The position numbers and the translations under genes are program-made. A stretch of DNA of 64,000 nucleotides, from contig DAIOVL010000001.1 in assembly GCA_036759025.1 (NCBI GenBank), positions 123,539 to 187,538 on the forward strand. The letters run 5' to 3'. The DNA is from Bacteroidales bacterium. Its GTDB lineage: Bacteria; Bacteroidota; Bacteroidia; Bacteroidales; VadinHA17. A model generated the notes under the pieces. That model was not told where the DNA came from. It did no database searches and was given only the letters and a program-made list of their open reading frames with translations. Below are positions 1 through 64,000 of the stretch, one piece after another (within the stretch, counting starts at the first letter, position 1; each line of letters opens with the position of its first letter).

Positions 1-1271
1 GAGAGCCTTATCCATCCGGGTTTGAGTGAAAGATCACCGGCTTCAATCATGTCGGTTATCTCCTGCGATTGCTTCAACCCTACGTCAAGCAGAAAATGTC
101 CATAGGTGCCTGCACAGGAACAGCCACCTCTGGTCTGTATCCCATACCTGTCGTTGAGAAGTTTGGTCAGAAGGTTATGGTGTATGTTGTCGGCATAAAA
201 CGAGATTACTCCAAGCCTGTCGCGTATGTTGGATGCCAGGATATGAAGACCTTCAATCTTTTCAAGTTCATTGAAGGCAATGCTTATAAGTTCCTTTTCA
301 CGCTGGTGAATTTTATCCGTTCCCATTTTCTCCTTAAGCCTTACTGCGAGGGCTGCCCTTATTCCCTGAAGAAATCCCGGTGTGCCTCCGTCTTCTTTTA
401 CTTCAATATCGCTGATATAGCTGTAACCACCCCAGCGGTTCGTCCATTTTACAGTCCCCCCACCCGGAGTATCAGGAGTCTGGTTTTTGTATAATTTCTT
501 ACTGAAAATCAGAACGCCCGCACTGCCCGGACCTCCCAGAAATTTATGCGGGGAGAAGAATATTGCATCCAGTTGCCTCATGCTGTCAGCCGGATGCATA
601 TCTATGTCTACATAGGGAGCTGAAGCAGCAAAATCGACAAAGCAAAATCCATTGTGCCTGTGCATAATTTCTGCCAGTTCATAGTAGGGGGGGAAATATC
701 CCGTCACATTCGAACATGCAGAAAAAGAGCCGATGAGAAGAGGCCTGTCAGTATATTTTACGATCTCCCGCCTGAGAGAATCAGGATTGACTGACAGATC
801 GGCATTTGGTTCCAGTACCACGACATCTGCCAGGGTCTCGAACCATGAGGTATGATTTGAATGGTGTTCCGTATGAGTGATGAAGACCACAGGCCTGTTT
901 TTGTTTGGTATATCCTTGCATTTCAGGTATTTATCTGTGGTGAAAGCACAATAATGGAGAGCCTGCTCAGGAACCTTAAGTCCGATAATCCGTTGAAGCT
1001 TGGCTATAGCCGATGTCATACCTGTCCCTGTGAAGAGCAGGACATCGTCATCACCGGCATTTACGTGTTTTTTTACTATTTTCTGGGCATAATGGTAGGC
1101 AGAAGTCATGGCAACACCTGTAGCTGAGGATTCGGAATGTGTGTTGCCAACCATGGCACCTACTTCATCCGATATTATCTTCTCTATAGGGCCATAAAGT
1201 CTTCCACTGGCTATCCAGTCGGCATATACCAGCTTCTTTGATCCGTCTGGTGTTATAATTTCCTTGTCCAC
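1..1271 (-). CDS. Class V aminotransferase / cysteine desulfurase-like PLP enzyme (3' end leaves the window; start uncertain)
   Basis: It is absent from the ORF track because the stop lies beyond position 1. Manual reverse translation (frame open 3..1358) gives ...GSFSACSNVTGY...FFSPHKFLGGPGSAGVL...GIQTRGGCSCAG..., the class V fold-type I pattern with the PLP lysine in SPHK. The first canonical in-frame start is GTG 1271..1269. The ATG at 1323..1321 is +1 out of frame. Confidence 0.75.
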   Translation of the reverse strand, partial: MDKEIITPDGSKKLVYADWIASGRLYGPIEKIISDEVGAMVGNTHSESSATGVAMTSAYHYAQKIVKKHVNAGDDDVLLFTGTGMTSAIAKLQRIIGLKVPEQALHYCAFTTDKYLKCKDIPNKNRPVVFITHTEHHSNHTSWFETLADVVVLEPNADLSVNPDSLRREIVKYTDRPLLIGSFSACSNVTGYFPPYYELAEIMHRHNGFCFVDFAASAPYVDIDMHPADSMRQLDAIFFSPHKFLGGPGSAGVLIFSKKLYKNQTPDTPGGGTVKWTNRWGGYSYISDIEVKEDGGTPGFLQGIRAALAVRLKEKMGTDKIHQREKELISIAFNELEKIEGLHILASNIRDRLGVISFYADNIHHNLLTKLLNDRYGIQTRGGCSCAGTYGHFLLDVGLKQSQEITDMIEAGDLSLKPGWIRL

Positions 1272-1335
1272 ACCAACGATATTTTTACGGAATCCTTCAA
1301 AATATTTTTCCAGGTCCTGCATAGGAATAATATGT

Positions 1336-1355
1336 TTTTACCTGCCGGTAAAAAT
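1336..1355 (-). terminator. Weak AT-rich hairpin (TTTTTACC-tgcc-GGTAAAAA) after the DsrE-like gene
   Basis: A perfect 8-bp inverted repeat with a 4-nt loop lies between the DsrE-like stop (1439) and the aminotransferase start region. The stem is AT-rich, so function is uncertain. Confidence 0.3.
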
Positions 1356-1438
1356 AATCATTCCATCCGATCCTGAAACGAAATCCGGAAGATTCCTTTA
1401 TGTCGCAGCGGGATCGTAACTGTTAAATAATTAACATG

Positions 1439-1936
1439 TCAGGTGAATATAATATGTGACCCGACACCTCCGGCATGTTCATAAAACTCACCTACTGTAA
1501 GGATACCGCTGACATGTTCTGACAGATCCTCTTTTTTAAACTTGAACATATCCATAGCCAGCTTGCAGGCATAAATTTTTCCGCCTCCTGCTGTTATCAG
1601 GTCGAGAAATTCACTTACAGGGGGGATGTCAAGTTTTTCCATTTCTCCTTTCATCATCCGGGAAGTGAATGCTTCCATTCCGGGAATTATTCCAAGCAAT
1701 GTCGGCATCCTCATCCCTCCCGGAAGTCTTAGTGCAGGATTGCCAACGACGGCTGTGTGCAGTTTGTCCATCCTGCTTTTTACTATTGCATCAAGACCGA
1801 AGAAGGTAAAAAACAGATTTGTGGTTATGCCTTCCATAACAGCTCCATTGCCCATCACCAGAGTAGCATATACATCTTCGACGGCACCTTTGGCGCATAT
1901 GATGTTTACTTTTTTAACCGGATTATCCTGTTCCAT
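1439..1936 (-). CDS. DsrE/DsrF-like (COG2210 peroxiredoxin-like) sulfur-transfer family protein
   Basis: ORF 1439..1966. The internal start MEQDNPVKKVNIICAKG avoids overlap with the upstream gene. It shows the DsrE-like fold pattern, with the conserved Cys in KIYACKLAMDMF. Confidence 0.7.
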   Translation of the reverse strand: MEQDNPVKKVNIICAKGAVEDVYATLVMGNGAVMEGITTNLFFTFFGLDAIVKSRMDKLHTAVVGNPALRLPGGMRMPTLLGIIPGMEAFTSRMMKGEMEKLDIPPVSEFLDLITAGGGKIYACKLAMDMFKFKKEDLSEHVSGILTVGEFYEHAGGVGSHIIFT

Positions 1937-1956
1937 ATTGTCTTTTTTTTTGGGGG

Positions 1957-2268
1957 TTAGACACAACTTGCAGGCTTTGGTATACCTGCAATTTTAGTAG
2001 CTTTTTTAAGAGGGGCACCGGGGAAAAGCTGATAGAATGTTTTTACATCAATGATCCCTGAATGATTAATGCTTCTGATGGAAAGAGCATCGCCGTTGTT
2101 ATGACGGTTGCGTAAAAATTCAATTACATCAAAATGCTGATCGGTAAGGCTGATACCCTCTTCCTTTGCTATTTCGATCGCGATTTCCCTGGTCCATTGT
2201 GACGGGGTGGTGAAATACCCTTCTTCGTTGACATCCACAGTGATGCCTGCATAAGTTTTTTGTGCCAT
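1957..2268 (-). CDS. TusE/DsrC family sulfur-relay protein (single C-terminal Cys type)
   Basis: The 103-aa protein ends in ...IAGIPKPASCV, the hallmark flexible C-terminal arm of DsrC/TusE. There is no Cys at -11 (Thr instead), so it is TusE-like rather than a bona fide two-Cys DsrC. Confidence 0.8.
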   Translation of the reverse strand: MAQKTYAGITVDVNEEGYFTTPSQWTREIAIEIAKEEGISLTDQHFDVIEFLRNRHNNGDALSIRSINHSGIIDVKTFYQLFPGAPLKKATKIAGIPKPASCV

Positions 2269-2302
2269 AATATGTCTGATTATTAAATTTTAATATAATT
2301 TG

Positions 2303-2965
2303 TTACTGTTTTGCTGTATTTTTAATAAAAGCCATCAAAAATCCGATACTTCTTTTAACCTCCGGCTTGTTGAGTTCCCTTATCATTTTCCATACCGAAT
2401 ATTCTTCAATATCTTCCGGACTGATATCTCTTAGTGAGACAACAGCACTGTTAATTTTGTTCAATACCTTTGGATCTCCAAGGATCATTATGGTGTCAAT
2501 TACCGGGATCAGATTTTCTGAAAGGTTTTTAATTTCCTCCATGGAATATCTTGACAACAGATTGTCGAAGGTTTTTCCTATCTGCAGGAATAATTCAAAG
2601 TATCCCTTATTTTCCAGTTCGTGGAATTTATGAACACCATCTATCCCAATCTGTTTTATAACAGGAGTTATGTCTTTGGCCAGATCGTTTATACTCTCTA
2701 TCGTCTCCATAACCATGCCGAGGCTGCGGATATTCCTTATCAACCTGATAGTAAGGCAACGGAGGGCTTCAGTGTCAAGTTCCACACCTGCGTGGTCAAG
2801 TTCTGTAACCATATTCCTGAAAGCATCCTTTCCCACTACAGCAAGATCGTCGACGAGGTCATTGACCGCTTCGCGGTTTTGCCTCTGAATCGATATATCT
2901 TCCAGGATAAGATCAAGTTTCCTGTTTATCTCATCAATCTGGTTTTGTACCTGTTTTTCTGCCAT
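2303..2965 (-). CDS. DUF1641 domain protein (usual partner of SQR-like flavoproteins)
   Basis: The 220-aa helical protein has its start 1 nt after the stop of the upstream flavoprotein gene. Its length and context fit DUF1641 proteins. Confidence 0.6.
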   Translation of the reverse strand: MAEKQVQNQIDEINRKLDLILEDISIQRQNREAVNDLVDDLAVVGKDAFRNMVTELDHAGVELDTEALRCLTIRLIRNIRSLGMVMETIESINDLAKDITPVIKQIGIDGVHKFHELENKGYFELFLQIGKTFDNLLSRYSMEEIKNLSENLIPVIDTIMILGDPKVLNKINSAVVSLRDISPEDIEEYSVWKMIRELNKPEVKRSIGFLMAFIKNTAKQ

Positions 2966-2966
2966 A

Positions 2967-4199
2967 TCAATCGGTCCTTTTTCCTGCCATAGTCATATGT
3001 GTCTCAATAGGCATCTCTTTTCCCTTAAGGAGAATATGCCAGTAAATCCAACGGAAAAGCAACTTTCCGTAATGGTTGATCCTGCTTTCTTTCAGGAGGC
3101 TGAATGGTCCCAGGCCGGGGAAAGGGAAATATCCGGGCAATGGTTCTGTGTCGTAGTTGAAATCAATCAGGGCTCCCTTTCCGTGGCCGGTCTCTATGTA
3201 GCAGTTGGAATGACCGTCAAATTTGCCCGTGAAAGGTCTGTCCTCGATATAGCACATAAGGTTCTCTGTAAGTATATCAGCCTGGAAGTGAACCACAGAT
3301 CCTGCTTTTGATGTCGGGAAATTACCTGCATCACCTATTACGAAGATATTGTCCTTTACAACCGACTGAAGAGTGAATTTATCTGCTCTGGCAAATCCAA
3401 ATTCATCTCCCAGACCACTGTCGAGAATGACAGGATCCCCGCTGTGCAGAGGTATTGTAATAAGACAGTCAAAGGGAATCTCTCTTCCCCCGTAATCCTT
3501 TATTACCTTGTTACTGTTGTCAACTTCTGCAAGGAAAAAGTCGGTTACCATTTCGATATTCTTGTTTTCAAGAAGACTGCCCAGTAATTTTGACGACCGG
3601 GGTTTTGTAAACGCTCCCGACAGAGGGGTGACGTAGCTTATCTTAACTTTGTCGCGCATTCCTCTTTCCGTAAAGAAGGCATCTGCATAAAAGGAAAACT
3701 CAAGAGGAGCAACCGGACATTTGATGGGATTATCAGCAATATTAACCACAAGATTCCCTCCTTCCCATGTCTTAAAAAACCTTGCAAGGGACTCTGCTCC
3801 TTCAATTGTGTAGAAATCGAAAATGTTCCTGTACCACAGTTCTCCCTTTAAGCCTGGCGTTTCCTGAGGTATTATCCTTGTGCCGGTTGCAATGATCAGG
3901 ATATCATACCCCAGAACCTCTCCGTTTTCAAGTACGACCCTGTTGTTGTCGTGGTCGATCTTTACTATCTTCATGTAAACTGCATCGACACCTATGGGAA
4001 GAAAATTCTGTTTGGGTTTGGTGACATCATCTCTTTTGTAGTATCCAAAAGGGATAAAAAGGAAGCCCGGCTGGTAATAATGTGTTTTTTCCTGGTCTAC
4101 AACGGTTATTTTCCATTCATCCCTCGCCAGCTCTTTTCTCATTTTGTTCGCCATGATGGTCCCACCAGTACCGGCACCTAATATCAAAAGCTTTTTCAT
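2967..4199 (-). CDS. FAD-dependent pyridine nucleotide-disulfide oxidoreductase, sulfide:quinone oxidoreductase (SQR)-like
   Basis: N-terminal Rossmann motif ILGAGTGGT, a second dinucleotide region IIATGT, the PIKCPVAPLEF motif, and VIGDAGNFPTSKAG near the C-terminal FAD region. Length is 410 aa. Confidence 0.75.
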   Translation of the reverse strand: MKKLLILGAGTGGTIMANKMRKELARDEWKITVVDQEKTHYYQPGFLFIPFGYYKRDDVTKPKQNFLPIGVDAVYMKIVKIDHDNNRVVLENGEVLGYDILIIATGTRIIPQETPGLKGELWYRNIFDFYTIEGAESLARFFKTWEGGNLVVNIADNPIKCPVAPLEFSFYADAFFTERGMRDKVKISYVTPLSGAFTKPRSSKLLGSLLENKNIEMVTDFFLAEVDNSNKVIKDYGGREIPFDCLITIPLHSGDPVILDSGLGDEFGFARADKFTLQSVVKDNIFVIGDAGNFPTSKAGSVVHFQADILTENLMCYIEDRPFTGKFDGHSNCYIETGHGKGALIDFNYDTEPLPGYFPFPGLGPFSLLKESRINHYGKLLFRWIYWHILLKGKEMPIETHMTMAGKRTD

Positions 4200-4385
4200 G
4201 TGGATTTAATATTTAATCTATTCGTAATGTGGTGTAACAAACATAAGTTCACTTTGTTCAAAAAAAATAGTGCAACATGATAAATATAAGAAGTCCTTAA
4301 CATATTTTGTTATAAATTCTGAAAAATGAAAAAATCGTTTATCTTCATCCTCTGAAATTTAACCACTTAAATTATTAGCTATCCT

Positions 4386-4772
4386 ATGAAAAAGATTCTT
4401 GCAGTTTCAATAATGCTGGCCTTGTCAGTAATATATCTGTGTGGTCAGGCAAAACCTGTAAAGAAGGATCCTTCAGGTAAATGGAAATTCGAAGCTCCTT
4501 ATGCTCCTGAAGGCTATACAACCGGAACTATGGACTTTAGTCTGGCCGAAAAGAAATATTCCACGGCAATAATGTTCCCGGGCTCTGACTATAAATTTGC
4601 AGGTGAAAGAGTGAAATTCGCCAATGATACTGTATCATTCGTTGTATATCTTGAAGGAGAAGTTATTTCTATCTCCCTTAAGATGGATGACAATGCAAAA
4701 ATGACCGGAAAGGCAAGTTTCTCCCAGGGTGAGATACCGTTATCGCTTACCCGGCAGCCGGAGAACAAGTAA
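4386..4772 (+). CDS. Secreted hypothetical protein (signal peptide)
   Basis: 128-aa ORF with the N-terminal hydrophobic signal MKKILAVSIMLALSVIYLCGQA. It lies 21 nt upstream of the M1 peptidase gene on the same strand. Confidence 0.5.
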   Translation: MKKILAVSIMLALSVIYLCGQAKPVKKDPSGKWKFEAPYAPEGYTTGTMDFSLAEKKYSTAIMFPGSDYKFAGERVKFANDTVSFVVYLEGEVISISLKMDDNAKMTGKASFSQGEIPLSLTRQPENK

Positions 4773-4793
4773 AAGGTATCTTTATTCTATCAG

Positions 4794-6734
4794 ATGAAAA
4801 AAATAATTCTGACAGCGATGTCACTGATACTTATTTCTCCGGTATCAGAGTCTCAGCTGATAAATAAAGAACCGCTCAGCACCCGCATTACAGGTTACGA
4901 TATTGATGCAAGGCTCGATCCGGAAGAAAAGACAATCGAATGTTCCATGAGCGCATTCTGGGTAAACCAGACTTCTGAAACTGTGCCTGACATTCAGCTT
5001 CATCTTTATATGAATGCCTTTAAAAGTAATAAGTCAACTTTTTATAAAGGCACATCAGAATCAAAGGATAAAACAGTATACGGAAGGATTGATATTTCCT
5101 CGTTCACACTTGCCGATGGAACAGATATTCTTCCATTGATGACATTTATCAGACCTGATGACGGTAATCCCAACGACAGCACCGTAATACAGATAATTCT
5201 GCCTGAACCTGCTGCTCCGGGCGACACAGTAACGGTCAGTATTGATTTCGTGACAAAATTGCCATCAAGGATTCGAAGGACAGGATACAATGGCGATTTT
5301 TTCTTTGTTGCGCAATGGTTTCCAAAATTCGGGGTATATGAACCTGCCGGTATGAGATACAGACTAACTGGAGGCTGGAACTGCCACCAGTTCCACGATC
5401 ATTCCGAGTTTTACTCAAACCATAGCGTCTATAATGTTAAGGCAACAGTTCCGGATAATTTTGTAACCGGTTCGGGAGGCATGGTAATGGACGAGTCGGA
5501 CTGTAGTGAAGATACAGCATTTAAAACGGTGACATGGCGGGCTGAAGATATAGTTGATTTTGCATGGACGGCATGGCCTGGTTATGCTGTCCATACCGAC
5601 CAATGGAATCATGTGAATATTACTCTGTTATCACCTCCTGAAAGGGAAGACCAGGTGGAACGTCAGTTCACTGCCGTGAAAAATGCACTTGATTACTTCA
5701 CTGAAAACACAGGGCCTTATCCATGGCCACATCTGACTTTTGTTGATCCTCCGGCAAAGGGATCAGGTTCAGGCGGGATGGAATATACCACTATCTTTAC
5801 TTCCACTTCTGCAACCGGATTACCCGAATATATTCACATGCCCGAAATGGTGACAGTCCATGAATTCGGACATGCTTACTTTATGGGAATACTGGCAACG
5901 AACGAATTTGAGGATCCCTGGATGGATGAAGGGATAAATTCTTTTTATGAAGCCAGGATCATGGACCATTTCTGGGGAGAGAATTCAGGTATGCTTGATC
6001 ATCGCTTTCTGAAAGTGTCAGATAAGATCATTGCGCGGTCATCATACGTATATTCCCCTAACCGCCAGGTTATAACCAACAGGGAATATTCATGGAACTA
6101 TCCCGCCGGAACCTACTCAATGATGTCCTACCACAAGGCTTCGGTTATCCTCTTTACCATGATGGGAATAGTTGGTGAAGAAACTACTGACAATATTTTC
6201 AGGGAGTATTACAAAAGATGGGCATTTAAACATCCTGCCCCTCAGGATTTCTTCAATGTTGTAAATGATGTGGTGAAACAGGATCATGGAGACAGGTTCG
6301 GACAGGACATGAACTGGTTCTTTGACCAGACACTCTACGGTACCGGCATATGTGACTATAAAGCTGCAGGAATAAGCAATGTGAAACAGGATACATCCCA
6401 GAACTTTAACCCAACTACTGATTCACTTTATAATTGTGTGGTGGAGCTTCAAAGACTGGGAGAGATAATGCTTCCCGTTGAGGTTCTGGTACACTTTGAC
6501 GACGGGAGGGAAGTTATGCAATCGTGGGATGGTAAAGACAGGTACAAATCTCTTTCTCTGCCAAGCAACACCATGGTAAAATGGGTGAAAATAGACCCGG
6601 AATATAAGATCCTGATGGACGTGAATTTCGTCAATAACTCATACTCTGATGAACCTGACCGTGTTCCGGTAAGACGTTTTATCAATAAATTCATGTCTTT
6701 TCTTCAATTTTTCTCAGCTTCACTGATCTTATAA
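4794..6734 (+). CDS. M1 family (gluzincin) metallopeptidase, secreted
   Basis: Zinc motif HEFGHAYF followed by WMDEG (HExxH-x18-E), plus an N-terminal signal peptide. Length is 646 aa. Confidence 0.85.
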   Translation: MKKIILTAMSLILISPVSESQLINKEPLSTRITGYDIDARLDPEEKTIECSMSAFWVNQTSETVPDIQLHLYMNAFKSNKSTFYKGTSESKDKTVYGRIDISSFTLADGTDILPLMTFIRPDDGNPNDSTVIQIILPEPAAPGDTVTVSIDFVTKLPSRIRRTGYNGDFFFVAQWFPKFGVYEPAGMRYRLTGGWNCHQFHDHSEFYSNHSVYNVKATVPDNFVTGSGGMVMDESDCSEDTAFKTVTWRAEDIVDFAWTAWPGYAVHTDQWNHVNITLLSPPEREDQVERQFTAVKNALDYFTENTGPYPWPHLTFVDPPAKGSGSGGMEYTTIFTSTSATGLPEYIHMPEMVTVHEFGHAYFMGILATNEFEDPWMDEGINSFYEARIMDHFWGENSGMLDHRFLKVSDKIIARSSYVYSPNRQVITNREYSWNYPAGTYSMMSYHKASVILFTMMGIVGEETTDNIFREYYKRWAFKHPAPQDFFNVVNDVVKQDHGDRFGQDMNWFFDQTLYGTGICDYKAAGISNVKQDTSQNFNPTTDSLYNCVVELQRLGEIMLPVEVLVHFDDGREVMQSWDGKDRYKSLSLPSNTMVKWVKIDPEYKILMDVNFVNNSYSDEPDRVPVRRFINKFMSFLQFFSASLIL

Positions 6735-6746
6735 AACTTATCGGCA

Positions 6747-7619
6747 ATGAAAATATTCAAAGCAATAGCTTCCGGGTTCTGCAGGACTTTGAAAGTATGG
6801 AAGGGGATACTTCTGGTTTGGCTTGGATCTCTTCTGACAGTCTCAATAATTGCAATACCCATGAGAAGCTTCATGAAAGCCGGCTTCGGTAAAAGCATGG
6901 TAACCGAACGTCTTGCTGATGGTATTGACATGGCAGCCTTCGGTGATCTGGGTGACGCATTCTGGAATATGGCTGCTTCATTTCCTTCATCATTTTTATT
7001 ACTGATACTGGTCGGATTTATCCTGGGGGCTTTCCTGACGGGAGGAATCTTCGATGCCCTGAAAAGTCCGTTAAGCCGGTTTTCGGGTGCTTCCTTCTTC
7101 AGAGCCTGTGCAGCAAATTTCTGGCCATTTCTGGTGATATCATTGTTATGCAGCCTTATTATTCTTTTTCTTGGATTGTTCGTTGTCGCCCTGCCCTTCT
7201 CTCTGGTCAGAGGTATGCAGACTCAATCTGAGACCGGACCTGCATCTTTTGTGATGATCTCAGGGTTGATATTCCTGTTAATTGCAGCCATTATGGTAAT
7301 GGTTGCTGATTATGCCAGGGCGTGGCAGGCTGCCAGCGACAGAAGATCATGCTTCAAAGCTCTCGGATTTGGTTTTTCAAGAACCTTCCGTACCTTTCTG
7401 TCATCATTTCCGTTGATTGTATTAATGATTATTATTCAGTTTGTTGCAGGTTTTGTCATCCTCAGGGTGCTGGCAGTATGGAAACCTGATACAGGAGCCG
7501 GCGTCTTCCTGCTATTCATTATTTCACAGGTGCTGATTTACCTGAAAACCGGTATAAGGGTATGGAGACAGGGAAGTGTAACTGCACTGAAGGAAATAAA
7601 CGACAACAAAGCTTTATAA
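6747..7619 (+). CDS. Polytopic membrane protein of unknown function
   Basis: 290 aa with about six long hydrophobic segments. It starts 12 nt after the M1 peptidase stop. Confidence 0.55.
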   Translation: MKIFKAIASGFCRTLKVWKGILLVWLGSLLTVSIIAIPMRSFMKAGFGKSMVTERLADGIDMAAFGDLGDAFWNMAASFPSSFLLLILVGFILGAFLTGGIFDALKSPLSRFSGASFFRACAANFWPFLVISLLCSLIILFLGLFVVALPFSLVRGMQTQSETGPASFVMISGLIFLLIAAIMVMVADYARAWQAASDRRSCFKALGFGFSRTFRTFLSSFPLIVLMIIIQFVAGFVILRVLAVWKPDTGAGVFLLFIISQVLIYLKTGIRVWRQGSVTALKEINDNKAL

Positions 7620-7679
7620 AAAAACTGATAATATTCCGGGGGTTTACTTAATCACAATAGCACAATATCAGTTAATGCA

Positions 7680-9710
7680 TTAGCGGTGTGCAAATCCGGC
7701 CTGATCACCGGCTTTGAAACTCACTTCTATACCTGCGTAAAACAATCTGCCGAAATCCGGGTATCCGTTTACGGTGGAATATTTCAGATTGGTAAGGTTC
7801 TTTGCTTTAGCGAAAATCCTGACAGGCAATTTCCACTTTGTCGTATAACCTCCGTTAAGGTCAAAGGTTAGGAAATCTCCCAGAGGCTGAGGCCCGTCTT
7901 CAGGAGCCACAAACCTGTCATTTTCGAATTCAGAGACATATTTGAAAAAAACATTCAGATCGAAACCCCTGTTCTCCATGTAAAGTCCTCCTCCGGCGAT
8001 CCAGACAGGATTTTCCCTGTTTGTTACCATTGCGCCGTCTTCTGCCATTTTTGATCTCATGGCTGTGAAATTGAAAAAGGGTCTTATGAAATTAAGAAAT
8101 TCAGGTGCTGTGAAATCGAATTCCACTCCCAACTGTTGCTGATCGCGGTTAAGATACAGCTCTCTCCTGATGTTGGTTTCTGGATCGAGGTAGGTGGTTC
8201 CGCTGAGAGCGATTGCATTCTTCTGGATAACGCTGAAAAGGGTTGTCGTCAATTTTGCTCCCCACGATGTCCTTTTCACGGCTCCCAGATCAAGTTTTAA
8301 ACGGGTTTCGTTCAGCGGAACTGTCATATCTTCTGTTAGTGTCCCCTGTCTGGGCTTTACCTGCCCTGCTGCCGAATTAAAATGCAGTGAAAGATTTTCG
8401 TATATTTCCCATGATGCTCCAAGAGTTCCCTGAACAACAGCCGGCTCCCATTCGTCTTCGACAGGCGTCACTGTTTTGAACTGTGCTCCATCACCCTCTA
8501 TGTTGAAGGCGCCATAATCACGCAGGTAAGTCTTTGTCCATCTGAATCCCGCATCGAGGGTTACTGATCCAATCCGGTGTTCATCGGTAATGACAGCCGA
8601 ATATGTCTCAGTATCGCATCTTTTGCCCGTATAAAAACGTTTCCCGTTTGGAGCTATCCACCTGCTGTACAAACCACCGAATCTGATTACATTCGATGAT
8701 GAAAGAGATAGTGACTGAAGATAATTTACACCAAATTCATAATCTTTTTCACTCGATTCTGTTTCGAGTACTTCATCGTGAAAGAGAGGATTGCGGTGAG
8801 CAAAGAATATCTGCAATTCAGAGGATGCTTTTTCTCCCGGGCGGTATCTGGCTTTAATATTTGACAGCACTGCCCTGTAAGGATCGAAGTTTTGAATCAT
8901 GTTCAGATATTTCGTGCTGGCCGGCGCTTCGGCAAGGCGCATCTCCCTTTCACCATCAAGGTAATAAATACTCGAACTGAAAGTCAGTTTGTTGGTTAAC
9001 ATCCAGTTGAAGCGTCCATACACCGTTGCCATCTGTTCATATGCATGCTTTCCGGCAGGACCTTCTGTTCTGTCAAAACCGGCCCCTGCAGCATAATTGA
9101 AATTTTTACCACCATCACCAGCGGAAATATGGGTGTGCAATGTGTTGAACGACCCGTATTCAGATTGTATCCTTGCTTCAAAGTCCTCATATTCACGGGT
9201 TTTTACATTTATCAGTCCGGAGAGACCCGACAATCCTGTGAGCAAGGCTGCACTCGATCTGATTACTTCAATTTCTTCAATGTCTGAAGCCTGAAAAAAA
9301 TACGGAAGTTCCTCAAATTCCTTCTGCCACACTCCGTTTATAGCATAGTCGGGATATGGATATTTTTGACCCCGCACCGAGAAAAATTGTTTCACCTGCC
9401 GGCCCCTCGTCTCGGTAAGGCCCCCCGGAAAATAATTCATTGCCTCGATCAGAGTTGAAGCTCCCTGTTTTTTTATATCTGTTTCACTAATGACGTTAAT
9501 TGCAGGAGCTATAGACTGAGGCTCTCCGGAAGGTTTTTCATGTATCGTTATATACCAGGGCTGAGGAATTATCCTTACTGTATCTATGTCAATAACCTGT
9601 CCGGCCAGATTTCCTGAGATCATTAAGAAACAGAAAGAAGCAGTTAACAATCTGACATTATAACATAAGTATCTGAAAAATCCTGAGAATATATTTAGTG
9701 GTCCAGACAT
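7680..9710 (-). CDS. TonB-dependent receptor
   Basis: Plug-domain pattern (INVISETDIKKQGASTLIEAMNYFPGG ... IEVIRSSAALLTG) and a long beta-barrel ending in an aromatic-rich C-terminus. The ORF extends to 9788, but the signal-peptide-like start MSGPLNIF... is at 9710. Confidence 0.8.
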   Translation of the reverse strand: MSGPLNIFSGFFRYLCYNVRLLTASFCFLMISGNLAGQVIDIDTVRIIPQPWYITIHEKPSGEPQSIAPAINVISETDIKKQGASTLIEAMNYFPGGLTETRGRQVKQFFSVRGQKYPYPDYAINGVWQKEFEELPYFFQASDIEEIEVIRSSAALLTGLSGLSGLINVKTREYEDFEARIQSEYGSFNTLHTHISAGDGGKNFNYAAGAGFDRTEGPAGKHAYEQMATVYGRFNWMLTNKLTFSSSIYYLDGEREMRLAEAPASTKYLNMIQNFDPYRAVLSNIKARYRPGEKASSELQIFFAHRNPLFHDEVLETESSEKDYEFGVNYLQSLSLSSSNVIRFGGLYSRWIAPNGKRFYTGKRCDTETYSAVITDEHRIGSVTLDAGFRWTKTYLRDYGAFNIEGDGAQFKTVTPVEDEWEPAVVQGTLGASWEIYENLSLHFNSAAGQVKPRQGTLTEDMTVPLNETRLKLDLGAVKRTSWGAKLTTTLFSVIQKNAIALSGTTYLDPETNIRRELYLNRDQQQLGVEFDFTAPEFLNFIRPFFNFTAMRSKMAEDGAMVTNRENPVWIAGGGLYMENRGFDLNVFFKYVSEFENDRFVAPEDGPQPLGDFLTFDLNGGYTTKWKLPVRIFAKAKNLTNLKYSTVNGYPDFGRLFYAGIEVSFKAGDQAGFAHR

Positions 9711-19703: not shown

Positions 19704-21588
19704 TCCATTTATCATACCATTCAACATAGGCCTCTATTTCATTCTGATTTATGCAGTCGTAAGGAGCGTGATATGGTTTCGCGGATTGTCACGTCCCGAC
19801 AAACTCAGGCTTCAGAGAGGTTTTTTCGGACGGTCATTTGGTCAGAGCATAAGGGAAATATTCATGGAATCCCTTCTTCACAGGAGAATTTTTAAAACCA
19901 ATCCCAGGCTGGGATATATGCATATGAGCCTGGCTTTTGGCTGGTTCCTTCTTATACTTTTCGGGACTCTTGAAGCTGACATTTTCGGAGAAAGACATCT
20001 TAACCCGCCTTACAAGGCTATTTTCTTCAAGTTCTTTCATCCCGATCATGGCAGATCAGGCATAGAAGCCGTTTGGGCATTTATGATGGATTTTATTCTC
20101 GCCTTCATATTATCGGGACTGCTACTGGCTATTATAAAAAGAATATGGTCGCGTGTTGTGGGTATGAAAAAAACTACAAGATTGAAACCACTCGACAAGA
20201 TAGCATTGCTCTCCCTCTGGTCGATATTTCCCAGCCGCCTCCTGGCCGAGAGTTTTACCAGCGGGGCCTACGGAACCGGAAGCTTCCTTACCGGGTCGCT
20301 CGGTTCATGGCTCTCTTCATTTCTTCCTGCCCACGAAATGGCATATCCCTTCTGGTGGCTTTATTCCCTGTCTCTAGGCACATTTTTTATCCTTCTGCCT
20401 GTAACAAGATATATGCACATCCCCTCGGAACTCTTCCTGATATTTGCGCGTAACTCAGGAATAAGAACGGGCGACAGGGCTGGGGCTTTCACCGAAATGC
20501 AGGTATATTCATGCTCATCATGCGGGATTTGTATCGATGTATGTCAGCTAAATTTTTCAACCGGGATAACGAGCATCCAGTCGGCTTATCTTTTAAAAGG
20601 TATCCGGAATAATGAAGATGTCAGCGATATTGCATTCAACTGCCTGATGTGTGGCCGCTGCGATCAGAATTGCCCTGTTGGCATCGAACTTACCCCCATC
20701 AGGATGATACAGAGAAGGGCAGGAGAGTCAGTCTCAGAGTCAAAGACCCTGTTAAAAAGATACTTTCCGGACAACCCGGTTGCACAGCCACTAAAAACTG
20801 AGACGGATCCAGCCTTCGATTTTCTCAAACCTGAAGAACCCCCGAAAGCAGATGTATTATACTTTGCAGGATGCATGACACATCTCACCCCTTCGGTTAA
20901 AAATGCAATGATCAGGATCCTTGAGGCTTCGGGGGTGAGGTATGAATTTATAGACAAAGAAGGTGGTGTATGCTGCGGAAGACCGCTTATGCTCGCCGGC
21001 CAGACAAAAGAAGCCAGGGAACTCATTAACTACAACTCTGAGCTTATCTGGAAATCCGGAGCTCACACTCTTGTCACCTCATGTCCGATATGCTACAAGG
21101 TGTTCAGGGAAAGCTATTACCTTGACGTGGAAGTCCAGCATCATTCCCAGTTCATCAAGGATCTGATTGACGAGGGAATACTGAAGCTGAATTTTATCAG
21201 AAAGAGGGTTAATTACCATACACCCTGCGATCTTGGAAGGGGATCAGGTGTCTATGATGAACCGAAAGATGTTTTAAGGCATGTGGTAAGGCTTCAGAAG
21301 ACAGAAGCCGACGATGAAAATGCTCCATGTTGCGGAGGAAGCCTTGGAAATATGAAGATAAATCATCATCAGCGACATCAGATAGCTGTCGATGCTGCGA
21401 AAATGCTTACCGTTAAAAATCCGGATATTCTTGCAACCTCCTGTCCTCTGTGCAAGAAAACCCTTGCTGCCGCGACAAGTACCAGGGTTGCCGATATAGC
21501 TGAAATAGTAGCTGATGCAATCGTTCCTGCCGATCCGGTGAAAAGATTTACCGATCCTTTACACAGGATGAAACAACCTGTTACCTGA
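19693..21588 (+). CDS. Membrane-anchored (Fe-S)-binding protein: N-terminal polytopic (NarI/DsrM/HdrE-like) domain fused to an HdrD/DsrK-like 4Fe-4S + double CCG domain
   Basis: About 260 aa with 5-6 TM segments and conserved His (YMHMS, RYMHIP). Then CSSCGICIDVC ... CLMCGRCDQNCP, then CCG-type motifs FAGCMTH, VCCGRPL, TSCPICYK, HTPCDLGRG, PCCGGSLG, TSCPLCKK. Confidence 0.75.
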   Translation: MQFDPFIIPFNIGLYFILIYAVVRSVIWFRGLSRPDKLRLQRGFFGRSFGQSIREIFMESLLHRRIFKTNPRLGYMHMSLAFGWFLLILFGTLEADIFGERHLNPPYKAIFFKFFHPDHGRSGIEAVWAFMMDFILAFILSGLLLAIIKRIWSRVVGMKKTTRLKPLDKIALLSLWSIFPSRLLAESFTSGAYGTGSFLTGSLGSWLSSFLPAHEMAYPFWWLYSLSLGTFFILLPVTRYMHIPSELFLIFARNSGIRTGDRAGAFTEMQVYSCSSCGICIDVCQLNFSTGITSIQSAYLLKGIRNNEDVSDIAFNCLMCGRCDQNCPVGIELTPIRMIQRRAGESVSESKTLLKRYFPDNPVAQPLKTETDPAFDFLKPEEPPKADVLYFAGCMTHLTPSVKNAMIRILEASGVRYEFIDKEGGVCCGRPLMLAGQTKEARELINYNSELIWKSGAHTLVTSCPICYKVFRESYYLDVEVQHHSQFIKDLIDEGILKLNFIRKRVNYHTPCDLGRGSGVYDEPKDVLRHVVRLQKTEADDENAPCCGGSLGNMKINHHQRHQIAVDAAKMLTVKNPDILATSCPLCKKTLAAATSTRVADIAEIVADAIVPADPVKRFTDPLHRMKQPVT

Positions 21589-24500
21589 CGCTCTTCACTT
21601 TTTTACCTTCAATCCATTTCCTTGCATTCACGAAGGCCTTCATCCAGGGTGTTATTTCGTCGGATCTTCTTTCTGATGGATACCAACCGCACTGCCACGG
21701 GAAGAATGCCCTTTCCAGGTGTGGCATAACTGCCAGATGACGTCCATCATCTGAACATAACCCGGCAACATCGTAGTCGGAGCCGTTAGGATTGGCCGGA
21801 TAGGTATGTGAGGAGTATTTCATGGTAATGTTATACCTTTTTTCGTCGTATGGCAATGAAAATCTGCCTTCTCCATGGGCTACCCATATTCCAAGTTCCA
21901 TGCCTTCAAGATCACCAAGCATCACAGAGTTACTCTCGGTAATTTTTACACCCAGAAATGCCGACTCAAATTTCTCAGAGCTGTTGTGGAGGAGCCCGGG
22001 CATTTTTTTATGACGGGGGTAAATGAGGCCTAATTCAGCCATTAGCTGACATCCGTTGCATACCCCCAGAGAAAGCGTGTCTTTCCTGCGGTAAAATCTT
22101 TCAAGAGCCTTATTTGCCCGGGGATTAAACCTGAAAGCTCCTGCCCATCCTTTTGCAGAGCCCAGGACGTCGGAGTTCGAAAAGCCTCCGACAAAAACTA
22201 TCATGCTTACATCGTCAAGAGTCTCTCTTTCCGTTATCAGGTCGGTCATGTGAACATCCTTTACATCGAAACCTGCCAGATACAGAGCATAAGCCATTTC
22301 CCTGTCGCCATTCACTCCTTTTTCCCTTATTATGGCAGCTCCCGTTCCGCTCTTCCTTCTCCTTGAGGGAGAGATTCCAAGCGACCTGAATGTCCCTTTG
22401 AAATCCTTAAGTTCATATTTAAGTTCGTGCCGGATATAATTATTGAACCTTGCCTTTGCCATACCCTCACCTGATTGCTTACGGTCAAGAAGATATGAGC
22501 TCCTGAACCATGTATCGCGAAGATCGTCGATGTCAAATACACCATTGTAATCTTCGTTTCTAATGAAAAGCTTCCTTTCGTTTATGGGATGACCTAACGC
22601 CAGGTATGATATCCCGTTCTCAAGAAGGATCTCTGCAACTTCAGCTTCCTCTTTTACCTGGATCAGTATACCCGGATTCTGGCTGAAAAGAAGTTTAACG
22701 GTATCAATGTCGTTAAGTCCAGAGAGGTTAATGGTAAGGCCTCCTGAAGTATTTGAAAAGCACATTTCCAGTAAAGCGGTGAATAAACCACCTGCAGAGA
22801 TATCGTGGCCTGCAAGAATCTTTTCCTTGATAATGAGATGCTGCACTGTATTAAACACCTCTGCAAAGTATTCAGGGTCCTTCACAGTGGGACTTGAATT
22901 TCCGAGCCGGTTGAGAACCTGGGCAAAGCTGCTGCCCCCGGGTTTTTTATCATCACGACTCATGTCGATATAGATGATGCTTGAGTAGGGATCGTTCACG
23001 ATCACCGGCTCCACAATTTTCCTTATGTCACTAACTTCAGCAGCAGCCGTTATAATCACTGTGCCGGGTGCAAAGACAACCTGTCCGGGATACTTCTGAG
23101 TCATGGAAAGACTATCCTTGCCAGTCGGGATGTTGATTCCCAGTGCTGTGGCAAAGTCACCCGCTGCTTTCACGGCTTTGTAGAGCCTTGCATCTTCGCC
23201 CGGGTTCCTGCAGGGCCACATCCAGTTAGCCGATAATGAAACACCCCTGAGCCTGTGAGTGAGAGGGGCCCAGATGATGTTGGTAAGCGCTTCGGCGATA
23301 GCAAGAACCGAACCGGCTTCAGGATCGATAAGTCCGGCTGCCGGGGCATGCCCCAATGAAGTTGCCATTCCGGCTTTACCTCTGTAATCAAGCGCTATAG
23401 CGCCAAGGTTATTAAGAGGAAGCTGAAGTGGTCCGGCACACTGTTGTCTGGCAATCCTTCCCGTTACCGACCGGTCCACTTTGTTGGTGAGCCAGTCTTT
23501 GCATGCAACTTCTTCCAGTTGCAGCACCATAGAGATGTAATCATGTATCCTGTCCTGCGAATATTCAACCTTTTCCCATTTAACCGGAATCGATTTATCG
23601 GTCATTATTGTCCTTGGAGGCTTTCCGAAAAGAGCTTCAAGTTTAAGATCAATGGGTTTTTCTTCCGTGACGGGATTTAGGAAAGTGAACTGGTGGTCGC
23701 CTGTTATGTTTCCGACGACGTATATCGGAGCTCTCTCTCTTTCAGCTATTTGCCGGAGTTTTTTCACTGAAGCACTGTTCAGCACAAGTCCCATCCTTTC
23801 CTGTGATTCATTACCGATCAATTCTTTTGAAGAGAGAGTGGGATCTCCAACAGGAAGTTTACTGATATCAATCGAGCCTCCTGTGGCTTCAACCAGTTCA
23901 GAAAGACAATTGAGATGACCTCCTGCCCCGTGGTCGTGAATTGAAATGACAGGATTCGACTCCATTTCACAAAGAGCCCTTATAGCATTGTACACTCTCT
24001 TCTGCATCTCCGGGTTGGCACGCTGCACGGCGTTTAGTTCTATCGCACTGTCGAATTTTCCTGTATCGACAGATGATACTGCACCTCCGCCCATTCCTAT
24101 CCTGTAATTATCGCCTCCCAGAAGGACTATAAGATCTCCCTTTACAGGAACTGATTTTGCACTGTCTTTTTTCTTTCCGGAACCTATGCCGCCTGCAAGC
24201 ATTATCACCTTATCGAAACCGTAGTTCCTGTCATTTTCAAAGTGTTCAAATGTCAGCAGCGATCCGCAAATAAGTGGCTGTCCGAACTTATTCCCGAAAT
24301 CGCTGGCCCCGTTCGATGCCTTTATAAGGATGTCTTCGGGAGTCTGGTAAAGCCATGGTCTTGCATCAGTATTCAGCTCCCATGGTCTTCCATTATCGGG
24401 TCGTGGATATGAGGTCATATATACTGCAGTCCCGGCTACAGGAAAGGCTCCTTTGCCTCCGGCGATGCGATCCCTTATTTCACCTCCCGTGCCTGTTGAA

Positions 24501-25279
24501 GCCCCGTTGAAGGGTTCAACAGTTGTAGGAAAATTATGTGTTTCGGCTTTAAGTGAAAGGACCGATTCGAAGGTCCTGACGTTAAAATAATCCGGCTTAT
24601 CCTGTGTTGCAGGAGCAAACTGCTCGGCAGAGGGTCCCTGAATAAATGCGCAGTTATCTTTATAGGCCGACACAACTTTGTTTGGATGCCTCAGGGTGGT
24701 GTTTTTTATTATTTCAAACAGTGAATATGGCTGTTCCTTACCGTCGATAATGAAAGTGCCGTTAAAAATTTTATGCCTGCAGTGTTCAGAGTTAACCTGC
24801 GAAAATCCGAATACCTCACTGTCGGTTAGTTTTCTTCCGATCTTTTGCGAGAGATCTTCAAGATAGGCTATTTCTTCAGTGTTCAGGGCAAGACCTTCCT
24901 TTTCATTGTACTCACTGATATCATCGATCATTATAACAGGTTCAGGTTCCCTGTCGACAGTGAAGAGATTCTGATCAAGCCCTTCGTATAACGACTGGAG
25001 CATCGGATCGTGATGAGTGGTTTCCGTGGCAGGAAAAAACTCCTCGATTCTGGCTATCCCTCTTATTCCCATGTTCTGGGTAATCTCAACAGCATTTGTG
25101 CTCCAGGGAGTGATCATTTCCTTTCGTGGTCCAATGAACCGGCCTGTTATACTGGTCTTTGCCAGCGATCTTGCATTTCCGAAGAGCCAGTTAAGTTTTT
25201 CGTAATCTTTTGCAGAAAGATTGCGATCGGCTCCCGCAGCAATTATGTTTTCTGATGCGGTTTTAAAGAAGAATATCAT
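21581..25279 (-). CDS. purL: Phosphoribosylformylglycinamidine synthase, single-chain large form
   Basis: 1232 aa with AIR-synthase-like repeats and a C-terminal glutamine amidotransferase domain (LGVCNGCQLM...). Overall pattern is large PurL. Confidence 0.95.
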   Translation of the reverse strand: MIFFFKTASENIIAAGADRNLSAKDYEKLNWLFGNARSLAKTSITGRFIGPRKEMITPWSTNAVEITQNMGIRGIARIEEFFPATETTHHDPMLQSLYEGLDQNLFTVDREPEPVIMIDDISEYNEKEGLALNTEEIAYLEDLSQKIGRKLTDSEVFGFSQVNSEHCRHKIFNGTFIIDGKEQPYSLFEIIKNTTLRHPNKVVSAYKDNCAFIQGPSAEQFAPATQDKPDYFNVRTFESVLSLKAETHNFPTTVEPFNGASTGTGGEIRDRIAGGKGAFPVAGTAVYMTSYPRPDNGRPWELNTDARPWLYQTPEDILIKASNGASDFGNKFGQPLICGSLLTFEHFENDRNYGFDKVIMLAGGIGSGKKKDSAKSVPVKGDLIVLLGGDNYRIGMGGGAVSSVDTGKFDSAIELNAVQRANPEMQKRVYNAIRALCEMESNPVISIHDHGAGGHLNCLSELVEATGGSIDISKLPVGDPTLSSKELIGNESQERMGLVLNSASVKKLRQIAERERAPIYVVGNITGDHQFTFLNPVTEEKPIDLKLEALFGKPPRTIMTDKSIPVKWEKVEYSQDRIHDYISMVLQLEEVACKDWLTNKVDRSVTGRIARQQCAGPLQLPLNNLGAIALDYRGKAGMATSLGHAPAAGLIDPEAGSVLAIAEALTNIIWAPLTHRLRGVSLSANWMWPCRNPGEDARLYKAVKAAGDFATALGINIPTGKDSLSMTQKYPGQVVFAPGTVIITAAAEVSDIRKIVEPVIVNDPYSSIIYIDMSRDDKKPGGSSFAQVLNRLGNSSPTVKDPEYFAEVFNTVQHLIIKEKILAGHDISAGGLFTALLEMCFSNTSGGLTINLSGLNDIDTVKLLFSQNPGILIQVKEEAEVAEILLENGISYLALGHPINERKLFIRNEDYNGVFDIDDLRDTWFRSSYLLDRKQSGEGMAKARFNNYIRHELKYELKDFKGTFRSLGISPSRRRKSGTGAAIIREKGVNGDREMAYALYLAGFDVKDVHMTDLITERETLDDVSMIVFVGGFSNSDVLGSAKGWAGAFRFNPRANKALERFYRRKDTLSLGVCNGCQLMAELGLIYPRHKKMPGLLHNSSEKFESAFLGVKITESNSVMLGDLEGMELGIWVAHGEGRFSLPYDEKRYNITMKYSSHTYPANPNGSDYDVAGLCSDDGRHLAVMPHLERAFFPWQCGWYPSERRSDEITPWMKAFVNARKWIEGKKVKSVR

Positions 25280-25331
25280 CTGTTGAGGTTTACAAATACT
25301 TTAAACAGTTGCTTGTAGCTATTTCTATTTA

Positions 25332-27365
25332 TTACTTAAGGCCGCTTCTTTCCAGAAAGGCTTCCTGGGAAGGTTTCCTTCCTCTGAATTTAATATACAG
25401 GTTCATAGGCTTTTCAGAGCCTCCCTTTTCAAGTATATTATGTCTGAAAGATTCAGCTGTTTCAGTATCGAAGATCCCTTTTTCCCTGAAAAGGCTGAAA
25501 GCATCGGCATCAAGTACTTCAGCCCATTTATATCCATAATATCCGGCGGCATAACCTCCTCCGAAAATATGTCCGAATGAAACACTCATGTTTGATCCTT
25601 CAACGTGAGGAAAGAGTTCCGTTCCTGACAGAGCTTCAGATTCAAGTTTTTCAGGTTCCTGGTCAAAAGCACCTGTAATGGTATGCCATGCCATATCCAG
25701 AAAGGCAAAACCAATTTGCCTGTTGCATGCATATCCTTCGTTGAAGGTCGAGGAAGCCTTTATCTTATCAATAAGTTCATCACTGATGGGTTCCCCGGTC
25801 TTGTAATGGACGGCCCATTCCGAAAGCCACTCCTTTTCAAATGCATAATTCTCCATGAATTGTGAGGGAAGCTCAACGAAATCACGTGCCACATTTGTTC
25901 CCGACAGGCTGACGAACCGGCATTTGCTAAGCATTCCATGCAGAGCATGTCCGAATTCATGCAGAAATGTCGTCAGCTCACTGAATGACAGGAGGGAGGG
26001 TTTCGTTTCTCCCGGCCGGGTAAAATTTGTTACGACAGACACCTGAGGCCGGATGTCTGAACCATTGATGATCTTCTGTTCCCTGAAATTAGTCATCCAT
26101 GCACCTCCGCTTTTTCCGGGTCTGGGGAAATAATCGATATACAGTATCGCAAGCAGACGACCGTTATCCTCATCATGTACTCTCCATCTTTTCACCTCAT
26201 GATGATAAGCCTGTATGGTATGATCTTCAACGAAACCGATATTGTATAAGCGTGATGCAAGGCTGAAGACTGCCTTCTCCACATTGTCAAGCGAAAAATA
26301 AGGTTTCAGGACCTCGTCATCGATATCGAATTCAGCCTTTTGTAATTTTTCAGAGTAATAAGCCCAATCCCATTTTTCAAGTTCACCCCGATGTCCGGTT
26401 TTGAGAGCGAATTCCCTTACAGCGTTATAATCCTTTTGTGCAGCAGGTTTTGCTGCTGCGTAAAGGTTCTGAAGAAAAGACATTACGTCGGAAGTATTCT
26501 CAGCCATCCGGTCACTTAAAGCTACCTCGGCGTAGGAATTGAAGCCCAGGATAACAGCCATTTCAAGTCTCAGGTTTGCTATCCTGCAGGCAAGTTCACG
26601 ATTATCATGGTCGTCATTATGGTAGGCTCTCGAGGAAAAAGCTCTGAACATCTTTTCCCTAAGCTTTCTGTTGTCGGAATACTTCATGAACGGAACAAAA
26701 CTTGGAGAATGAAGTGTGAATACCCATCCTTTTTTCCCTCTTCCTTTAGCTTCTGCGGCAGCAGCTTCAATCACTCCTTCAGGAAGGCCTGCCAGGTCGT
26801 CCCTGCTGGTAAGATGTAATTCGTACAGGTTGGTGTCTTCGAGAATGTTCTCCTCGAATCTGACCGATAACCGGGAAAGTTCCTCAGATATTTCCCGGAA
26901 TCTTTTCTTTTTCGAATCTTCAAGACCTGCACCTCCCAGTATGAAGTTCCTGTACTGTTTTTCGAGAAGCAACAATTCTTCGGTGTCAGGAACTGATGAA
27001 TGACGTGATTCATAAACGGCGCTTACTCTCCTGAAGAGTTTGTCATTCATGGTAATATCATTGGAAAAGCGCGCCAGAAGAGGAGATACGTGCTGTGCTA
27101 CAGCCTGTAGTTCCTTGCTGGTTTCAGCATTATTGAGGTTGAAAAGCACGGCTGTGATATTACCGAGTATTTCCCCTGTGTTGTCGAGTGCTTCGACAGT
27201 ATTATGAAAATCAGGAGGTTCAGGGTCCGACGCTATTGCCTCAACCTGCAGTGCTGCTGCTTTTATAGCTTCTTCCACTGCAGGAATGAAATGTGATATC
27301 TTAATCAGGTCAAAGGGAGGTGTGCCGTAAGGAGTATCCCATGTCTGTAACAGAGGGTTATTCAT
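25332..27365 (-). CDS. dcp: M3 family metallopeptidase (peptidyl-dipeptidase Dcp / oligopeptidase A-like)
   Basis: HEFGHALHGML zinc motif. Its 677-aa length and overall pattern fit the M3A family. Confidence 0.85.
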   Translation of the reverse strand: MNNPLLQTWDTPYGTPPFDLIKISHFIPAVEEAIKAAALQVEAIASDPEPPDFHNTVEALDNTGEILGNITAVLFNLNNAETSKELQAVAQHVSPLLARFSNDITMNDKLFRRVSAVYESRHSSVPDTEELLLLEKQYRNFILGGAGLEDSKKKRFREISEELSRLSVRFEENILEDTNLYELHLTSRDDLAGLPEGVIEAAAAEAKGRGKKGWVFTLHSPSFVPFMKYSDNRKLREKMFRAFSSRAYHNDDHDNRELACRIANLRLEMAVILGFNSYAEVALSDRMAENTSDVMSFLQNLYAAAKPAAQKDYNAVREFALKTGHRGELEKWDWAYYSEKLQKAEFDIDDEVLKPYFSLDNVEKAVFSLASRLYNIGFVEDHTIQAYHHEVKRWRVHDEDNGRLLAILYIDYFPRPGKSGGAWMTNFREQKIINGSDIRPQVSVVTNFTRPGETKPSLLSFSELTTFLHEFGHALHGMLSKCRFVSLSGTNVARDFVELPSQFMENYAFEKEWLSEWAVHYKTGEPISDELIDKIKASSTFNEGYACNRQIGFAFLDMAWHTITGAFDQEPEKLESEALSGTELFPHVEGSNMSVSFGHIFGGGYAAGYYGYKWAEVLDADAFSLFREKGIFDTETAESFRHNILEKGGSEKPMNLYIKFRGRKPSQEAFLERSGLK

Positions 27366-27449
27366 AATTCTGTATATTGACCTGTCTTTTACAATATATG
27401 ACTCAGAATTCTCTGTTAAAAAGAATCCCGGGCAGTTTCAGGTGTATCT

Positions 27450-27830
27450 TCAGAAGGGAAGATCGCTCAGCTCATCGTTGTCGGGCGGGATATCTTCAAG
27501 CTGACGGCCGGGTATCACATTTTCTTCCGGAACCTGACCGGTGACTCTTTCAATCTTCCATGCATCGAGGTTGGTGAAATAGTTCACCTTCCCATCGCGC
27601 TCCCACCTGTTACCCTTCAGGTTGAACCAGATCCTTACGTCTTCGTTCAGAAACGATTCATTTATCAGATCACATTTATCCTGAACGAGCTGAAACTTGA
27701 TATAATCGATAAAAACAGCAGACCCTCCCGACTCTTTTTTTTCGATGACGAATTCACGTTTCCGGAATTTGTCACTTACCTGGTTAACAGGCATTATTTC
27801 AATTATTCTGCCGGTAATTTCAAATGCCAT
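27450..27830 (-). CDS. DUF3127 domain protein
   Basis: 126 aa with N-terminus MAFEITGRIIEIMPVNQVSDKFRKREFVI..., typical of the Bacteroidota DUF3127 OB-fold-like family. Confidence 0.6.
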   Translation of the reverse strand: MAFEITGRIIEIMPVNQVSDKFRKREFVIEKKESGGSAVFIDYIKFQLVQDKCDLINESFLNEDVRIWFNLKGNRWERDGKVNYFTNLDAWKIERVTGQVPEENVIPGRQLEDIPPDNDELSDLPF

Positions 27831-27835
27831 TTTTT

Positions 27836-28297
27836 TCAGTCTTCGTTTATAATTATTTTTTCAATTTTGTCGCCCTGACGGATAAGGTCGATAACTTCGA
27901 CCCCTTCGTATACCTTTCCGAAACAAGTGTGCTGCCTGTCAAGGTGTTTGGTATTGGAACGGCTGTGGCAGATAAAGAACTGTGATCCACCGGTATTCCT
28001 TCCTGCGTGAGCCATAGACAAAACTCCCCTGTCATGGTACTGGTTGGCACCGGTAAGTTCACAGTTGATCCTGTAGCCCGGGCCCCCTGTTCCGATCCTG
28101 GGATCAGCCATGTCTTTTGAAAAGGGGCATCCTCCCTGTATTACGAAATCGGGTATCACCCTGTGAAATGCAAGTCCGTCGTAAAATCCCTTTTTTGCCA
28201 GCGAAACGAAGTTGTCAACAGTAGCAGGGGCGTCATCCTCATAGAAGTTCACCTTCATGACACCCTTGCCGGTATGTATTTCAGCGTTTCTCATCAC
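27836..28297 (-). CDS. Cyclophilin-type peptidyl-prolyl cis-trans isomerase
   Basis: FHRVIPDFVIQGG ... GVLSMAHAGRNTGGSQFFI motifs. Confidence 0.9.
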   Translation of the reverse strand: MMRNAEIHTGKGVMKVNFYEDDAPATVDNFVSLAKKGFYDGLAFHRVIPDFVIQGGCPFSKDMADPRIGTGGPGYRINCELTGANQYHDRGVLSMAHAGRNTGGSQFFICHSRSNTKHLDRQHTCFGKVYEGVEVIDLIRQGDKIEKIIINED

Positions 28298-29004
28298 TGG
28301 ATAATATCGAGAAGTTCAACATCAAAGATAAGTGTTGAGAAAGGCCTGATAGCTTCACCGGCGCCTCTTGAGCCATAAGCAAGGTCTGCTGGCAGGTAGA
28401 TCATGAATTTGGAACCTACAGGCATAAGCTGCAGAGCTTCAGTCCAGCCCGGGATAACATTGGCAAGCGGAAACTCAGCCGGTTCTCCATCCCTTGATGT
28501 GTCGAATTCAGTTCCGTCGATAAGTGTTCCTGTGTAATGTACCCTGACAGTGCTGAGAGCTGATGGTTTTTGTCCGCTGCCCATCTTTACCACTTCATAC
28601 TGAAGACCGCTGGCTGTAACCTGAACGCCTTCCTTTTCCTTGTTTTTTTCCAGGAAAAGAGTATTCTCCTCTATATAATCCTTGTAAAGCACCTTGTTTG
28701 CTTCAGCTTCTTTTTCAGCTCTTTCTGCTTCACGTATATTGATGAAGTCCATAATAATCGATCTGGCTTCCTCCTCGGTCATCTCCGACTTCTGTTCCTG
28801 TCCGTCCATCATTGCCTTTGCTACCAGAACTGGATTCAGCTCCAGACTATCTGTACTGAGTGAGCCATAATAAAAGACTCCGAAAGCGTATGATAGTGAG
28901 TCCATATTGCTTTTCATCTTAGCGCCCTGTATTGCATTGTTTGCACATGATCCAAGCATCATGGACATTACAGCAGTAATTACGATAATTCCCTTGATTT
29001 TCAT
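28294..29004 (-). CDS. FKBP-type peptidyl-prolyl isomerase lipoprotein (FklB/Mip-like)
   Basis: C-terminal FKBP domain VHYTGTLIDGTEFDTS ... IPGWTEAL ... LIFDVELLDI. Lipobox MLGSC. Start chosen at MKIKGII (29004); the ORF extends to 29034. Confidence 0.85.
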   Translation of the reverse strand: MKIKGIIVITAVMSMMLGSCANNAIQGAKMKSNMDSLSYAFGVFYYGSLSTDSLELNPVLVAKAMMDGQEQKSEMTEEEARSIIMDFINIREAERAEKEAEANKVLYKDYIEENTLFLEKNKEKEGVQVTASGLQYEVVKMGSGQKPSALSTVRVHYTGTLIDGTEFDTSRDGEPAEFPLANVIPGWTEALQLMPVGSKFMIYLPADLAYGSRGAGEAIRPFSTLIFDVELLDIIQ

Positions 29005-29078
29005 AATGATTATTTTAATTTTAAATTTCCGCAAAGATAATACTTTGAGGTCACTAAAAAACAGTTACGATTTTTTTT

Positions 29079-29735
29079 TCAGATTTTGACGGCGCGCATC
29101 ATATGACGCTTGCCCGGAGGCCCCGGAAGCATTTCCGGAATGAATCCGACTGCCCTGAGGATTCGCTTAACCTCACCCTTGCAGGAATAGGTTACCAGTA
29201 TCCCTCCTGAGGATGTTACGGCAGCAATCTTTTCGAAAATTTCCCTGCTCCACATATCCGGCTGTTTGTCGGGCCCGAAAGCATCAAAATAAATCAGGTC
29301 GAAACTACCTTCCAGGGCTTCGGTGAGTAAATCGGCTTTCTTTTTGAGAAGATTGAAGTTTTTACAAATCGAAGTCATCTTTCCCCAGGACGCCATTCTA
29401 ATAGCATCTGCTAACTGGGTCCCATTTGCGCCTGTATAATGCCTGTGATTCAATAACTTCATAACTTCATCATCAAGAGGGTATTTTTCAACCGCAGTAT
29501 AGAAAACCTCTCTTGATCCTTCCAGGCTTCTTGCAGCAGTCAGAAGGGCATTGAGTCCGGTGCCGAAACCGACCTCGAAAATATTGACAGGATCAGCCTT
29601 GCAGGTGTCGAATCCGGCTTTCAGAAAGATGTGCTCCGACTCCTGCACAGCGCCGTGTACAGAATGATAATGCTCATTTATCTCAGGCAGGTAAATTGTG
29701 TGCGATCCGTCGGAGGTTACGATGATGCCGGGCAT
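29079..29735 (-). CDS. MnmC N-terminal-domain-like SAM-dependent tRNA (mnm5s2U34) methyltransferase
   Basis: IFEVGFGTGLN SAM motif and the characteristic YFDAFGPDKQPDMW. The ORF runs to 29858, but MPGIIVTSDGSHT (29735) avoids the upstream gene and the heptad repeat. Confidence 0.7.
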   Translation of the reverse strand: MPGIIVTSDGSHTIYLPEINEHYHSVHGAVQESEHIFLKAGFDTCKADPVNIFEVGFGTGLNALLTAARSLEGSREVFYTAVEKYPLDDEVMKLLNHRHYTGANGTQLADAIRMASWGKMTSICKNFNLLKKKADLLTEALEGSFDLIYFDAFGPDKQPDMWSREIFEKIAAVTSSGGILVTYSCKGEVKRILRAVGFIPEMLPGPPGKRHMMRAVKI

Positions 29736-29743
29736 AGGTTTAA

Positions 29744-29785
29744 GGATTTCGGATTTCGGATTGTGGATTTCGGATTGAGGATTAT
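29744..29785. repeat. Tandem heptanucleotide repeat (GGATTTC)n, six units
   Basis: ggatttc ggatttc ggattgt ggatttc ggattga ggattat, read directly from the sequence. It spans the stop codon of the phosphatase gene and the gap before the methyltransferase start. Confidence 0.8.
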
Positions 29786-32145
29786 ATTTTAATACCCAGA
29801 ACAAGGACGTCATCGACCTGTTCATACCCGTCTTTCCATTCTTCAAAAGACCTTTCAAGTATCGACTTCTGTTCAGGCATTGGCAGAGTATGGTTTTTCA
29901 GGAGTAGTTCCTGGAATGGCTTATACATGAATTTTCTGCCTTTGGGACCTCCGAACTGGTCAGCATAACCATCAGAGAACATGTACAGATAATCTCCGGT
30001 TTCTATTTTAATATTTTTGTTTGTAAAAGGTGTGAACGAAATGAAGTGTATCCCGATCGGCATGTGATCGGCCTGGAATTTTTGCAAAGCTCCTCCTCTT
30101 ATGAGGTACAGAGGATTATTGGCTCCGGCATAATCAAGCCTTCCTGCCTGACGGTCGATGATAACAAGTGAAATATCCATACCGTCGCGTGTTTCTCCTG
30201 CCGTGCCTTTCTGCCTCAGTGTGTTAATTATCTCTTCTCTCAGTAAGTTCAGTATCGTTGCAGCATTGCCTGTTTCTTTCGTGTTTATTATCTCTTCAAG
30301 AAATGCATGTCCCAGCATGCTCATGAATGCTCCTGGTACTCCATGCCCGGTGCAATCGGCTGCAGCCAGATACAATCTTCCATTCTTATTCGCTCCCCAG
30401 TAGAAGTCACCGCTCACAATATCTTTAGGTTTGAAGAGAATAAAATTCTCGATTCCCCAGTTGTCGATGAAGTCGGGCGGCGGAAGCACAGCTGTCTGTA
30501 TCCTTCTGGCATACTGAATACTGTCGGTGATGGACAGATTTTTCTGTTCAATGATCTCCTTCTGTCGTATGACTTCAGCATTTGTCATTTCAAGGTCAGA
30601 ATTTATTAACTCTATCTGCCTCTTGCTTTCTGCCAGTTTCAGGTTCTTTTTACGGGTTGAGATGAGACCGAAGAGTATCATAACTGCAACTATGACCATC
30701 AGGATTACGAGAAAGATAGCCATATTTCTTATCTGCCTGGCCTTGCGGGCATTTTCTTCCTCCTGCTTTCTCTGCGTTTCGAGGAGCTGGTTCTCGGTTC
30801 TAAGCAGCCGTTCCTGTTCAGCGATCCTGTCAATCTCAAGTTGCTGAATCCTTGCTTCCTGTTCCAGAGATATCACTCTCGCCTGGTTTTCCCTGGCAAT
30901 ATTCTTCTCTCTTTCAAGGAGCAGGGACTGGGAGATCCTTTCTCTTTCAAGACTGTCCAGTTCTTTTTCCTTTATAAGCAGGTTTATTTCATTTTCTCTT
31001 CTCTCAGCTTCTGCCCTCAGGTTTTTCAATTCCAGGTCCCTGATCTCTTCCTCGGCAAGTTCATTTTTTATTCTTGATTCAATTGCCTCATATTCAGCAA
31101 TTCTGTCTTCATTGTATCTTTCCGCAAGCCTTCTTTCATAGTTGAGCGAATCGCGCAGATTCAGATATTTTTCGTAATACTGGAGAGCCTTGATATAATC
31201 GTTGCCGTCTTCCAGAACATCAGAATAATCGTGGTAGCACAGGTACAGGGCGTCTGAATTTCCTGACTTCAATGCTGATTCTATGCAACTTATGCAATAT
31301 ACTTCAGCGTGATAATTATCACCTTTTTTGAAGTAGACATTAGCCATGATCCTTTGGATTCTGGCAGCCTCAGCTGTTCTGTCTGCGGCCGTTGCATGCC
31401 GGAGGGCTTTGCTGAAGCATTCAAGCATTTCTATCTCATTTCCGGCATTCTGATAGCAAATGGCGATATTCGACCAGGCTTCTGTCAGGAAATGATCATC
31501 GGTGCCGCCTCTTTGAGAAATTTCGATTGCTTCTGAGATCAGTTCTATTGCCTTACCGGTCTCCTGCTTTCTGAAGTATAATATACCTGCCTGGTTATAT
31601 GCTGAAGCCAGCTCGCGGGTGTTGTTCTCCGGTGTATAGAAAGCAATCATGTGTTCATACTGTGCCAGAGCCCTGTCGTGATATCCCAGCTGTGAATAGA
31701 GTATACCCAGTTGTCCGCGGCAGCGCATAGATGCCTGGTCATCGCCTGTTTTTTCAAGGATGGTAACAGCTCTTTCATACCAGATTGATGACACTGAGTC
31801 GAGCATAAGGTTGAAGTACGAAAGTCCTGCTTTTTCGTATAGATCTGACAGGATTATCTCTTCATCTTTTGCTGTTTTTTGTGAAGCCTGTTCATAATAA
31901 AGTGCAGCCTTTTTATAGATACCCAGTTCAAAGTAGTCATCAGCAATAGTTTTGAGTACTTCAGCTTCCATGGCTGTCTGACCCAGTTTCCTGTATTCTT
32001 CTCCGGCTTTAAGGTTTTTTCGTAATGTAATTTCCCACTCTTCCGGGAGATCATCCTGCATAGCGGTAATAATGCCCGGGCTGGCCATACCCGATGCCTG
32101 TAATGACAAAATTATCAATAATATGGTCAGTAATTTTCTAACCAT
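29782..32145 (-). CDS. TPR-repeat sensor protein with coiled coil, single TM and C-terminal SpoIIE/PP2C phosphatase domain
   Basis: Signal peptide, multiple TPR-like units, a very charged coiled coil of about 130 aa, and the TM segment MAIFLVILMVIVAVMILFGLI. The PP2C domain shows VSGDFYW ... AAADCTGHGVPGAFMSM ... DGMDISL ... SDGYADQFGG. Confidence 0.8.
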   Translation of the reverse strand: MVRKLLTILLIILSLQASGMASPGIITAMQDDLPEEWEITLRKNLKAGEEYRKLGQTAMEAEVLKTIADDYFELGIYKKAALYYEQASQKTAKDEEIILSDLYEKAGLSYFNLMLDSVSSIWYERAVTILEKTGDDQASMRCRGQLGILYSQLGYHDRALAQYEHMIAFYTPENNTRELASAYNQAGILYFRKQETGKAIELISEAIEISQRGGTDDHFLTEAWSNIAICYQNAGNEIEMLECFSKALRHATAADRTAEAARIQRIMANVYFKKGDNYHAEVYCISCIESALKSGNSDALYLCYHDYSDVLEDGNDYIKALQYYEKYLNLRDSLNYERRLAERYNEDRIAEYEAIESRIKNELAEEEIRDLELKNLRAEAERRENEINLLIKEKELDSLERERISQSLLLEREKNIARENQARVISLEQEARIQQLEIDRIAEQERLLRTENQLLETQRKQEEENARKARQIRNMAIFLVILMVIVAVMILFGLISTRKKNLKLAESKRQIELINSDLEMTNAEVIRQKEIIEQKNLSITDSIQYARRIQTAVLPPPDFIDNWGIENFILFKPKDIVSGDFYWGANKNGRLYLAAADCTGHGVPGAFMSMLGHAFLEEIINTKETGNAATILNLLREEIINTLRQKGTAGETRDGMDISLVIIDRQAGRLDYAGANNPLYLIRGGALQKFQADHMPIGIHFISFTPFTNKNIKIETGDYLYMFSDGYADQFGGPKGRKFMYKPFQELLLKNHTLPMPEQKSILERSFEEWKDGYEQVDDVLVLGIKI

Positions 32146-34520
32146 CAGTTAAGGGTGTATGTCAAACCCAGGCTGATACTTCTTCCTGTCTGGGGATTAT
32201 AGGTAAGCGCACTCTTCATTCCAGAGTAGGCAGGGCCTCCATATTTTTCATCAAAAATATTGTTGATCTTTATAAAGCCGTTTAGATTGGCTCCGATCCT
32301 GTAGCTGGCAACAAAGTCCATACAGTAGTAACCATCATAATCCTGAATGATGTCTTCGTAAATTTCCTTGATAGGCATCAGAACCCTTAACCAGCTCGAT
32401 TCCCAGTTACTGGTTATCTGAAAATAGAGGTTCTTCAAAGGCTCGGCCGAGATTTTCAGCTGTCCGTAATGATTGGGATTGAGGCTCAGGTTGCTTATAT
32501 AGTCGGTTGCAATTTCCAGTATGTCGGGGCGTTTATCACTGTACATGGCCAGTGTTAAACTGAGTTCAAGGTCAAGACGGATCCTTTTTATGAGGTCATC
32601 TTTCCTGAATGTGCTTTGGATACCGAATAATCTTGATGCTGATTCACTGCTGTTGTCCCTTATGAGCACACTGTCAGTTTCAGGTGTGATTACAGCCACA
32701 GGAAGGCCGAATGTGTTCACCGGCCTGTACATTTCGACGATGGGGTCAGTTACCACATTGTAATAGAATGAGATATTGGTATGAAGGCCTCTTCTTGAAT
32801 TACGGATAAGCCCTGCTTCAACCGACATGAATGTCTCCGGTTTCAGTCCGGGATTGGGGACAGCGAGATATATCAGGCTGTCGAGAGCTTTTCCGGTTTT
32901 GTAGGCAATCGACTGCCAGGCCATTGATGGAGGAGGGGCTTTATAGGCGAAGCCCACCGATCCCCTGAAGCTGGTCTTCGGGTTCATAATAAATAATCCT
33001 GCCAGACGGGGGCTGATACTGACTCCGTACATAGAATTGTTATCAATCCTTATTCCGCCCATGAACCTGAATCTGTTAAGCGAATAGTATGCCTGGGCAA
33101 AGGCTGATACGTTATGGTAGACGATAGGGTTTATTCCGAAGTTATTGGAAAGAGTGTCGTACAAACCTGCTTTGGTACTGAAGAAACTGTAGTCGTCCTG
33201 GTCGAAGGGTGCATCCAGGAAATTTGTCTGCGGCAGGGTCCCCGAATACTGGTAAGTAATACCTGACATAATTTCGAGTTCAGGTCCGGGCATGATCGTG
33301 AGCAGTTGCTCGAACAGAAGATCCCTGCCGGCAGCATACCTGTATACCTTGTCGGTGTAATCGATAAAAGTTATCCCCATGTTTGAATTATTGTCCATCT
33401 TGTAGACAAGGCTGGTGATATTGGTTGTGGTGGAGAATTTCGGCGACCATTCATGATTGTAGCTGATAGCTGTCGAACGAATGTTTTCTCCCCAGAAATT
33501 CTGAGGATTGTTATATTTGAACAGATATGGCGATTGTCCGAGAGAACTGTGTGTCCTTCTGTACATGTTGTTGTATGACAATGATATACCTTTGAATTTA
33601 AGATGCAGGCCGAGGTTATTGCCTTCTGCAGGAAGCTCTTCGACAAGAGGAGAGATAAGGCTGCCTTCATAATTAACCGGGTAATTTTCGCTGACAAATT
33701 CCGCAGGGCTTATTCCTTCTGACAGAAGGAGTGTTTCAGTTATGTCAATTGCTTTGTATGATGTTCCCCCTATTGAAAAGGCTGTGCCCTTTTCATGCAG
33801 GTACTGCAAAGGATTGTATATCTTATCGTAGCCTTCAACTACATTCAGGTCGCTCACTTCATTCAATCCTCCGTAGAAAGTATATTGAAGTATGTTTTTG
33901 TATTTCCCCGTTTTTCCTCCCACCATAAAACTTCCGTTTCTGTATTCACTGAGGCCCAGTCCGAGGTCTGCCATTACGAAAGTACCTTTTTCGGCTTCGC
34001 GGGTGATTATGTTTATTACGCCTGATACTGCGTCGGCACCGTATATGGCAGCAGCAGGGCCGTATATTATCTCGATCCTTTCTGCCTGGCGTATTGGTAA
34101 CTGAGGGCCTACGGGCATTCCTGTGACTCCTCCGGGTTTAACCGGTAGCCCGTTTACAAGTATCATGGTGTACATATTACCGATAAGTCCCCTCAGCTTG
34201 AAGCTCTCCCCGAATTCTCCGTTGCCGGGCTGGGAAACAAGCATGCCGGGAAGGCTTTTTACCACATCGGTCAGGGAGATGTAATGATTGCGAAGGATCT
34301 CCTCCCTGGTCACGACAAAGATCGTGATGGGCAGCTCTCCTATTTTTTTTGAACTGCGGCTTGCTGAAATGACATTCATTTCAATCGTGTCTTCAACAAA
34401 GAGCAGATCGGAGGCTTCAAGCTTCTGTGGACCGTATCTGTTGGTATTTTCAGACTGCTGGCCCTGCAGGCTCAGAAATCCTGAAAGCAATAACGCAAAT
34501 ATCGAAATCCTTGATCTCAT
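32145..34520 (-). CDS. TonB-dependent receptor
   Basis: Plug motifs (ITIFVVTREEILRNHYISLTDVVKSLPG ... IEIIYGPAAAIYGADAVSGVINIIT) and a barrel ending ...GLTYTLN. The signal-peptide start MRSRISIFALLL is at 34520; the ORF extends to 34598. Confidence 0.8.
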   Translation of the reverse strand: MRSRISIFALLLSGFLSLQGQQSENTNRYGPQKLEASDLLFVEDTIEMNVISASRSSKKIGELPITIFVVTREEILRNHYISLTDVVKSLPGMLVSQPGNGEFGESFKLRGLIGNMYTMILVNGLPVKPGGVTGMPVGPQLPIRQAERIEIIYGPAAAIYGADAVSGVINIITREAEKGTFVMADLGLGLSEYRNGSFMVGGKTGKYKNILQYTFYGGLNEVSDLNVVEGYDKIYNPLQYLHEKGTAFSIGGTSYKAIDITETLLLSEGISPAEFVSENYPVNYEGSLISPLVEELPAEGNNLGLHLKFKGISLSYNNMYRRTHSSLGQSPYLFKYNNPQNFWGENIRSTAISYNHEWSPKFSTTTNITSLVYKMDNNSNMGITFIDYTDKVYRYAAGRDLLFEQLLTIMPGPELEIMSGITYQYSGTLPQTNFLDAPFDQDDYSFFSTKAGLYDTLSNNFGINPIVYHNVSAFAQAYYSLNRFRFMGGIRIDNNSMYGVSISPRLAGLFIMNPKTSFRGSVGFAYKAPPPSMAWQSIAYKTGKALDSLIYLAVPNPGLKPETFMSVEAGLIRNSRRGLHTNISFYYNVVTDPIVEMYRPVNTFGLPVAVITPETDSVLIRDNSSESASRLFGIQSTFRKDDLIKRIRLDLELSLTLAMYSDKRPDILEIATDYISNLSLNPNHYGQLKISAEPLKNLYFQITSNWESSWLRVLMPIKEIYEDIIQDYDGYYCMDFVASYRIGANLNGFIKINNIFDEKYGGPAYSGMKSALTYNPQTGRSISLGLTYTLN

Positions 34521-34662
34521 CCCCGGGAAAACAACATTAAAAATATGAAAAATATGCTTAACCAGTGTATTTAAGTTAATCTGAAGGGTATATTTCATTT
34601 TTCACTTCTTATGCTTATTTTTAGCGTCACAAAGAATTGTAATATTAATGATATAATCCGTC

Positions 34663-35565
34663 ATGAAAAACAAACAGTCCAGAAGAGAATTCATAAAAGT
34701 GACAGCTGCCGGTGCACTGGGCGCAGCTTTTCTGTCAGGTTATGGTTGTAAGGACAAGGCATCTCAATATTTAGGGCTGCAGCTTTACACTATCAGAGAT
34801 GCTATGACAGCTGATCCTTTGGGTGCCCTGAAGCTTGTTGCTGATACCGGATACAGCTTTATTGAGCTTGCAGATTATGCAAACAGAAAGTTCTATAATT
34901 ATGATCCTGCAGAATTCCTGAAGATCGTTAGTGATCTTGGAATGGACATAATTGCCAGCCACACTCAGGTTGAGGGAGTGGGGGTGACTCTTGACAATGC
35001 GAGGATTATGGCTGAAGATCATGCAAAAATTGGCGTAAAGTACTGTCTGCAGCCCTGGATAGTTGAGGAAATGAGGACTTCGATTGCCAGTTACCAGAGG
35101 ATGGCAGAGAACTGGAACAGGATAGGGGAGGTCATGAAGGAATTTGGTATTCAGTTCGGTTATCATAATCATAATTTTGAATTTGCCACCGTAGAAGGGA
35201 AGATCCCTTATTTTGATGTTATGCTTGCAGAACTTGACAGGGATCTTGTAACTATGGAGCTGGATGTATTCTGGACAAGCAAGGCTGGGCACAATCCTGT
35301 CGACCTGATCAATAAATATCCCGGAAGATTTCAGCTTCTGCATCTCAAGGACATGTATACACGCGAAGCGCCCTTTTATGAAGTTATCAAGACTGACATC
35401 GCACCTGTGGGAGAAGGAGTTATCGACTTCAGGGAAATACTTGCAGCAAGTGGCACTGCCGGGATGAAATATATGATAGTGGAGCAGGATGAAAGCAGGA
35501 CGAATACTATTCTTGAAGATATTAAAACCAGCTACACTAATCTTACCACAAAAATACTGGTTTGA
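34663..35565 (+). CDS. Sugar phosphate isomerase/epimerase (xylose isomerase-like TIM barrel) with Tat-type signal
   Basis: Twin-arginine-like SRREFIKVTAAGALGAAFL, plus the TIM-barrel pattern (YHNHNFEF ... LHLKD ... IVEQD). Confidence 0.8.
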   Translation: MKNKQSRREFIKVTAAGALGAAFLSGYGCKDKASQYLGLQLYTIRDAMTADPLGALKLVADTGYSFIELADYANRKFYNYDPAEFLKIVSDLGMDIIASHTQVEGVGVTLDNARIMAEDHAKIGVKYCLQPWIVEEMRTSIASYQRMAENWNRIGEVMKEFGIQFGYHNHNFEFATVEGKIPYFDVMLAELDRDLVTMELDVFWTSKAGHNPVDLINKYPGRFQLLHLKDMYTREAPFYEVIKTDIAPVGEGVIDFREILAASGTAGMKYMIVEQDESRTNTILEDIKTSYTNLTTKILV

Positions 35566-35626
35566 TTCCGGGTCATTTTTGTTGAATAGATATTACAGGG
35601 CTGATCTTTGAAGGCTGCCTCTTCAT

Positions 35627-36226
35627 TTACCAGTTTGAATCGTACCACGACCTGACATCGGTAACCACCATTCCGGCATTCCTGGCAGCCTCAATGCCCA
35701 GGTCGCCGTCTTCAAAGACTTCAATAACGGAAGGATCCACGTTCATGAGTTCCGCACATCTCAGAAATGTTTCGGGATGTGGTTTGAAATTGGTGACATC
35801 ATTCGCCGTAACGATTATATCAAAATATTTCAGTAAGCCGGTTATCTCAAGGGTTCTGATCACGGCATTCCTGTGACCTCCGGTGCCGACAGCCATGGGC
35901 AGAATACCGTGATACTTGTTTACGATGTCAGCAACAGGGCCTATTGGTTTTACATTATGCTGCACATTGTAATATTGTTCCAGTTTTTCCTCAATTATCT
36001 GTTCGGCTGTTACCTTGCCTTCAAGTCCGCAGCTCTTTACTATTTCGGATGCTATAATCCACCCCGGGCTCCCGGTATGTTTCCGTAAAAATGCCGGATC
36101 AATATCTGCTCCGTATTTCATGCAGGCTTTCTTCCACCCGTCAAAATGATATGGCATTGTGTCGGCAAGGGTGCCGTCGAGATCAAAGATCAAACCTTTT
36201 ATTCCCGGTTTTATGTCGTATTTCAT
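35627..36226 (-). CDS. HAD superfamily hydrolase (beta-phosphoglucomutase-like subfamily)
   Basis: Motif I LIFDLDGTLADT and the motif IV region VFEDGDLGIEAA. The ORF extension to 36286 would read through the tkt terminator hairpin, so the start is placed at MKYDIK (36226). Confidence 0.8.
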   Translation of the reverse strand: MKYDIKPGIKGLIFDLDGTLADTMPYHFDGWKKACMKYGADIDPAFLRKHTGSPGWIIASEIVKSCGLEGKVTAEQIIEEKLEQYYNVQHNVKPIGPVADIVNKYHGILPMAVGTGGHRNAVIRTLEITGLLKYFDIIVTANDVTNFKPHPETFLRCAELMNVDPSVIEVFEDGDLGIEAARNAGMVVTDVRSWYDSNW

Positions 36227-36260
36227 GATAATGATAAAGGGTGCAAAGATATAAAAAAAA

Positions 36261-36283
36261 GAGGCCGTTGATGAGACGGCCTC
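36261..36283 (-). terminator. Rho-independent terminator after tkt
   Basis: GAGGCCGT-ctcatca-ACGGCCTC followed by TTTTTTTT on the minus strand, 22 nt after the tkt stop. Confidence 0.75.
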
Positions 36284-36304
36284 CAAAACGAATGATCATA
36301 ATGT

Positions 36305-38347
36305 TTACTTCTTATATTGAGCCAGATACTCTTTCACCTGGCGGTAAACATTCTCAGCGGTGAAGCCAAATTTTTCATCCAGAACCTTGTAGGGAGCCGA
36401 GTATCCAAAGCCCGGTACTCCCCATACTTTACCTGCAGGACCTGCAAGCCCCTGAAGAGTAACAGGCAGTCCGGCCGTAAGCCCGAAAACAGGTATCCCC
36501 CCGGGGATGACGGTCTCACGGTACTCCTCCTTTTGAAGCCTGAACAGCCCTTCGGAAGGAGCTGAGACGATTCTTATTTTAAGGCCTTCATTTTTGAGAA
36601 GCGCGGCTCCTTCAAAAAGAGTGGCAACCTCAGATCCGCTGGCAATAAGAATTATGTCGGGCTTTCCGTTACAGTCTTCCACAATATATGCTCCTCCTGA
36701 CATACTTAATGCATCAGAATACCGGCTGCTCCCTGACGGTGGCAGATCTTTTATGTTCTGACGCGAGAGAATAAGTGCTGTGGGAGTTTTCCTGTTTTCC
36801 AGTGCCAGTTTCCACGCAACTGTCGTTTCAGCAGAGTCGGCAGGACGCAGTACAAGGATACTGTTATCTCCGTGGTGGTTCTTAAGATGTTCCATCAGTC
36901 TTATCTGGGCTTCCTGTTCGACGGGCTGATGTGTGGGGCCATCTTCACCGACCCTGAAGGCATCATGAGTCCAGATATAGATTACCGGCAGTTCCATCAG
37001 ACAAGCCATCCTGACAGCCGGTTTCATGTAGTCGGAGAACACGAAAAAAGTTCCGCAAGCTGGAATAACGCCGCCGTGAAGAGCTATCCCGTTCATAACC
37101 GCAGCCATGGTCAACTCCGCCACACCTGCCTGAAGGAAAGCGCCTGAGAAATCTCCTTTTTGAAAAGCTTTTGTGTTTTTCAGGAATCCGTCAGTCTTAT
37201 CGGAATTTGAAAGGTCGGCCGATGCCACTATCATGTTTTCAACATTCTTTGCAAGCGCTGCAAGAACGGCCGATGAAGCAGCCCTGGTAGCCGATCCTTC
37301 CTTCTGTGGGATACTTTCGAAATCTATATCAGGGATTCTTCCCGAGTAGAACATTGTCAGTTTTTTATCCAGATCGCTGTTATTCGAAGCCCAGTCAGCC
37401 TTTTTCTTCTTCCACTCTGAGACTTTTTTCCTCTTCTCTTCAAGAGCTTTTTCATAAAGTTCCTTTACTTCACTGAAGATCATAAAGGGATGCCGAGGGT
37501 CTCCTCCCAGGTTCACCAGCGATTTTTCGTACGAACCTCCGGCTTCACTAACAGGCATGCCGTGTGTGGAAGTTTTTCTTTCAAAGCTCTTTCCCTCATT
37601 GTCGAGCAGTCCTTTTCCCATAATGGTTTTACCAATTATGAGAACAGGTTTAGAGGTTGACTTTATTGCCTTGCCCAGGGCATCACGTATCTGATGCTGA
37701 TCGTTCCCTTCAATTGTAATGACATCCCAGCCCCAGGCCCTGTATTTCATTGCCGTATCCTCAACGGTGACGGCACTGGTCTCGGTGCTGAGCTGAATGT
37801 CATTTGAATCATAGAACATTACAAGGTTACTGAGCCCGAGGTATCCTGCCAGGCGGCCCGCTCCCTGTGATATCTCTTCCTGTATGCCGCCGTCGGAAAT
37901 AAAAGCAAATGTTTTATGAGAAAAAAGCTCTCCGAACCTGGCAACAAGAAATCTTTCAGCAATGGCTGAACCTACTGCCATCGTATGTCCCTGTCCGAGA
38001 GGACCTGACGTGTTCTCAATACCCCTCGAAATGTCAAGTTCCGGGTGGCCGGGAGTCGGACTTCCCCACTGGCGGAATTGCATGAGTTCCTCTGTTTTGA
38101 ACAGGCCTGTCAGCGCCAGCTGTGAATATAACATAGGCGACATGTGTCCAGGGTCAAGAAAGAATCTGTCGCGGTTCATCCAGGAAGGATCGTCAGGGTC
38201 GAAGTTCAGAAATTCGGAGAAGAGAATGTGTATGAAATCAGCTCCTCCCATGGCGCCTCCGGGATGACCCGACCTTGATTTTTCAACCATCGACATTGAC
38301 AGTATGCGGATATTGTCAGCCGCCATCTTGTTTACATCTTTATTCAT
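36305..38347 (-). CDS. tkt: Transketolase
   Basis: N-terminal SGHPGGAMGGADF TPP-binding pattern, GDG-type motif ISDGGIQEE, 680 aa. Confidence 0.95.
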   Translation of the reverse strand: MNKDVNKMAADNIRILSMSMVEKSRSGHPGGAMGGADFIHILFSEFLNFDPDDPSWMNRDRFFLDPGHMSPMLYSQLALTGLFKTEELMQFRQWGSPTPGHPELDISRGIENTSGPLGQGHTMAVGSAIAERFLVARFGELFSHKTFAFISDGGIQEEISQGAGRLAGYLGLSNLVMFYDSNDIQLSTETSAVTVEDTAMKYRAWGWDVITIEGNDQHQIRDALGKAIKSTSKPVLIIGKTIMGKGLLDNEGKSFERKTSTHGMPVSEAGGSYEKSLVNLGGDPRHPFMIFSEVKELYEKALEEKRKKVSEWKKKKADWASNNSDLDKKLTMFYSGRIPDIDFESIPQKEGSATRAASSAVLAALAKNVENMIVASADLSNSDKTDGFLKNTKAFQKGDFSGAFLQAGVAELTMAAVMNGIALHGGVIPACGTFFVFSDYMKPAVRMACLMELPVIYIWTHDAFRVGEDGPTHQPVEQEAQIRLMEHLKNHHGDNSILVLRPADSAETTVAWKLALENRKTPTALILSRQNIKDLPPSGSSRYSDALSMSGGAYIVEDCNGKPDIILIASGSEVATLFEGAALLKNEGLKIRIVSAPSEGLFRLQKEEYRETVIPGGIPVFGLTAGLPVTLQGLAGPAGKVWGVPGFGYSAPYKVLDEKFGFTAENVYRQVKEYLAQYKK

Positions 38348-38384
38348 AGCTTATCACAGAATTTAAAATTATTGTCAGTGCAGG

Positions 38385-38392
38385 CAAAAATA
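38385..38392 (-). promoter_or_regulatory. Possible Bacteroidota-type -7 promoter element (TATTTTTG = TAnnTTTG) for tkt
   Basis: The minus-strand sequence TATTTTTG lies about 38 nt upstream of the tkt ATG. A TTTG lies about 20 nt further upstream, and the element is downstream of the hydrogenase-operon terminator. This is a motif match only. Confidence 0.3.
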
Positions 38393-38432
38393 AGATAAAT
38401 CGGGCAGAGAACAAAACATACAAAACACAGAA

Positions 38433-38454
38433 GGGACGCCCGAGAAAGCGTCCC
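38433..38454 (-). terminator. Rho-independent terminator ending the hydrogenase operon
   Basis: GGGACGC-tttctcgg-GCGTCCC followed by the T-rich TTCTGTGTTTTGTATGTTTTG on the minus strand, 25 nt after the last operon stop. Confidence 0.7.
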
Positions 38455-38478
38455 TGAAAATTTGCGTATAACAACTGA

Positions 38479-38892
38479 TTACAGGTATTTTTTGTCTTCT
38501 TCCGGAATATCAAAATACTTGTTATAACGGTCAGCATCAGGACCTTTGACTTCCACTTTGTCATCACCCAGCTTGAATGTACATTTCTCACCTCCGATAT
38601 CCGAGAAATAGACATCGTACTGTTTCCCGTCCTCTTCAACTCTGATGATCCTTACCAGATGGTTGTATTTTGCGCTGTTCAGCTGCGAGTGACAGATAGG
38701 GCAGGTGTAGATGTACTCTTCACCTTCTTCGATCGAAAACGGTGGATGCGTGGTAGTAGTGTAGTTACCCAATTCGGGATCGAGAAGAACAAGGCCTCTC
38801 TGAGAACTGTTTAACTTTGACGCCGCAAGGATAATAGACGTTTTTACCTTAAGGTGTCCTTTGCACATTTTACACAGATAATCAACTGCCAT
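38479..38892 (-). CDS. Hypothetical CxxC...CxxC (zinc-ribbon-like) protein, last gene of the hydrogenase operon
   Basis: 137 aa with CKMCKGH ... CPICHSQL about 55 residues apart. Its start is 2 nt after the protease stop. I recognise no family. Confidence 0.5.
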   Translation of the reverse strand: MAVDYLCKMCKGHLKVKTSIILAASKLNSSQRGLVLLDPELGNYTTTTHPPFSIEEGEEYIYTCPICHSQLNSAKYNHLVRIIRVEEDGKQYDVYFSDIGGEKCTFKLGDDKVEVKGPDADRYNKYFDIPEEDKKYL

Positions 38893-38894
38893 GG

Positions 38895-39347
38895 TTACCT
38901 CCTGTCGTTAATATGGTTAATAATTTCATCAGAAACACTTCTTACAAGATACGAAATATTTTCACCAAATCCAATATTGGCAGGCTGAATTCCGAGAATA
39001 TAGACTTCCGCCCTGAAGAAATCGCTTATCCTGGCAAGGGAGATATTGTGAGTGTTGAATGTGAGATCTGAAACCTCACCGACTTTCAGAAGTTTAATTG
39101 TGCCCGGAGTTTCCTTCATGTCGACACAGTCGATAAGTATCAGGATGTCGGGATCAAGTGAATTTATTTTGCCGATATAATTTTCAATGCTGACTTCAAC
39201 GGAAAGGGAGGCAATATTTTCCTGAGGATGTATGTTATTGCTGATATATACTCCTGCTCCGTCGTCGCTGCGGAGAACATTTCCAATACCGACAAAAAGG
39301 ATCTTTTTGGAGGTGAGGCTGAGGAGATTTTTAAGTTCAGGAATCAT
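38895..39347 (-). CDS. Hydrogenase maturation endopeptidase (HycI/HybD family)
   Basis: ILFVGIGNVLRSDDGAGVYI ... LILIDCVD ... THNISL motifs (the Asp/Asp/His metal-site pattern). Confidence 0.85.
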   Translation of the reverse strand: MIPELKNLLSLTSKKILFVGIGNVLRSDDGAGVYISNNIHPQENIASLSVEVSIENYIGKINSLDPDILILIDCVDMKETPGTIKLLKVGEVSDLTFNTHNISLARISDFFRAEVYILGIQPANIGFGENISYLVRSVSDEIINHINDRR

Positions 39348-39352
39348 CCTGA

Positions 39353-39961
39353 TCAGAGAAATTTGACAAGGACAAGGCGCAGGCAGTTAGGGCACAGGAT
39401 GTTGAACATGTCCTTCCTTTTCAACCCGTCTTTCACATCAACTTCAGTATCGCTGTCTTCGGCAAGTTTAAGACTGTCGTTGAGAACAATCAGATTAAGG
39501 ACCGATGAGAAGGCTTTTGGGCCAAGTTTACGGTGGAGGAATTCAATGTGTTCCCTGGTGGTTATAATGGCACCACAGTTTTTACAGATAAGAAGTTCTT
39601 TTTCCTGGTATTCCACAACCCTTGATCTGTCAGTGTCGGCAATGTCGAAAATTTTATCCGAAAGCTTCACACCTTTACCTGTTATGCAATGGTCCTGACA
39701 CTGACCGCAGAAAATACATTTTCCGTAATCCCTGCGCATGATACGCACACGTTTTTCAGTATCGTCGGTAAATGTTATGGCAAGTGGAGGACATACATTT
39801 GCACATGTCTCACACCCCACGCAATTATCGTCATCAACCACTGGTTTACCCCTGAAGTTCTCAAATGGGACGTGGGCAACGGCCGGGAATCTGGTGGTAT
39901 AGGCCGGAGTCAGAAGCGATATAACTGCTTCCTTAAGCTCTCTTATCTTAGGATATCTCAT
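39353..39961 (-). CDS. NuoI/HycF/MbhN-like 2x[4Fe-4S] subunit with a C-terminal CxxC...CxxC extension
   Basis: CVGCETCANVCP and CIFCGQCQDHC, followed by an extra region of about 80 aa containing CKNCG ... CPNC. Confidence 0.8.
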   Translation of the reverse strand: MRYPKIRELKEAVISLLTPAYTTRFPAVAHVPFENFRGKPVVDDDNCVGCETCANVCPPLAITFTDDTEKRVRIMRRDYGKCIFCGQCQDHCITGKGVKLSDKIFDIADTDRSRVVEYQEKELLICKNCGAIITTREHIEFLHRKLGPKAFSSVLNLIVLNDSLKLAEDSDTEVDVKDGLKRKDMFNILCPNCLRLVLVKFL

Positions 39962-40275
39962 TTTTCCACATCTTTATAATCATCCTTTACGCTTTTGTCG
40001 CTCATCTTCACACCAAAATGATAGGTGCCCCTTATCAGGGCATGTGCTGCTACGGTAGAGCTGAAGAAAAGCAGAGGTACAGCAATCAGCGCCTTGATCC
40101 CGGCTTCGGTGAATCCGAAATGAATGAGCACACCAGCCAGGATGCTGCAGCAACCGAGAGTGACACATTTCGTGGCAGCCTGCAGTCTGTTATAGACATC
40201 AGGCAGTCTCAGCAGACCTATACAACCGAAAAGATTGAACAGGATACCAATGCTTATCACTATTAATGCGATCAT
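39958..40275 (-). CDS. Mrp/Mnh antiporter subunit G-like (MbhC-like)
   Basis: 105 aa, three TM segments, pattern GLLRLPDVYNRLQAATK typical of MnhG. Confidence 0.8.
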   Translation of the reverse strand: MIALIVISIGILFNLFGCIGLLRLPDVYNRLQAATKCVTLGCCSILAGVLIHFGFTEAGIKALIAVPLLFFSSTVAAHALIRGTYHFGVKMSDKSVKDDYKDVEK

Positions 40276-40276
40276 A

Positions 40277-40543
40277 TTATTCGTTTAATTTTTTACCGCT
40301 CAGATATTTCGCAAGGGTCAGCGTGCCAATGAAACTGAGAATTATCCAGGCAATGCCGATGTCGAGAATGAAACTCTTGCCGGTGTCGATTGAGATTATT
40401 GCACATACACCCACAACCAGTATCCCGAAAATATCTATTGCCACCATCCTGTCGGGAATGGTAGGGCCCCTGATAATCCTGTACAGACACAACCCGCTCA
40501 GGGCAATCTGGACATAAAGCAGTATTTCAAGCCAGGTATTCAT
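40277..40543 (-). CDS. Mrp/Mnh antiporter subunit F-like (MbhB-like)
   Basis: 88 aa, three TM segments, pattern RIIRGPTIPDRMVAID typical of MnhF. Confidence 0.8.
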   Translation of the reverse strand: MNTWLEILLYVQIALSGLCLYRIIRGPTIPDRMVAIDIFGILVVGVCAIISIDTGKSFILDIGIAWIILSFIGTLTLAKYLSGKKLNE

Positions 40544-41025
40544 TCCACGATCTTTTTTATGTATTTTTCAAATCTCCCCATAATCATCGAAGTATAAACA
40601 TCAGGATCAGCGGAACGTATATAGATCCAGTGAACATAGAAATCATCTCCTATGATGTCGACGGTAAGTGTCCCGGGAGTCATCGTAATTGAATTTGCCA
40701 GAAGTGTCTTTGCAAATTCCGATTTCAGGCTTGTTCTTACTTTCACAATACCAGGTTTTATTGGCATCGCCGGACTAAGGACCCTGTAGGCTACATCGAA
40801 GTTTGCCCTGATACATGCCCAGATAAAGACCACCAGGTATACAAGGCCCCAGAACCATCGCCGGGGCTGAAGAAATTTCTTAACACCCGTAAAATAAAAC
40901 CTGGCAAAAATAAGTGTGCAAACGAGCGAAGCAGCCGATCCCACTATAATGTTGGCAAAAGAGACATCAAAGGTTATAGCCAGCCAGAAGATCAGACCAA
41001 GAATGAAAAATGCCACGTATCTCAT
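40540..41025 (-). CDS. Mrp/Mnh antiporter subunit E-like (MbhA-like)
   Basis: 161 aa with two N-terminal TMs and a soluble domain (LANSITMTPGTLTVDI), the MnhE pattern. Confidence 0.75.
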   Translation of the reverse strand: MRYVAFFILGLIFWLAITFDVSFANIIVGSAASLVCTLIFARFYFTGVKKFLQPRRWFWGLVYLVVFIWACIRANFDVAYRVLSPAMPIKPGIVKVRTSLKSEFAKTLLANSITMTPGTLTVDIIGDDFYVHWIYIRSADPDVYTSMIMGRFEKYIKKIVE

Positions 41026-41026
41026 A

Positions 41027-42568
41027 TCACATTCCTAAAATTGGTGAAGTATATAACTGAGGATCAATGAGTACATTTACAGCCGGTGTCAATACCACAT
41101 CTCTTATCTGTGGTATCGCAACAAGACTCAGCAGAATACAGAACAATGCCATTATTACCATGCTCAGGACCATAGGAAAAGGAACCTCACGTATATTGTT
41201 CCCCGTTTTTGCTGCTTCCCTGTTATAAAAAGCATACCTCTGGAATTTCAGGAAAGAGGCCAGCGTGATTATGCTTACCAGCACGGCTATGACTGCAAGC
41301 AGATAGAATTTTGCCATAATAGCGGCGATGATGATTATCAGCTTACTGAAAAATCCGTTGAAGGGAGGAATGCCCGATATCGACATGGAAGCAACAAGAG
41401 AGCTTGAATATGTTGCAGGCATAAGGCCTGCCAGTCCTCCCATCTCCTTGAGATCCCTGGTGCCGGTCCTGTATTCAATGGCTCCTGCATTAAGGAAAAG
41501 AAGACTCTTAAAGGCTGCGTGGTTGATCAGATGGAAAAGGCCTCCTGCAATAGCCAGTGCAGCAACTTCAGGTTTTATACCTTTTGAAAGGAGTATCATA
41601 CCCATTCCTGCCGACATTACAACATAACCCATCTGGCTGATACTGTGATAGGCAAGAAGTCTCTTTATATCCCACTGCCCGATCGCAAGGAAAACGCCGA
41701 ACACCATTGAAAGAGCTCCAAGTGTTGTTATCAGAACAGCTGTTTCGTTACTGATAGTGAACATGTTGAAGAAGAGCCTGATGAGTACATAAATACCAAC
41801 AGCCTTGATCAATACCCCCGACAACATTGCAGAAATGGGAGAGGGGGCTGATGAGTGTGCATCAGGGAGCCAGGCATGGAAAGGTATAACTGCCGCCTTG
41901 AGGCCAAAACCGCAGAGAAGAAGCATCTGAACCAGAAGATATATCGGCTTTCCGGTTTCACTTCCCATAACCGACCTGATATCGGCAATATTAAGCGTTT
42001 TGGTACGCCAGTAGATAAACCCGATCCCGAAAAGAATAATAAGAGATGCCATTCCTCCGAGTATCTGGTATTTAAAAGTAGCTTCAAGCTCTGTCCTTCC
42101 CACTCCAAAGGCAACAAGTGCATAAGAGGATATGGCTGCTATTTCAAGAAATACGAAGATGTTAAAAATATCTCCGCTGAGAACCACTCCGTTCATGCCT
42201 GCCACCATAAGGCAGAAAAGAGCATAGTAGTTGTTCTCTGATCTGTACCGGCTGATATATGTAAAGGAATATATTACAGACAACAGACCTACAATGTTTA
42301 TTATGCAAAGAACGATAGCACTCAGACCATCGGCAACCAGGTAAATGCCGACCGGTATACCGTTAATATTATCCCAACCGCCTACTCTGTAAACAGCTTC
42401 CTTATTTCCGGTTCCGGCCATCAGCACCAGCGTTGCTGCCACAAGAAACAGTAAGCTCAGTGTAGCGATGTACTTGTTAAGATCCCTGACGAATTTTCCC
42501 AGGATCATTATCAGGAAGCCCCCTGCAAGGGGAACAGCCACCATTAAGGGTATCAGCGGATTCATCAT
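41027..42568 (-). CDS. MrpD/NuoN-type antiporter-like subunit
   Basis: 513 aa, about 14 TM segments. Conserved proton-pump family motifs are WLPDAHSSAPSPISAMLSGVLIK and HLINHAAFKSLLF. Confidence 0.85.
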   Translation of the reverse strand: MMNPLIPLMVAVPLAGGFLIMILGKFVRDLNKYIATLSLLFLVAATLVLMAGTGNKEAVYRVGGWDNINGIPVGIYLVADGLSAIVLCIINIVGLLSVIYSFTYISRYRSENNYYALFCLMVAGMNGVVLSGDIFNIFVFLEIAAISSYALVAFGVGRTELEATFKYQILGGMASLIILFGIGFIYWRTKTLNIADIRSVMGSETGKPIYLLVQMLLLCGFGLKAAVIPFHAWLPDAHSSAPSPISAMLSGVLIKAVGIYVLIRLFFNMFTISNETAVLITTLGALSMVFGVFLAIGQWDIKRLLAYHSISQMGYVVMSAGMGMILLSKGIKPEVAALAIAGGLFHLINHAAFKSLLFLNAGAIEYRTGTRDLKEMGGLAGLMPATYSSSLVASMSISGIPPFNGFFSKLIIIIAAIMAKFYLLAVIAVLVSIITLASFLKFQRYAFYNREAAKTGNNIREVPFPMVLSMVIMALFCILLSLVAIPQIRDVVLTPAVNVLIDPQLYTSPILGM

Positions 42569-42907
42569 TTATCCTCTTAAGTTCTTTATCTCCCTAATAT
42601 CGAGTGTTTTGTACTTTCTGTATATCCTGATGATCACAGACATCAGCATTGCGGTTGTTGCCAGCCCGATGACGATTGCCGTCAGCACCATCGCCTGAGG
42701 TAAGGGATCCACATAGATCGTATCGGGTGCTGCCGGGTCAATAATCGGAGCGGACCCTCCTTCAACATATCCGATCATGGCAAGGAACAGGAAAACACTG
42801 AATTCCATTATCGACAGTGATATGACTATCTTTACCAGATTCCTCCTGGTGATGATGCCATATAGCCCGACAAGGAATAGTATGAAGCAGAGCAGGTATA
42901 CCGTCAT
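42569..42907 (-). CDS. MrpC/NuoK-like subunit (MbhG-like)
   Basis: 112 aa, three TMs, RRNLVKIVISLSIMEFSVFLF pattern. Confidence 0.8.
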   Translation of the reverse strand: MTVYLLCFILFLVGLYGIITRRNLVKIVISLSIMEFSVFLFLAMIGYVEGGSAPIIDPAAPDTIYVDPLPQAMVLTAIVIGLATTAMLMSVIIRIYRKYKTLDIREIKNLRG

Positions 42908-43341
42908 TTTGTTATCTCCTCTTTAAAAATTATTAGTGCAAGGAATATGGTTAGTATCGAAGCTGCGACCTCTATCCCGATGAATATGTTGTATAATGGT
43001 ATCACGCCGGCGCTAATTAGTTCTCCCACCCTTCCTGCAGGAAGCCAGTTGCTGAAGAAAACACGGGAGCCTGTGATAAGACCTGCCAGAGCTATTAACA
43101 GAGCTGTAAAAATTGCCAGGTTCTCGGTTATCGTCGTTCCAGTCTCTTCCCTCGTAAGCTTCATGAAATCACTTCCATAAGCCAGTGTCAGAAGTATGAA
43201 CGAGCCTGCGATTATCACACCTCCGGCAAAGCCGCCTCCCGGCGTCAGATGACCATGCAGCACCACATATATACCGTAAAGGAATACTATTCCGGCTATC
43301 AGCTGGGTAGTCTTCTTCACTATCAGAGTCATGCCTTTCAT
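42904..43341 (-). CDS. MrpB/MnhB-like subunit (MbhF-like)
   Basis: [15 protein letters not shown] hallmark of the MnhB domain; 145 aa. Confidence 0.8.
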
Positions 43342-43865
43342 TTCTTTCCTTTTAATCTTAATATCGTTATAACACCCAGAACTGCAGTTACAAGTACTGT
43401 TGCCTCACCCAGTGTGTCATAGCCTCTGAAGTCAAATATTACACCTGTTACAAGGTTTGCGCTTCCGGTCTTTTCAGATGCTCCTTCAATATAATGTTCA
43501 GCCATCCTGAGAGAGCCCTTCCCGAACTCATCAAGAGATCCTGATGCCATATTCAGAAAGAAAAAGATCACCGCTATGATCACCACTGCCGTGGAAATAT
43601 TAACGTAATCCCTCATATCGGGTTTGGAAAATGGTTCCCGCCTGGTGCTGTCGAGAACCACGGCGACCATTATCACCAGGGTTATTGTTTCAACCACAAT
43701 CTGGACTATGGCCAGATCAGGAGCCCGGAGCAGGAGGAAACAGATCACAAGTCCGTAACCAACTATACCACAGGCTATCACAGCTGACAACAAATCTTTG
43801 GCATGAATTGCAAAGATCGCTCCGAGGATCATTAAAACAAGTATTACCGAAATAGCCGCTTCCAT
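43338..43865 (-). CDS. MrpA C-terminal-like membrane subunit (MbhD/MbhE-like, DUF4040 type)
   Basis: 175 aa with the pattern [15 protein letters not shown] and C-terminal [19 protein letters not shown], typical of the MnhB-related N-terminal segment. Confidence 0.7.
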
Positions 43866-43876
43866 TTTTTAGCTTA

Positions 43877-45730
43877 TTAGATCATTATCAACAGAAGTAT
43901 AGCAAGGCCGGCAAGCACCCAGATAATATATCCCGACAATATACCGTTGTGCCCCAGACTTAATTTATGGCTGAACCAGAGTACAGCCTGTCTTGAGAGA
44001 TCATAAATGTCGAACCATTTCTCGTTTGCCCATCTGTACATAACCGAAAGAAACCTGAACTCCCCGAATGTTTTATAAAACTCAGGCGTCGGATAGGCGG
44101 TCTGATCATGGAATTTCTCACCTCCTATGAAGCTATCGGAAGTGCGCAATTTTTTTATACCTGTTGCCAGGTAAATTAAAATGCCGGCGAGGATCGACAC
44201 AATTACCAGCAGTGATACCAATCCTGAGCTCCAGTAGCCAGTAAAAGAGAAGGTCCCGGTAACAGGCATCAGGAGGAGTGGTACTACAAGTTTAGTGGCA
44301 AATACCCCAAAACCTACACACATCAGGGCCAGCAATGAAAGAGGAATCCACATTAAGAAAGGTACTTCCCTTACTTTTTCAAATTCGCTGCGTCTTCTTC
44401 CGAGGAAAGCACCTCCTATGAATTTGATGAAGCTTGCCAGTGTGAGAGCTGATCCCAGCACTGCAAGTCCGAGCCATATCACCCAAAGTTTGTTTGCCAG
44501 CCCTGCCCCGGAACCGAAATCAATGATTGCCTGGTAAATCATCCATTTAGATGCAAACCCGTTCAGCGGTGGTATACCCGAAATTGACATCGCGAAAATG
44601 AGCGCTGCCGCAAAAGTGACTGGCATAGCACGAGACAGACCGCCGAGATCATCTATTTTATTCTTGCCGGTCCTGTATTCAATTGCCCCTGCCGAGAGAA
44701 AGAGACCACTTTTGTACAGGGCGTGGTTTACCATATGGAATAGTCCCGCGGCCACACCAATCACTGACCCCAGACTCATTCCGAGAATCATATACCCGAC
44801 CTGGGAAACTGCATGATAGCCAAGCAGTTTTTTGTAGTCGTGCTGGATGAGGGCCATCATCACTGCAGTGATTATTGTCGAAACACCAAGAATCAGAAGA
44901 AGTAATGTAAGCCATTCTCCTGTTATGAACATCCCGTTAAGTATCCTTGCAAGAAAATAGATACCCAGCAGTTTATCGAGGGATGCAGGGAGATATGCTG
45001 AAGATACTGCCGGGGCATTCATAGCGTAATCGGGAACCCATGTATGGAAGGGGAAGGCTCCAGCTTTAGTAAAACTGCCAGCTAGCAAGGCCAGAAAAGC
45101 CACAGTTGTAACAGGGCTTCCTGTTGATATCTGTATTTCGCTCATATTGAGGGTCCCGGTTATCCTCCAGAGTATTGCAATACCTATTATCATTATGCTG
45201 TCGGAAGCTCCGATAAGTATCAGACTCTTTTTTGCAGTAGCGGAACTCTCTTCGTCTTTGCCCTCTATCAGCTTGTAAAGCGTCAGGCCCAGTATTCCCC
45301 AGAAGGTAAGGAAAAGAAGTAGGTTGTCAGCTACGGCTGCCCCATATGAGCATCCAAGCGTAAGAAGAAACCATGAGTAAAAATTTTTGATACTTCTGCC
45401 CTTGAGATAAATAAGGGAATATAAAAGTATCAGTACCGAGAACAGACTGATAAAAAAGAGTATCAGTGTACTGAGGTTATCGGTTCTTAATGAAAGATAT
45501 TTACCCGCATTCCATAAATCGGGAACAAACCGTTGTGATCCTGTAGTGTAAAGTCCTGCCGTAAGTATGCCGGCAGCCACTGCCACAACCAGGGCTGTGA
45601 TCCCCTTGATTGTCCGCGCCCTGTCTGGAATTGCGAACAACAGCAATCCTGCAGCCAGCGTAATAATTATCGCATATTCAGTATTTGCCATTGCGGCATT
45701 GGCCGATATCAGGTTTGAAAGCTCGTTCAT
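43877..45730 (-). CDS. NuoL/MrpA/HyfB-type antiporter-like subunit (MbhH-like)
   Basis: 617 aa polytopic protein with WVPDYAMNAPAVSSAYLPASLDK and HMVNHALYKSGLFL motifs. Confidence 0.85.
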   Translation of the reverse strand: MNELSNLISANAAMANTEYAIIITLAAGLLLFAIPDRARTIKGITALVVAVAAGILTAGLYTTGSQRFVPDLWNAGKYLSLRTDNLSTLILFFISLFSVLILLYSLIYLKGRSIKNFYSWFLLTLGCSYGAAVADNLLLFLTFWGILGLTLYKLIEGKDEESSATAKKSLILIGASDSIMIIGIAILWRITGTLNMSEIQISTGSPVTTVAFLALLAGSFTKAGAFPFHTWVPDYAMNAPAVSSAYLPASLDKLLGIYFLARILNGMFITGEWLTLLLLILGVSTIITAVMMALIQHDYKKLLGYHAVSQVGYMILGMSLGSVIGVAAGLFHMVNHALYKSGLFLSAGAIEYRTGKNKIDDLGGLSRAMPVTFAAALIFAMSISGIPPLNGFASKWMIYQAIIDFGSGAGLANKLWVIWLGLAVLGSALTLASFIKFIGGAFLGRRRSEFEKVREVPFLMWIPLSLLALMCVGFGVFATKLVVPLLLMPVTGTFSFTGYWSSGLVSLLVIVSILAGILIYLATGIKKLRTSDSFIGGEKFHDQTAYPTPEFYKTFGEFRFLSVMYRWANEKWFDIYDLSRQAVLWFSHKLSLGHNGILSGYIIWVLAGLAILLLIMI

Positions 45731-46929
45731 TTCAGATCATTTTTAATCCTGAGTTCCGAAGTGCGGTCAGATGATAATCCTATCAGTTCCCTGGCGTTGT
45801 ATAATTTCCTGCCCGACACTGAATCGTATACCGCTGCGAGACGTTCAGTACAGCAGTAACACGGGTCGACGGCAGCCAGAGAAATGGTTGCATCGGAGAT
45901 GGTCTGGCCGATACACGATTTTTTGAATGTCGCTATATTGGTATAACTAGGAGCCCTGATCTTGTGACGGAGGGGTGAATTTGAACCGTCGGAAAAGACA
46001 CAATGGAATACTTCTCCCCGGGGAGCTTCAGCCCTGCCGGTGCCGATACCTTCAGGTATCTCTTTGACTTTCACCAGGATATCCCCTTCTTTTTCTTTTT
46101 TGAGCCCTTCCAGACATTGTTCTATGATGGAAATTGACTCATACATTTCAAGAAGTCTTACTTCTGCTTTCGCAAACACATCACCTTCTTCAGCAGTGAT
46201 CACCTTCCAGTTCACCAGGGGATAGGCAGCATATGGATCGTCTTTTCTGACATCTATGGCAACGCCTGACGCCCTTGCTGTAGGACCTACTGCAGCATAA
46301 TCTAAGATGTCCTGCCTGGTCAGTACGCCCACTCCCTTTGTTCTTGCATGGATAACAGGGTCGTCCATTACGGCTCCTGTCAGAAGGTCATTTTTCTTTT
46401 TAAATTCGTCAAGTATCTTTTTTACAGGTTCTATCTTGTTATTTTCAATATCCCTTCTCACGCCTCCCACCCTGAACATGGCATAGCTGTTCCTGTTTCC
46501 GGTTATCATTTCGAACAGGTCGAGTATCGGTTCCCTGTATTTCCATGCCCACATAAAAACCGTATTGTAACCCAGGAAATGACCTGCCAGGCCGACCCAC
46601 AGCAGGTGACTGTGAATGCGTTCCAGCTCACCGATGATGCTTCTGATGTACTTTGTCCTGTCAGTAATCTCAACAGCCGCAATTTCTTCCACAGCGTTGG
46701 CAAAGGCAAAAGGATGTGAGGTTGAACATATTCCGCATATCCTTTCTACCAGAAAAAACACCTGGTCGTATGTTTTCGACTCAGACAGTTTCTCAATGCC
46801 ACGGTGGTTGTACCCGGTTTCCCATTTGATGTCTTTAACAATTTCACCGTCACAGTAGAGTTTAAAGAGCTCAGGCTCTTCCTGGAGCGGATGATAGGGA
46901 CCTATTGGTATGAGGAATTTCTTGCTCAT
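45727..46929 (-). CDS. Group 4 [NiFe]-hydrogenase large subunit (NuoD/MbhL/HycE-like)
   Basis: N-terminal ligand motif RICGICSTSH and C-terminal DPCYCCTER, followed by a tail of about 37 aa. Start at MSKKFLIPIGPYHP (46929); the ORF extension to 47043 overlaps the upstream gene. Confidence 0.9.
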   Translation of the reverse strand: MSKKFLIPIGPYHPLQEEPELFKLYCDGEIVKDIKWETGYNHRGIEKLSESKTYDQVFFLVERICGICSTSHPFAFANAVEEIAAVEITDRTKYIRSIIGELERIHSHLLWVGLAGHFLGYNTVFMWAWKYREPILDLFEMITGNRNSYAMFRVGGVRRDIENNKIEPVKKILDEFKKKNDLLTGAVMDDPVIHARTKGVGVLTRQDILDYAAVGPTARASGVAIDVRKDDPYAAYPLVNWKVITAEEGDVFAKAEVRLLEMYESISIIEQCLEGLKKEKEGDILVKVKEIPEGIGTGRAEAPRGEVFHCVFSDGSNSPLRHKIRAPSYTNIATFKKSCIGQTISDATISLAAVDPCYCCTERLAAVYDSVSGRKLYNARELIGLSSDRTSELRIKNDLK

Positions 46930-46936
46930 GGATTTT

Positions 46937-47374
46937 CTATTTGAACTCTTTTCTGTAAGGGTAAACGCCTTCTGCCCAGTTGCCCTCCGAAATAAGCTTT
47001 TCAAGATTAGGATGATTGATAAAATCAATACCCAGTATCTCATGTATCTCCCTTTCTATCCAGTTTGAAGCGTTAAACAGGTTGGAAAGGGATTCAATGG
47101 AGGGTTTTTCAGGGTTCAGAATAACATGAATGTTGAGAATCAGTCCTGTGCTGTCGAAACTGAAGTGGTAGTGTATTTCAAAGCCTCTCCTGGTGTGAAG
47201 TCCTGAGGCAATAATGAACCTGAAGCCTTCATCCTTGTAAAGATATTCCGCTACTTCGGTAATATTCGCGGGATCGATCGTTGCCGTGCATCTTTTGTAA
47301 CTTCTTGTTTCAGTTTCGATGACACCGGGGCCGAACTTTTCTTTTAGCTTCTTCAGTATTAATTCAGATTCCAT
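46937..47374 (-). CDS. NuoC/MbhK-like (30 kDa subunit family) hydrogenase subunit
   Basis: 145 aa with the ERE(I/V)xDxxGI-type motif (NWIEREIHEILGIDF), characteristic of NuoC/HycE N-domain proteins. Confidence 0.8.
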   Translation of the reverse strand: MESELILKKLKEKFGPGVIETETRSYKRCTATIDPANITEVAEYLYKDEGFRFIIASGLHTRRGFEIHYHFSFDSTGLILNIHVILNPEKPSIESLSNLFNASNWIEREIHEILGIDFINHPNLEKLISEGNWAEGVYPYRKEFK

Positions 47375-47420
47375 TTAACAGTATATCACGTCATTACAAT
47401 ATAATTATCATCCCTTCATA

Positions 47421-47837
47421 TCAGGGAAGGCTCTTAACCAGCTTAACTATGCCTGCTAAAATAGCTTCGGGTTTTGGAGGACAACCGGGTATATATGCAT
47501 CCACCGGGATGATCTTGTCAACCGGTCCGGCAAAGGTGTTGCCTTCTGCAAAAATCCCTCCTGTGCATCCGCATGCTCCTATGGCGACCACTAATATAGG
47601 TTTTGGAGCCTGTTCGTATAATTCCAGCAGCCTGTCCTTGTCCCTGCGGTTTATTGAGCCGTTAACAAGAAGAACATCTGCATGTCTGATGCTCCCGACG
47701 AGAAGGATGCCGAATCTTTCGAGATCGAAGCGGGGAGTCAGACAGTCGAGAATTTCAATATCGCAGTTATTGCAGGATGCTCCTCCGAAGTGGAACACCC
47801 ATAATGATTTTTTGAAGCAGTAACTTTTAAAGCCCAC
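47421..47837 (-). CDS. Group 4 [NiFe]-hydrogenase small subunit (NuoB/MbhJ-like)
   Basis: Proximal-cluster cysteines GGASCNNCDIE ... GACGCTGG ... IPGCPP. GTG 47837 is chosen because the ATG at 47903 would overlap the NuoH-like gene by 55 nt. Confidence 0.8.
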   Translation of the reverse strand: MGFKSYCFKKSLWVFHFGGASCNNCDIEILDCLTPRFDLERFGILLVGSIRHADVLLVNGSINRRDKDRLLELYEQAPKPILVVAIGACGCTGGIFAEGNTFAGPVDKIIPVDAYIPGCPPKPEAILAGIVKLVKSLP

Positions 47838-47848
47838 GTCTTTCTGTA

Positions 47849-48781
47849 TTAATAACCGAAATATGCAAGAACAATTGCGATCACGGCAATAAGATTCATC
47901 CATATCATAAAGAAGCTCACTGCCTGTTTTATTTTAAGTCGCGGATTTGTATTCCTTATAAGTGTAAGAAGCAGTACCACTCCCGCAAGTTTCAATACAG
48001 CCCATAATATGTTTATGCCGTTCAGGTTGAAGCCCTTTAGAAGCAGACCTGTAATAAACGCGGGAAGGATCAGTAACATGATGTATTTTGTAAGTTTTAT
48101 CAGGGCATAGGGAACGCCTGAATATTCAATAAAAGCACCCGAGTTGATTTCTGTTTCTGCTTCAGCCATGTCGAATGGAACAAGTCCCAGCTTGGCCTGG
48201 ATGCAGAAAATGGCAACAATAAAAAGCAGAACCCCTGAAATACTTCCGATAAAGGGTGAAGAATTCTGTTGTATGCTTATTACAGAATACAGGTCGAAGT
48301 TCTGGGACGATTTCATAATAACTCCTGCAATTACAAGGAGGAAGGTCATTTCGTAGCTGATGATAAGCTTCATCTCTCTTGATCCTCCCACTGAGGCAAG
48401 AGGATTTCCGGATGCAAGTGAACCTATCACGTATGAAAATGAGGGTATAGTAAGCAGGTAGAATATCACCAGGAGGTCACCCCTGAAACCTGAGGTAATG
48501 TTGAACAGTGGTAAAAGGATGAATATGGCAGCCGTAGTGGCGCCGAAAAGTGCAAAAACCGGAGCAGCAAGAAATATAAAAGGTGATCCCTGTTTTGGTA
48601 GGATTGTTTCTTTTACCAGCAACAGCTTAAAGAAATCATAAAAAGGCTGAAGCAGGGGAGGCCCTTTTCTGAATTGCACCCTGGCAGTTATCTTCCTGTC
48701 GAACCATGACAGGAAACCCCCGGCGACGGCTGCGAATAAAAGACCCGGAAAAACAAGAAAATAGAACAAATAGACTGCCAT
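47849..48781 (-). CDS. NuoH/HycD/MbhM-like membrane subunit
   Basis: 310 aa, about 8 TM segments. The N-terminal WFDRKITARVQFRKGP motif is typical of the NuoH family. Confidence 0.85.
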   Translation of the reverse strand: MAVYLFYFLVFPGLLFAAVAGGFLSWFDRKITARVQFRKGPPLLQPFYDFFKLLLVKETILPKQGSPFIFLAAPVFALFGATTAAIFILLPLFNITSGFRGDLLVIFYLLTIPSFSYVIGSLASGNPLASVGGSREMKLIISYEMTFLLVIAGVIMKSSQNFDLYSVISIQQNSSPFIGSISGVLLFIVAIFCIQAKLGLVPFDMAEAETEINSGAFIEYSGVPYALIKLTKYIMLLILPAFITGLLLKGFNLNGINILWAVLKLAGVVLLLTLIRNTNPRLKIKQAVSFFMIWMNLIAVIAIVLAYFGY

Positions 48782-48792
48782 GCTTGCTTATA

Positions 48793-49284
48793 TTAATCCG
48801 TTTTGTACAGAAGATCTTTTACCAGAACTTTGTTGTTCAGTCTGTAAATATTATCCCCGGGCGACTCATGTGTGTCGGTAATAGTCACAGTGCCTGGAGG
48901 ACATGCTGCGGCGAATTTTTCCATCTGCTCAGTGCTTGCCAGGTCGTAAAGAATGTCACGGTTCCTGTGATGTTTGAAAAAATCCGTCATCATTGTTCCG
49001 AAAGGACATATCGTAACACATGATTTGCACGATACACACAGGTTAGTGTGGCGGTTGATGATTCCGTCGCTGTCTTTTTCAAGGGCATCCGCCGGACAGG
49101 CAGCTATGCACGGAGCATCCTCGCATTTCCTGCAGGTAAACCTGAAGACCGCAAGTTCCCTGATTGTCTTCAGACCATTTTCGTTGCGCTTTGGATAGAA
49201 CAATGCTTCAGGCAGTTCAATTGACGGATCGTCAGCCATTATGCTCCTCAGTTTCATCAGATCGATAAGTATGCTCTTACTCAT
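48793..49284 (-). CDS. HycB/DmsB-like 4Fe-4S ferredoxin subunit
   Basis: CRKCEDAPCIAACP and CVSCKSCVTICPFG motifs. Confidence 0.75.
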   Translation of the reverse strand: MSKSILIDLMKLRSIMADDPSIELPEALFYPKRNENGLKTIRELAVFRFTCRKCEDAPCIAACPADALEKDSDGIINRHTNLCVSCKSCVTICPFGTMMTDFFKHHRNRDILYDLASTEQMEKFAAACPPGTVTITDTHESPGDNIYRLNNKVLVKDLLYKTD

Positions 49285-49325
49285 AATATCCTTGTGACAG
49301 TTTCGCTAAACCCAAATCTGAATTT

Positions 49326-49781
49326 TTACAGCATCAGCTGGTTCATCAGCTGAAACCTTGTGTCACTCAATCTTTGAGATAATGTGACTGCAATTTTTGA
49401 CATTGTTCTAAACCCGAAGCTGCAGTCTTTGTCAATCTCTTCCCTTAGCTTTACAGCGTCGATCGCCAATAATTTTGCAGGAGTTACGGCCATTACCCAT
49501 GCCGTTGCTATAAAGGGTGTGAAAAGTGCCGACCACGAAAAAAACTGACCTTCTTCAATAGTCCCGAGATGTATCCTTTTCTCTTTTGCCAGACTTATTC
49601 CCAGGGAAAGAGTCCCCTCAAGAAGTACTGCTACTTCACTGAGCTTGTCATATTGTTCAAAAAGGACTTCTTTTACAGCGATCTCTTTTATGCAGCTTAT
49701 CGCAGTGAATATTTCAAGCTGCTGGTCGGTGTAATCGTCGAAAAACCTGATTTTCTTAAGATCATCAACTGTAATTTCCAT
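49326..49781 (-). CDS. Stand-alone cyclic-nucleotide-binding-like (Crp effector-domain) protein, no DNA-binding domain
   Basis: 151 aa with the beta-roll pattern FFDDYTDQQLEIF...VLFEQYDKLSEVAVLLEGTLSL...LGTIEEGQFFSWSALF...AWVMAVTPAKLLAIDAVKL. It ends right after the hinge helix, with no HTH. Confidence 0.6.
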   Translation of the reverse strand: MEITVDDLKKIRFFDDYTDQQLEIFTAISCIKEIAVKEVLFEQYDKLSEVAVLLEGTLSLGISLAKEKRIHLGTIEEGQFFSWSALFTPFIATAWVMAVTPAKLLAIDAVKLREEIDKDCSFGFRTMSKIAVTLSQRLSDTRFQLMNQLML

Positions 49782-49803
49782 GACTCAATTTCTTAAAAAT
49801 TAA

Positions 49804-50628
49804 CTAACTCCAAATATCAGGTGTATCCTTCAGTTCGTTGTACGTAAATACGGGACCGTCCTTGCAGACAAAAAATTTCCCCATCATGCAGTGACCGCAT
49901 TTACCCAGTCCGCAGGACATATTCTTTTCCATCGACAGGTAAATTTTATTTTCAGGGTAGCCCATTTCAAGAAGTCTTATTGTGGTGAATTTCATCATAA
50001 CAGGAGGACCGCAGACTACTGCCACTGATTTATCTATATCAATGTGTATCCTGTTGAGCAGGCTTGTCACCACACCAACGGATTCATTCCATTCGTCGTC
50101 AGGCTTGTCGACAGTTCTGAATGTTTCAAATTTATCGATCTTGTTAAGGCGTGCAAAAAGCGGTTTATATACACAGTCGGAGGGTGTTTTGGATCCGTAG
50201 CACAGAGTCACTTTTTCAAGCTTGTCAACAACATGCTCGAGAGCGTAAAGCAACGACCTTATAGGTGCCAGTCCGCAACCTCCTCCAAGTATGAGCACCT
50301 CCTTCCCGAAAAATTTTTCCACCGGGTAGCCTCTTCCGTACGGACCTCTTATCCCCATCAGGTCACCGGGTTTCATGTTGTGCATGTATTCAGTGACATA
50401 ACCTGTTTTCATGACAGTTACCTCAAGCCTGTCGTGAACAAGCGGTGATGAAGATGGTGTGAAGGGAGCTTCCCCGATCCCGTCGACGGCAAGTTCTATG
50501 AATTGTCCGGTATCGAAGAAGAATTCCTTCTCCGGAATCAGGACGAAAGTCTTTATGAGCGGTGATTCGGTAATCACCTCTGTAAGCTCAGCCCTGAGAG
50601 CTTTGTATATGTTCACATCGGCAGGCAT
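49804..50628 (-). CDS. AsrB / sulfhydrogenase gamma (HydG)-like FAD/NAD(P)-binding [2Fe-2S] oxidoreductase subunit
   Basis: FAD motif APFTPSS, NAD(P) motif LGGGCGLAPIRSL, C-terminal [2Fe-2S] CGLGKCGHCMMGKFFVCKDGPVF. Start at MPADVNIY (50628); the ORF extends to 50667. Confidence 0.8.
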   Translation of the reverse strand: MPADVNIYKALRAELTEVITESPLIKTFVLIPEKEFFFDTGQFIELAVDGIGEAPFTPSSSPLVHDRLEVTVMKTGYVTEYMHNMKPGDLMGIRGPYGRGYPVEKFFGKEVLILGGGCGLAPIRSLLYALEHVVDKLEKVTLCYGSKTPSDCVYKPLFARLNKIDKFETFRTVDKPDDEWNESVGVVTSLLNRIHIDIDKSVAVVCGPPVMMKFTTIRLLEMGYPENKIYLSMEKNMSCGLGKCGHCMMGKFFVCKDGPVFTYNELKDTPDIWS

Positions 50629-50638
50629 ATCCGTATTT

Positions 50639-51634
50639 TCATTTAGCCAGTTCCCTGAATATTTCATTCTTGTTTATCTTCCCGATACATGCTTCTATAC
50701 ATCTCCCGCAACCTGTGCAGGCAAGGCCTGAGAATTTGGCAGGTTTCCAGACATATTTGCACATATACCTGTTCCTGAATCTTTTCGGAAGTTCGGAGAG
50801 TGAATCCTCTCCTCCGGCAACACGTTCAAACCCGGGATACTGACAGGCATCCATTTGCTTCACCTTGTGAAAACCGGGTTTGTCGATCAACAGGAAACAG
50901 GTGCAGGTAGGACAAATAGCAGTGCAGGCACCGCATGAAACGCAGCGCTGTGAATGATGGTGCCAGACCTTATCATCGGCATAGTTTACCAGATCACCGG
51001 TCATTCTGTAGTCCGGCAGGCCCTTGTTCATCCTTGTCAGTATCTCTGTGACTTCCCTGTGCCTTGTTTCAATGTAAGAGATTACATCTTTCCCGGTAAC
51101 CTGAACAGCGCTGAAATGAGTTTTTAAAAGCTGTTCGCCCCTTTCCGATAGAATCCTGAGAACAACTTCATCACCTTTCAGAACAATTGCAAGGTCGGCA
51201 ATGGAGTCAGAGTAGGGCATTACATTATAGGTAACACAATGACAGTGTTCAAGAATGTCAAAGCAATCAGAGGCTATGATATATGTATTCTCCCTTTTGT
51301 TCTTGTAATAGATATCCTCAAAGCTGCTGTCAAGATAGATTTCATCAAGAAGACGGAGAGCAGAAACATCACAGTTTGGAACACCGATTATTATCCTTTG
51401 CTTCCCGGGGAGTAAGTCGGCTGTTACATTTTCTTTTACCGGAAGAAAAAATGTCTTTAGAGGGGTCGACGGTTTAGGCTTGTTGTAAACTATCTTACCT
51501 GTATTAGCCTTGTTCACCAGTTCGTATTCAGGCAAATGTCCGTTCTCTGTGGCTGCGTATATACCGAACAGATCTGAGAGTTTTATGAGGTCTGCCTCCC
51601 AATTCTCTCTTTTAATTGAATAATAACTATTCAT
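50639..51634 (-). CDS. AsrA / sulfhydrogenase beta (HydB)-like 4Fe-4S subunit
   Basis: CVSCGACTAICPTCTCF and CTGCGRCIEACIGKIN motifs in the characteristic spacing. Start at MNSYYSIKRE (51634); the ORF extends to 51670. Confidence 0.8.
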   Translation of the reverse strand: MNSYYSIKRENWEADLIKLSDLFGIYAATENGHLPEYELVNKANTGKIVYNKPKPSTPLKTFFLPVKENVTADLLPGKQRIIIGVPNCDVSALRLLDEIYLDSSFEDIYYKNKRENTYIIASDCFDILEHCHCVTYNVMPYSDSIADLAIVLKGDEVVLRILSERGEQLLKTHFSAVQVTGKDVISYIETRHREVTEILTRMNKGLPDYRMTGDLVNYADDKVWHHHSQRCVSCGACTAICPTCTCFLLIDKPGFHKVKQMDACQYPGFERVAGGEDSLSELPKRFRNRYMCKYVWKPAKFSGLACTGCGRCIEACIGKINKNEIFRELAK

Positions 51635-51821
51635 TAATGTGAGATATACGCATATAAAAATATTAAACATATTGCATACATGTCAAGTTAAAATGCAATT
51701 ATTTTTTTCAGTAATTCAGAAGAAAAACATGTAAAAAGCAATAAAACAACTGTTTAAAAAATATTTTTTATTTGAAAATTATTTCTTTAATTTGCAGAAA
51801 GACTATTTAAAATACGATATA

Positions 51822-51839
51822 TTGTGAAAAAGTTCACAA
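51822..51839. promoter_or_regulatory. Rex operator, perfect palindrome TTGTGAA-AAAG-TTCACAA
   Basis: It matches the TTGTGAAnnnnTTCACAA Rex consensus exactly. It overlaps the rex GTG start (51824) and lies 188 nt upstream of the divergent hydrogenase operon start. Confidence 0.75.
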
Positions 51840-52507
51840 AACACACAATAAAGAACAGTCTCAAAAGGATATTTATGTATCGTTCCTGTCTTGTGAGGCT
51901 GAAGATGATAGGAGTGGAAAAGGTATATTCCTACACTCTTGCCGATGAGACAGGTGTCACAGCCGATCAGGTAAGAAAGGATTTCTCTGAATACGGTATC
52001 ACCGGAAATAAAAAAGGAGGCTACGAGGTGAATGATCTGATCGATAAACTTGAGAAGATCTTTCACAGGAACAAAGATCACAATATCGTCCTGATCGGGA
52101 TGGGGAACATCGGCACTTCATTATCGCGCTACAATAATTTTATCCATCGCAACATGAATATTGTTGCAACTTTCGATATTGATCCTTTCAAACAAAAGAC
52201 ACGCTCCGGGATTCCTATTTATTCAATGTCGAGGCTGAAAGAGATAATTGACAGGTTCAGGGTTAAGGTGGCAATAATTGCCGTTCCTGAGATATCAGCC
52301 CAGGAAGTGGCCGACGAACTGATCCAGGCAGGCATAAAGGGAATAATTAATTTCGCACCTGTATTGCTGAAGACTCCCGGAGATATCATCGTGAACAACA
52401 TAAACCTTTGCGATGAGCTCGAAAGCGTAATCTATTATGTGCATAACCAGATGAGATCCTCAGGTGCTAAAAATCTCGAGCTATTATACAGGGGTATGAA
52501 ATATTGA
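51824..52507 (+). CDS. rex: Redox-sensing transcriptional repressor Rex
   Basis: The N-terminal winged helix (IKNSLKRIFMYRSCL ... TADQVRKDFSEYGITGNKKGGYEVNDL) and Rossmann domain (IVLIGMGNIGTSL) follow the Rex pattern. GTG 51824 is the only canonical in-frame start upstream of the first helix. Confidence 0.85.
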   Translation: MKKFTKHTIKNSLKRIFMYRSCLVRLKMIGVEKVYSYTLADETGVTADQVRKDFSEYGITGNKKGGYEVNDLIDKLEKIFHRNKDHNIVLIGMGNIGTSLSRYNNFIHRNMNIVATFDIDPFKQKTRSGIPIYSMSRLKEIIDRFRVKVAIIAVPEISAQEVADELIQAGIKGIINFAPVLLKTPGDIIVNNINLCDELESVIYYVHNQMRSSGAKNLELLYRGMKY

Positions 52508-54738
52508 TAAGAGGACTTGTCCAGGGAGTCGGGTTTCGCCCTTTCATCTACAGGACAGCCCTCAGGTACGGACTCCGTGGCGAAGTCGATAACCGTACCG
52601 ATGGAGTCTCCATTGTTGTTAACAGCGATAAAAACACTCTTGAAAAATTCTGTGACGACATAATCAGAAATGCGCCTCCGGTTGCCAATATAAGATCACT
52701 CAATATAGTCGCCTCAATGGTGCCTCAGTTTGACTCATTCAGGATAGCACCAAGCCGGGTTAATAATGATTATCTGACCGAGGTAAGTCCCGATATAGCT
52801 GTATGCGCCGACTGTCTCTCTGATTTAAACAGCGATCCGCACCTGGAGCAATATCCGCTTGTCAACTGTACCAGCTGCGGGCCGCGTTTCACAATAACCA
52901 GAGAGCTTCCGTACGACCGTCATAATACCAGTATGAAAGATTTTGTGATGTGTCCGGAGTGCGAGGCCCGGTATAACAATATCACCGACAGGCGTTTTCA
53001 TGCACAGCCTGTTTCCTGCAATGTCTGCGGACCTAAATACTTCTTCCATGACACAAATTCCGAATTCACCGATACTGCTCTGATAATCCTCAAAGTCGCA
53101 TCTCTCATTAATTCAGGCAGGACGGTGGCACTGAAAGGGGTAGGAGGTTACCATCTTTGTTGTGACGCTCTTAACGAAGATGCTGTCAGAACATTAAGAC
53201 ATAAAAAGCAAAGAGATGCAAAACCTTTTGCGGTTATGTTCCGCGATATGGCAACTGCAGAAGAATTTTGTATTCTGAATAAAGAGGAAAAGGAAGAACT
53301 TTCATCATGGAGGAGGCCTGTGGTTATAGTTCGCACAAAAAAGAAACTTGCTCCTTCGGTTAACAGCGGACTGTGCAATACAGGTGCAATGCTTCCGTGC
53401 ATGCCGTTTCATTACATGATGTTCAAGGCAATTTCTTCACCTGCCGTGGTTATGACCAGCGGTAATATTTCTGACGAACCGGTAATTACCGATGATGCCG
53501 GGGCGAAGCAGAAACTGGGAAAAATTGCCGACGCTATAGTCAGCTATAACAGGCAAATTATCAACAGGGCTGACGACTCTGTGGTCAGATTCTGCAGCGG
53601 TATGCCCAGTCTGATAAGACGATCACGCGGTTATGTTCCCGGACCTGTATGCCTTTCCTGGCCTGTGGAAGGTATCCTTTCAACAGGAGCCGAACAGAAG
53701 AATTCTTTCTGTCTTGGAAAGGGAAACCAGGCAGTAATGAGCCAGTATATCGGGGATCTTACCGGTGTCGATGTTTATGATTTTTTCAATGAATCAGTGG
53801 ACAGGTTCCGTAAGCTGTTCCATTTCACACCTTCTCTGGTGGCCTGCGACCTCCATCCCGACTATCTTTCAACACGCTATGCAGAAAAACTGAGCACCGG
53901 ACTGGGAATCCCCCTGGTGAAGGTTCAGCATCATCATGCCCATGTTGTTTCATGCATGGCCGAAAACGGAATTGATGAACCGGTCATCGGTGTCAGTCTT
54001 GACGGAACCGGTCTGGGAGCAGATAATACGATATGGGGAGGGGAATTTTTTCTGGCCACCCTCAGTGATTATAAGAGATGCATTTATTTCGACCCTGTTC
54101 CTCTTCCCGGAGGTGATAAGGCAGTAAAGGAACCCTGGAGGACAGCCTGTTCATACCTGTTGAAGTATTTCGGGGAGGGTTTTGATCTTATGTCGGTTCC
54201 TTCACTTTCGACAACAGGCGAAGACAGAATACGCAGTGTTTGTGAAATGATAAAAGGTAACGTTAATGTGCCTCTTTCTTCCGGCGCCGGACGACTGTTT
54301 GATGCTGTGTCGGCACTATTGGGGCTGTGTATGTACGAAACATTTGATTCAGAGGCACCTGTGAGGCTAGAATCAGCTGTGAATGACAATACAGATGATT
54401 ATTATCCCTACGAAATTGACACCCGGGTGATGTTCGGAAGCACTTTCAAAGCAATTCTGTCTGACCTTAGCAAAAAAAATACATCATACATTGCTGCTAA
54501 ATTCCATAACACTGTTGCAAGGCTCATATCGGATGCGGCAACGATCATTAAAAAGGAGAGTTCTGTTAATACCGTGGTACTTTCAGGTGGCGTTTTCCAG
54601 AATATGTGTCTTCTCGAAAAATCTTTATATCTTTTGTCCCGTAAAGGATTCAGGGTATTTACCAATCATCTGGTACCCGCAAATGATGGAGGAATATCAC
54701 TGGGACAACTTGTTACTGCATCAAAATCACGAAACTAA
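52504..54738 (+). CDS. hypF: [NiFe]-hydrogenase maturation carbamoyltransferase HypF
   Basis: Acylphosphatase motif VQGVGFRP, twin zinc fingers (CADCLSDL...CTSCGPRFT; CPECEARY...CNVCGPKY), YrdC-like and Kae1-like domains. TTG start at 52504 (see finding on the N-terminus). Confidence 0.9.
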   Translation: MIRGLVQGVGFRPFIYRTALRYGLRGEVDNRTDGVSIVVNSDKNTLEKFCDDIIRNAPPVANIRSLNIVASMVPQFDSFRIAPSRVNNDYLTEVSPDIAVCADCLSDLNSDPHLEQYPLVNCTSCGPRFTITRELPYDRHNTSMKDFVMCPECEARYNNITDRRFHAQPVSCNVCGPKYFFHDTNSEFTDTALIILKVASLINSGRTVALKGVGGYHLCCDALNEDAVRTLRHKKQRDAKPFAVMFRDMATAEEFCILNKEEKEELSSWRRPVVIVRTKKKLAPSVNSGLCNTGAMLPCMPFHYMMFKAISSPAVVMTSGNISDEPVITDDAGAKQKLGKIADAIVSYNRQIINRADDSVVRFCSGMPSLIRRSRGYVPGPVCLSWPVEGILSTGAEQKNSFCLGKGNQAVMSQYIGDLTGVDVYDFFNESVDRFRKLFHFTPSLVACDLHPDYLSTRYAEKLSTGLGIPLVKVQHHHAHVVSCMAENGIDEPVIGVSLDGTGLGADNTIWGGEFFLATLSDYKRCIYFDPVPLPGGDKAVKEPWRTACSYLLKYFGEGFDLMSVPSLSTTGEDRIRSVCEMIKGNVNVPLSSGAGRLFDAVSALLGLCMYETFDSEAPVRLESAVNDNTDDYYPYEIDTRVMFGSTFKAILSDLSKKNTSYIAAKFHNTVARLISDAATIIKKESSVNTVVLSGGVFQNMCLLEKSLYLLSRKGFRVFTNHLVPANDGGISLGQLVTASKSRN

Positions 54739-54956
54739 TGTGTCTGAGCATTCCGGTACAAATACTGAGCATAGAAGGTGATATGGCTGAAGTGTCGGCA
54801 GGAGGGACGATATTCAGGGCAGGACTTCAGATGATCGGGAATGTATCTCCCGGCGACTATGTCCTCTTGCATGCAGGCTTCGCCATCCAGAAGATCAGTG
54901 AAGAAGAGGCAGAAGAAACACTGAGGATACTGAGAGAGATTGGTGAATCCTCATGA
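54738..54956 (+). CDS. hypC: Hydrogenase assembly chaperone HypC/HupF
   Basis: 72 aa beginning MCLSIPVQI (essential N-terminal Cys). Its start overlaps the hypF stop (TAATG). Confidence 0.9.
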   Translation: MCLSIPVQILSIEGDMAEVSAGGTIFRAGLQMIGNVSPGDYVLLHAGFAIQKISEEEAEETLRILREIGESS

Positions 54957-56053
54957 CAGGTATGAAGTACATTGACGAATTCAGGGATAAAGATCTGGTC
55001 AACAGGGTCAGGCGACAGATTGAAAAAAATGCCACCGGCACTTACACTTTCATGGAGGTCTGTGGAGGCCATACTGCTGCTATACGGAGATTTGGAATAC
55101 CCTCTCTCATTCCATCGTCGATCAGTCTGATCTCAGGCCCCGGATGCCCTGTTTGTGTTACCGGGACTGAGTATATCGACAGGCTTTGTGCCTCTTCATT
55201 AATGGAAAATGTTATTATCACGGTCTTCGGAGATCTTATGAGGATCCCCGGCACCAGGGGAGTATCACTTAAGAAGATGAAACAGGACGGGGCCGATGTG
55301 CGGATCATTTTTTCTTCCCTCGATGCTCTGGATATCGCCCGCAGGGACACAGACAAAACAGTGATCTTCGCAGCCATAGGCTTTGAGACCACTGCCCCCG
55401 GAACAGCAGTTACAATACTTCAGGCATATAAGGAAAAAATTGACAATTTTCTGGTCCTGAGTGCACATAAGATTATGCCGCCGGCTATGGAAACCATACT
55501 CAGACAGGGAACCGGGATAAATGGATTCATCTGTCCGGGCCATGTTTCTGTGATCACCGGTTCGGAAGCTTTTGGGTTCATACCCGAAAATTACGGAACC
55601 GCTTGTGTAATAACCGGATTTGAACCTTCCGACATCCTGTTATCCGTTCTGATGCTGATAGAGCAGGTAAACAGCGGCAAGCCGTCTGTAAGAAACGCTT
55701 ATGGAAGGGCTGTCACCAGTAAGGGAAATCTGATCGCACAGAGGGCTATGGAAGAAGTTTTCAGAATACATGATGCCGAATGGAGAGGTCTGGGAATTAT
55801 TCCGGCGAGCGGACTTTCTCCGATGGGCAAATATGAAAGGTTTGATGCTTCAGTTGTCATTCCTGTTTCCGTAAAACCTTCTTCTGAAACAAACGGTTGC
55901 ATTTGCGGTGAGATACTCAGGGGCCTTAAAAAACCTCCCGAGTGCAAACTCTTTTCAGGGGCATGCACCCCGGAAAATCCTGTAGGGGCATGCATGGTTT
56001 CAGACGAGGGAGCATGCAATGCGTGGTATAAATACGGAGAAATGTATGGATGA
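54953..56053 (+). CDS. hypD: Hydrogenase maturation factor HypD
   Basis: KYIDEFRD N-terminus plus the motifs CGGHT, GPGCPVCV, GFETT and PGHVS. Confidence 0.9.
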   Translation: MTGMKYIDEFRDKDLVNRVRRQIEKNATGTYTFMEVCGGHTAAIRRFGIPSLIPSSISLISGPGCPVCVTGTEYIDRLCASSLMENVIITVFGDLMRIPGTRGVSLKKMKQDGADVRIIFSSLDALDIARRDTDKTVIFAAIGFETTAPGTAVTILQAYKEKIDNFLVLSAHKIMPPAMETILRQGTGINGFICPGHVSVITGSEAFGFIPENYGTACVITGFEPSDILLSVLMLIEQVNSGKPSVRNAYGRAVTSKGNLIAQRAMEEVFRIHDAEWRGLGIIPASGLSPMGKYERFDASVVIPVSVKPSSETNGCICGEILRGLKKPPECKLFSGACTPENPVGACMVSDEGACNAWYKYGEMYG

Positions 56054-57053
56054 ATTTATCACAATGGATCATGGTGCAGGAGGTCGCAGGACACAGGAAC
56101 TGATCAAATCCCTGTTCGCTGCCAGTTTCGGAATGGAGATGCCTCTGACCGATTCTTCAGTGCAGGGTTTTTTTGACGGCTCCCTTGCCTTTACCACCGA
56201 TTCCTATGTTGTTGATCCAATATTTTTCCCGGGAGGAGATATCGGAAAGATGGCTGTGTGCGGTACAGTTAACGATCTGGCCGTTTCAGGAGCTGATCCG
56301 AAGTTCCTGTCAGTCTCATTCATTATCGAAGAGGGATTTAAATTGAACCTTCTTGAGAAAATAGTCATCTCCATGGCCTGTGAAGCCCAAAATGCCGGAG
56401 TGAGGATTGTAACAGGCGATACCAAGGTTGTCGAAAAAGGTAAATGTGACGGAATTTTTATCACCACCTCAGGGACAGGTGTTATAAAGAGCGACCGTAC
56501 CGATACAGGAAAAGGAATCAATGTGCGTACAGGTGACTGGCTGATCGTGAACGGCTCTCTCGGAAACCATTCAATAGCAGTTTTAGGAAGTCGCAAAGGC
56601 CTGAGTTTTACTACTACCGTGGAATCAGATTGTACTTCGCTTAATCACCTTATTGAAAATGTTTTTCAGTCAGGGGCCAGGGTAAGCTTCATGCGCGATC
56701 TTACAAGAGGTGGCCTTGCCGGAGTTCTTAATGAGCTTGTAGAGATGACAGGAAAAAGTATTGTCGTGGACGAGGCTTCGGTTCCTGTCGATGAGCCCGT
56801 GAGAGGTGCCTGTGAGATGCTGGGATTTGATCCCCTATATCTGGCTAACGAAGGTAAACTACTGATCGTCGCCCCTGAGTATGATGCTGAGATGATAATT
56901 AATACTCTCAGATCACATCCCGCAGGAAGCAATGCTGCCGTCATCGGCGAGGTTGTATCAGGCACCAAACCCATTGTGGTGGCACGCACTGTTACGGGCG
57001 GGAAACGGATACTTGATGTACCTTCCGGGTTGCAGTTACCCAGAATTTGTTAA
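56046..57053 (+). CDS. hypE: Hydrogenase maturation factor HypE
   Basis: AIR-synthase-like fold with the C-terminal ...LPRIC motif (carbamoyl/cyano-carrying Cys). The ATG at 56046 overlaps the hypD stop (ATGGATGA). Confidence 0.9.
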   Translation: MDEFITMDHGAGGRRTQELIKSLFAASFGMEMPLTDSSVQGFFDGSLAFTTDSYVVDPIFFPGGDIGKMAVCGTVNDLAVSGADPKFLSVSFIIEEGFKLNLLEKIVISMACEAQNAGVRIVTGDTKVVEKGKCDGIFITTSGTGVIKSDRTDTGKGINVRTGDWLIVNGSLGNHSIAVLGSRKGLSFTTTVESDCTSLNHLIENVFQSGARVSFMRDLTRGGLAGVLNELVEMTGKSIVVDEASVPVDEPVRGACEMLGFDPLYLANEGKLLIVAPEYDAEMIINTLRSHPAGSNAAVIGEVVSGTKPIVVARTVTGGKRILDVPSGLQLPRIC

Positions 57054-57063
57054 AGAATACAAT

Positions 57064-57405
57064 ATGCATGAATTAAGGATCGCTGAAGACCTGTTGGGCA
57101 TTGTCACGGAAGTTGCTGCGGAGAAGGGACTGAAGAAGGTCACAAAGGTGAATGTAAGTCTGGGAAAGCTCGTTCAGATCGTGCCCGGCCTGCTCGAAAC
57201 AGCTTTTAATGAGGCAGCATCCGGGTCGGTGGCCGAAGGTGCATCAATAAATATTGAAACAGTGCCTGTAAGGCTGGAATGCAGAATCTGCGGCACAGAA
57301 TTTATGCCTGATGGGAATAGTTTTGAGTGTCCCGAATGCCGGCTTTCAGATATTGATATAAAAAATGGTAATGAATTGTTTATTAACAGTATAGAAGGAG
57401 AGTGA
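57064..57405 (+). CDS. hypA: Hydrogenase nickel insertion protein HypA
   Basis: Starts MHE (Ni site) and has the zinc motif CRICG...CPEC. Length is 113 aa. Confidence 0.9.
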   Translation: MHELRIAEDLLGIVTEVAAEKGLKKVTKVNVSLGKLVQIVPGLLETAFNEAASGSVAEGASINIETVPVRLECRICGTEFMPDGNSFECPECRLSDIDIKNGNELFINSIEGE

Positions 57406-57407
57406 AA

Positions 57408-58067
57408 ATGGAAATAAAGATTATGAGGAATATCCTCGACAGGAACCAGGACAAGGCAATGGAAGTAAGAAATCTGCTTGTTTCCAAAAACATAATGATG
57501 ATAAATCTGATAAGTTCTCCCGGTGCCGGAAAAACGACGCTTCTGGAAAGGACTCTGGAAGCAATCTCCGGCAGATTCCGTGCAGCCGTCATCGAAGGCG
57601 ATGTCACAACCGACAGGGATGCAAGACGACTGCAGCGATTTGATATACCAATCACTCTGATAAACACTGAGGGCGGATGTCATCTCGATTCCCACAGTAT
57701 TTCAAAAGCCCTGGATTCATTTTCTCTCGACGACCTCGATGTGATCTTTGTTGAAAATGTCGGAAACCTTGTGTGCCCTTCACATTTCGACCTTGGTGAG
57801 ACATTCAAAATTGCCGTTGTAAGTACAACGGAAGGAGATGACAAACCTGCCAAATATCCCATGATCTTTCGTGAGGCCAGAGCAGCCATTCTGAATAAGA
57901 TCGACCTTATACCCTATACAAATTTCCGTCCCGGAAACTTCCGGTCCGATCTCAGAATGCTTAATTCCAATATTCCGTTATTCGAAATATCATGTACAAA
58001 GGGAGACGGACTGAAAGAATGGAATGACTGGCTTGCGGAACAGATTGCAACGAGGTTCAGAACCTGA
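57408..58067 (+). CDS. hypB: Hydrogenase nickel incorporation GTPase HypB
   Basis: P-loop SSPGAGKTTLL, metal-site GCH in EGGCHL, ENVGNLVCP, and the NKIDL GTPase motif. The ATG at 57408 is preceded by AGGAGA. Confidence 0.9.
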   Translation: MEIKIMRNILDRNQDKAMEVRNLLVSKNIMMINLISSPGAGKTTLLERTLEAISGRFRAAVIEGDVTTDRDARRLQRFDIPITLINTEGGCHLDSHSISKALDSFSLDDLDVIFVENVGNLVCPSHFDLGETFKIAVVSTTEGDDKPAKYPMIFREARAAILNKIDLIPYTNFRPGNFRSDLRMLNSNIPLFEISCTKGDGLKEWNDWLAEQIATRFRT

Positions 58068-58788
58068 AACCCCATCCCACCTCAAGACGGTGGAAGGTGT
58101 GCCGGAATGTACAGGGATATTCGCTGTCGGATGAATATTCGTATAATTTACCATCTTCAAGATAAATTCCGTATCTGTATCCCAGCCGTATATAAGATTC
58201 AAAAGTATGGACAGGCCACCTGTAACCGGTTCCTCCACCTATGGTCCAGCCCCCGTGATAAACTTCGTCAGATCCCGATTCTTTAAGTGTAAAAAGCTTT
58301 CCGCCACGAAGGTAAAGGAAAGGCGATACATTTCTTTTTAAAATGCCATATCTGTATTCAAGAAATACCGGGATATGAAAACGGTCCAAAAGTTCAATTC
58401 CCGTACCCAGACCTGCGACATGCTCCGGACTGAAGGCATAGGTCATAATCAGGTTCTGGGTTCCGAATATGGGGAAGTTATCTTCCGACGATCCCAGCAA
58501 AAGACTGCTTGTTATCACAAAACCCAGACCGTCAATACCGCTCAGATCGTAAATCTTTTCTTCTGTCTTTGCAGGGTTTCCGACAACAGTAAATCTTAGT
58601 ATGTCTTCTTCTGCAAATACAAAAGTCATCCCCTCATTGGTTTTTATCTGATAGCCGCCCTTCCGTAAATGTTGAAGTTTACCTGCCGCCACACTTCCGT
58701 TTTTAAGATACAGGGTGTCGGATCCCTGTGAGTACAGCAGGGTGCAAAAGAGCATTCCGGTTACGGTAGATATGAGAAACCTGTACAT
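58057..58788 (-). CDS. Putative outer-membrane beta-barrel protein
   Basis: Signal peptide, alternating beta-strand pattern, and a C-terminal ...VGWGFRF with terminal Phe. It overlaps hypB convergently by 11 nt. Confidence 0.5.
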   Translation of the reverse strand: MYRFLISTVTGMLFCTLLYSQGSDTLYLKNGSVAAGKLQHLRKGGYQIKTNEGMTFVFAEEDILRFTVVGNPAKTEEKIYDLSGIDGLGFVITSSLLLGSSEDNFPIFGTQNLIMTYAFSPEHVAGLGTGIELLDRFHIPVFLEYRYGILKRNVSPFLYLRGGKLFTLKESGSDEVYHGGWTIGGGTGYRWPVHTFESYIRLGYRYGIYLEDGKLYEYSSDSEYPCTFRHTFHRLEVGWGFRF

Positions 58789-58850
58789 TTTTGATCGAAT
58801 TAGGGGTGGTCCGGTCTTTATTTGTTAAATTTACTATAAATATATGAGTT

Positions 58851-60128
58851 ATGAGATCACGGGTATTCTTTTCCCTGTTTTATTCCGGGTTGACAATCTT
58901 TCTCATGACAGGTTGTGAAGAACCTGTTTACAGAATATACACCGGAAATGCACCTGTGTACATGTCGTATTCTGAGTTGCGTTCCTCTGTCGTTGTCGAT
59001 AGCAGGGTTTTGCTTGAGAATCCGGGCAAAGTCTATTTTAGCGGTAATTACATATTTATCGTTGAAGAACTTAAGGGTGTGCATATATATGATAACACCG
59101 ATCCCTCTGCCCCGGTAAAAAAGTCATTTATTAAGATACCCGGCGTTGATGATATAGCAGTCTCAGGAACAAGGCTCTATGCAAACAGCTATATCGATCT
59201 TGTTGTGCTCGATATCGGGAATATTGACAATATAAGTCTGGCAGGAAGAAGGGAATCTTTGTTTGTCTATACCCTGCCTCCCGTCGGCAACAACCTCCCA
59301 AGGGCTAATTTCGACAAAACAAGAGGCGTAGTAATCGGATGGGTCGTCAGAAAGATAAAGGAAAAGGATAACTATAATGATTACCACATCGATCATGTTG
59401 ACCAGAAAACATTCTTCAGCAAAGTAAATCCGGGCGGAGCCTGCTACGGTAATAACGGCGACGGCACAGGCTCCGGCGGTTCTCTGCCCCGGTTCGTGAT
59501 CTATGGAAATTCCGTTCTGGTATTCGGGGATTATCTGTCCCGCATATATAATTTTGCTGACATCCTGAATCCTTATGCTCCGGTAACGGAGTTATATGCC
59601 TCTGAAGTGAGAACAGTCTCTGTTTCAGATGACAGACTGGTACTAGGGAGCATGTATACAAACTTTATTGTTGACCTTAAGGTTCAATCTGTATCTCAAT
59701 ACCCTGTATACTTCGATGCGATGGTTTACTGTGACCCTGTTATTGCCAGTGACACACTGATATTTCTTACTTCCAGGACAGGAACCGAATGTAACAATGC
59801 TCCGAATTTATTGAGAGTTATCGGATTGGATGAGTTTAACAATTCTGATATTCTGAATTCCATTCCGATGTCGATGCCATTAGGTCTGGCTAAAACGGGA
59901 GATATCCTTTTTGTATGTGACGGGAAGGATGGATTGAAGATTTTTGATGCCTCTGATCCGCTTGCTCTCGATGAAAACCTGATAAAGACCTACCCTGGTA
60001 TCCTTGCTGACAATGTATTTATTTATAATGACATTCTCGTTTTGTGTTCAGAGAAAGCTGTCTTTCAGTTCGACTATTCAGACCTGAATAACCTTTTACT
60101 TTTAAGCTCAATAGTTGCAGGGGAATGA
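58851..60128 (+). CDS. Lipoprotein with LVIVD-like beta-propeller repeats
   Basis: Lipobox LMTGC and repeated motifs of the type GVHIYDNTDPSAP / DLVVLDIGNIDN / GLKIFDASDPLAL. Confidence 0.55.
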   Translation: MRSRVFFSLFYSGLTIFLMTGCEEPVYRIYTGNAPVYMSYSELRSSVVVDSRVLLENPGKVYFSGNYIFIVEELKGVHIYDNTDPSAPVKKSFIKIPGVDDIAVSGTRLYANSYIDLVVLDIGNIDNISLAGRRESLFVYTLPPVGNNLPRANFDKTRGVVIGWVVRKIKEKDNYNDYHIDHVDQKTFFSKVNPGGACYGNNGDGTGSGGSLPRFVIYGNSVLVFGDYLSRIYNFADILNPYAPVTELYASEVRTVSVSDDRLVLGSMYTNFIVDLKVQSVSQYPVYFDAMVYCDPVIASDTLIFLTSRTGTECNNAPNLLRVIGLDEFNNSDILNSIPMSMPLGLAKTGDILFVCDGKDGLKIFDASDPLALDENLIKTYPGILADNVFIYNDILVLCSEKAVFQFDYSDLNNLLLLSSIVAGE

Positions 60129-60321
60129 GAGTTACATTCCGGGTTTAAACATTTTTCGACTACTGCCCACCTTCGCTACCTCCTTCGCTGGTGCTACGGA
60201 GGTCAAAGAAAGCTACAGTGGGTAATACATGACTGCGAGACCAACAGGTTTCCAGCCGCATCTTGTTTACAATCATTCTAAATTAAAAATAATGACATTT
60301 GTAAGCTTTTTTGAGAAAGTA

Positions 60322-60339
60322 TTGTTATTAAATTAACAG
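60322..60339. promoter_or_regulatory. Candidate Rex operator (TTGTTAT-TAAA-TTAACAG) upstream of the [FeFe]-hydrogenase genes
   Basis: It matches 16 of 18 positions of the TTGTTAAnnnnTTAACAA Rex variant and lies 64 nt upstream of the NuoE-like start codon. Confidence 0.45.
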
Positions 60340-60402
60340 CGCCTAAAAAATGGCTTTTTTTATATTTAAAATATTGTTTAATTAATTAAAAATCAGTAAG
60401 AA

Positions 60403-60867
60403 ATGTATCAAGTAGGAGATCTTGTGAAGGAACTATCCGACAAGCATGGCCGCGAAAGGAGCAGTCTTATGCCTATACTTCAGGGTATAGTCGACAAGCA
60501 TAATTACCTGACCGATGAGGCTATGGTTGAAGTTGCCAAAGAACTGGATATTTCCGCTGCGGAGGTATATGGAACAGCTTCGTTCTATACTTTTCTCGAT
60601 ACGGCAGAGAGAGGTAAGTATATTATAAGAGTCTGTAAAACAATAACATGTTCAATGAAGGGCAAGAATGAAATTATACAAACCCTTGAAGATATGCTCA
60701 AGATAAAAGTTGGCGAGACAACATCAGACAAGATGTTCAGCCTTCTGGAAACAAACTGTATAGGATGGTGTCATAAAGCTCCTGCAATTCTCATCAATGA
60801 AATGCCGTACACTGAGCTTACATCAGAAAAAGTGGTGGAAATTATTAAAAGTTATATGACCAAGTAA
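60403..60867 (+). CDS. hydC: NuoE/HydC-like [2Fe-2S] thioredoxin-fold subunit
   Basis: Cysteine pattern VCKTITCSMKG ... CIGWCHKAP. Length is 154 aa. Confidence 0.85.
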   Translation: MYQVGDLVKELSDKHGRERSSLMPILQGIVDKHNYLTDEAMVEVAKELDISAAEVYGTASFYTFLDTAERGKYIIRVCKTITCSMKGKNEIIQTLEDMLKIKVGETTSDKMFSLLETNCIGWCHKAPAILINEMPYTELTSEKVVEIIKSYMTK

Positions 60868-60882
60868 ACTCCCGACAATATT

Positions 60883-62043
60883 ATGATAAACAAAGAATTA
60901 ACCAAGGTAGATCTTATTTTTGAAAAGGTCAGTGCTGAAGAAGTCCTCAGAAAAGCCTTTGAGATGACAAGTGAGGAGATAATCCAACAGGTGCTTGAAT
61001 CAGGACTGAAAGGCCGCGGAGGAGCAGGCTTTCCAACAGGTCTGAAATGGAAGTATACTGCAGCTGAAAAAGATCCTGAAAAATATGTGGTTTGTAATGC
61101 TGATGAAGGCGAACCGGGTACTTTCAAGGACAGAGAGATCCTTGATATGGTTTCCTATAAGGTATACGGGGGAATGGCTATTGCAGCCAATGCCATAGGA
61201 GCAAAGGAAGGTATTGTTTACCTCAGGGGCGAATATAGATTTCTGCTGCCAAAGCTTCTTACCGAACTTGAGACGTTTCACAAAATGATAAAGGAGATAG
61301 GTTACGATTTCAGGATCCGTTATTGTCTGGGAAGCGGCGCCTATATTTGCGGAGAGGAAAGTGCTCTTTTTGAATCTATTCAGGGTCTGAGAGGTGAACC
61401 ACGGAACAAACCTCCATATCCGACTTCTTCGGGTGTCTTTCATAAACCGACATCAATAAACAATGTTGAAACCCTTGTTACAGCCATGATGATCATTCAA
61501 CATGGCCCCGAATTATACGCAAGTCTGGGTACAAAAGATTCAAGAGGATCGAAGGTATTCTCTGTCTCGGGCGACACTCCTACACCGGGAATCTTTGAGC
61601 TTGAGCTTGGTATGACGGTTCAGCAGTTCGTAAATGAGTTCGGAGATGGTGACACGAAAGCTGTTCAGGTAGGTGGAGCTTCCGGTTTCTGTGTCCCGAG
61701 GAAGAAATTTGCAGAGACCATAATCGGGTTCGAGGGAGTGCCTACGGGAGGTTCCATGAAACTATTCAACAGTTCCCGTTCAATGTACAATGTTCTTCAC
61801 AATTACCTCGAATTTTTTGAAGAAGAATCGTGTGGCCAATGCACACCCTGCAGGGTTGGATGCCAGCAACTGCTGAAAGGTGTGGAGAAAGTTAAGAAGG
61901 GTGAGATGAAATCGACATATCTCAACGAACTGATGAAACTAGCCGACACCATGAAGATAGCCTCAAAATGCGGACTTGGCCAGTCGGTTGGAAATGCCTT
62001 TAAATCGATAGTCGAGAATTTCAGAGAGGAGATCATTTACTAA
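60883..62043 (+). CDS. hydB: NuoF/HydB-like NADH- and FMN-binding subunit, minimal form
   Basis: GRGGAGFPTGLKW (FMN), CNADEGEPGTFKDR (NADH), ESCGQCTPCR ... KCGLGQ ([4Fe-4S]). At 386 aa it has no additional CxxCxxCxxxC motifs. Confidence 0.85.
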   Translation: MINKELTKVDLIFEKVSAEEVLRKAFEMTSEEIIQQVLESGLKGRGGAGFPTGLKWKYTAAEKDPEKYVVCNADEGEPGTFKDREILDMVSYKVYGGMAIAANAIGAKEGIVYLRGEYRFLLPKLLTELETFHKMIKEIGYDFRIRYCLGSGAYICGEESALFESIQGLRGEPRNKPPYPTSSGVFHKPTSINNVETLVTAMMIIQHGPELYASLGTKDSRGSKVFSVSGDTPTPGIFELELGMTVQQFVNEFGDGDTKAVQVGGASGFCVPRKKFAETIIGFEGVPTGGSMKLFNSSRSMYNVLHNYLEFFEEESCGQCTPCRVGCQQLLKGVEKVKKGEMKSTYLNELMKLADTMKIASKCGLGQSVGNAFKSIVENFREEIIY

Positions 62044-62062
62044 TAAAAATAAAAGACCTATT

Positions 62063-63844
62063 ATGATCAATTTATTTATAAACGACCAGAAGGTTTCAGT
62101 AGAACCGGGAACTACCGTTCTGGCTGCAGCAAAAAAACTGAATATAACGATCCCGACTTTATGTAACCATCCCGACCTGTGTGTTGCAGGTAACTGCAGG
62201 GTATGTGTGGTTGAGCAGGAAGGTGCAAGAACGCTTATCGCCTCATGTGCCACACCCGCAACAGAAGGAATGAGGATACATACAAATACCCTCAAGGTAA
62301 GAAATGCCCGTAAGCATGTTGTTGAATTACTCCTTTCGGAACACAGGTCCGACTGTACGAAGTGCTACAAAAACCAGAAATGTGAGCTTCAGGCTCTTGC
62401 CAATGAATTTGCTTTCGGCGACACGATCTTCATCGATCTTGTCCCATATCATAATTATTCGATCGACAGGTCTTCACCTTCATTCATGAAGGACGACAGC
62501 AAATGTATCCGCTGCCAGCGTTGTGTGCGTACCTGTTCGCAGCTTCAGCATATATCTGCAATAGCAGTTGCTAACAAGGGACTGCATCAGAAGATATCTT
62601 CTTTCCACGACAAGCCCATGAGCCACGTTGTGTGTACTAACTGCGGTCAGTGTGTCAACCGTTGTCCTACCGGAGCACTTGTTGAAAAGACAGCAATCGA
62701 CCAGGTATGGGATGCAATATATGACAGCGACAAACATGTTGTGGTGCAGACTGCCCCGGCAGTAAGAGTAGCCCTCGGTGAAGACCTCGGATATGATCCG
62801 GGTGAAAGAGTAACAGGGAAAATGGTCACTGCCCTCCGTCAGCTGGGCTTTGACTCTGTACTTGATACCGACTTCACTGCCGACCTTACCATCATGGAAG
62901 AGGGTACAGAACTGCTGACCAGACTAAAGAAAGTGCTGGTCGACAAGGATCCGAAAACGAAAGTCCCCATGTTCACATCGTGTTCTCCGGGATGGATAAA
63001 GTTCATCGAACACAAATACCCGGAGTTCCTTCCAAACCTTTCCACTTGCAAATCTCCCCAGCAGATGTTCGGGGCATTGGCAAAGACATTCTATGCACAG
63101 AGAATTAAAGTCGATCCTTCAAAAATCGTATCAATATCAATAATGCCATGTACAGCCAAAAAATATGAAGCTGACAGGCCTGAGATGAGAGCAAGCGGTT
63201 ACAAGGACATAGATTACGTTCTTACAACCCGCGAGCTGGCTGTGATGATAAAACAGGCAGGTATTGACTTCCGGAACCTTGAGCCTTCACACTACGATTC
63301 GGTAATGGGTGAATCGACTGGTGCGGGAGTGATCTTCGGAGCTACGGGAGGTGTTATGGAAGCTGCCCTTCGTACAGCCTATGAGATTGTGACCGGCCGT
63401 GAAGTGCCCTTCAAAAACCTGAATATTACACCTGTACGTGGAATGGAAGGAGTTAAGGAAGCCACAATAAAAATTGAAGGTTGTCTTGAGGACTGGAAAT
63501 TCCTCGAAGGAGCAGAACTTAAAGTTGCGATAGCACATGGTCTGACAAATGCGAACAAGCTCATGAGGGCAGTCAGCAAAGGGCAGGCCTCATATCATTT
63601 CGTTGAGATAATGGCCTGTCCGGGAGGATGTATCGGCGGCGGTGGTCAGCCCATACCTACAAGCATGGAGATCAGGAAGAACAGGATTGATGCTATCTAT
63701 TCGGAGGATGAACACATGACACTTCGCAAATCGCATGAGAATCCCGAGATAATTGCTATCTACAAGGAGTTCCTTGGCAAGCCAAATAGCCATGTTGCAC
63801 ATGAGCTGCTTCATACCCACTATACGGAGAGGGAACACTATTAA
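62063..63844 (+). CDS. hydA: [FeFe]-hydrogenase catalytic subunit (M3-type, NuoG-like N-terminus)
   Basis: N-terminal [2Fe-2S] and His-ligated cluster region (HRSDCTKCYKNQKC) and two ferredoxin motifs (CIRCQRCVRTC, CTNCGQCVNRCP). H-cluster motifs are TSCSPGW, MPCTAKKYE and EIMACPGGCIGGGGQP. Confidence 0.92.
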   Translation: MINLFINDQKVSVEPGTTVLAAAKKLNITIPTLCNHPDLCVAGNCRVCVVEQEGARTLIASCATPATEGMRIHTNTLKVRNARKHVVELLLSEHRSDCTKCYKNQKCELQALANEFAFGDTIFIDLVPYHNYSIDRSSPSFMKDDSKCIRCQRCVRTCSQLQHISAIAVANKGLHQKISSFHDKPMSHVVCTNCGQCVNRCPTGALVEKTAIDQVWDAIYDSDKHVVVQTAPAVRVALGEDLGYDPGERVTGKMVTALRQLGFDSVLDTDFTADLTIMEEGTELLTRLKKVLVDKDPKTKVPMFTSCSPGWIKFIEHKYPEFLPNLSTCKSPQQMFGALAKTFYAQRIKVDPSKIVSISIMPCTAKKYEADRPEMRASGYKDIDYVLTTRELAVMIKQAGIDFRNLEPSHYDSVMGESTGAGVIFGATGGVMEAALRTAYEIVTGREVPFKNLNITPVRGMEGVKEATIKIEGCLEDWKFLEGAELKVAIAHGLTNANKLMRAVSKGQASYHFVEIMACPGGCIGGGGQPIPTSMEIRKNRIDAIYSEDEHMTLRKSHENPEIIAIYKEFLGKPNSHVAHELLHTHYTEREHY

Positions 63845-63870
63845 TCTGATATTGTGTTTATGAGAATAAT

Positions 63871-63895
63871 AAAAGCCGGTGATGAGCCGGCTTTT
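63871..63895 (+). terminator. Rho-independent terminator after hydA
   Basis: AAAAGCCGG-tgatgag-CCGGCTTTT hairpin 27 nt after the hydA stop, followed by a T-rich run. Confidence 0.8.
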
Positions 63896-63927
63896 ATGTT
63901 AATCGCACATATTAGTTTTTACAAGGT

Positions 63928-64000
63928 TTATCTGTGAATTATCGGGTCAGGATTACCGTCAGGATCGCCGATTACAGTGCCGTCTGAATTGGGATTGCCA
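63928..64000 (-). CDS. 3' end of an unidentified minus-strand CDS entering from the right edge
   Basis: The reverse frame is open from the window edge to TAA at 63930..63928 (...GNPNSDGTVIGDPDGNPDPIIHR*). It is too short to classify. Confidence 0.3.
   Translation of the reverse strand, partial: GNPNSDGTVIGDPDGNPDPIIHR

What the first reader, a model, noticed from the sequence alone, without database searches (positions are those of the whole stretch)
38479..51670. 19-gene Mrp-linked group 4 [NiFe]-hydrogenase operon headed by a sulfhydrogenase beta/gamma (AsrA/AsrB)-like NAD(P)H module
Seen: an uninterrupted minus-strand array runs from 51634 to 38479. Junctions range from -4 to +46 nt, with five ATGA-type 4-nt overlaps, and the array ends in a GC hairpin plus T-tract at 38433-38454. 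Gene order is:
- AsrA/HydB-like 4Fe-4S protein
- AsrB/HydG-like FAD/NAD(P)/[2Fe-2S] protein
- cNMP-domain protein
- HycB-like ferredoxin
- NuoH-, NuoB-, NuoC- and NuoD-like subunits (the large subunit has intact RICGICSTSH and DPCYCCTER ligand motifs)
- NuoL/MrpA-like and MbhD/E-like subunits
- MrpB, C, D, E, F and G
- NuoI-like subunit, HycI-like protease and a Zn-ribbon protein

Established: NuoBCDHI plus Mrp subunits is the Mbh/Mrp-linked respiratory group 4 hydrogenase design, normally fed by ferredoxin or by formate/CO modules. The AsrAB-like pair is the diaphorase module of cytosolic group 3b sulfhydrogenases and of anaerobic sulfite reductase.

Inference: this chimera could wire NAD(P)(H), or a sulfur acceptor, to an ion-translocating hydrogenase. 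I do not recognise it as a characterised enzyme type.
Basis: partly seen in the sequence, partly recalled or inferred. Interest (0 to 1): 0.78.

Follow-up and report, generated by a model that had tools for sequence, protein, structure and literature searches.

The report
Hun-type NAD(P)H-linked membrane hydrogenase operon
This is an intact operon for a membrane-bound, ion-pumping nickel-iron hydrogenase carrying an extra NAD(P)H-type electron module; the design was already named "Hun" in 2021 and is common in Bacteroidales, but nobody has tested what it does.

Summary
Nineteen co-directional minus-strand genes run from 51634 to 38479, with five 4-nt overlaps and a strong terminator hairpin at 38432-38455.

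The arrangement is not new. Glass et al. (bioRxiv 10.1101/536078) described the same 16-gene "Hun" complex: HunAB AsrAB-like, and HunG with CGIC...CYCC ligand motifs. They found it in Atribacteria, Omnitrophica, Elusimicrobia, Bacteroidetes and Kosmotoga.

Findings here:
- More than 565 species-level genomes encode HunG relatives.
- In 61 of 61 Bacteroidota loci with enough flank, and in Kosmotoga, hunAB sits directly upstream of the core.
- HunB and HunA are closest to the gamma and beta subunits of Pyrococcus NADPH-dependent sulfhydrogenase I.
- HunG is closest to MbhL.
- A divergent rex gene carries a perfect Rex operator at 51822-51839.
- Most relatives, and Kosmotoga, also have a Rex-type box just before hunA. 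That box is degenerate in this window.

Best reading: a Rex-controlled, ion-coupled NAD(P)H:H+ oxidoreductase. The published model proposes ferredoxin as donor instead. No biochemistry exists for either.

Verdict: a new member of a known, uncharacterised kind; moderate interest.

The parts
50639..51634 (-). hunA: AsrA/HydB-like polyferredoxin (331 aa)
   Evidence: Pfam Fer4_22. Best solved relative is P. furiosus sulfhydrogenase I beta, 9nez_B, E 4.5e-31. NCBIfam hits to ShyB, AsrA and HydB all fall below their cut-offs.
49804..50628 (-). hunB: AsrB/HydG/PyrK-like FAD, NAD(P) and [2Fe-2S] protein (274 aa from ATG 50628; the longest ORF starts at 50667)
   Evidence: Pfam FAD_binding_6, NAD_binding_1 and DHODB_Fe-S_bind. 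Best solved relative is sulfhydrogenase I gamma, 9nez_C, E 7.4e-47. The GGGxGxxP, CGPP and CxxxxCxxC...C motifs are at least 90% conserved (mostly invariant) in 66 homologues.
49326..49781 (-). Stand-alone cNMP-binding-like domain protein (151 aa, no DNA-binding domain), inserted between hunB and hunC
   Evidence: Pfam cNMP_binding, E 2.5e-10. Present in 22 of 61 related loci and absent from Kosmotoga.
48793..49284 (-). hunC: HycB/CooF-like ferredoxin with two [4Fe-4S] motifs
   Evidence: Pfam Fer4_11. PDB hits are HycB-type subunits, including 7z0s_B. Cysteine motifs read from the translation.
47849..48781 (-). hunD: NuoH/MbhM-like membrane subunit
   Evidence: Pfam NADHdh. Best PDB hit is MbhM, 6cfw_M, E 1.1e-35.
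47421..47837 (-). hunE: NuoB-like small subunit (GTG start at 47837)
   Evidence: Pfam Oxidored_q6. Start inferred from the 137-aa relatives and the sequence.
46937..47374 (-). hunF: NuoC-like subunit
   Evidence: Pfam Complex1_30kDa.
45727..46929 (-). hunG: [NiFe] large subunit with RICGICSTSH and DPCYCCTER, plus a 37-aa C-terminal extension
   Evidence: Pfam Complex1_49kDa and NiFeSe_Hases. Best PDB hit is MbhL, 6cfw_L, E 1.9e-83. DPCYCCTER is invariant in 81 loci.
43877..45730 (-). hunH: MrpA/NuoL-like antiporter subunit
   Evidence: Pfam Proton_antipo_M; NCBIfam.
43338..43865 (-). hunI: fused MbhD/MbhE-like subunit
   Evidence: Pfam MbhD and MbhE.
42904..43341 (-). hunJ: MrpB/MnhB-like subunit
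   Evidence: Pfam MnhB.
42569..42907 (-). hunK: MrpC/NuoK-like subunit
   Evidence: Pfam Oxidored_q2.
41027..42568 (-). hunL: MrpD-like antiporter subunit
   Evidence: Pfam Proton_antipo_M.
40540..41025 (-). hunM: MrpE-like subunit
   Evidence: Pfam MNHE.
40277..40543 (-). hunN: MrpF-like subunit
   Evidence: Pfam MrpF_PhaF.
39958..40275 (-). hunO: MrpG-like subunit
   Evidence: Pfam PhaG_MnhG_YufB.
39353..39961 (-). hunP: NuoI/HycF-like 2x[4Fe-4S] subunit with a Cys-rich C-terminal tail
   Evidence: Pfam Fer4_7. Best PDB hit is HycF, 7z0s_F, E 1.4e-15.
38895..39347 (-). hycI-like large-subunit C-terminal endopeptidase
   Evidence: Pfam HycI. NCBIfam TIGR00072 scores above its cut-off.
38479..38892 (-). 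Conserved 137-aa protein with two CxxC pairs, function unknown
   Evidence: No Pfam or NCBIfam hit. 530 homologues, none carrying a functional family name (nearly all hypothetical protein or unnamed; named sources are Bacteroidales MAGs). Follows hycI in most related loci.
38432..38455 (-). Intrinsic terminator hairpin followed by a T-tract
51637..51655 (-). Degenerate remnant of the hunA-proximal Rex-type box. It reads ATGCGTATATCTCACAT here, against ATGTGAAnnnnnTCACAT in relatives.
51822..51839 (.). Perfect Rex operator TTGTGAAAAAGTTCACAA, overlapping the GTG start of rex
   Evidence: It is the only match in the window. The core TGTGA-N6-TCACA is expected 0.05 times by chance. The same position is occupied in relatives.
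51824..52507 (+). rex: redox-sensing (NADH/NAD+) repressor, divergent from hunA and first gene of rex-hypFCDEAB
   Evidence: NCBIfam Rex equivalog, 212 bits against a cut-off of 138; Pfam.
52504..58067 (+). hypF, hypC, hypD, hypE, hypA and hypB [NiFe] maturation genes. ORF limits are as listed by the tool; some true starts probably lie a little downstream.
   Evidence: Pfam; same synteny in relatives.

Best explanation
What it is: an intact Hun-type operon of an uncultured Bacteroidales bacterium. It comprises hunA-P, a cNMP-like insert, hycI and a small Cys protein. It encodes a group 4, Mrp-linked [NiFe]-hydrogenase.

Shown:
- The catalytic core (HunD-G and HunP) is MBH/FHL-like, with all four Ni-Fe cysteine ligands.
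- The membrane arm is a complete Mrp set (HunH-O).
- HunA and HunB are homologues of the beta and gamma subunits of NADPH-dependent sulfhydrogenase I.
- HunB keeps the FAD, NAD(P) and [2Fe-2S] motifs.
- The neighbouring rex gene has a perfect Rex operator.

Inferred electron path:
1. NAD(P)H reduces the HunB flavin.
2. Electrons pass through the HunB [2Fe-2S] cluster.
3. They continue through the HunA clusters, HunC, HunP and HunE to the Ni-Fe site in HunG.
4. HunAB thereby takes the place that FdhF holds in formate hydrogenlyase.

Inferred energetics:
- NADH to H2 is uphill by about 94 mV, or +18 kJ/mol, under standard conditions.
- The Mrp arm would therefore let ions flow in to push H2 evolution when NADH is high. 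Rex derepression fits this direction.
- The reaction could conserve energy only when H2 is very low.
- Run in reverse, H2 would reduce NAD(P)+ while ions are pumped out.
For: Operon anatomy.

Identity with the published Hun complex: the same 16 genes and the CGIC...CYCC motifs.

Conserved linkage of hunAB to the core:
- 61 of 61 Bacteroidota loci have hunAB directly upstream.
- Kosmotoga loci are collinear, with 4-nt overlaps across hunA/B/C/D.

Homology:
- HunB to sulfhydrogenase I gamma, E 7.4e-47; HunA to beta, E 4.5e-31.
- HunB cofactor and NAD(P) motifs are at least 90% conserved (mostly invariant) in 66 homologues.
- HunG is nearest to MbhL and HycE, not MbsL.
- HunP is nearest to HycF, and HunC is HycB-like.

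Rex control:
- Rex passes its NCBIfam equivalog cut-off.
- The window has one perfect operator.
- A Rex-type core lies 10-45 nt before hunA in 38 of 62 related loci.
- 76 of the 79 core matches in 1.34 Mb of loci fall at the two conserved positions.
- Kosmotoga has a 1-mismatch box at the hunA start.

Expression: in K. olearia grown on pyruvate, where only ferredoxin is reduced, Hun genes give 30-204 RPKM. The two [FeFe] hydrogenases give about 480-2600 RPKM.
Against: - No biochemical data exist for any Hun complex.
- The only published model proposes ferredoxin as donor.
- In this window and in its closest relative (L004), the hunA-proximal box is degenerate. Direct Rex control of hun is therefore not shown here.
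- Rex regulons also include ferredoxin-dependent hydrogenases (own knowledge), so Rex control does not prove NADH use.
- NADH versus NADPH preference cannot be read from the sequence.
- HunA and HunB fall below every NCBIfam equivalog cut-off.
- The K. olearia expression argument is weakened because Kole_0567, in the hunH region, is annotated as a pseudogene.
- Two antiporter-like subunits seem generous for a 94-mV couple.
Confidence: 0.55

Rival explanations
1. Ferredoxin-driven Hun (the model of Glass et al.). Reduced ferredoxin donates to HunABC. Electrons reduce protons at HunG, and the exergonic reaction pumps H+/Na+ as in MBH. HunB's flavin site would be vestigial or serve only in electron transfer.
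For: - This is the published proposal.
- All characterised Mrp-Mbh relatives use low-potential donors.
- A downhill reaction fits a full Mrp arm with two antiporter-like subunits.
- The genome also has a HydABC-type [FeFe] hydrogenase that could handle NADH.
Against: - MBH takes ferredoxin directly at its NuoI-like subunit and needs no AsrAB-like module.
- The NAD(P)-binding GGGxGxxP and CGPP motifs of HunB are at least 90% conserved across 66 homologues, which argues for a used nucleotide site.
- The closest characterised homologue, sulfhydrogenase I gamma, is an NADP(H) subunit.
- Rex-type operators sit at hunA in two phyla.
- Hun expression is low in pyruvate-grown K. olearia, where ferredoxin is the only reduced carrier.
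Confidence: 0.27
2. HunAB reduces a sulfur compound (polysulfide, S0 or sulfite) with electrons from H2. Hun would then be an ion-pumping H2:sulfur oxidoreductase.
For: HunAB are homologues of the AsrAB and sulfhydrogenase beta/gamma subunits. The closest relative comes from a sulfidic-spring metagenome by its isolate name (L004).
Against: - There is no AsrC or siroheme subunit in the operon.
- HunA and HunB score far below the AsrA/AsrB cut-offs.
- The family is spread over peat, lake, digester and groundwater MAGs, going by their isolate names.
- Nothing in the operon resembles the MBS sulfane-reducing site, and HunG keeps its Ni ligands.
Confidence: 0.05
3. HunAB, with or without the cNMP-like protein, is a separate soluble oxidoreductase. 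It is merely co-transcribed with an ordinary ferredoxin-dependent Mrp-Mbh.
For: In this window, gaps of 22 and 41 nt flank the cNMP-like gene between hunB and hunC.
Against: - Gene order is invariant in 61 of 61 loci, and hunB abuts hunC wherever the insert is absent.
- Kosmotoga has 4-nt overlaps from hunA through hunD.
- An Mrp-less relative keeps hunABC joined to the catalytic core.
- No terminator-like site lies in these gaps.
Confidence: 0.08
4. The complex is a non-hydrogenase relative (Mbx/Mbs/Ehr-like) that does not make or use H2.
For: The unusual CYCC L2 motif differs from other group 4 enzymes.
Against: - All four Cys ligands are present and DPCYCCTER is invariant.
- There is a C-terminal extension and a hycI gene in the operon.
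- A hypFCDEAB cluster is adjacent.
- MbhL is a much better match than MbsL.
Confidence: 0.03

Closest known systems
Hun complex (HunA-P) of Atribacteria, Kosmotoga, Bacteroidetes and others; Glass et al., bioRxiv 10.1101/536078. A bioinformatic description only.
   Same: The same 16 genes in the same order. HunAB are AsrAB-like and there is no AsrC. HunG has the CGIC...CYCC motifs. An Mrp-like module is present. Bacteroidetes MAGs were already listed among the carriers.
   Different: - This operon has an extra cNMP-like gene between hunB and hunC.
- It has a trailing hycI and a small Cys protein.
- A divergent rex gene carries a Rex operator.
- The published model assumes a ferredoxin donor. 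The evidence here leans towards NAD(P)H.
Pyrococcus furiosus membrane-bound hydrogenase MBH (group 4d; PDB 6CFW)
   Same: It provides the closest solved relatives of HunG and HunD. It is also an Mrp-linked membrane arm with a NuoB/C/D/H/I-like core.
   Different: MBH has one antiporter-like subunit, a different gene order (as in L092) and no HunABC input module. Ferredoxin docks directly on MbhN.
E. coli formate hydrogenlyase (group 4a; PDB 7Z0S) and Thermococcus Fdh/CODH-Mrp-Mbh (group 4b)
   Same: The same logic applies: a soluble dehydrogenase module feeds a HycB-like ferredoxin and then a HycF-like subunit. HunC and HunP match HycB and HycF.
   Different: The input module is not a molybdopterin formate dehydrogenase or a CODH. 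It is an FNR/PyrK-type flavoprotein plus a polyferredoxin.
Cytosolic group 3b sulfhydrogenase I/II of Pyrococcus (PDB 9NEZ), beta and gamma subunits
   Same: HunA and HunB are their closest solved homologues, with the same cofactor motifs.
   Different: There is no group 3 large or small subunit. Here the module is joined to a membrane-bound group 4 enzyme.
Respiratory complex I
   Same: An NADH-type input module is attached to a NuoBCDHI core and antiporter-like subunits.
   Different: The input module is unrelated to NuoEFG. The acceptor is H+ at a Ni-Fe site rather than quinone.

Membership tests
Hun complex (Glass et al. 2021) | Sixteen genes hunA-P in a conserved order | tested here: met
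   The order A-B-(cNMP)-C...P is collinear with Kosmotoga and with 80 Bacteroidota loci.
Hun complex (Glass et al. 2021) | HunAB AsrAB-like, with no AsrC | tested here: met
   No siroheme or NIR_SIR domain gene lies in the operon.
Hun complex (Glass et al. 2021) | HunG metal-site motifs CGIC (L1) and CYCC (L2) | tested here: met
   RICGICSTSH and DPCYCCTER. DPCYCCTER is invariant in 81 loci.
Hun complex (Glass et al. 2021) | HydDB class 4g, but distant from other 4g sequences | not testable with these tools
   No HydDB classifier was available. The representative search shows only Kosmotoga-like clusters at about 60% identity, then at most 47%.
Group 4 [NiFe]-hydrogenase | NuoD-like large subunit with four Cys ligands, and a NuoB-like small subunit | tested here: met
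Group 4 [NiFe]-hydrogenase | C-terminal extension, a cognate endopeptidase and Hyp maturation genes | tested here: met
   A 37-aa tail follows DPCYCCTER. hycI is present, and so is hypFCDEAB.
Group 4 [NiFe]-hydrogenase | H2 evolution or uptake activity coupled to ion translocation | not testable with these tools
   Needs biochemistry.
Group 4d MBH (Pyrococcus type) | mbhA-N gene order, a single antiporter-like subunit and no separate input module | tested here: not met
   There are two antiporter-like subunits, plus HunABC, and the order differs. Compare L092.
Group 4a/4b formate- or CO-linked hydrogenlyase | A formate dehydrogenase or CODH catalytic subunit in the cluster | tested here: not met
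   No molybdopterin or CooS domain occurs in the 19 genes.
Group 3b sulfhydrogenase | Group 3 alpha and delta subunits accompanying beta and gamma | tested here: not met
   Only beta/gamma homologues are present. HunG matches ShyA/HydA only weakly and only at its N-terminus.
Anaerobic sulfite reductase AsrABC | An AsrC siroheme subunit, and A/B scores above the TIGR02910/02911 cut-offs | tested here: not met
   Scores were 116.7 against 323 bits and 195.3 against 288.6 bits. There is no AsrC.
Mbx/Mbs/Ehr non-hydrogenase relatives | Loss of the Ni-Fe cysteine ligands | tested here: not met
   The ligands are intact. MbsL is a much weaker match than MbhL.
Rex regulon | A Rex repressor gene and a TTGTGAAnnnnTTCACAA operator at the regulated promoter | tested here: inconclusive
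   For rex-hyp the test is met: a perfect operator lies at 51822-51839. For hun itself the proximal box is degenerate here. It is present in 38 of 62 relatives and in Kosmotoga.

The most novel reading that the evidence does not exclude
Hun is a so far unrecognised type of coupling site: an NAD(P)H:H+ oxidoreductase tied to an ion gradient. It arose when a group 4 hydrogenase acquired an FNR/PyrK-type NAD(P)H module, independently of the NuoEFG module of complex I.

Under Rex control, it would let fermenting Bacteroidales, Kosmotoga and Atribacteria dispose of NADH electrons as H2 at the expense of the ion gradient. In reverse, it would conserve energy from H2-dependent NAD(P)+ reduction.
Probability: 0.45. 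Interest if true: 0.7.

Novelty: new member of a known kind. Interest (0 to 1): 0.42.

Why it matters
Re-oxidising NADH to H2 is a thermodynamic bottleneck for fermenters and syntrophs. The known solutions are electron-confurcating [FeFe] hydrogenases and Rnf plus a ferredoxin-dependent hydrogenase.

A membrane [NiFe] enzyme that links NAD(P)H directly to H2 through an ion gradient would be a third solution. It would also be a second, independent instance of a complex-I-like machine acquiring an NADH input module.

The family is large. More than 565 species-level genomes have HunG relatives, mostly environmental Bacteroidales from peat, sediments and digesters. Its function therefore bears on H2 budgets in anoxic habitats.

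Cultured carriers exist (Labilibacter sediminis, Kosmotoga), so the question can be tested directly.

Tried and rejected
- Internal terminators or promoters that might split hunAB from the core: only chance-level weak hits inside genes.
- tRNA and Rfam scans of the window: nothing found.
- A solved structure of a Hun-type complex: none exists. Subunits match MBH, FHL and sulfhydrogenase I separately.
- AlphaFold2 on the 137-aa Cys protein with 38 homologues: mean pLDDT 46. The model was unusable, so no fold search was run.
By eye, the cAMP-contact residues Glu72 and Arg82 appear replaced. I hold this loosely.
- Literature searches for an NAD(P)H-linked Mrp-Mbh, for a paper on the sulfhydrogenase I structure, and for Atribacter laminatus or Moorella data on such a complex: nothing beyond Glass et al. 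and Matheus Carnevali et al..
- The idea that HunAB accompanies all near relatives of HunG: rejected. L091 and L092, at 42-44% identity, lack it.
- Contexts for the 59%-identity NuoC-D fusion cluster (P0122): contigs too short to tell.

Full report
**Observation**

The ORF list and translations show 19 consecutive minus-strand genes between 51634 and 38479.
- Comparison with relatives fixes four starts: hunA at ATG 51634, hunB at ATG 50628 (274 aa), hunE at GTG 47837 and hunG at ATG 46929.
- With these starts the junctions run from -4 to +46 nt, and there are five 4-nt overlaps.
- The array ends 24 nt before a 10-pair hairpin with a T-tract at 38455-38432. This is the strongest terminator-like site in the region.
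- The remaining terminator-like hits are weak, lie inside genes and occur at chance frequency (11 found, 11.9 expected).

- Fer4_22 (AsrA-like)
- FAD_binding_6 / NAD_binding_1 / DHODB_Fe-S_bind (AsrB-like)
- cNMP_binding
- Fer4_11
- NuoH-, NuoB-, NuoC- and NuoD-like subunits
- two Proton_antipo_M subunits
- MbhD/E, MnhB, NuoK-like, MrpE, MrpF and MrpG
- a NuoI-like ferredoxin
- HycI
- a 137-aa protein with no family

The large subunit carries RICGICSTSH and DPCYCCTER, followed by a 37-aa tail.

**Surroundings**

- Divergent from hunA is a gene that passes the NCBIfam equivalog cut-off for the redox-sensing repressor Rex (212 bits against 138).
- It is followed in the same direction by hypF, C, D, E, A and B.
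- Further on lies a HydABC-type [FeFe] hydrogenase.
- A transketolase gene lies downstream of the terminator.
- Base composition is even across the window.
- The window shares 85.7% nucleotide identity over 17.3 kb with a Bacteroidales MAG, ZodW_Metabat.7.
- One of its proteins is identical to a protein of another Bacteroidales MAG.

**Prior description**

Full-text searches found that this design is already published.
- Glass et al. (bioRxiv 10.1101/536078) describe a 16-subunit "Hun" complex.
  - HunAB resemble AsrAB, and AsrC is absent.
  - HunC is a ferredoxin-like subunit, and HunD-G and HunP form the hydrogenase core.
  - HunI-O are Mrp-like.
  - HunG has the distinctive CGIC...CYCC motifs.
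  - HydDB places HunG in group 4g, but distant from other 4g sequences.
  - They report the operon in Atribacteria, Omnitrophica, Elusimicrobia, Bacteroidetes MAGs and Kosmotoga.
  - They propose ferredoxin as the donor.
- Matheus Carnevali et al. (PMC6349859) had noted asrA/asrB and cooF next to Mrp and group 4 hydrogenase genes in Saganbacteria.

The window's operon meets every sequence-level criterion of Hun.

**Conservation**

- A scan of one genome per species found more than 565 genomes encoding a HunG relative. The 80 best (78-96% identity) are all Bacteroidota, among them the isolate Labilibacter sediminis CG51.
- Mapping the window's proteins onto these loci shows hunA and hunB directly upstream of hunC-P in 61 of 61 loci with enough flank.
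- DPCYCCTER is invariant in 81 loci.
- The cNMP-like gene is present in 22 of 61 loci.
- hycI follows hunP, and the 137-aa protein follows hycI in most loci.
- A search of 50%-identity cluster representatives shows the nearest outside cluster is Kosmotoga, at 60% identity and also with CYCC.
- Kosmotoga loci are collinear for all 16 genes plus hycI and hypF. Per-subunit identity is 33-59%, and 4-nt overlaps join hunA, B, C and D.
- The next clusters, at no more than 47% identity, are ordinary Mbh-like enzymes. Two with long contigs lack hunAB.
- One relative at 44% identity (L090) has hunA-B-C-D-E-F-G-P and no Mrp genes at all.

The HunABC module is therefore tied to this branch of group 4 and not to Mrp as such.

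**What the parts resemble**

- Among solved structures, HunB is closest to the gamma subunit and HunA to the beta subunit of P. furiosus sulfhydrogenase I. The matches are 9NEZ, E 7.4e-47 and 4.5e-31. Own knowledge: that is the module through which the enzyme exchanges electrons with NADP(H).
- The flavin-site segment, GGGxGxxP, CGPP and the [2Fe-2S] cysteines of HunB are at least 90% conserved (mostly invariant) in 66 homologues.
- HunG is closest to MbhL (1.9e-83) and HycE (2.4e-76), and far from MbsL (5e-49).
- HunD is closest to MbhM, HunP to HycF, and HunC to HycB-type ferredoxins.
- The architecture therefore follows formate hydrogenlyase logic. A PyrK/FNR-type flavoprotein plus a polyferredoxin stands where FdhF would be, on a full Mrp membrane arm.
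- HunA and HunB fall below all NCBIfam equivalog cut-offs. They are relatives of AsrAB, HydBG and ShyBC, not members of those families.

**Regulation**

- The window holds exactly one match to the Rex operator, a perfect TTGTGAAAAAGTTCACAA at 51822-51839. It overlaps the GTG start of rex. The core is expected 0.05 times by chance.
- Relatives keep this box and usually have a second one, ATGTGAAnnnnnTCACAT, 10-45 nt before the hunA start. The exact core is present in 38 of 62 loci.
- Of the 79 core matches in 1.34 Mb of locus sequence, 76 lie at these two positions.
- Kosmotoga has no adjacent rex, yet it has a 1-mismatch box at the hunA start.
- In this window and its nearest relative the proximal box has decayed.
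- Direct Rex control is therefore well supported for the family. Here it is shown only for rex-hyp.

**Mechanism**

Shown:
- the cofactor motifs
- the homologies
- the conserved linkage
- the Rex sites

Inferred:
- NAD(P)H reduces the HunB flavin.
- Electrons then pass through the HunB [2Fe-2S] cluster, HunA, HunC, HunP and HunE to the Ni-Fe site in HunG.
- The standard potentials are -320 mV for NAD+/NADH and -414 mV for H+/H2.
- H2 evolution from NADH therefore costs about 18 kJ/mol.
- It becomes favourable only below roughly 10^-3 atm H2.
- The Mrp arm would use the ion gradient to drive NADH-dependent H2 evolution when NADH accumulates. Rex derepression fits this direction.
- In the opposite direction, the arm would pump ions during H2-dependent NAD(P)+ reduction.

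One external data point: in K. olearia grown on pyruvate, where only ferredoxin is reduced, Hun genes give 30-204 RPKM. The two [FeFe] hydrogenases give about 480-2600 RPKM (PMC5674127 Table S3). This fits a non-ferredoxin role. It is weakened because the hunH region is annotated as a pseudogene in that strain.

The main rival is the published ferredoxin model, and it cannot be excluded. A sulfur-reducing role, a merely co-transcribed soluble enzyme and a non-hydrogenase complex are each poorly supported.

**Novelty and verdict**

- The operon is a new member of a known, named but biochemically untested kind.
- This analysis adds four things:
  - the size and strictness of the family in Bacteroidota
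  - the explicit homology to a solved NADP(H) module
  - the Rex operators in two phyla
  - an Mrp-less variant
Its impression of novelty is overstated.
- Interest is moderate. The open biochemical question is real and can be tested in cultured carriers.

Noticed in passing
window 51822-51839: A perfect Rex operator overlaps the GTG start codon of rex itself. The same arrangement is conserved in dozens of Bacteroidota genomes. It suggests autoregulation of a rex-hypFCDEAB operon.
   Followed up: yes
window 49326-49781: A stand-alone cNMP-binding-like domain protein with no DNA-binding domain is inserted between hunB and hunC. It occurs in 22 of 61 related loci. By eye, the cAMP-contact Glu and Arg of CRP look replaced, so its ligand and role are unknown.
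   Followed up: partly
window 38479-38892: A 137-aa protein with two invariant CxxC pairs closes the operon. It has 530 homologues, none carrying a functional family name (nearly all hypothetical protein or unnamed; named sources are Bacteroidales MAGs), and no Pfam or NCBIfam family. The AlphaFold2 model was too poor to use (pLDDT 46).
   Followed up: partly
L090 4808-11011: An Mrp-less relative has hunA-B-C-D-E-F-G-P with no antiporter-like genes nearby. Its L2 motif is DPCTGCAER. The contig also carries PorV and Por_Secre_tail genes. Its HunB homologue shows no NAD_binding_1 hit on record.
   Followed up: partly
window 60403-63844: A HydABC-type [FeFe] hydrogenase (NuoE-like, NuoF-like and a HydA with a small-subunit domain) lies next to the hyp genes, as it does in Bacteroidetes ADurb.Bin145. 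The organism therefore has two candidate NADH-linked hydrogenases side by side.
   Followed up: no
Kosmotoga olearia Kole_0560-0574 (PMC5674127 Table S3): In the type strain the hunH region (Kole_0567) is annotated as a pseudogene, and RNA-seq operon calls split the cluster in two. Other Kosmotoga contigs (L084-L086) have an intact operon.
   Followed up: partly
window 17254-21588: Two CCG-domain (Hdr-like) proteins flank a pyridine-nucleotide-disulphide oxidoreductase-like gene. This may be another redox module, unrelated to the finding.
   Followed up: no
window 38479-51634 (gene starts): Almost no gene in the array has a Shine-Dalgarno-like sequence upstream. This fits a Bacteroidota origin.
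   Followed up: no
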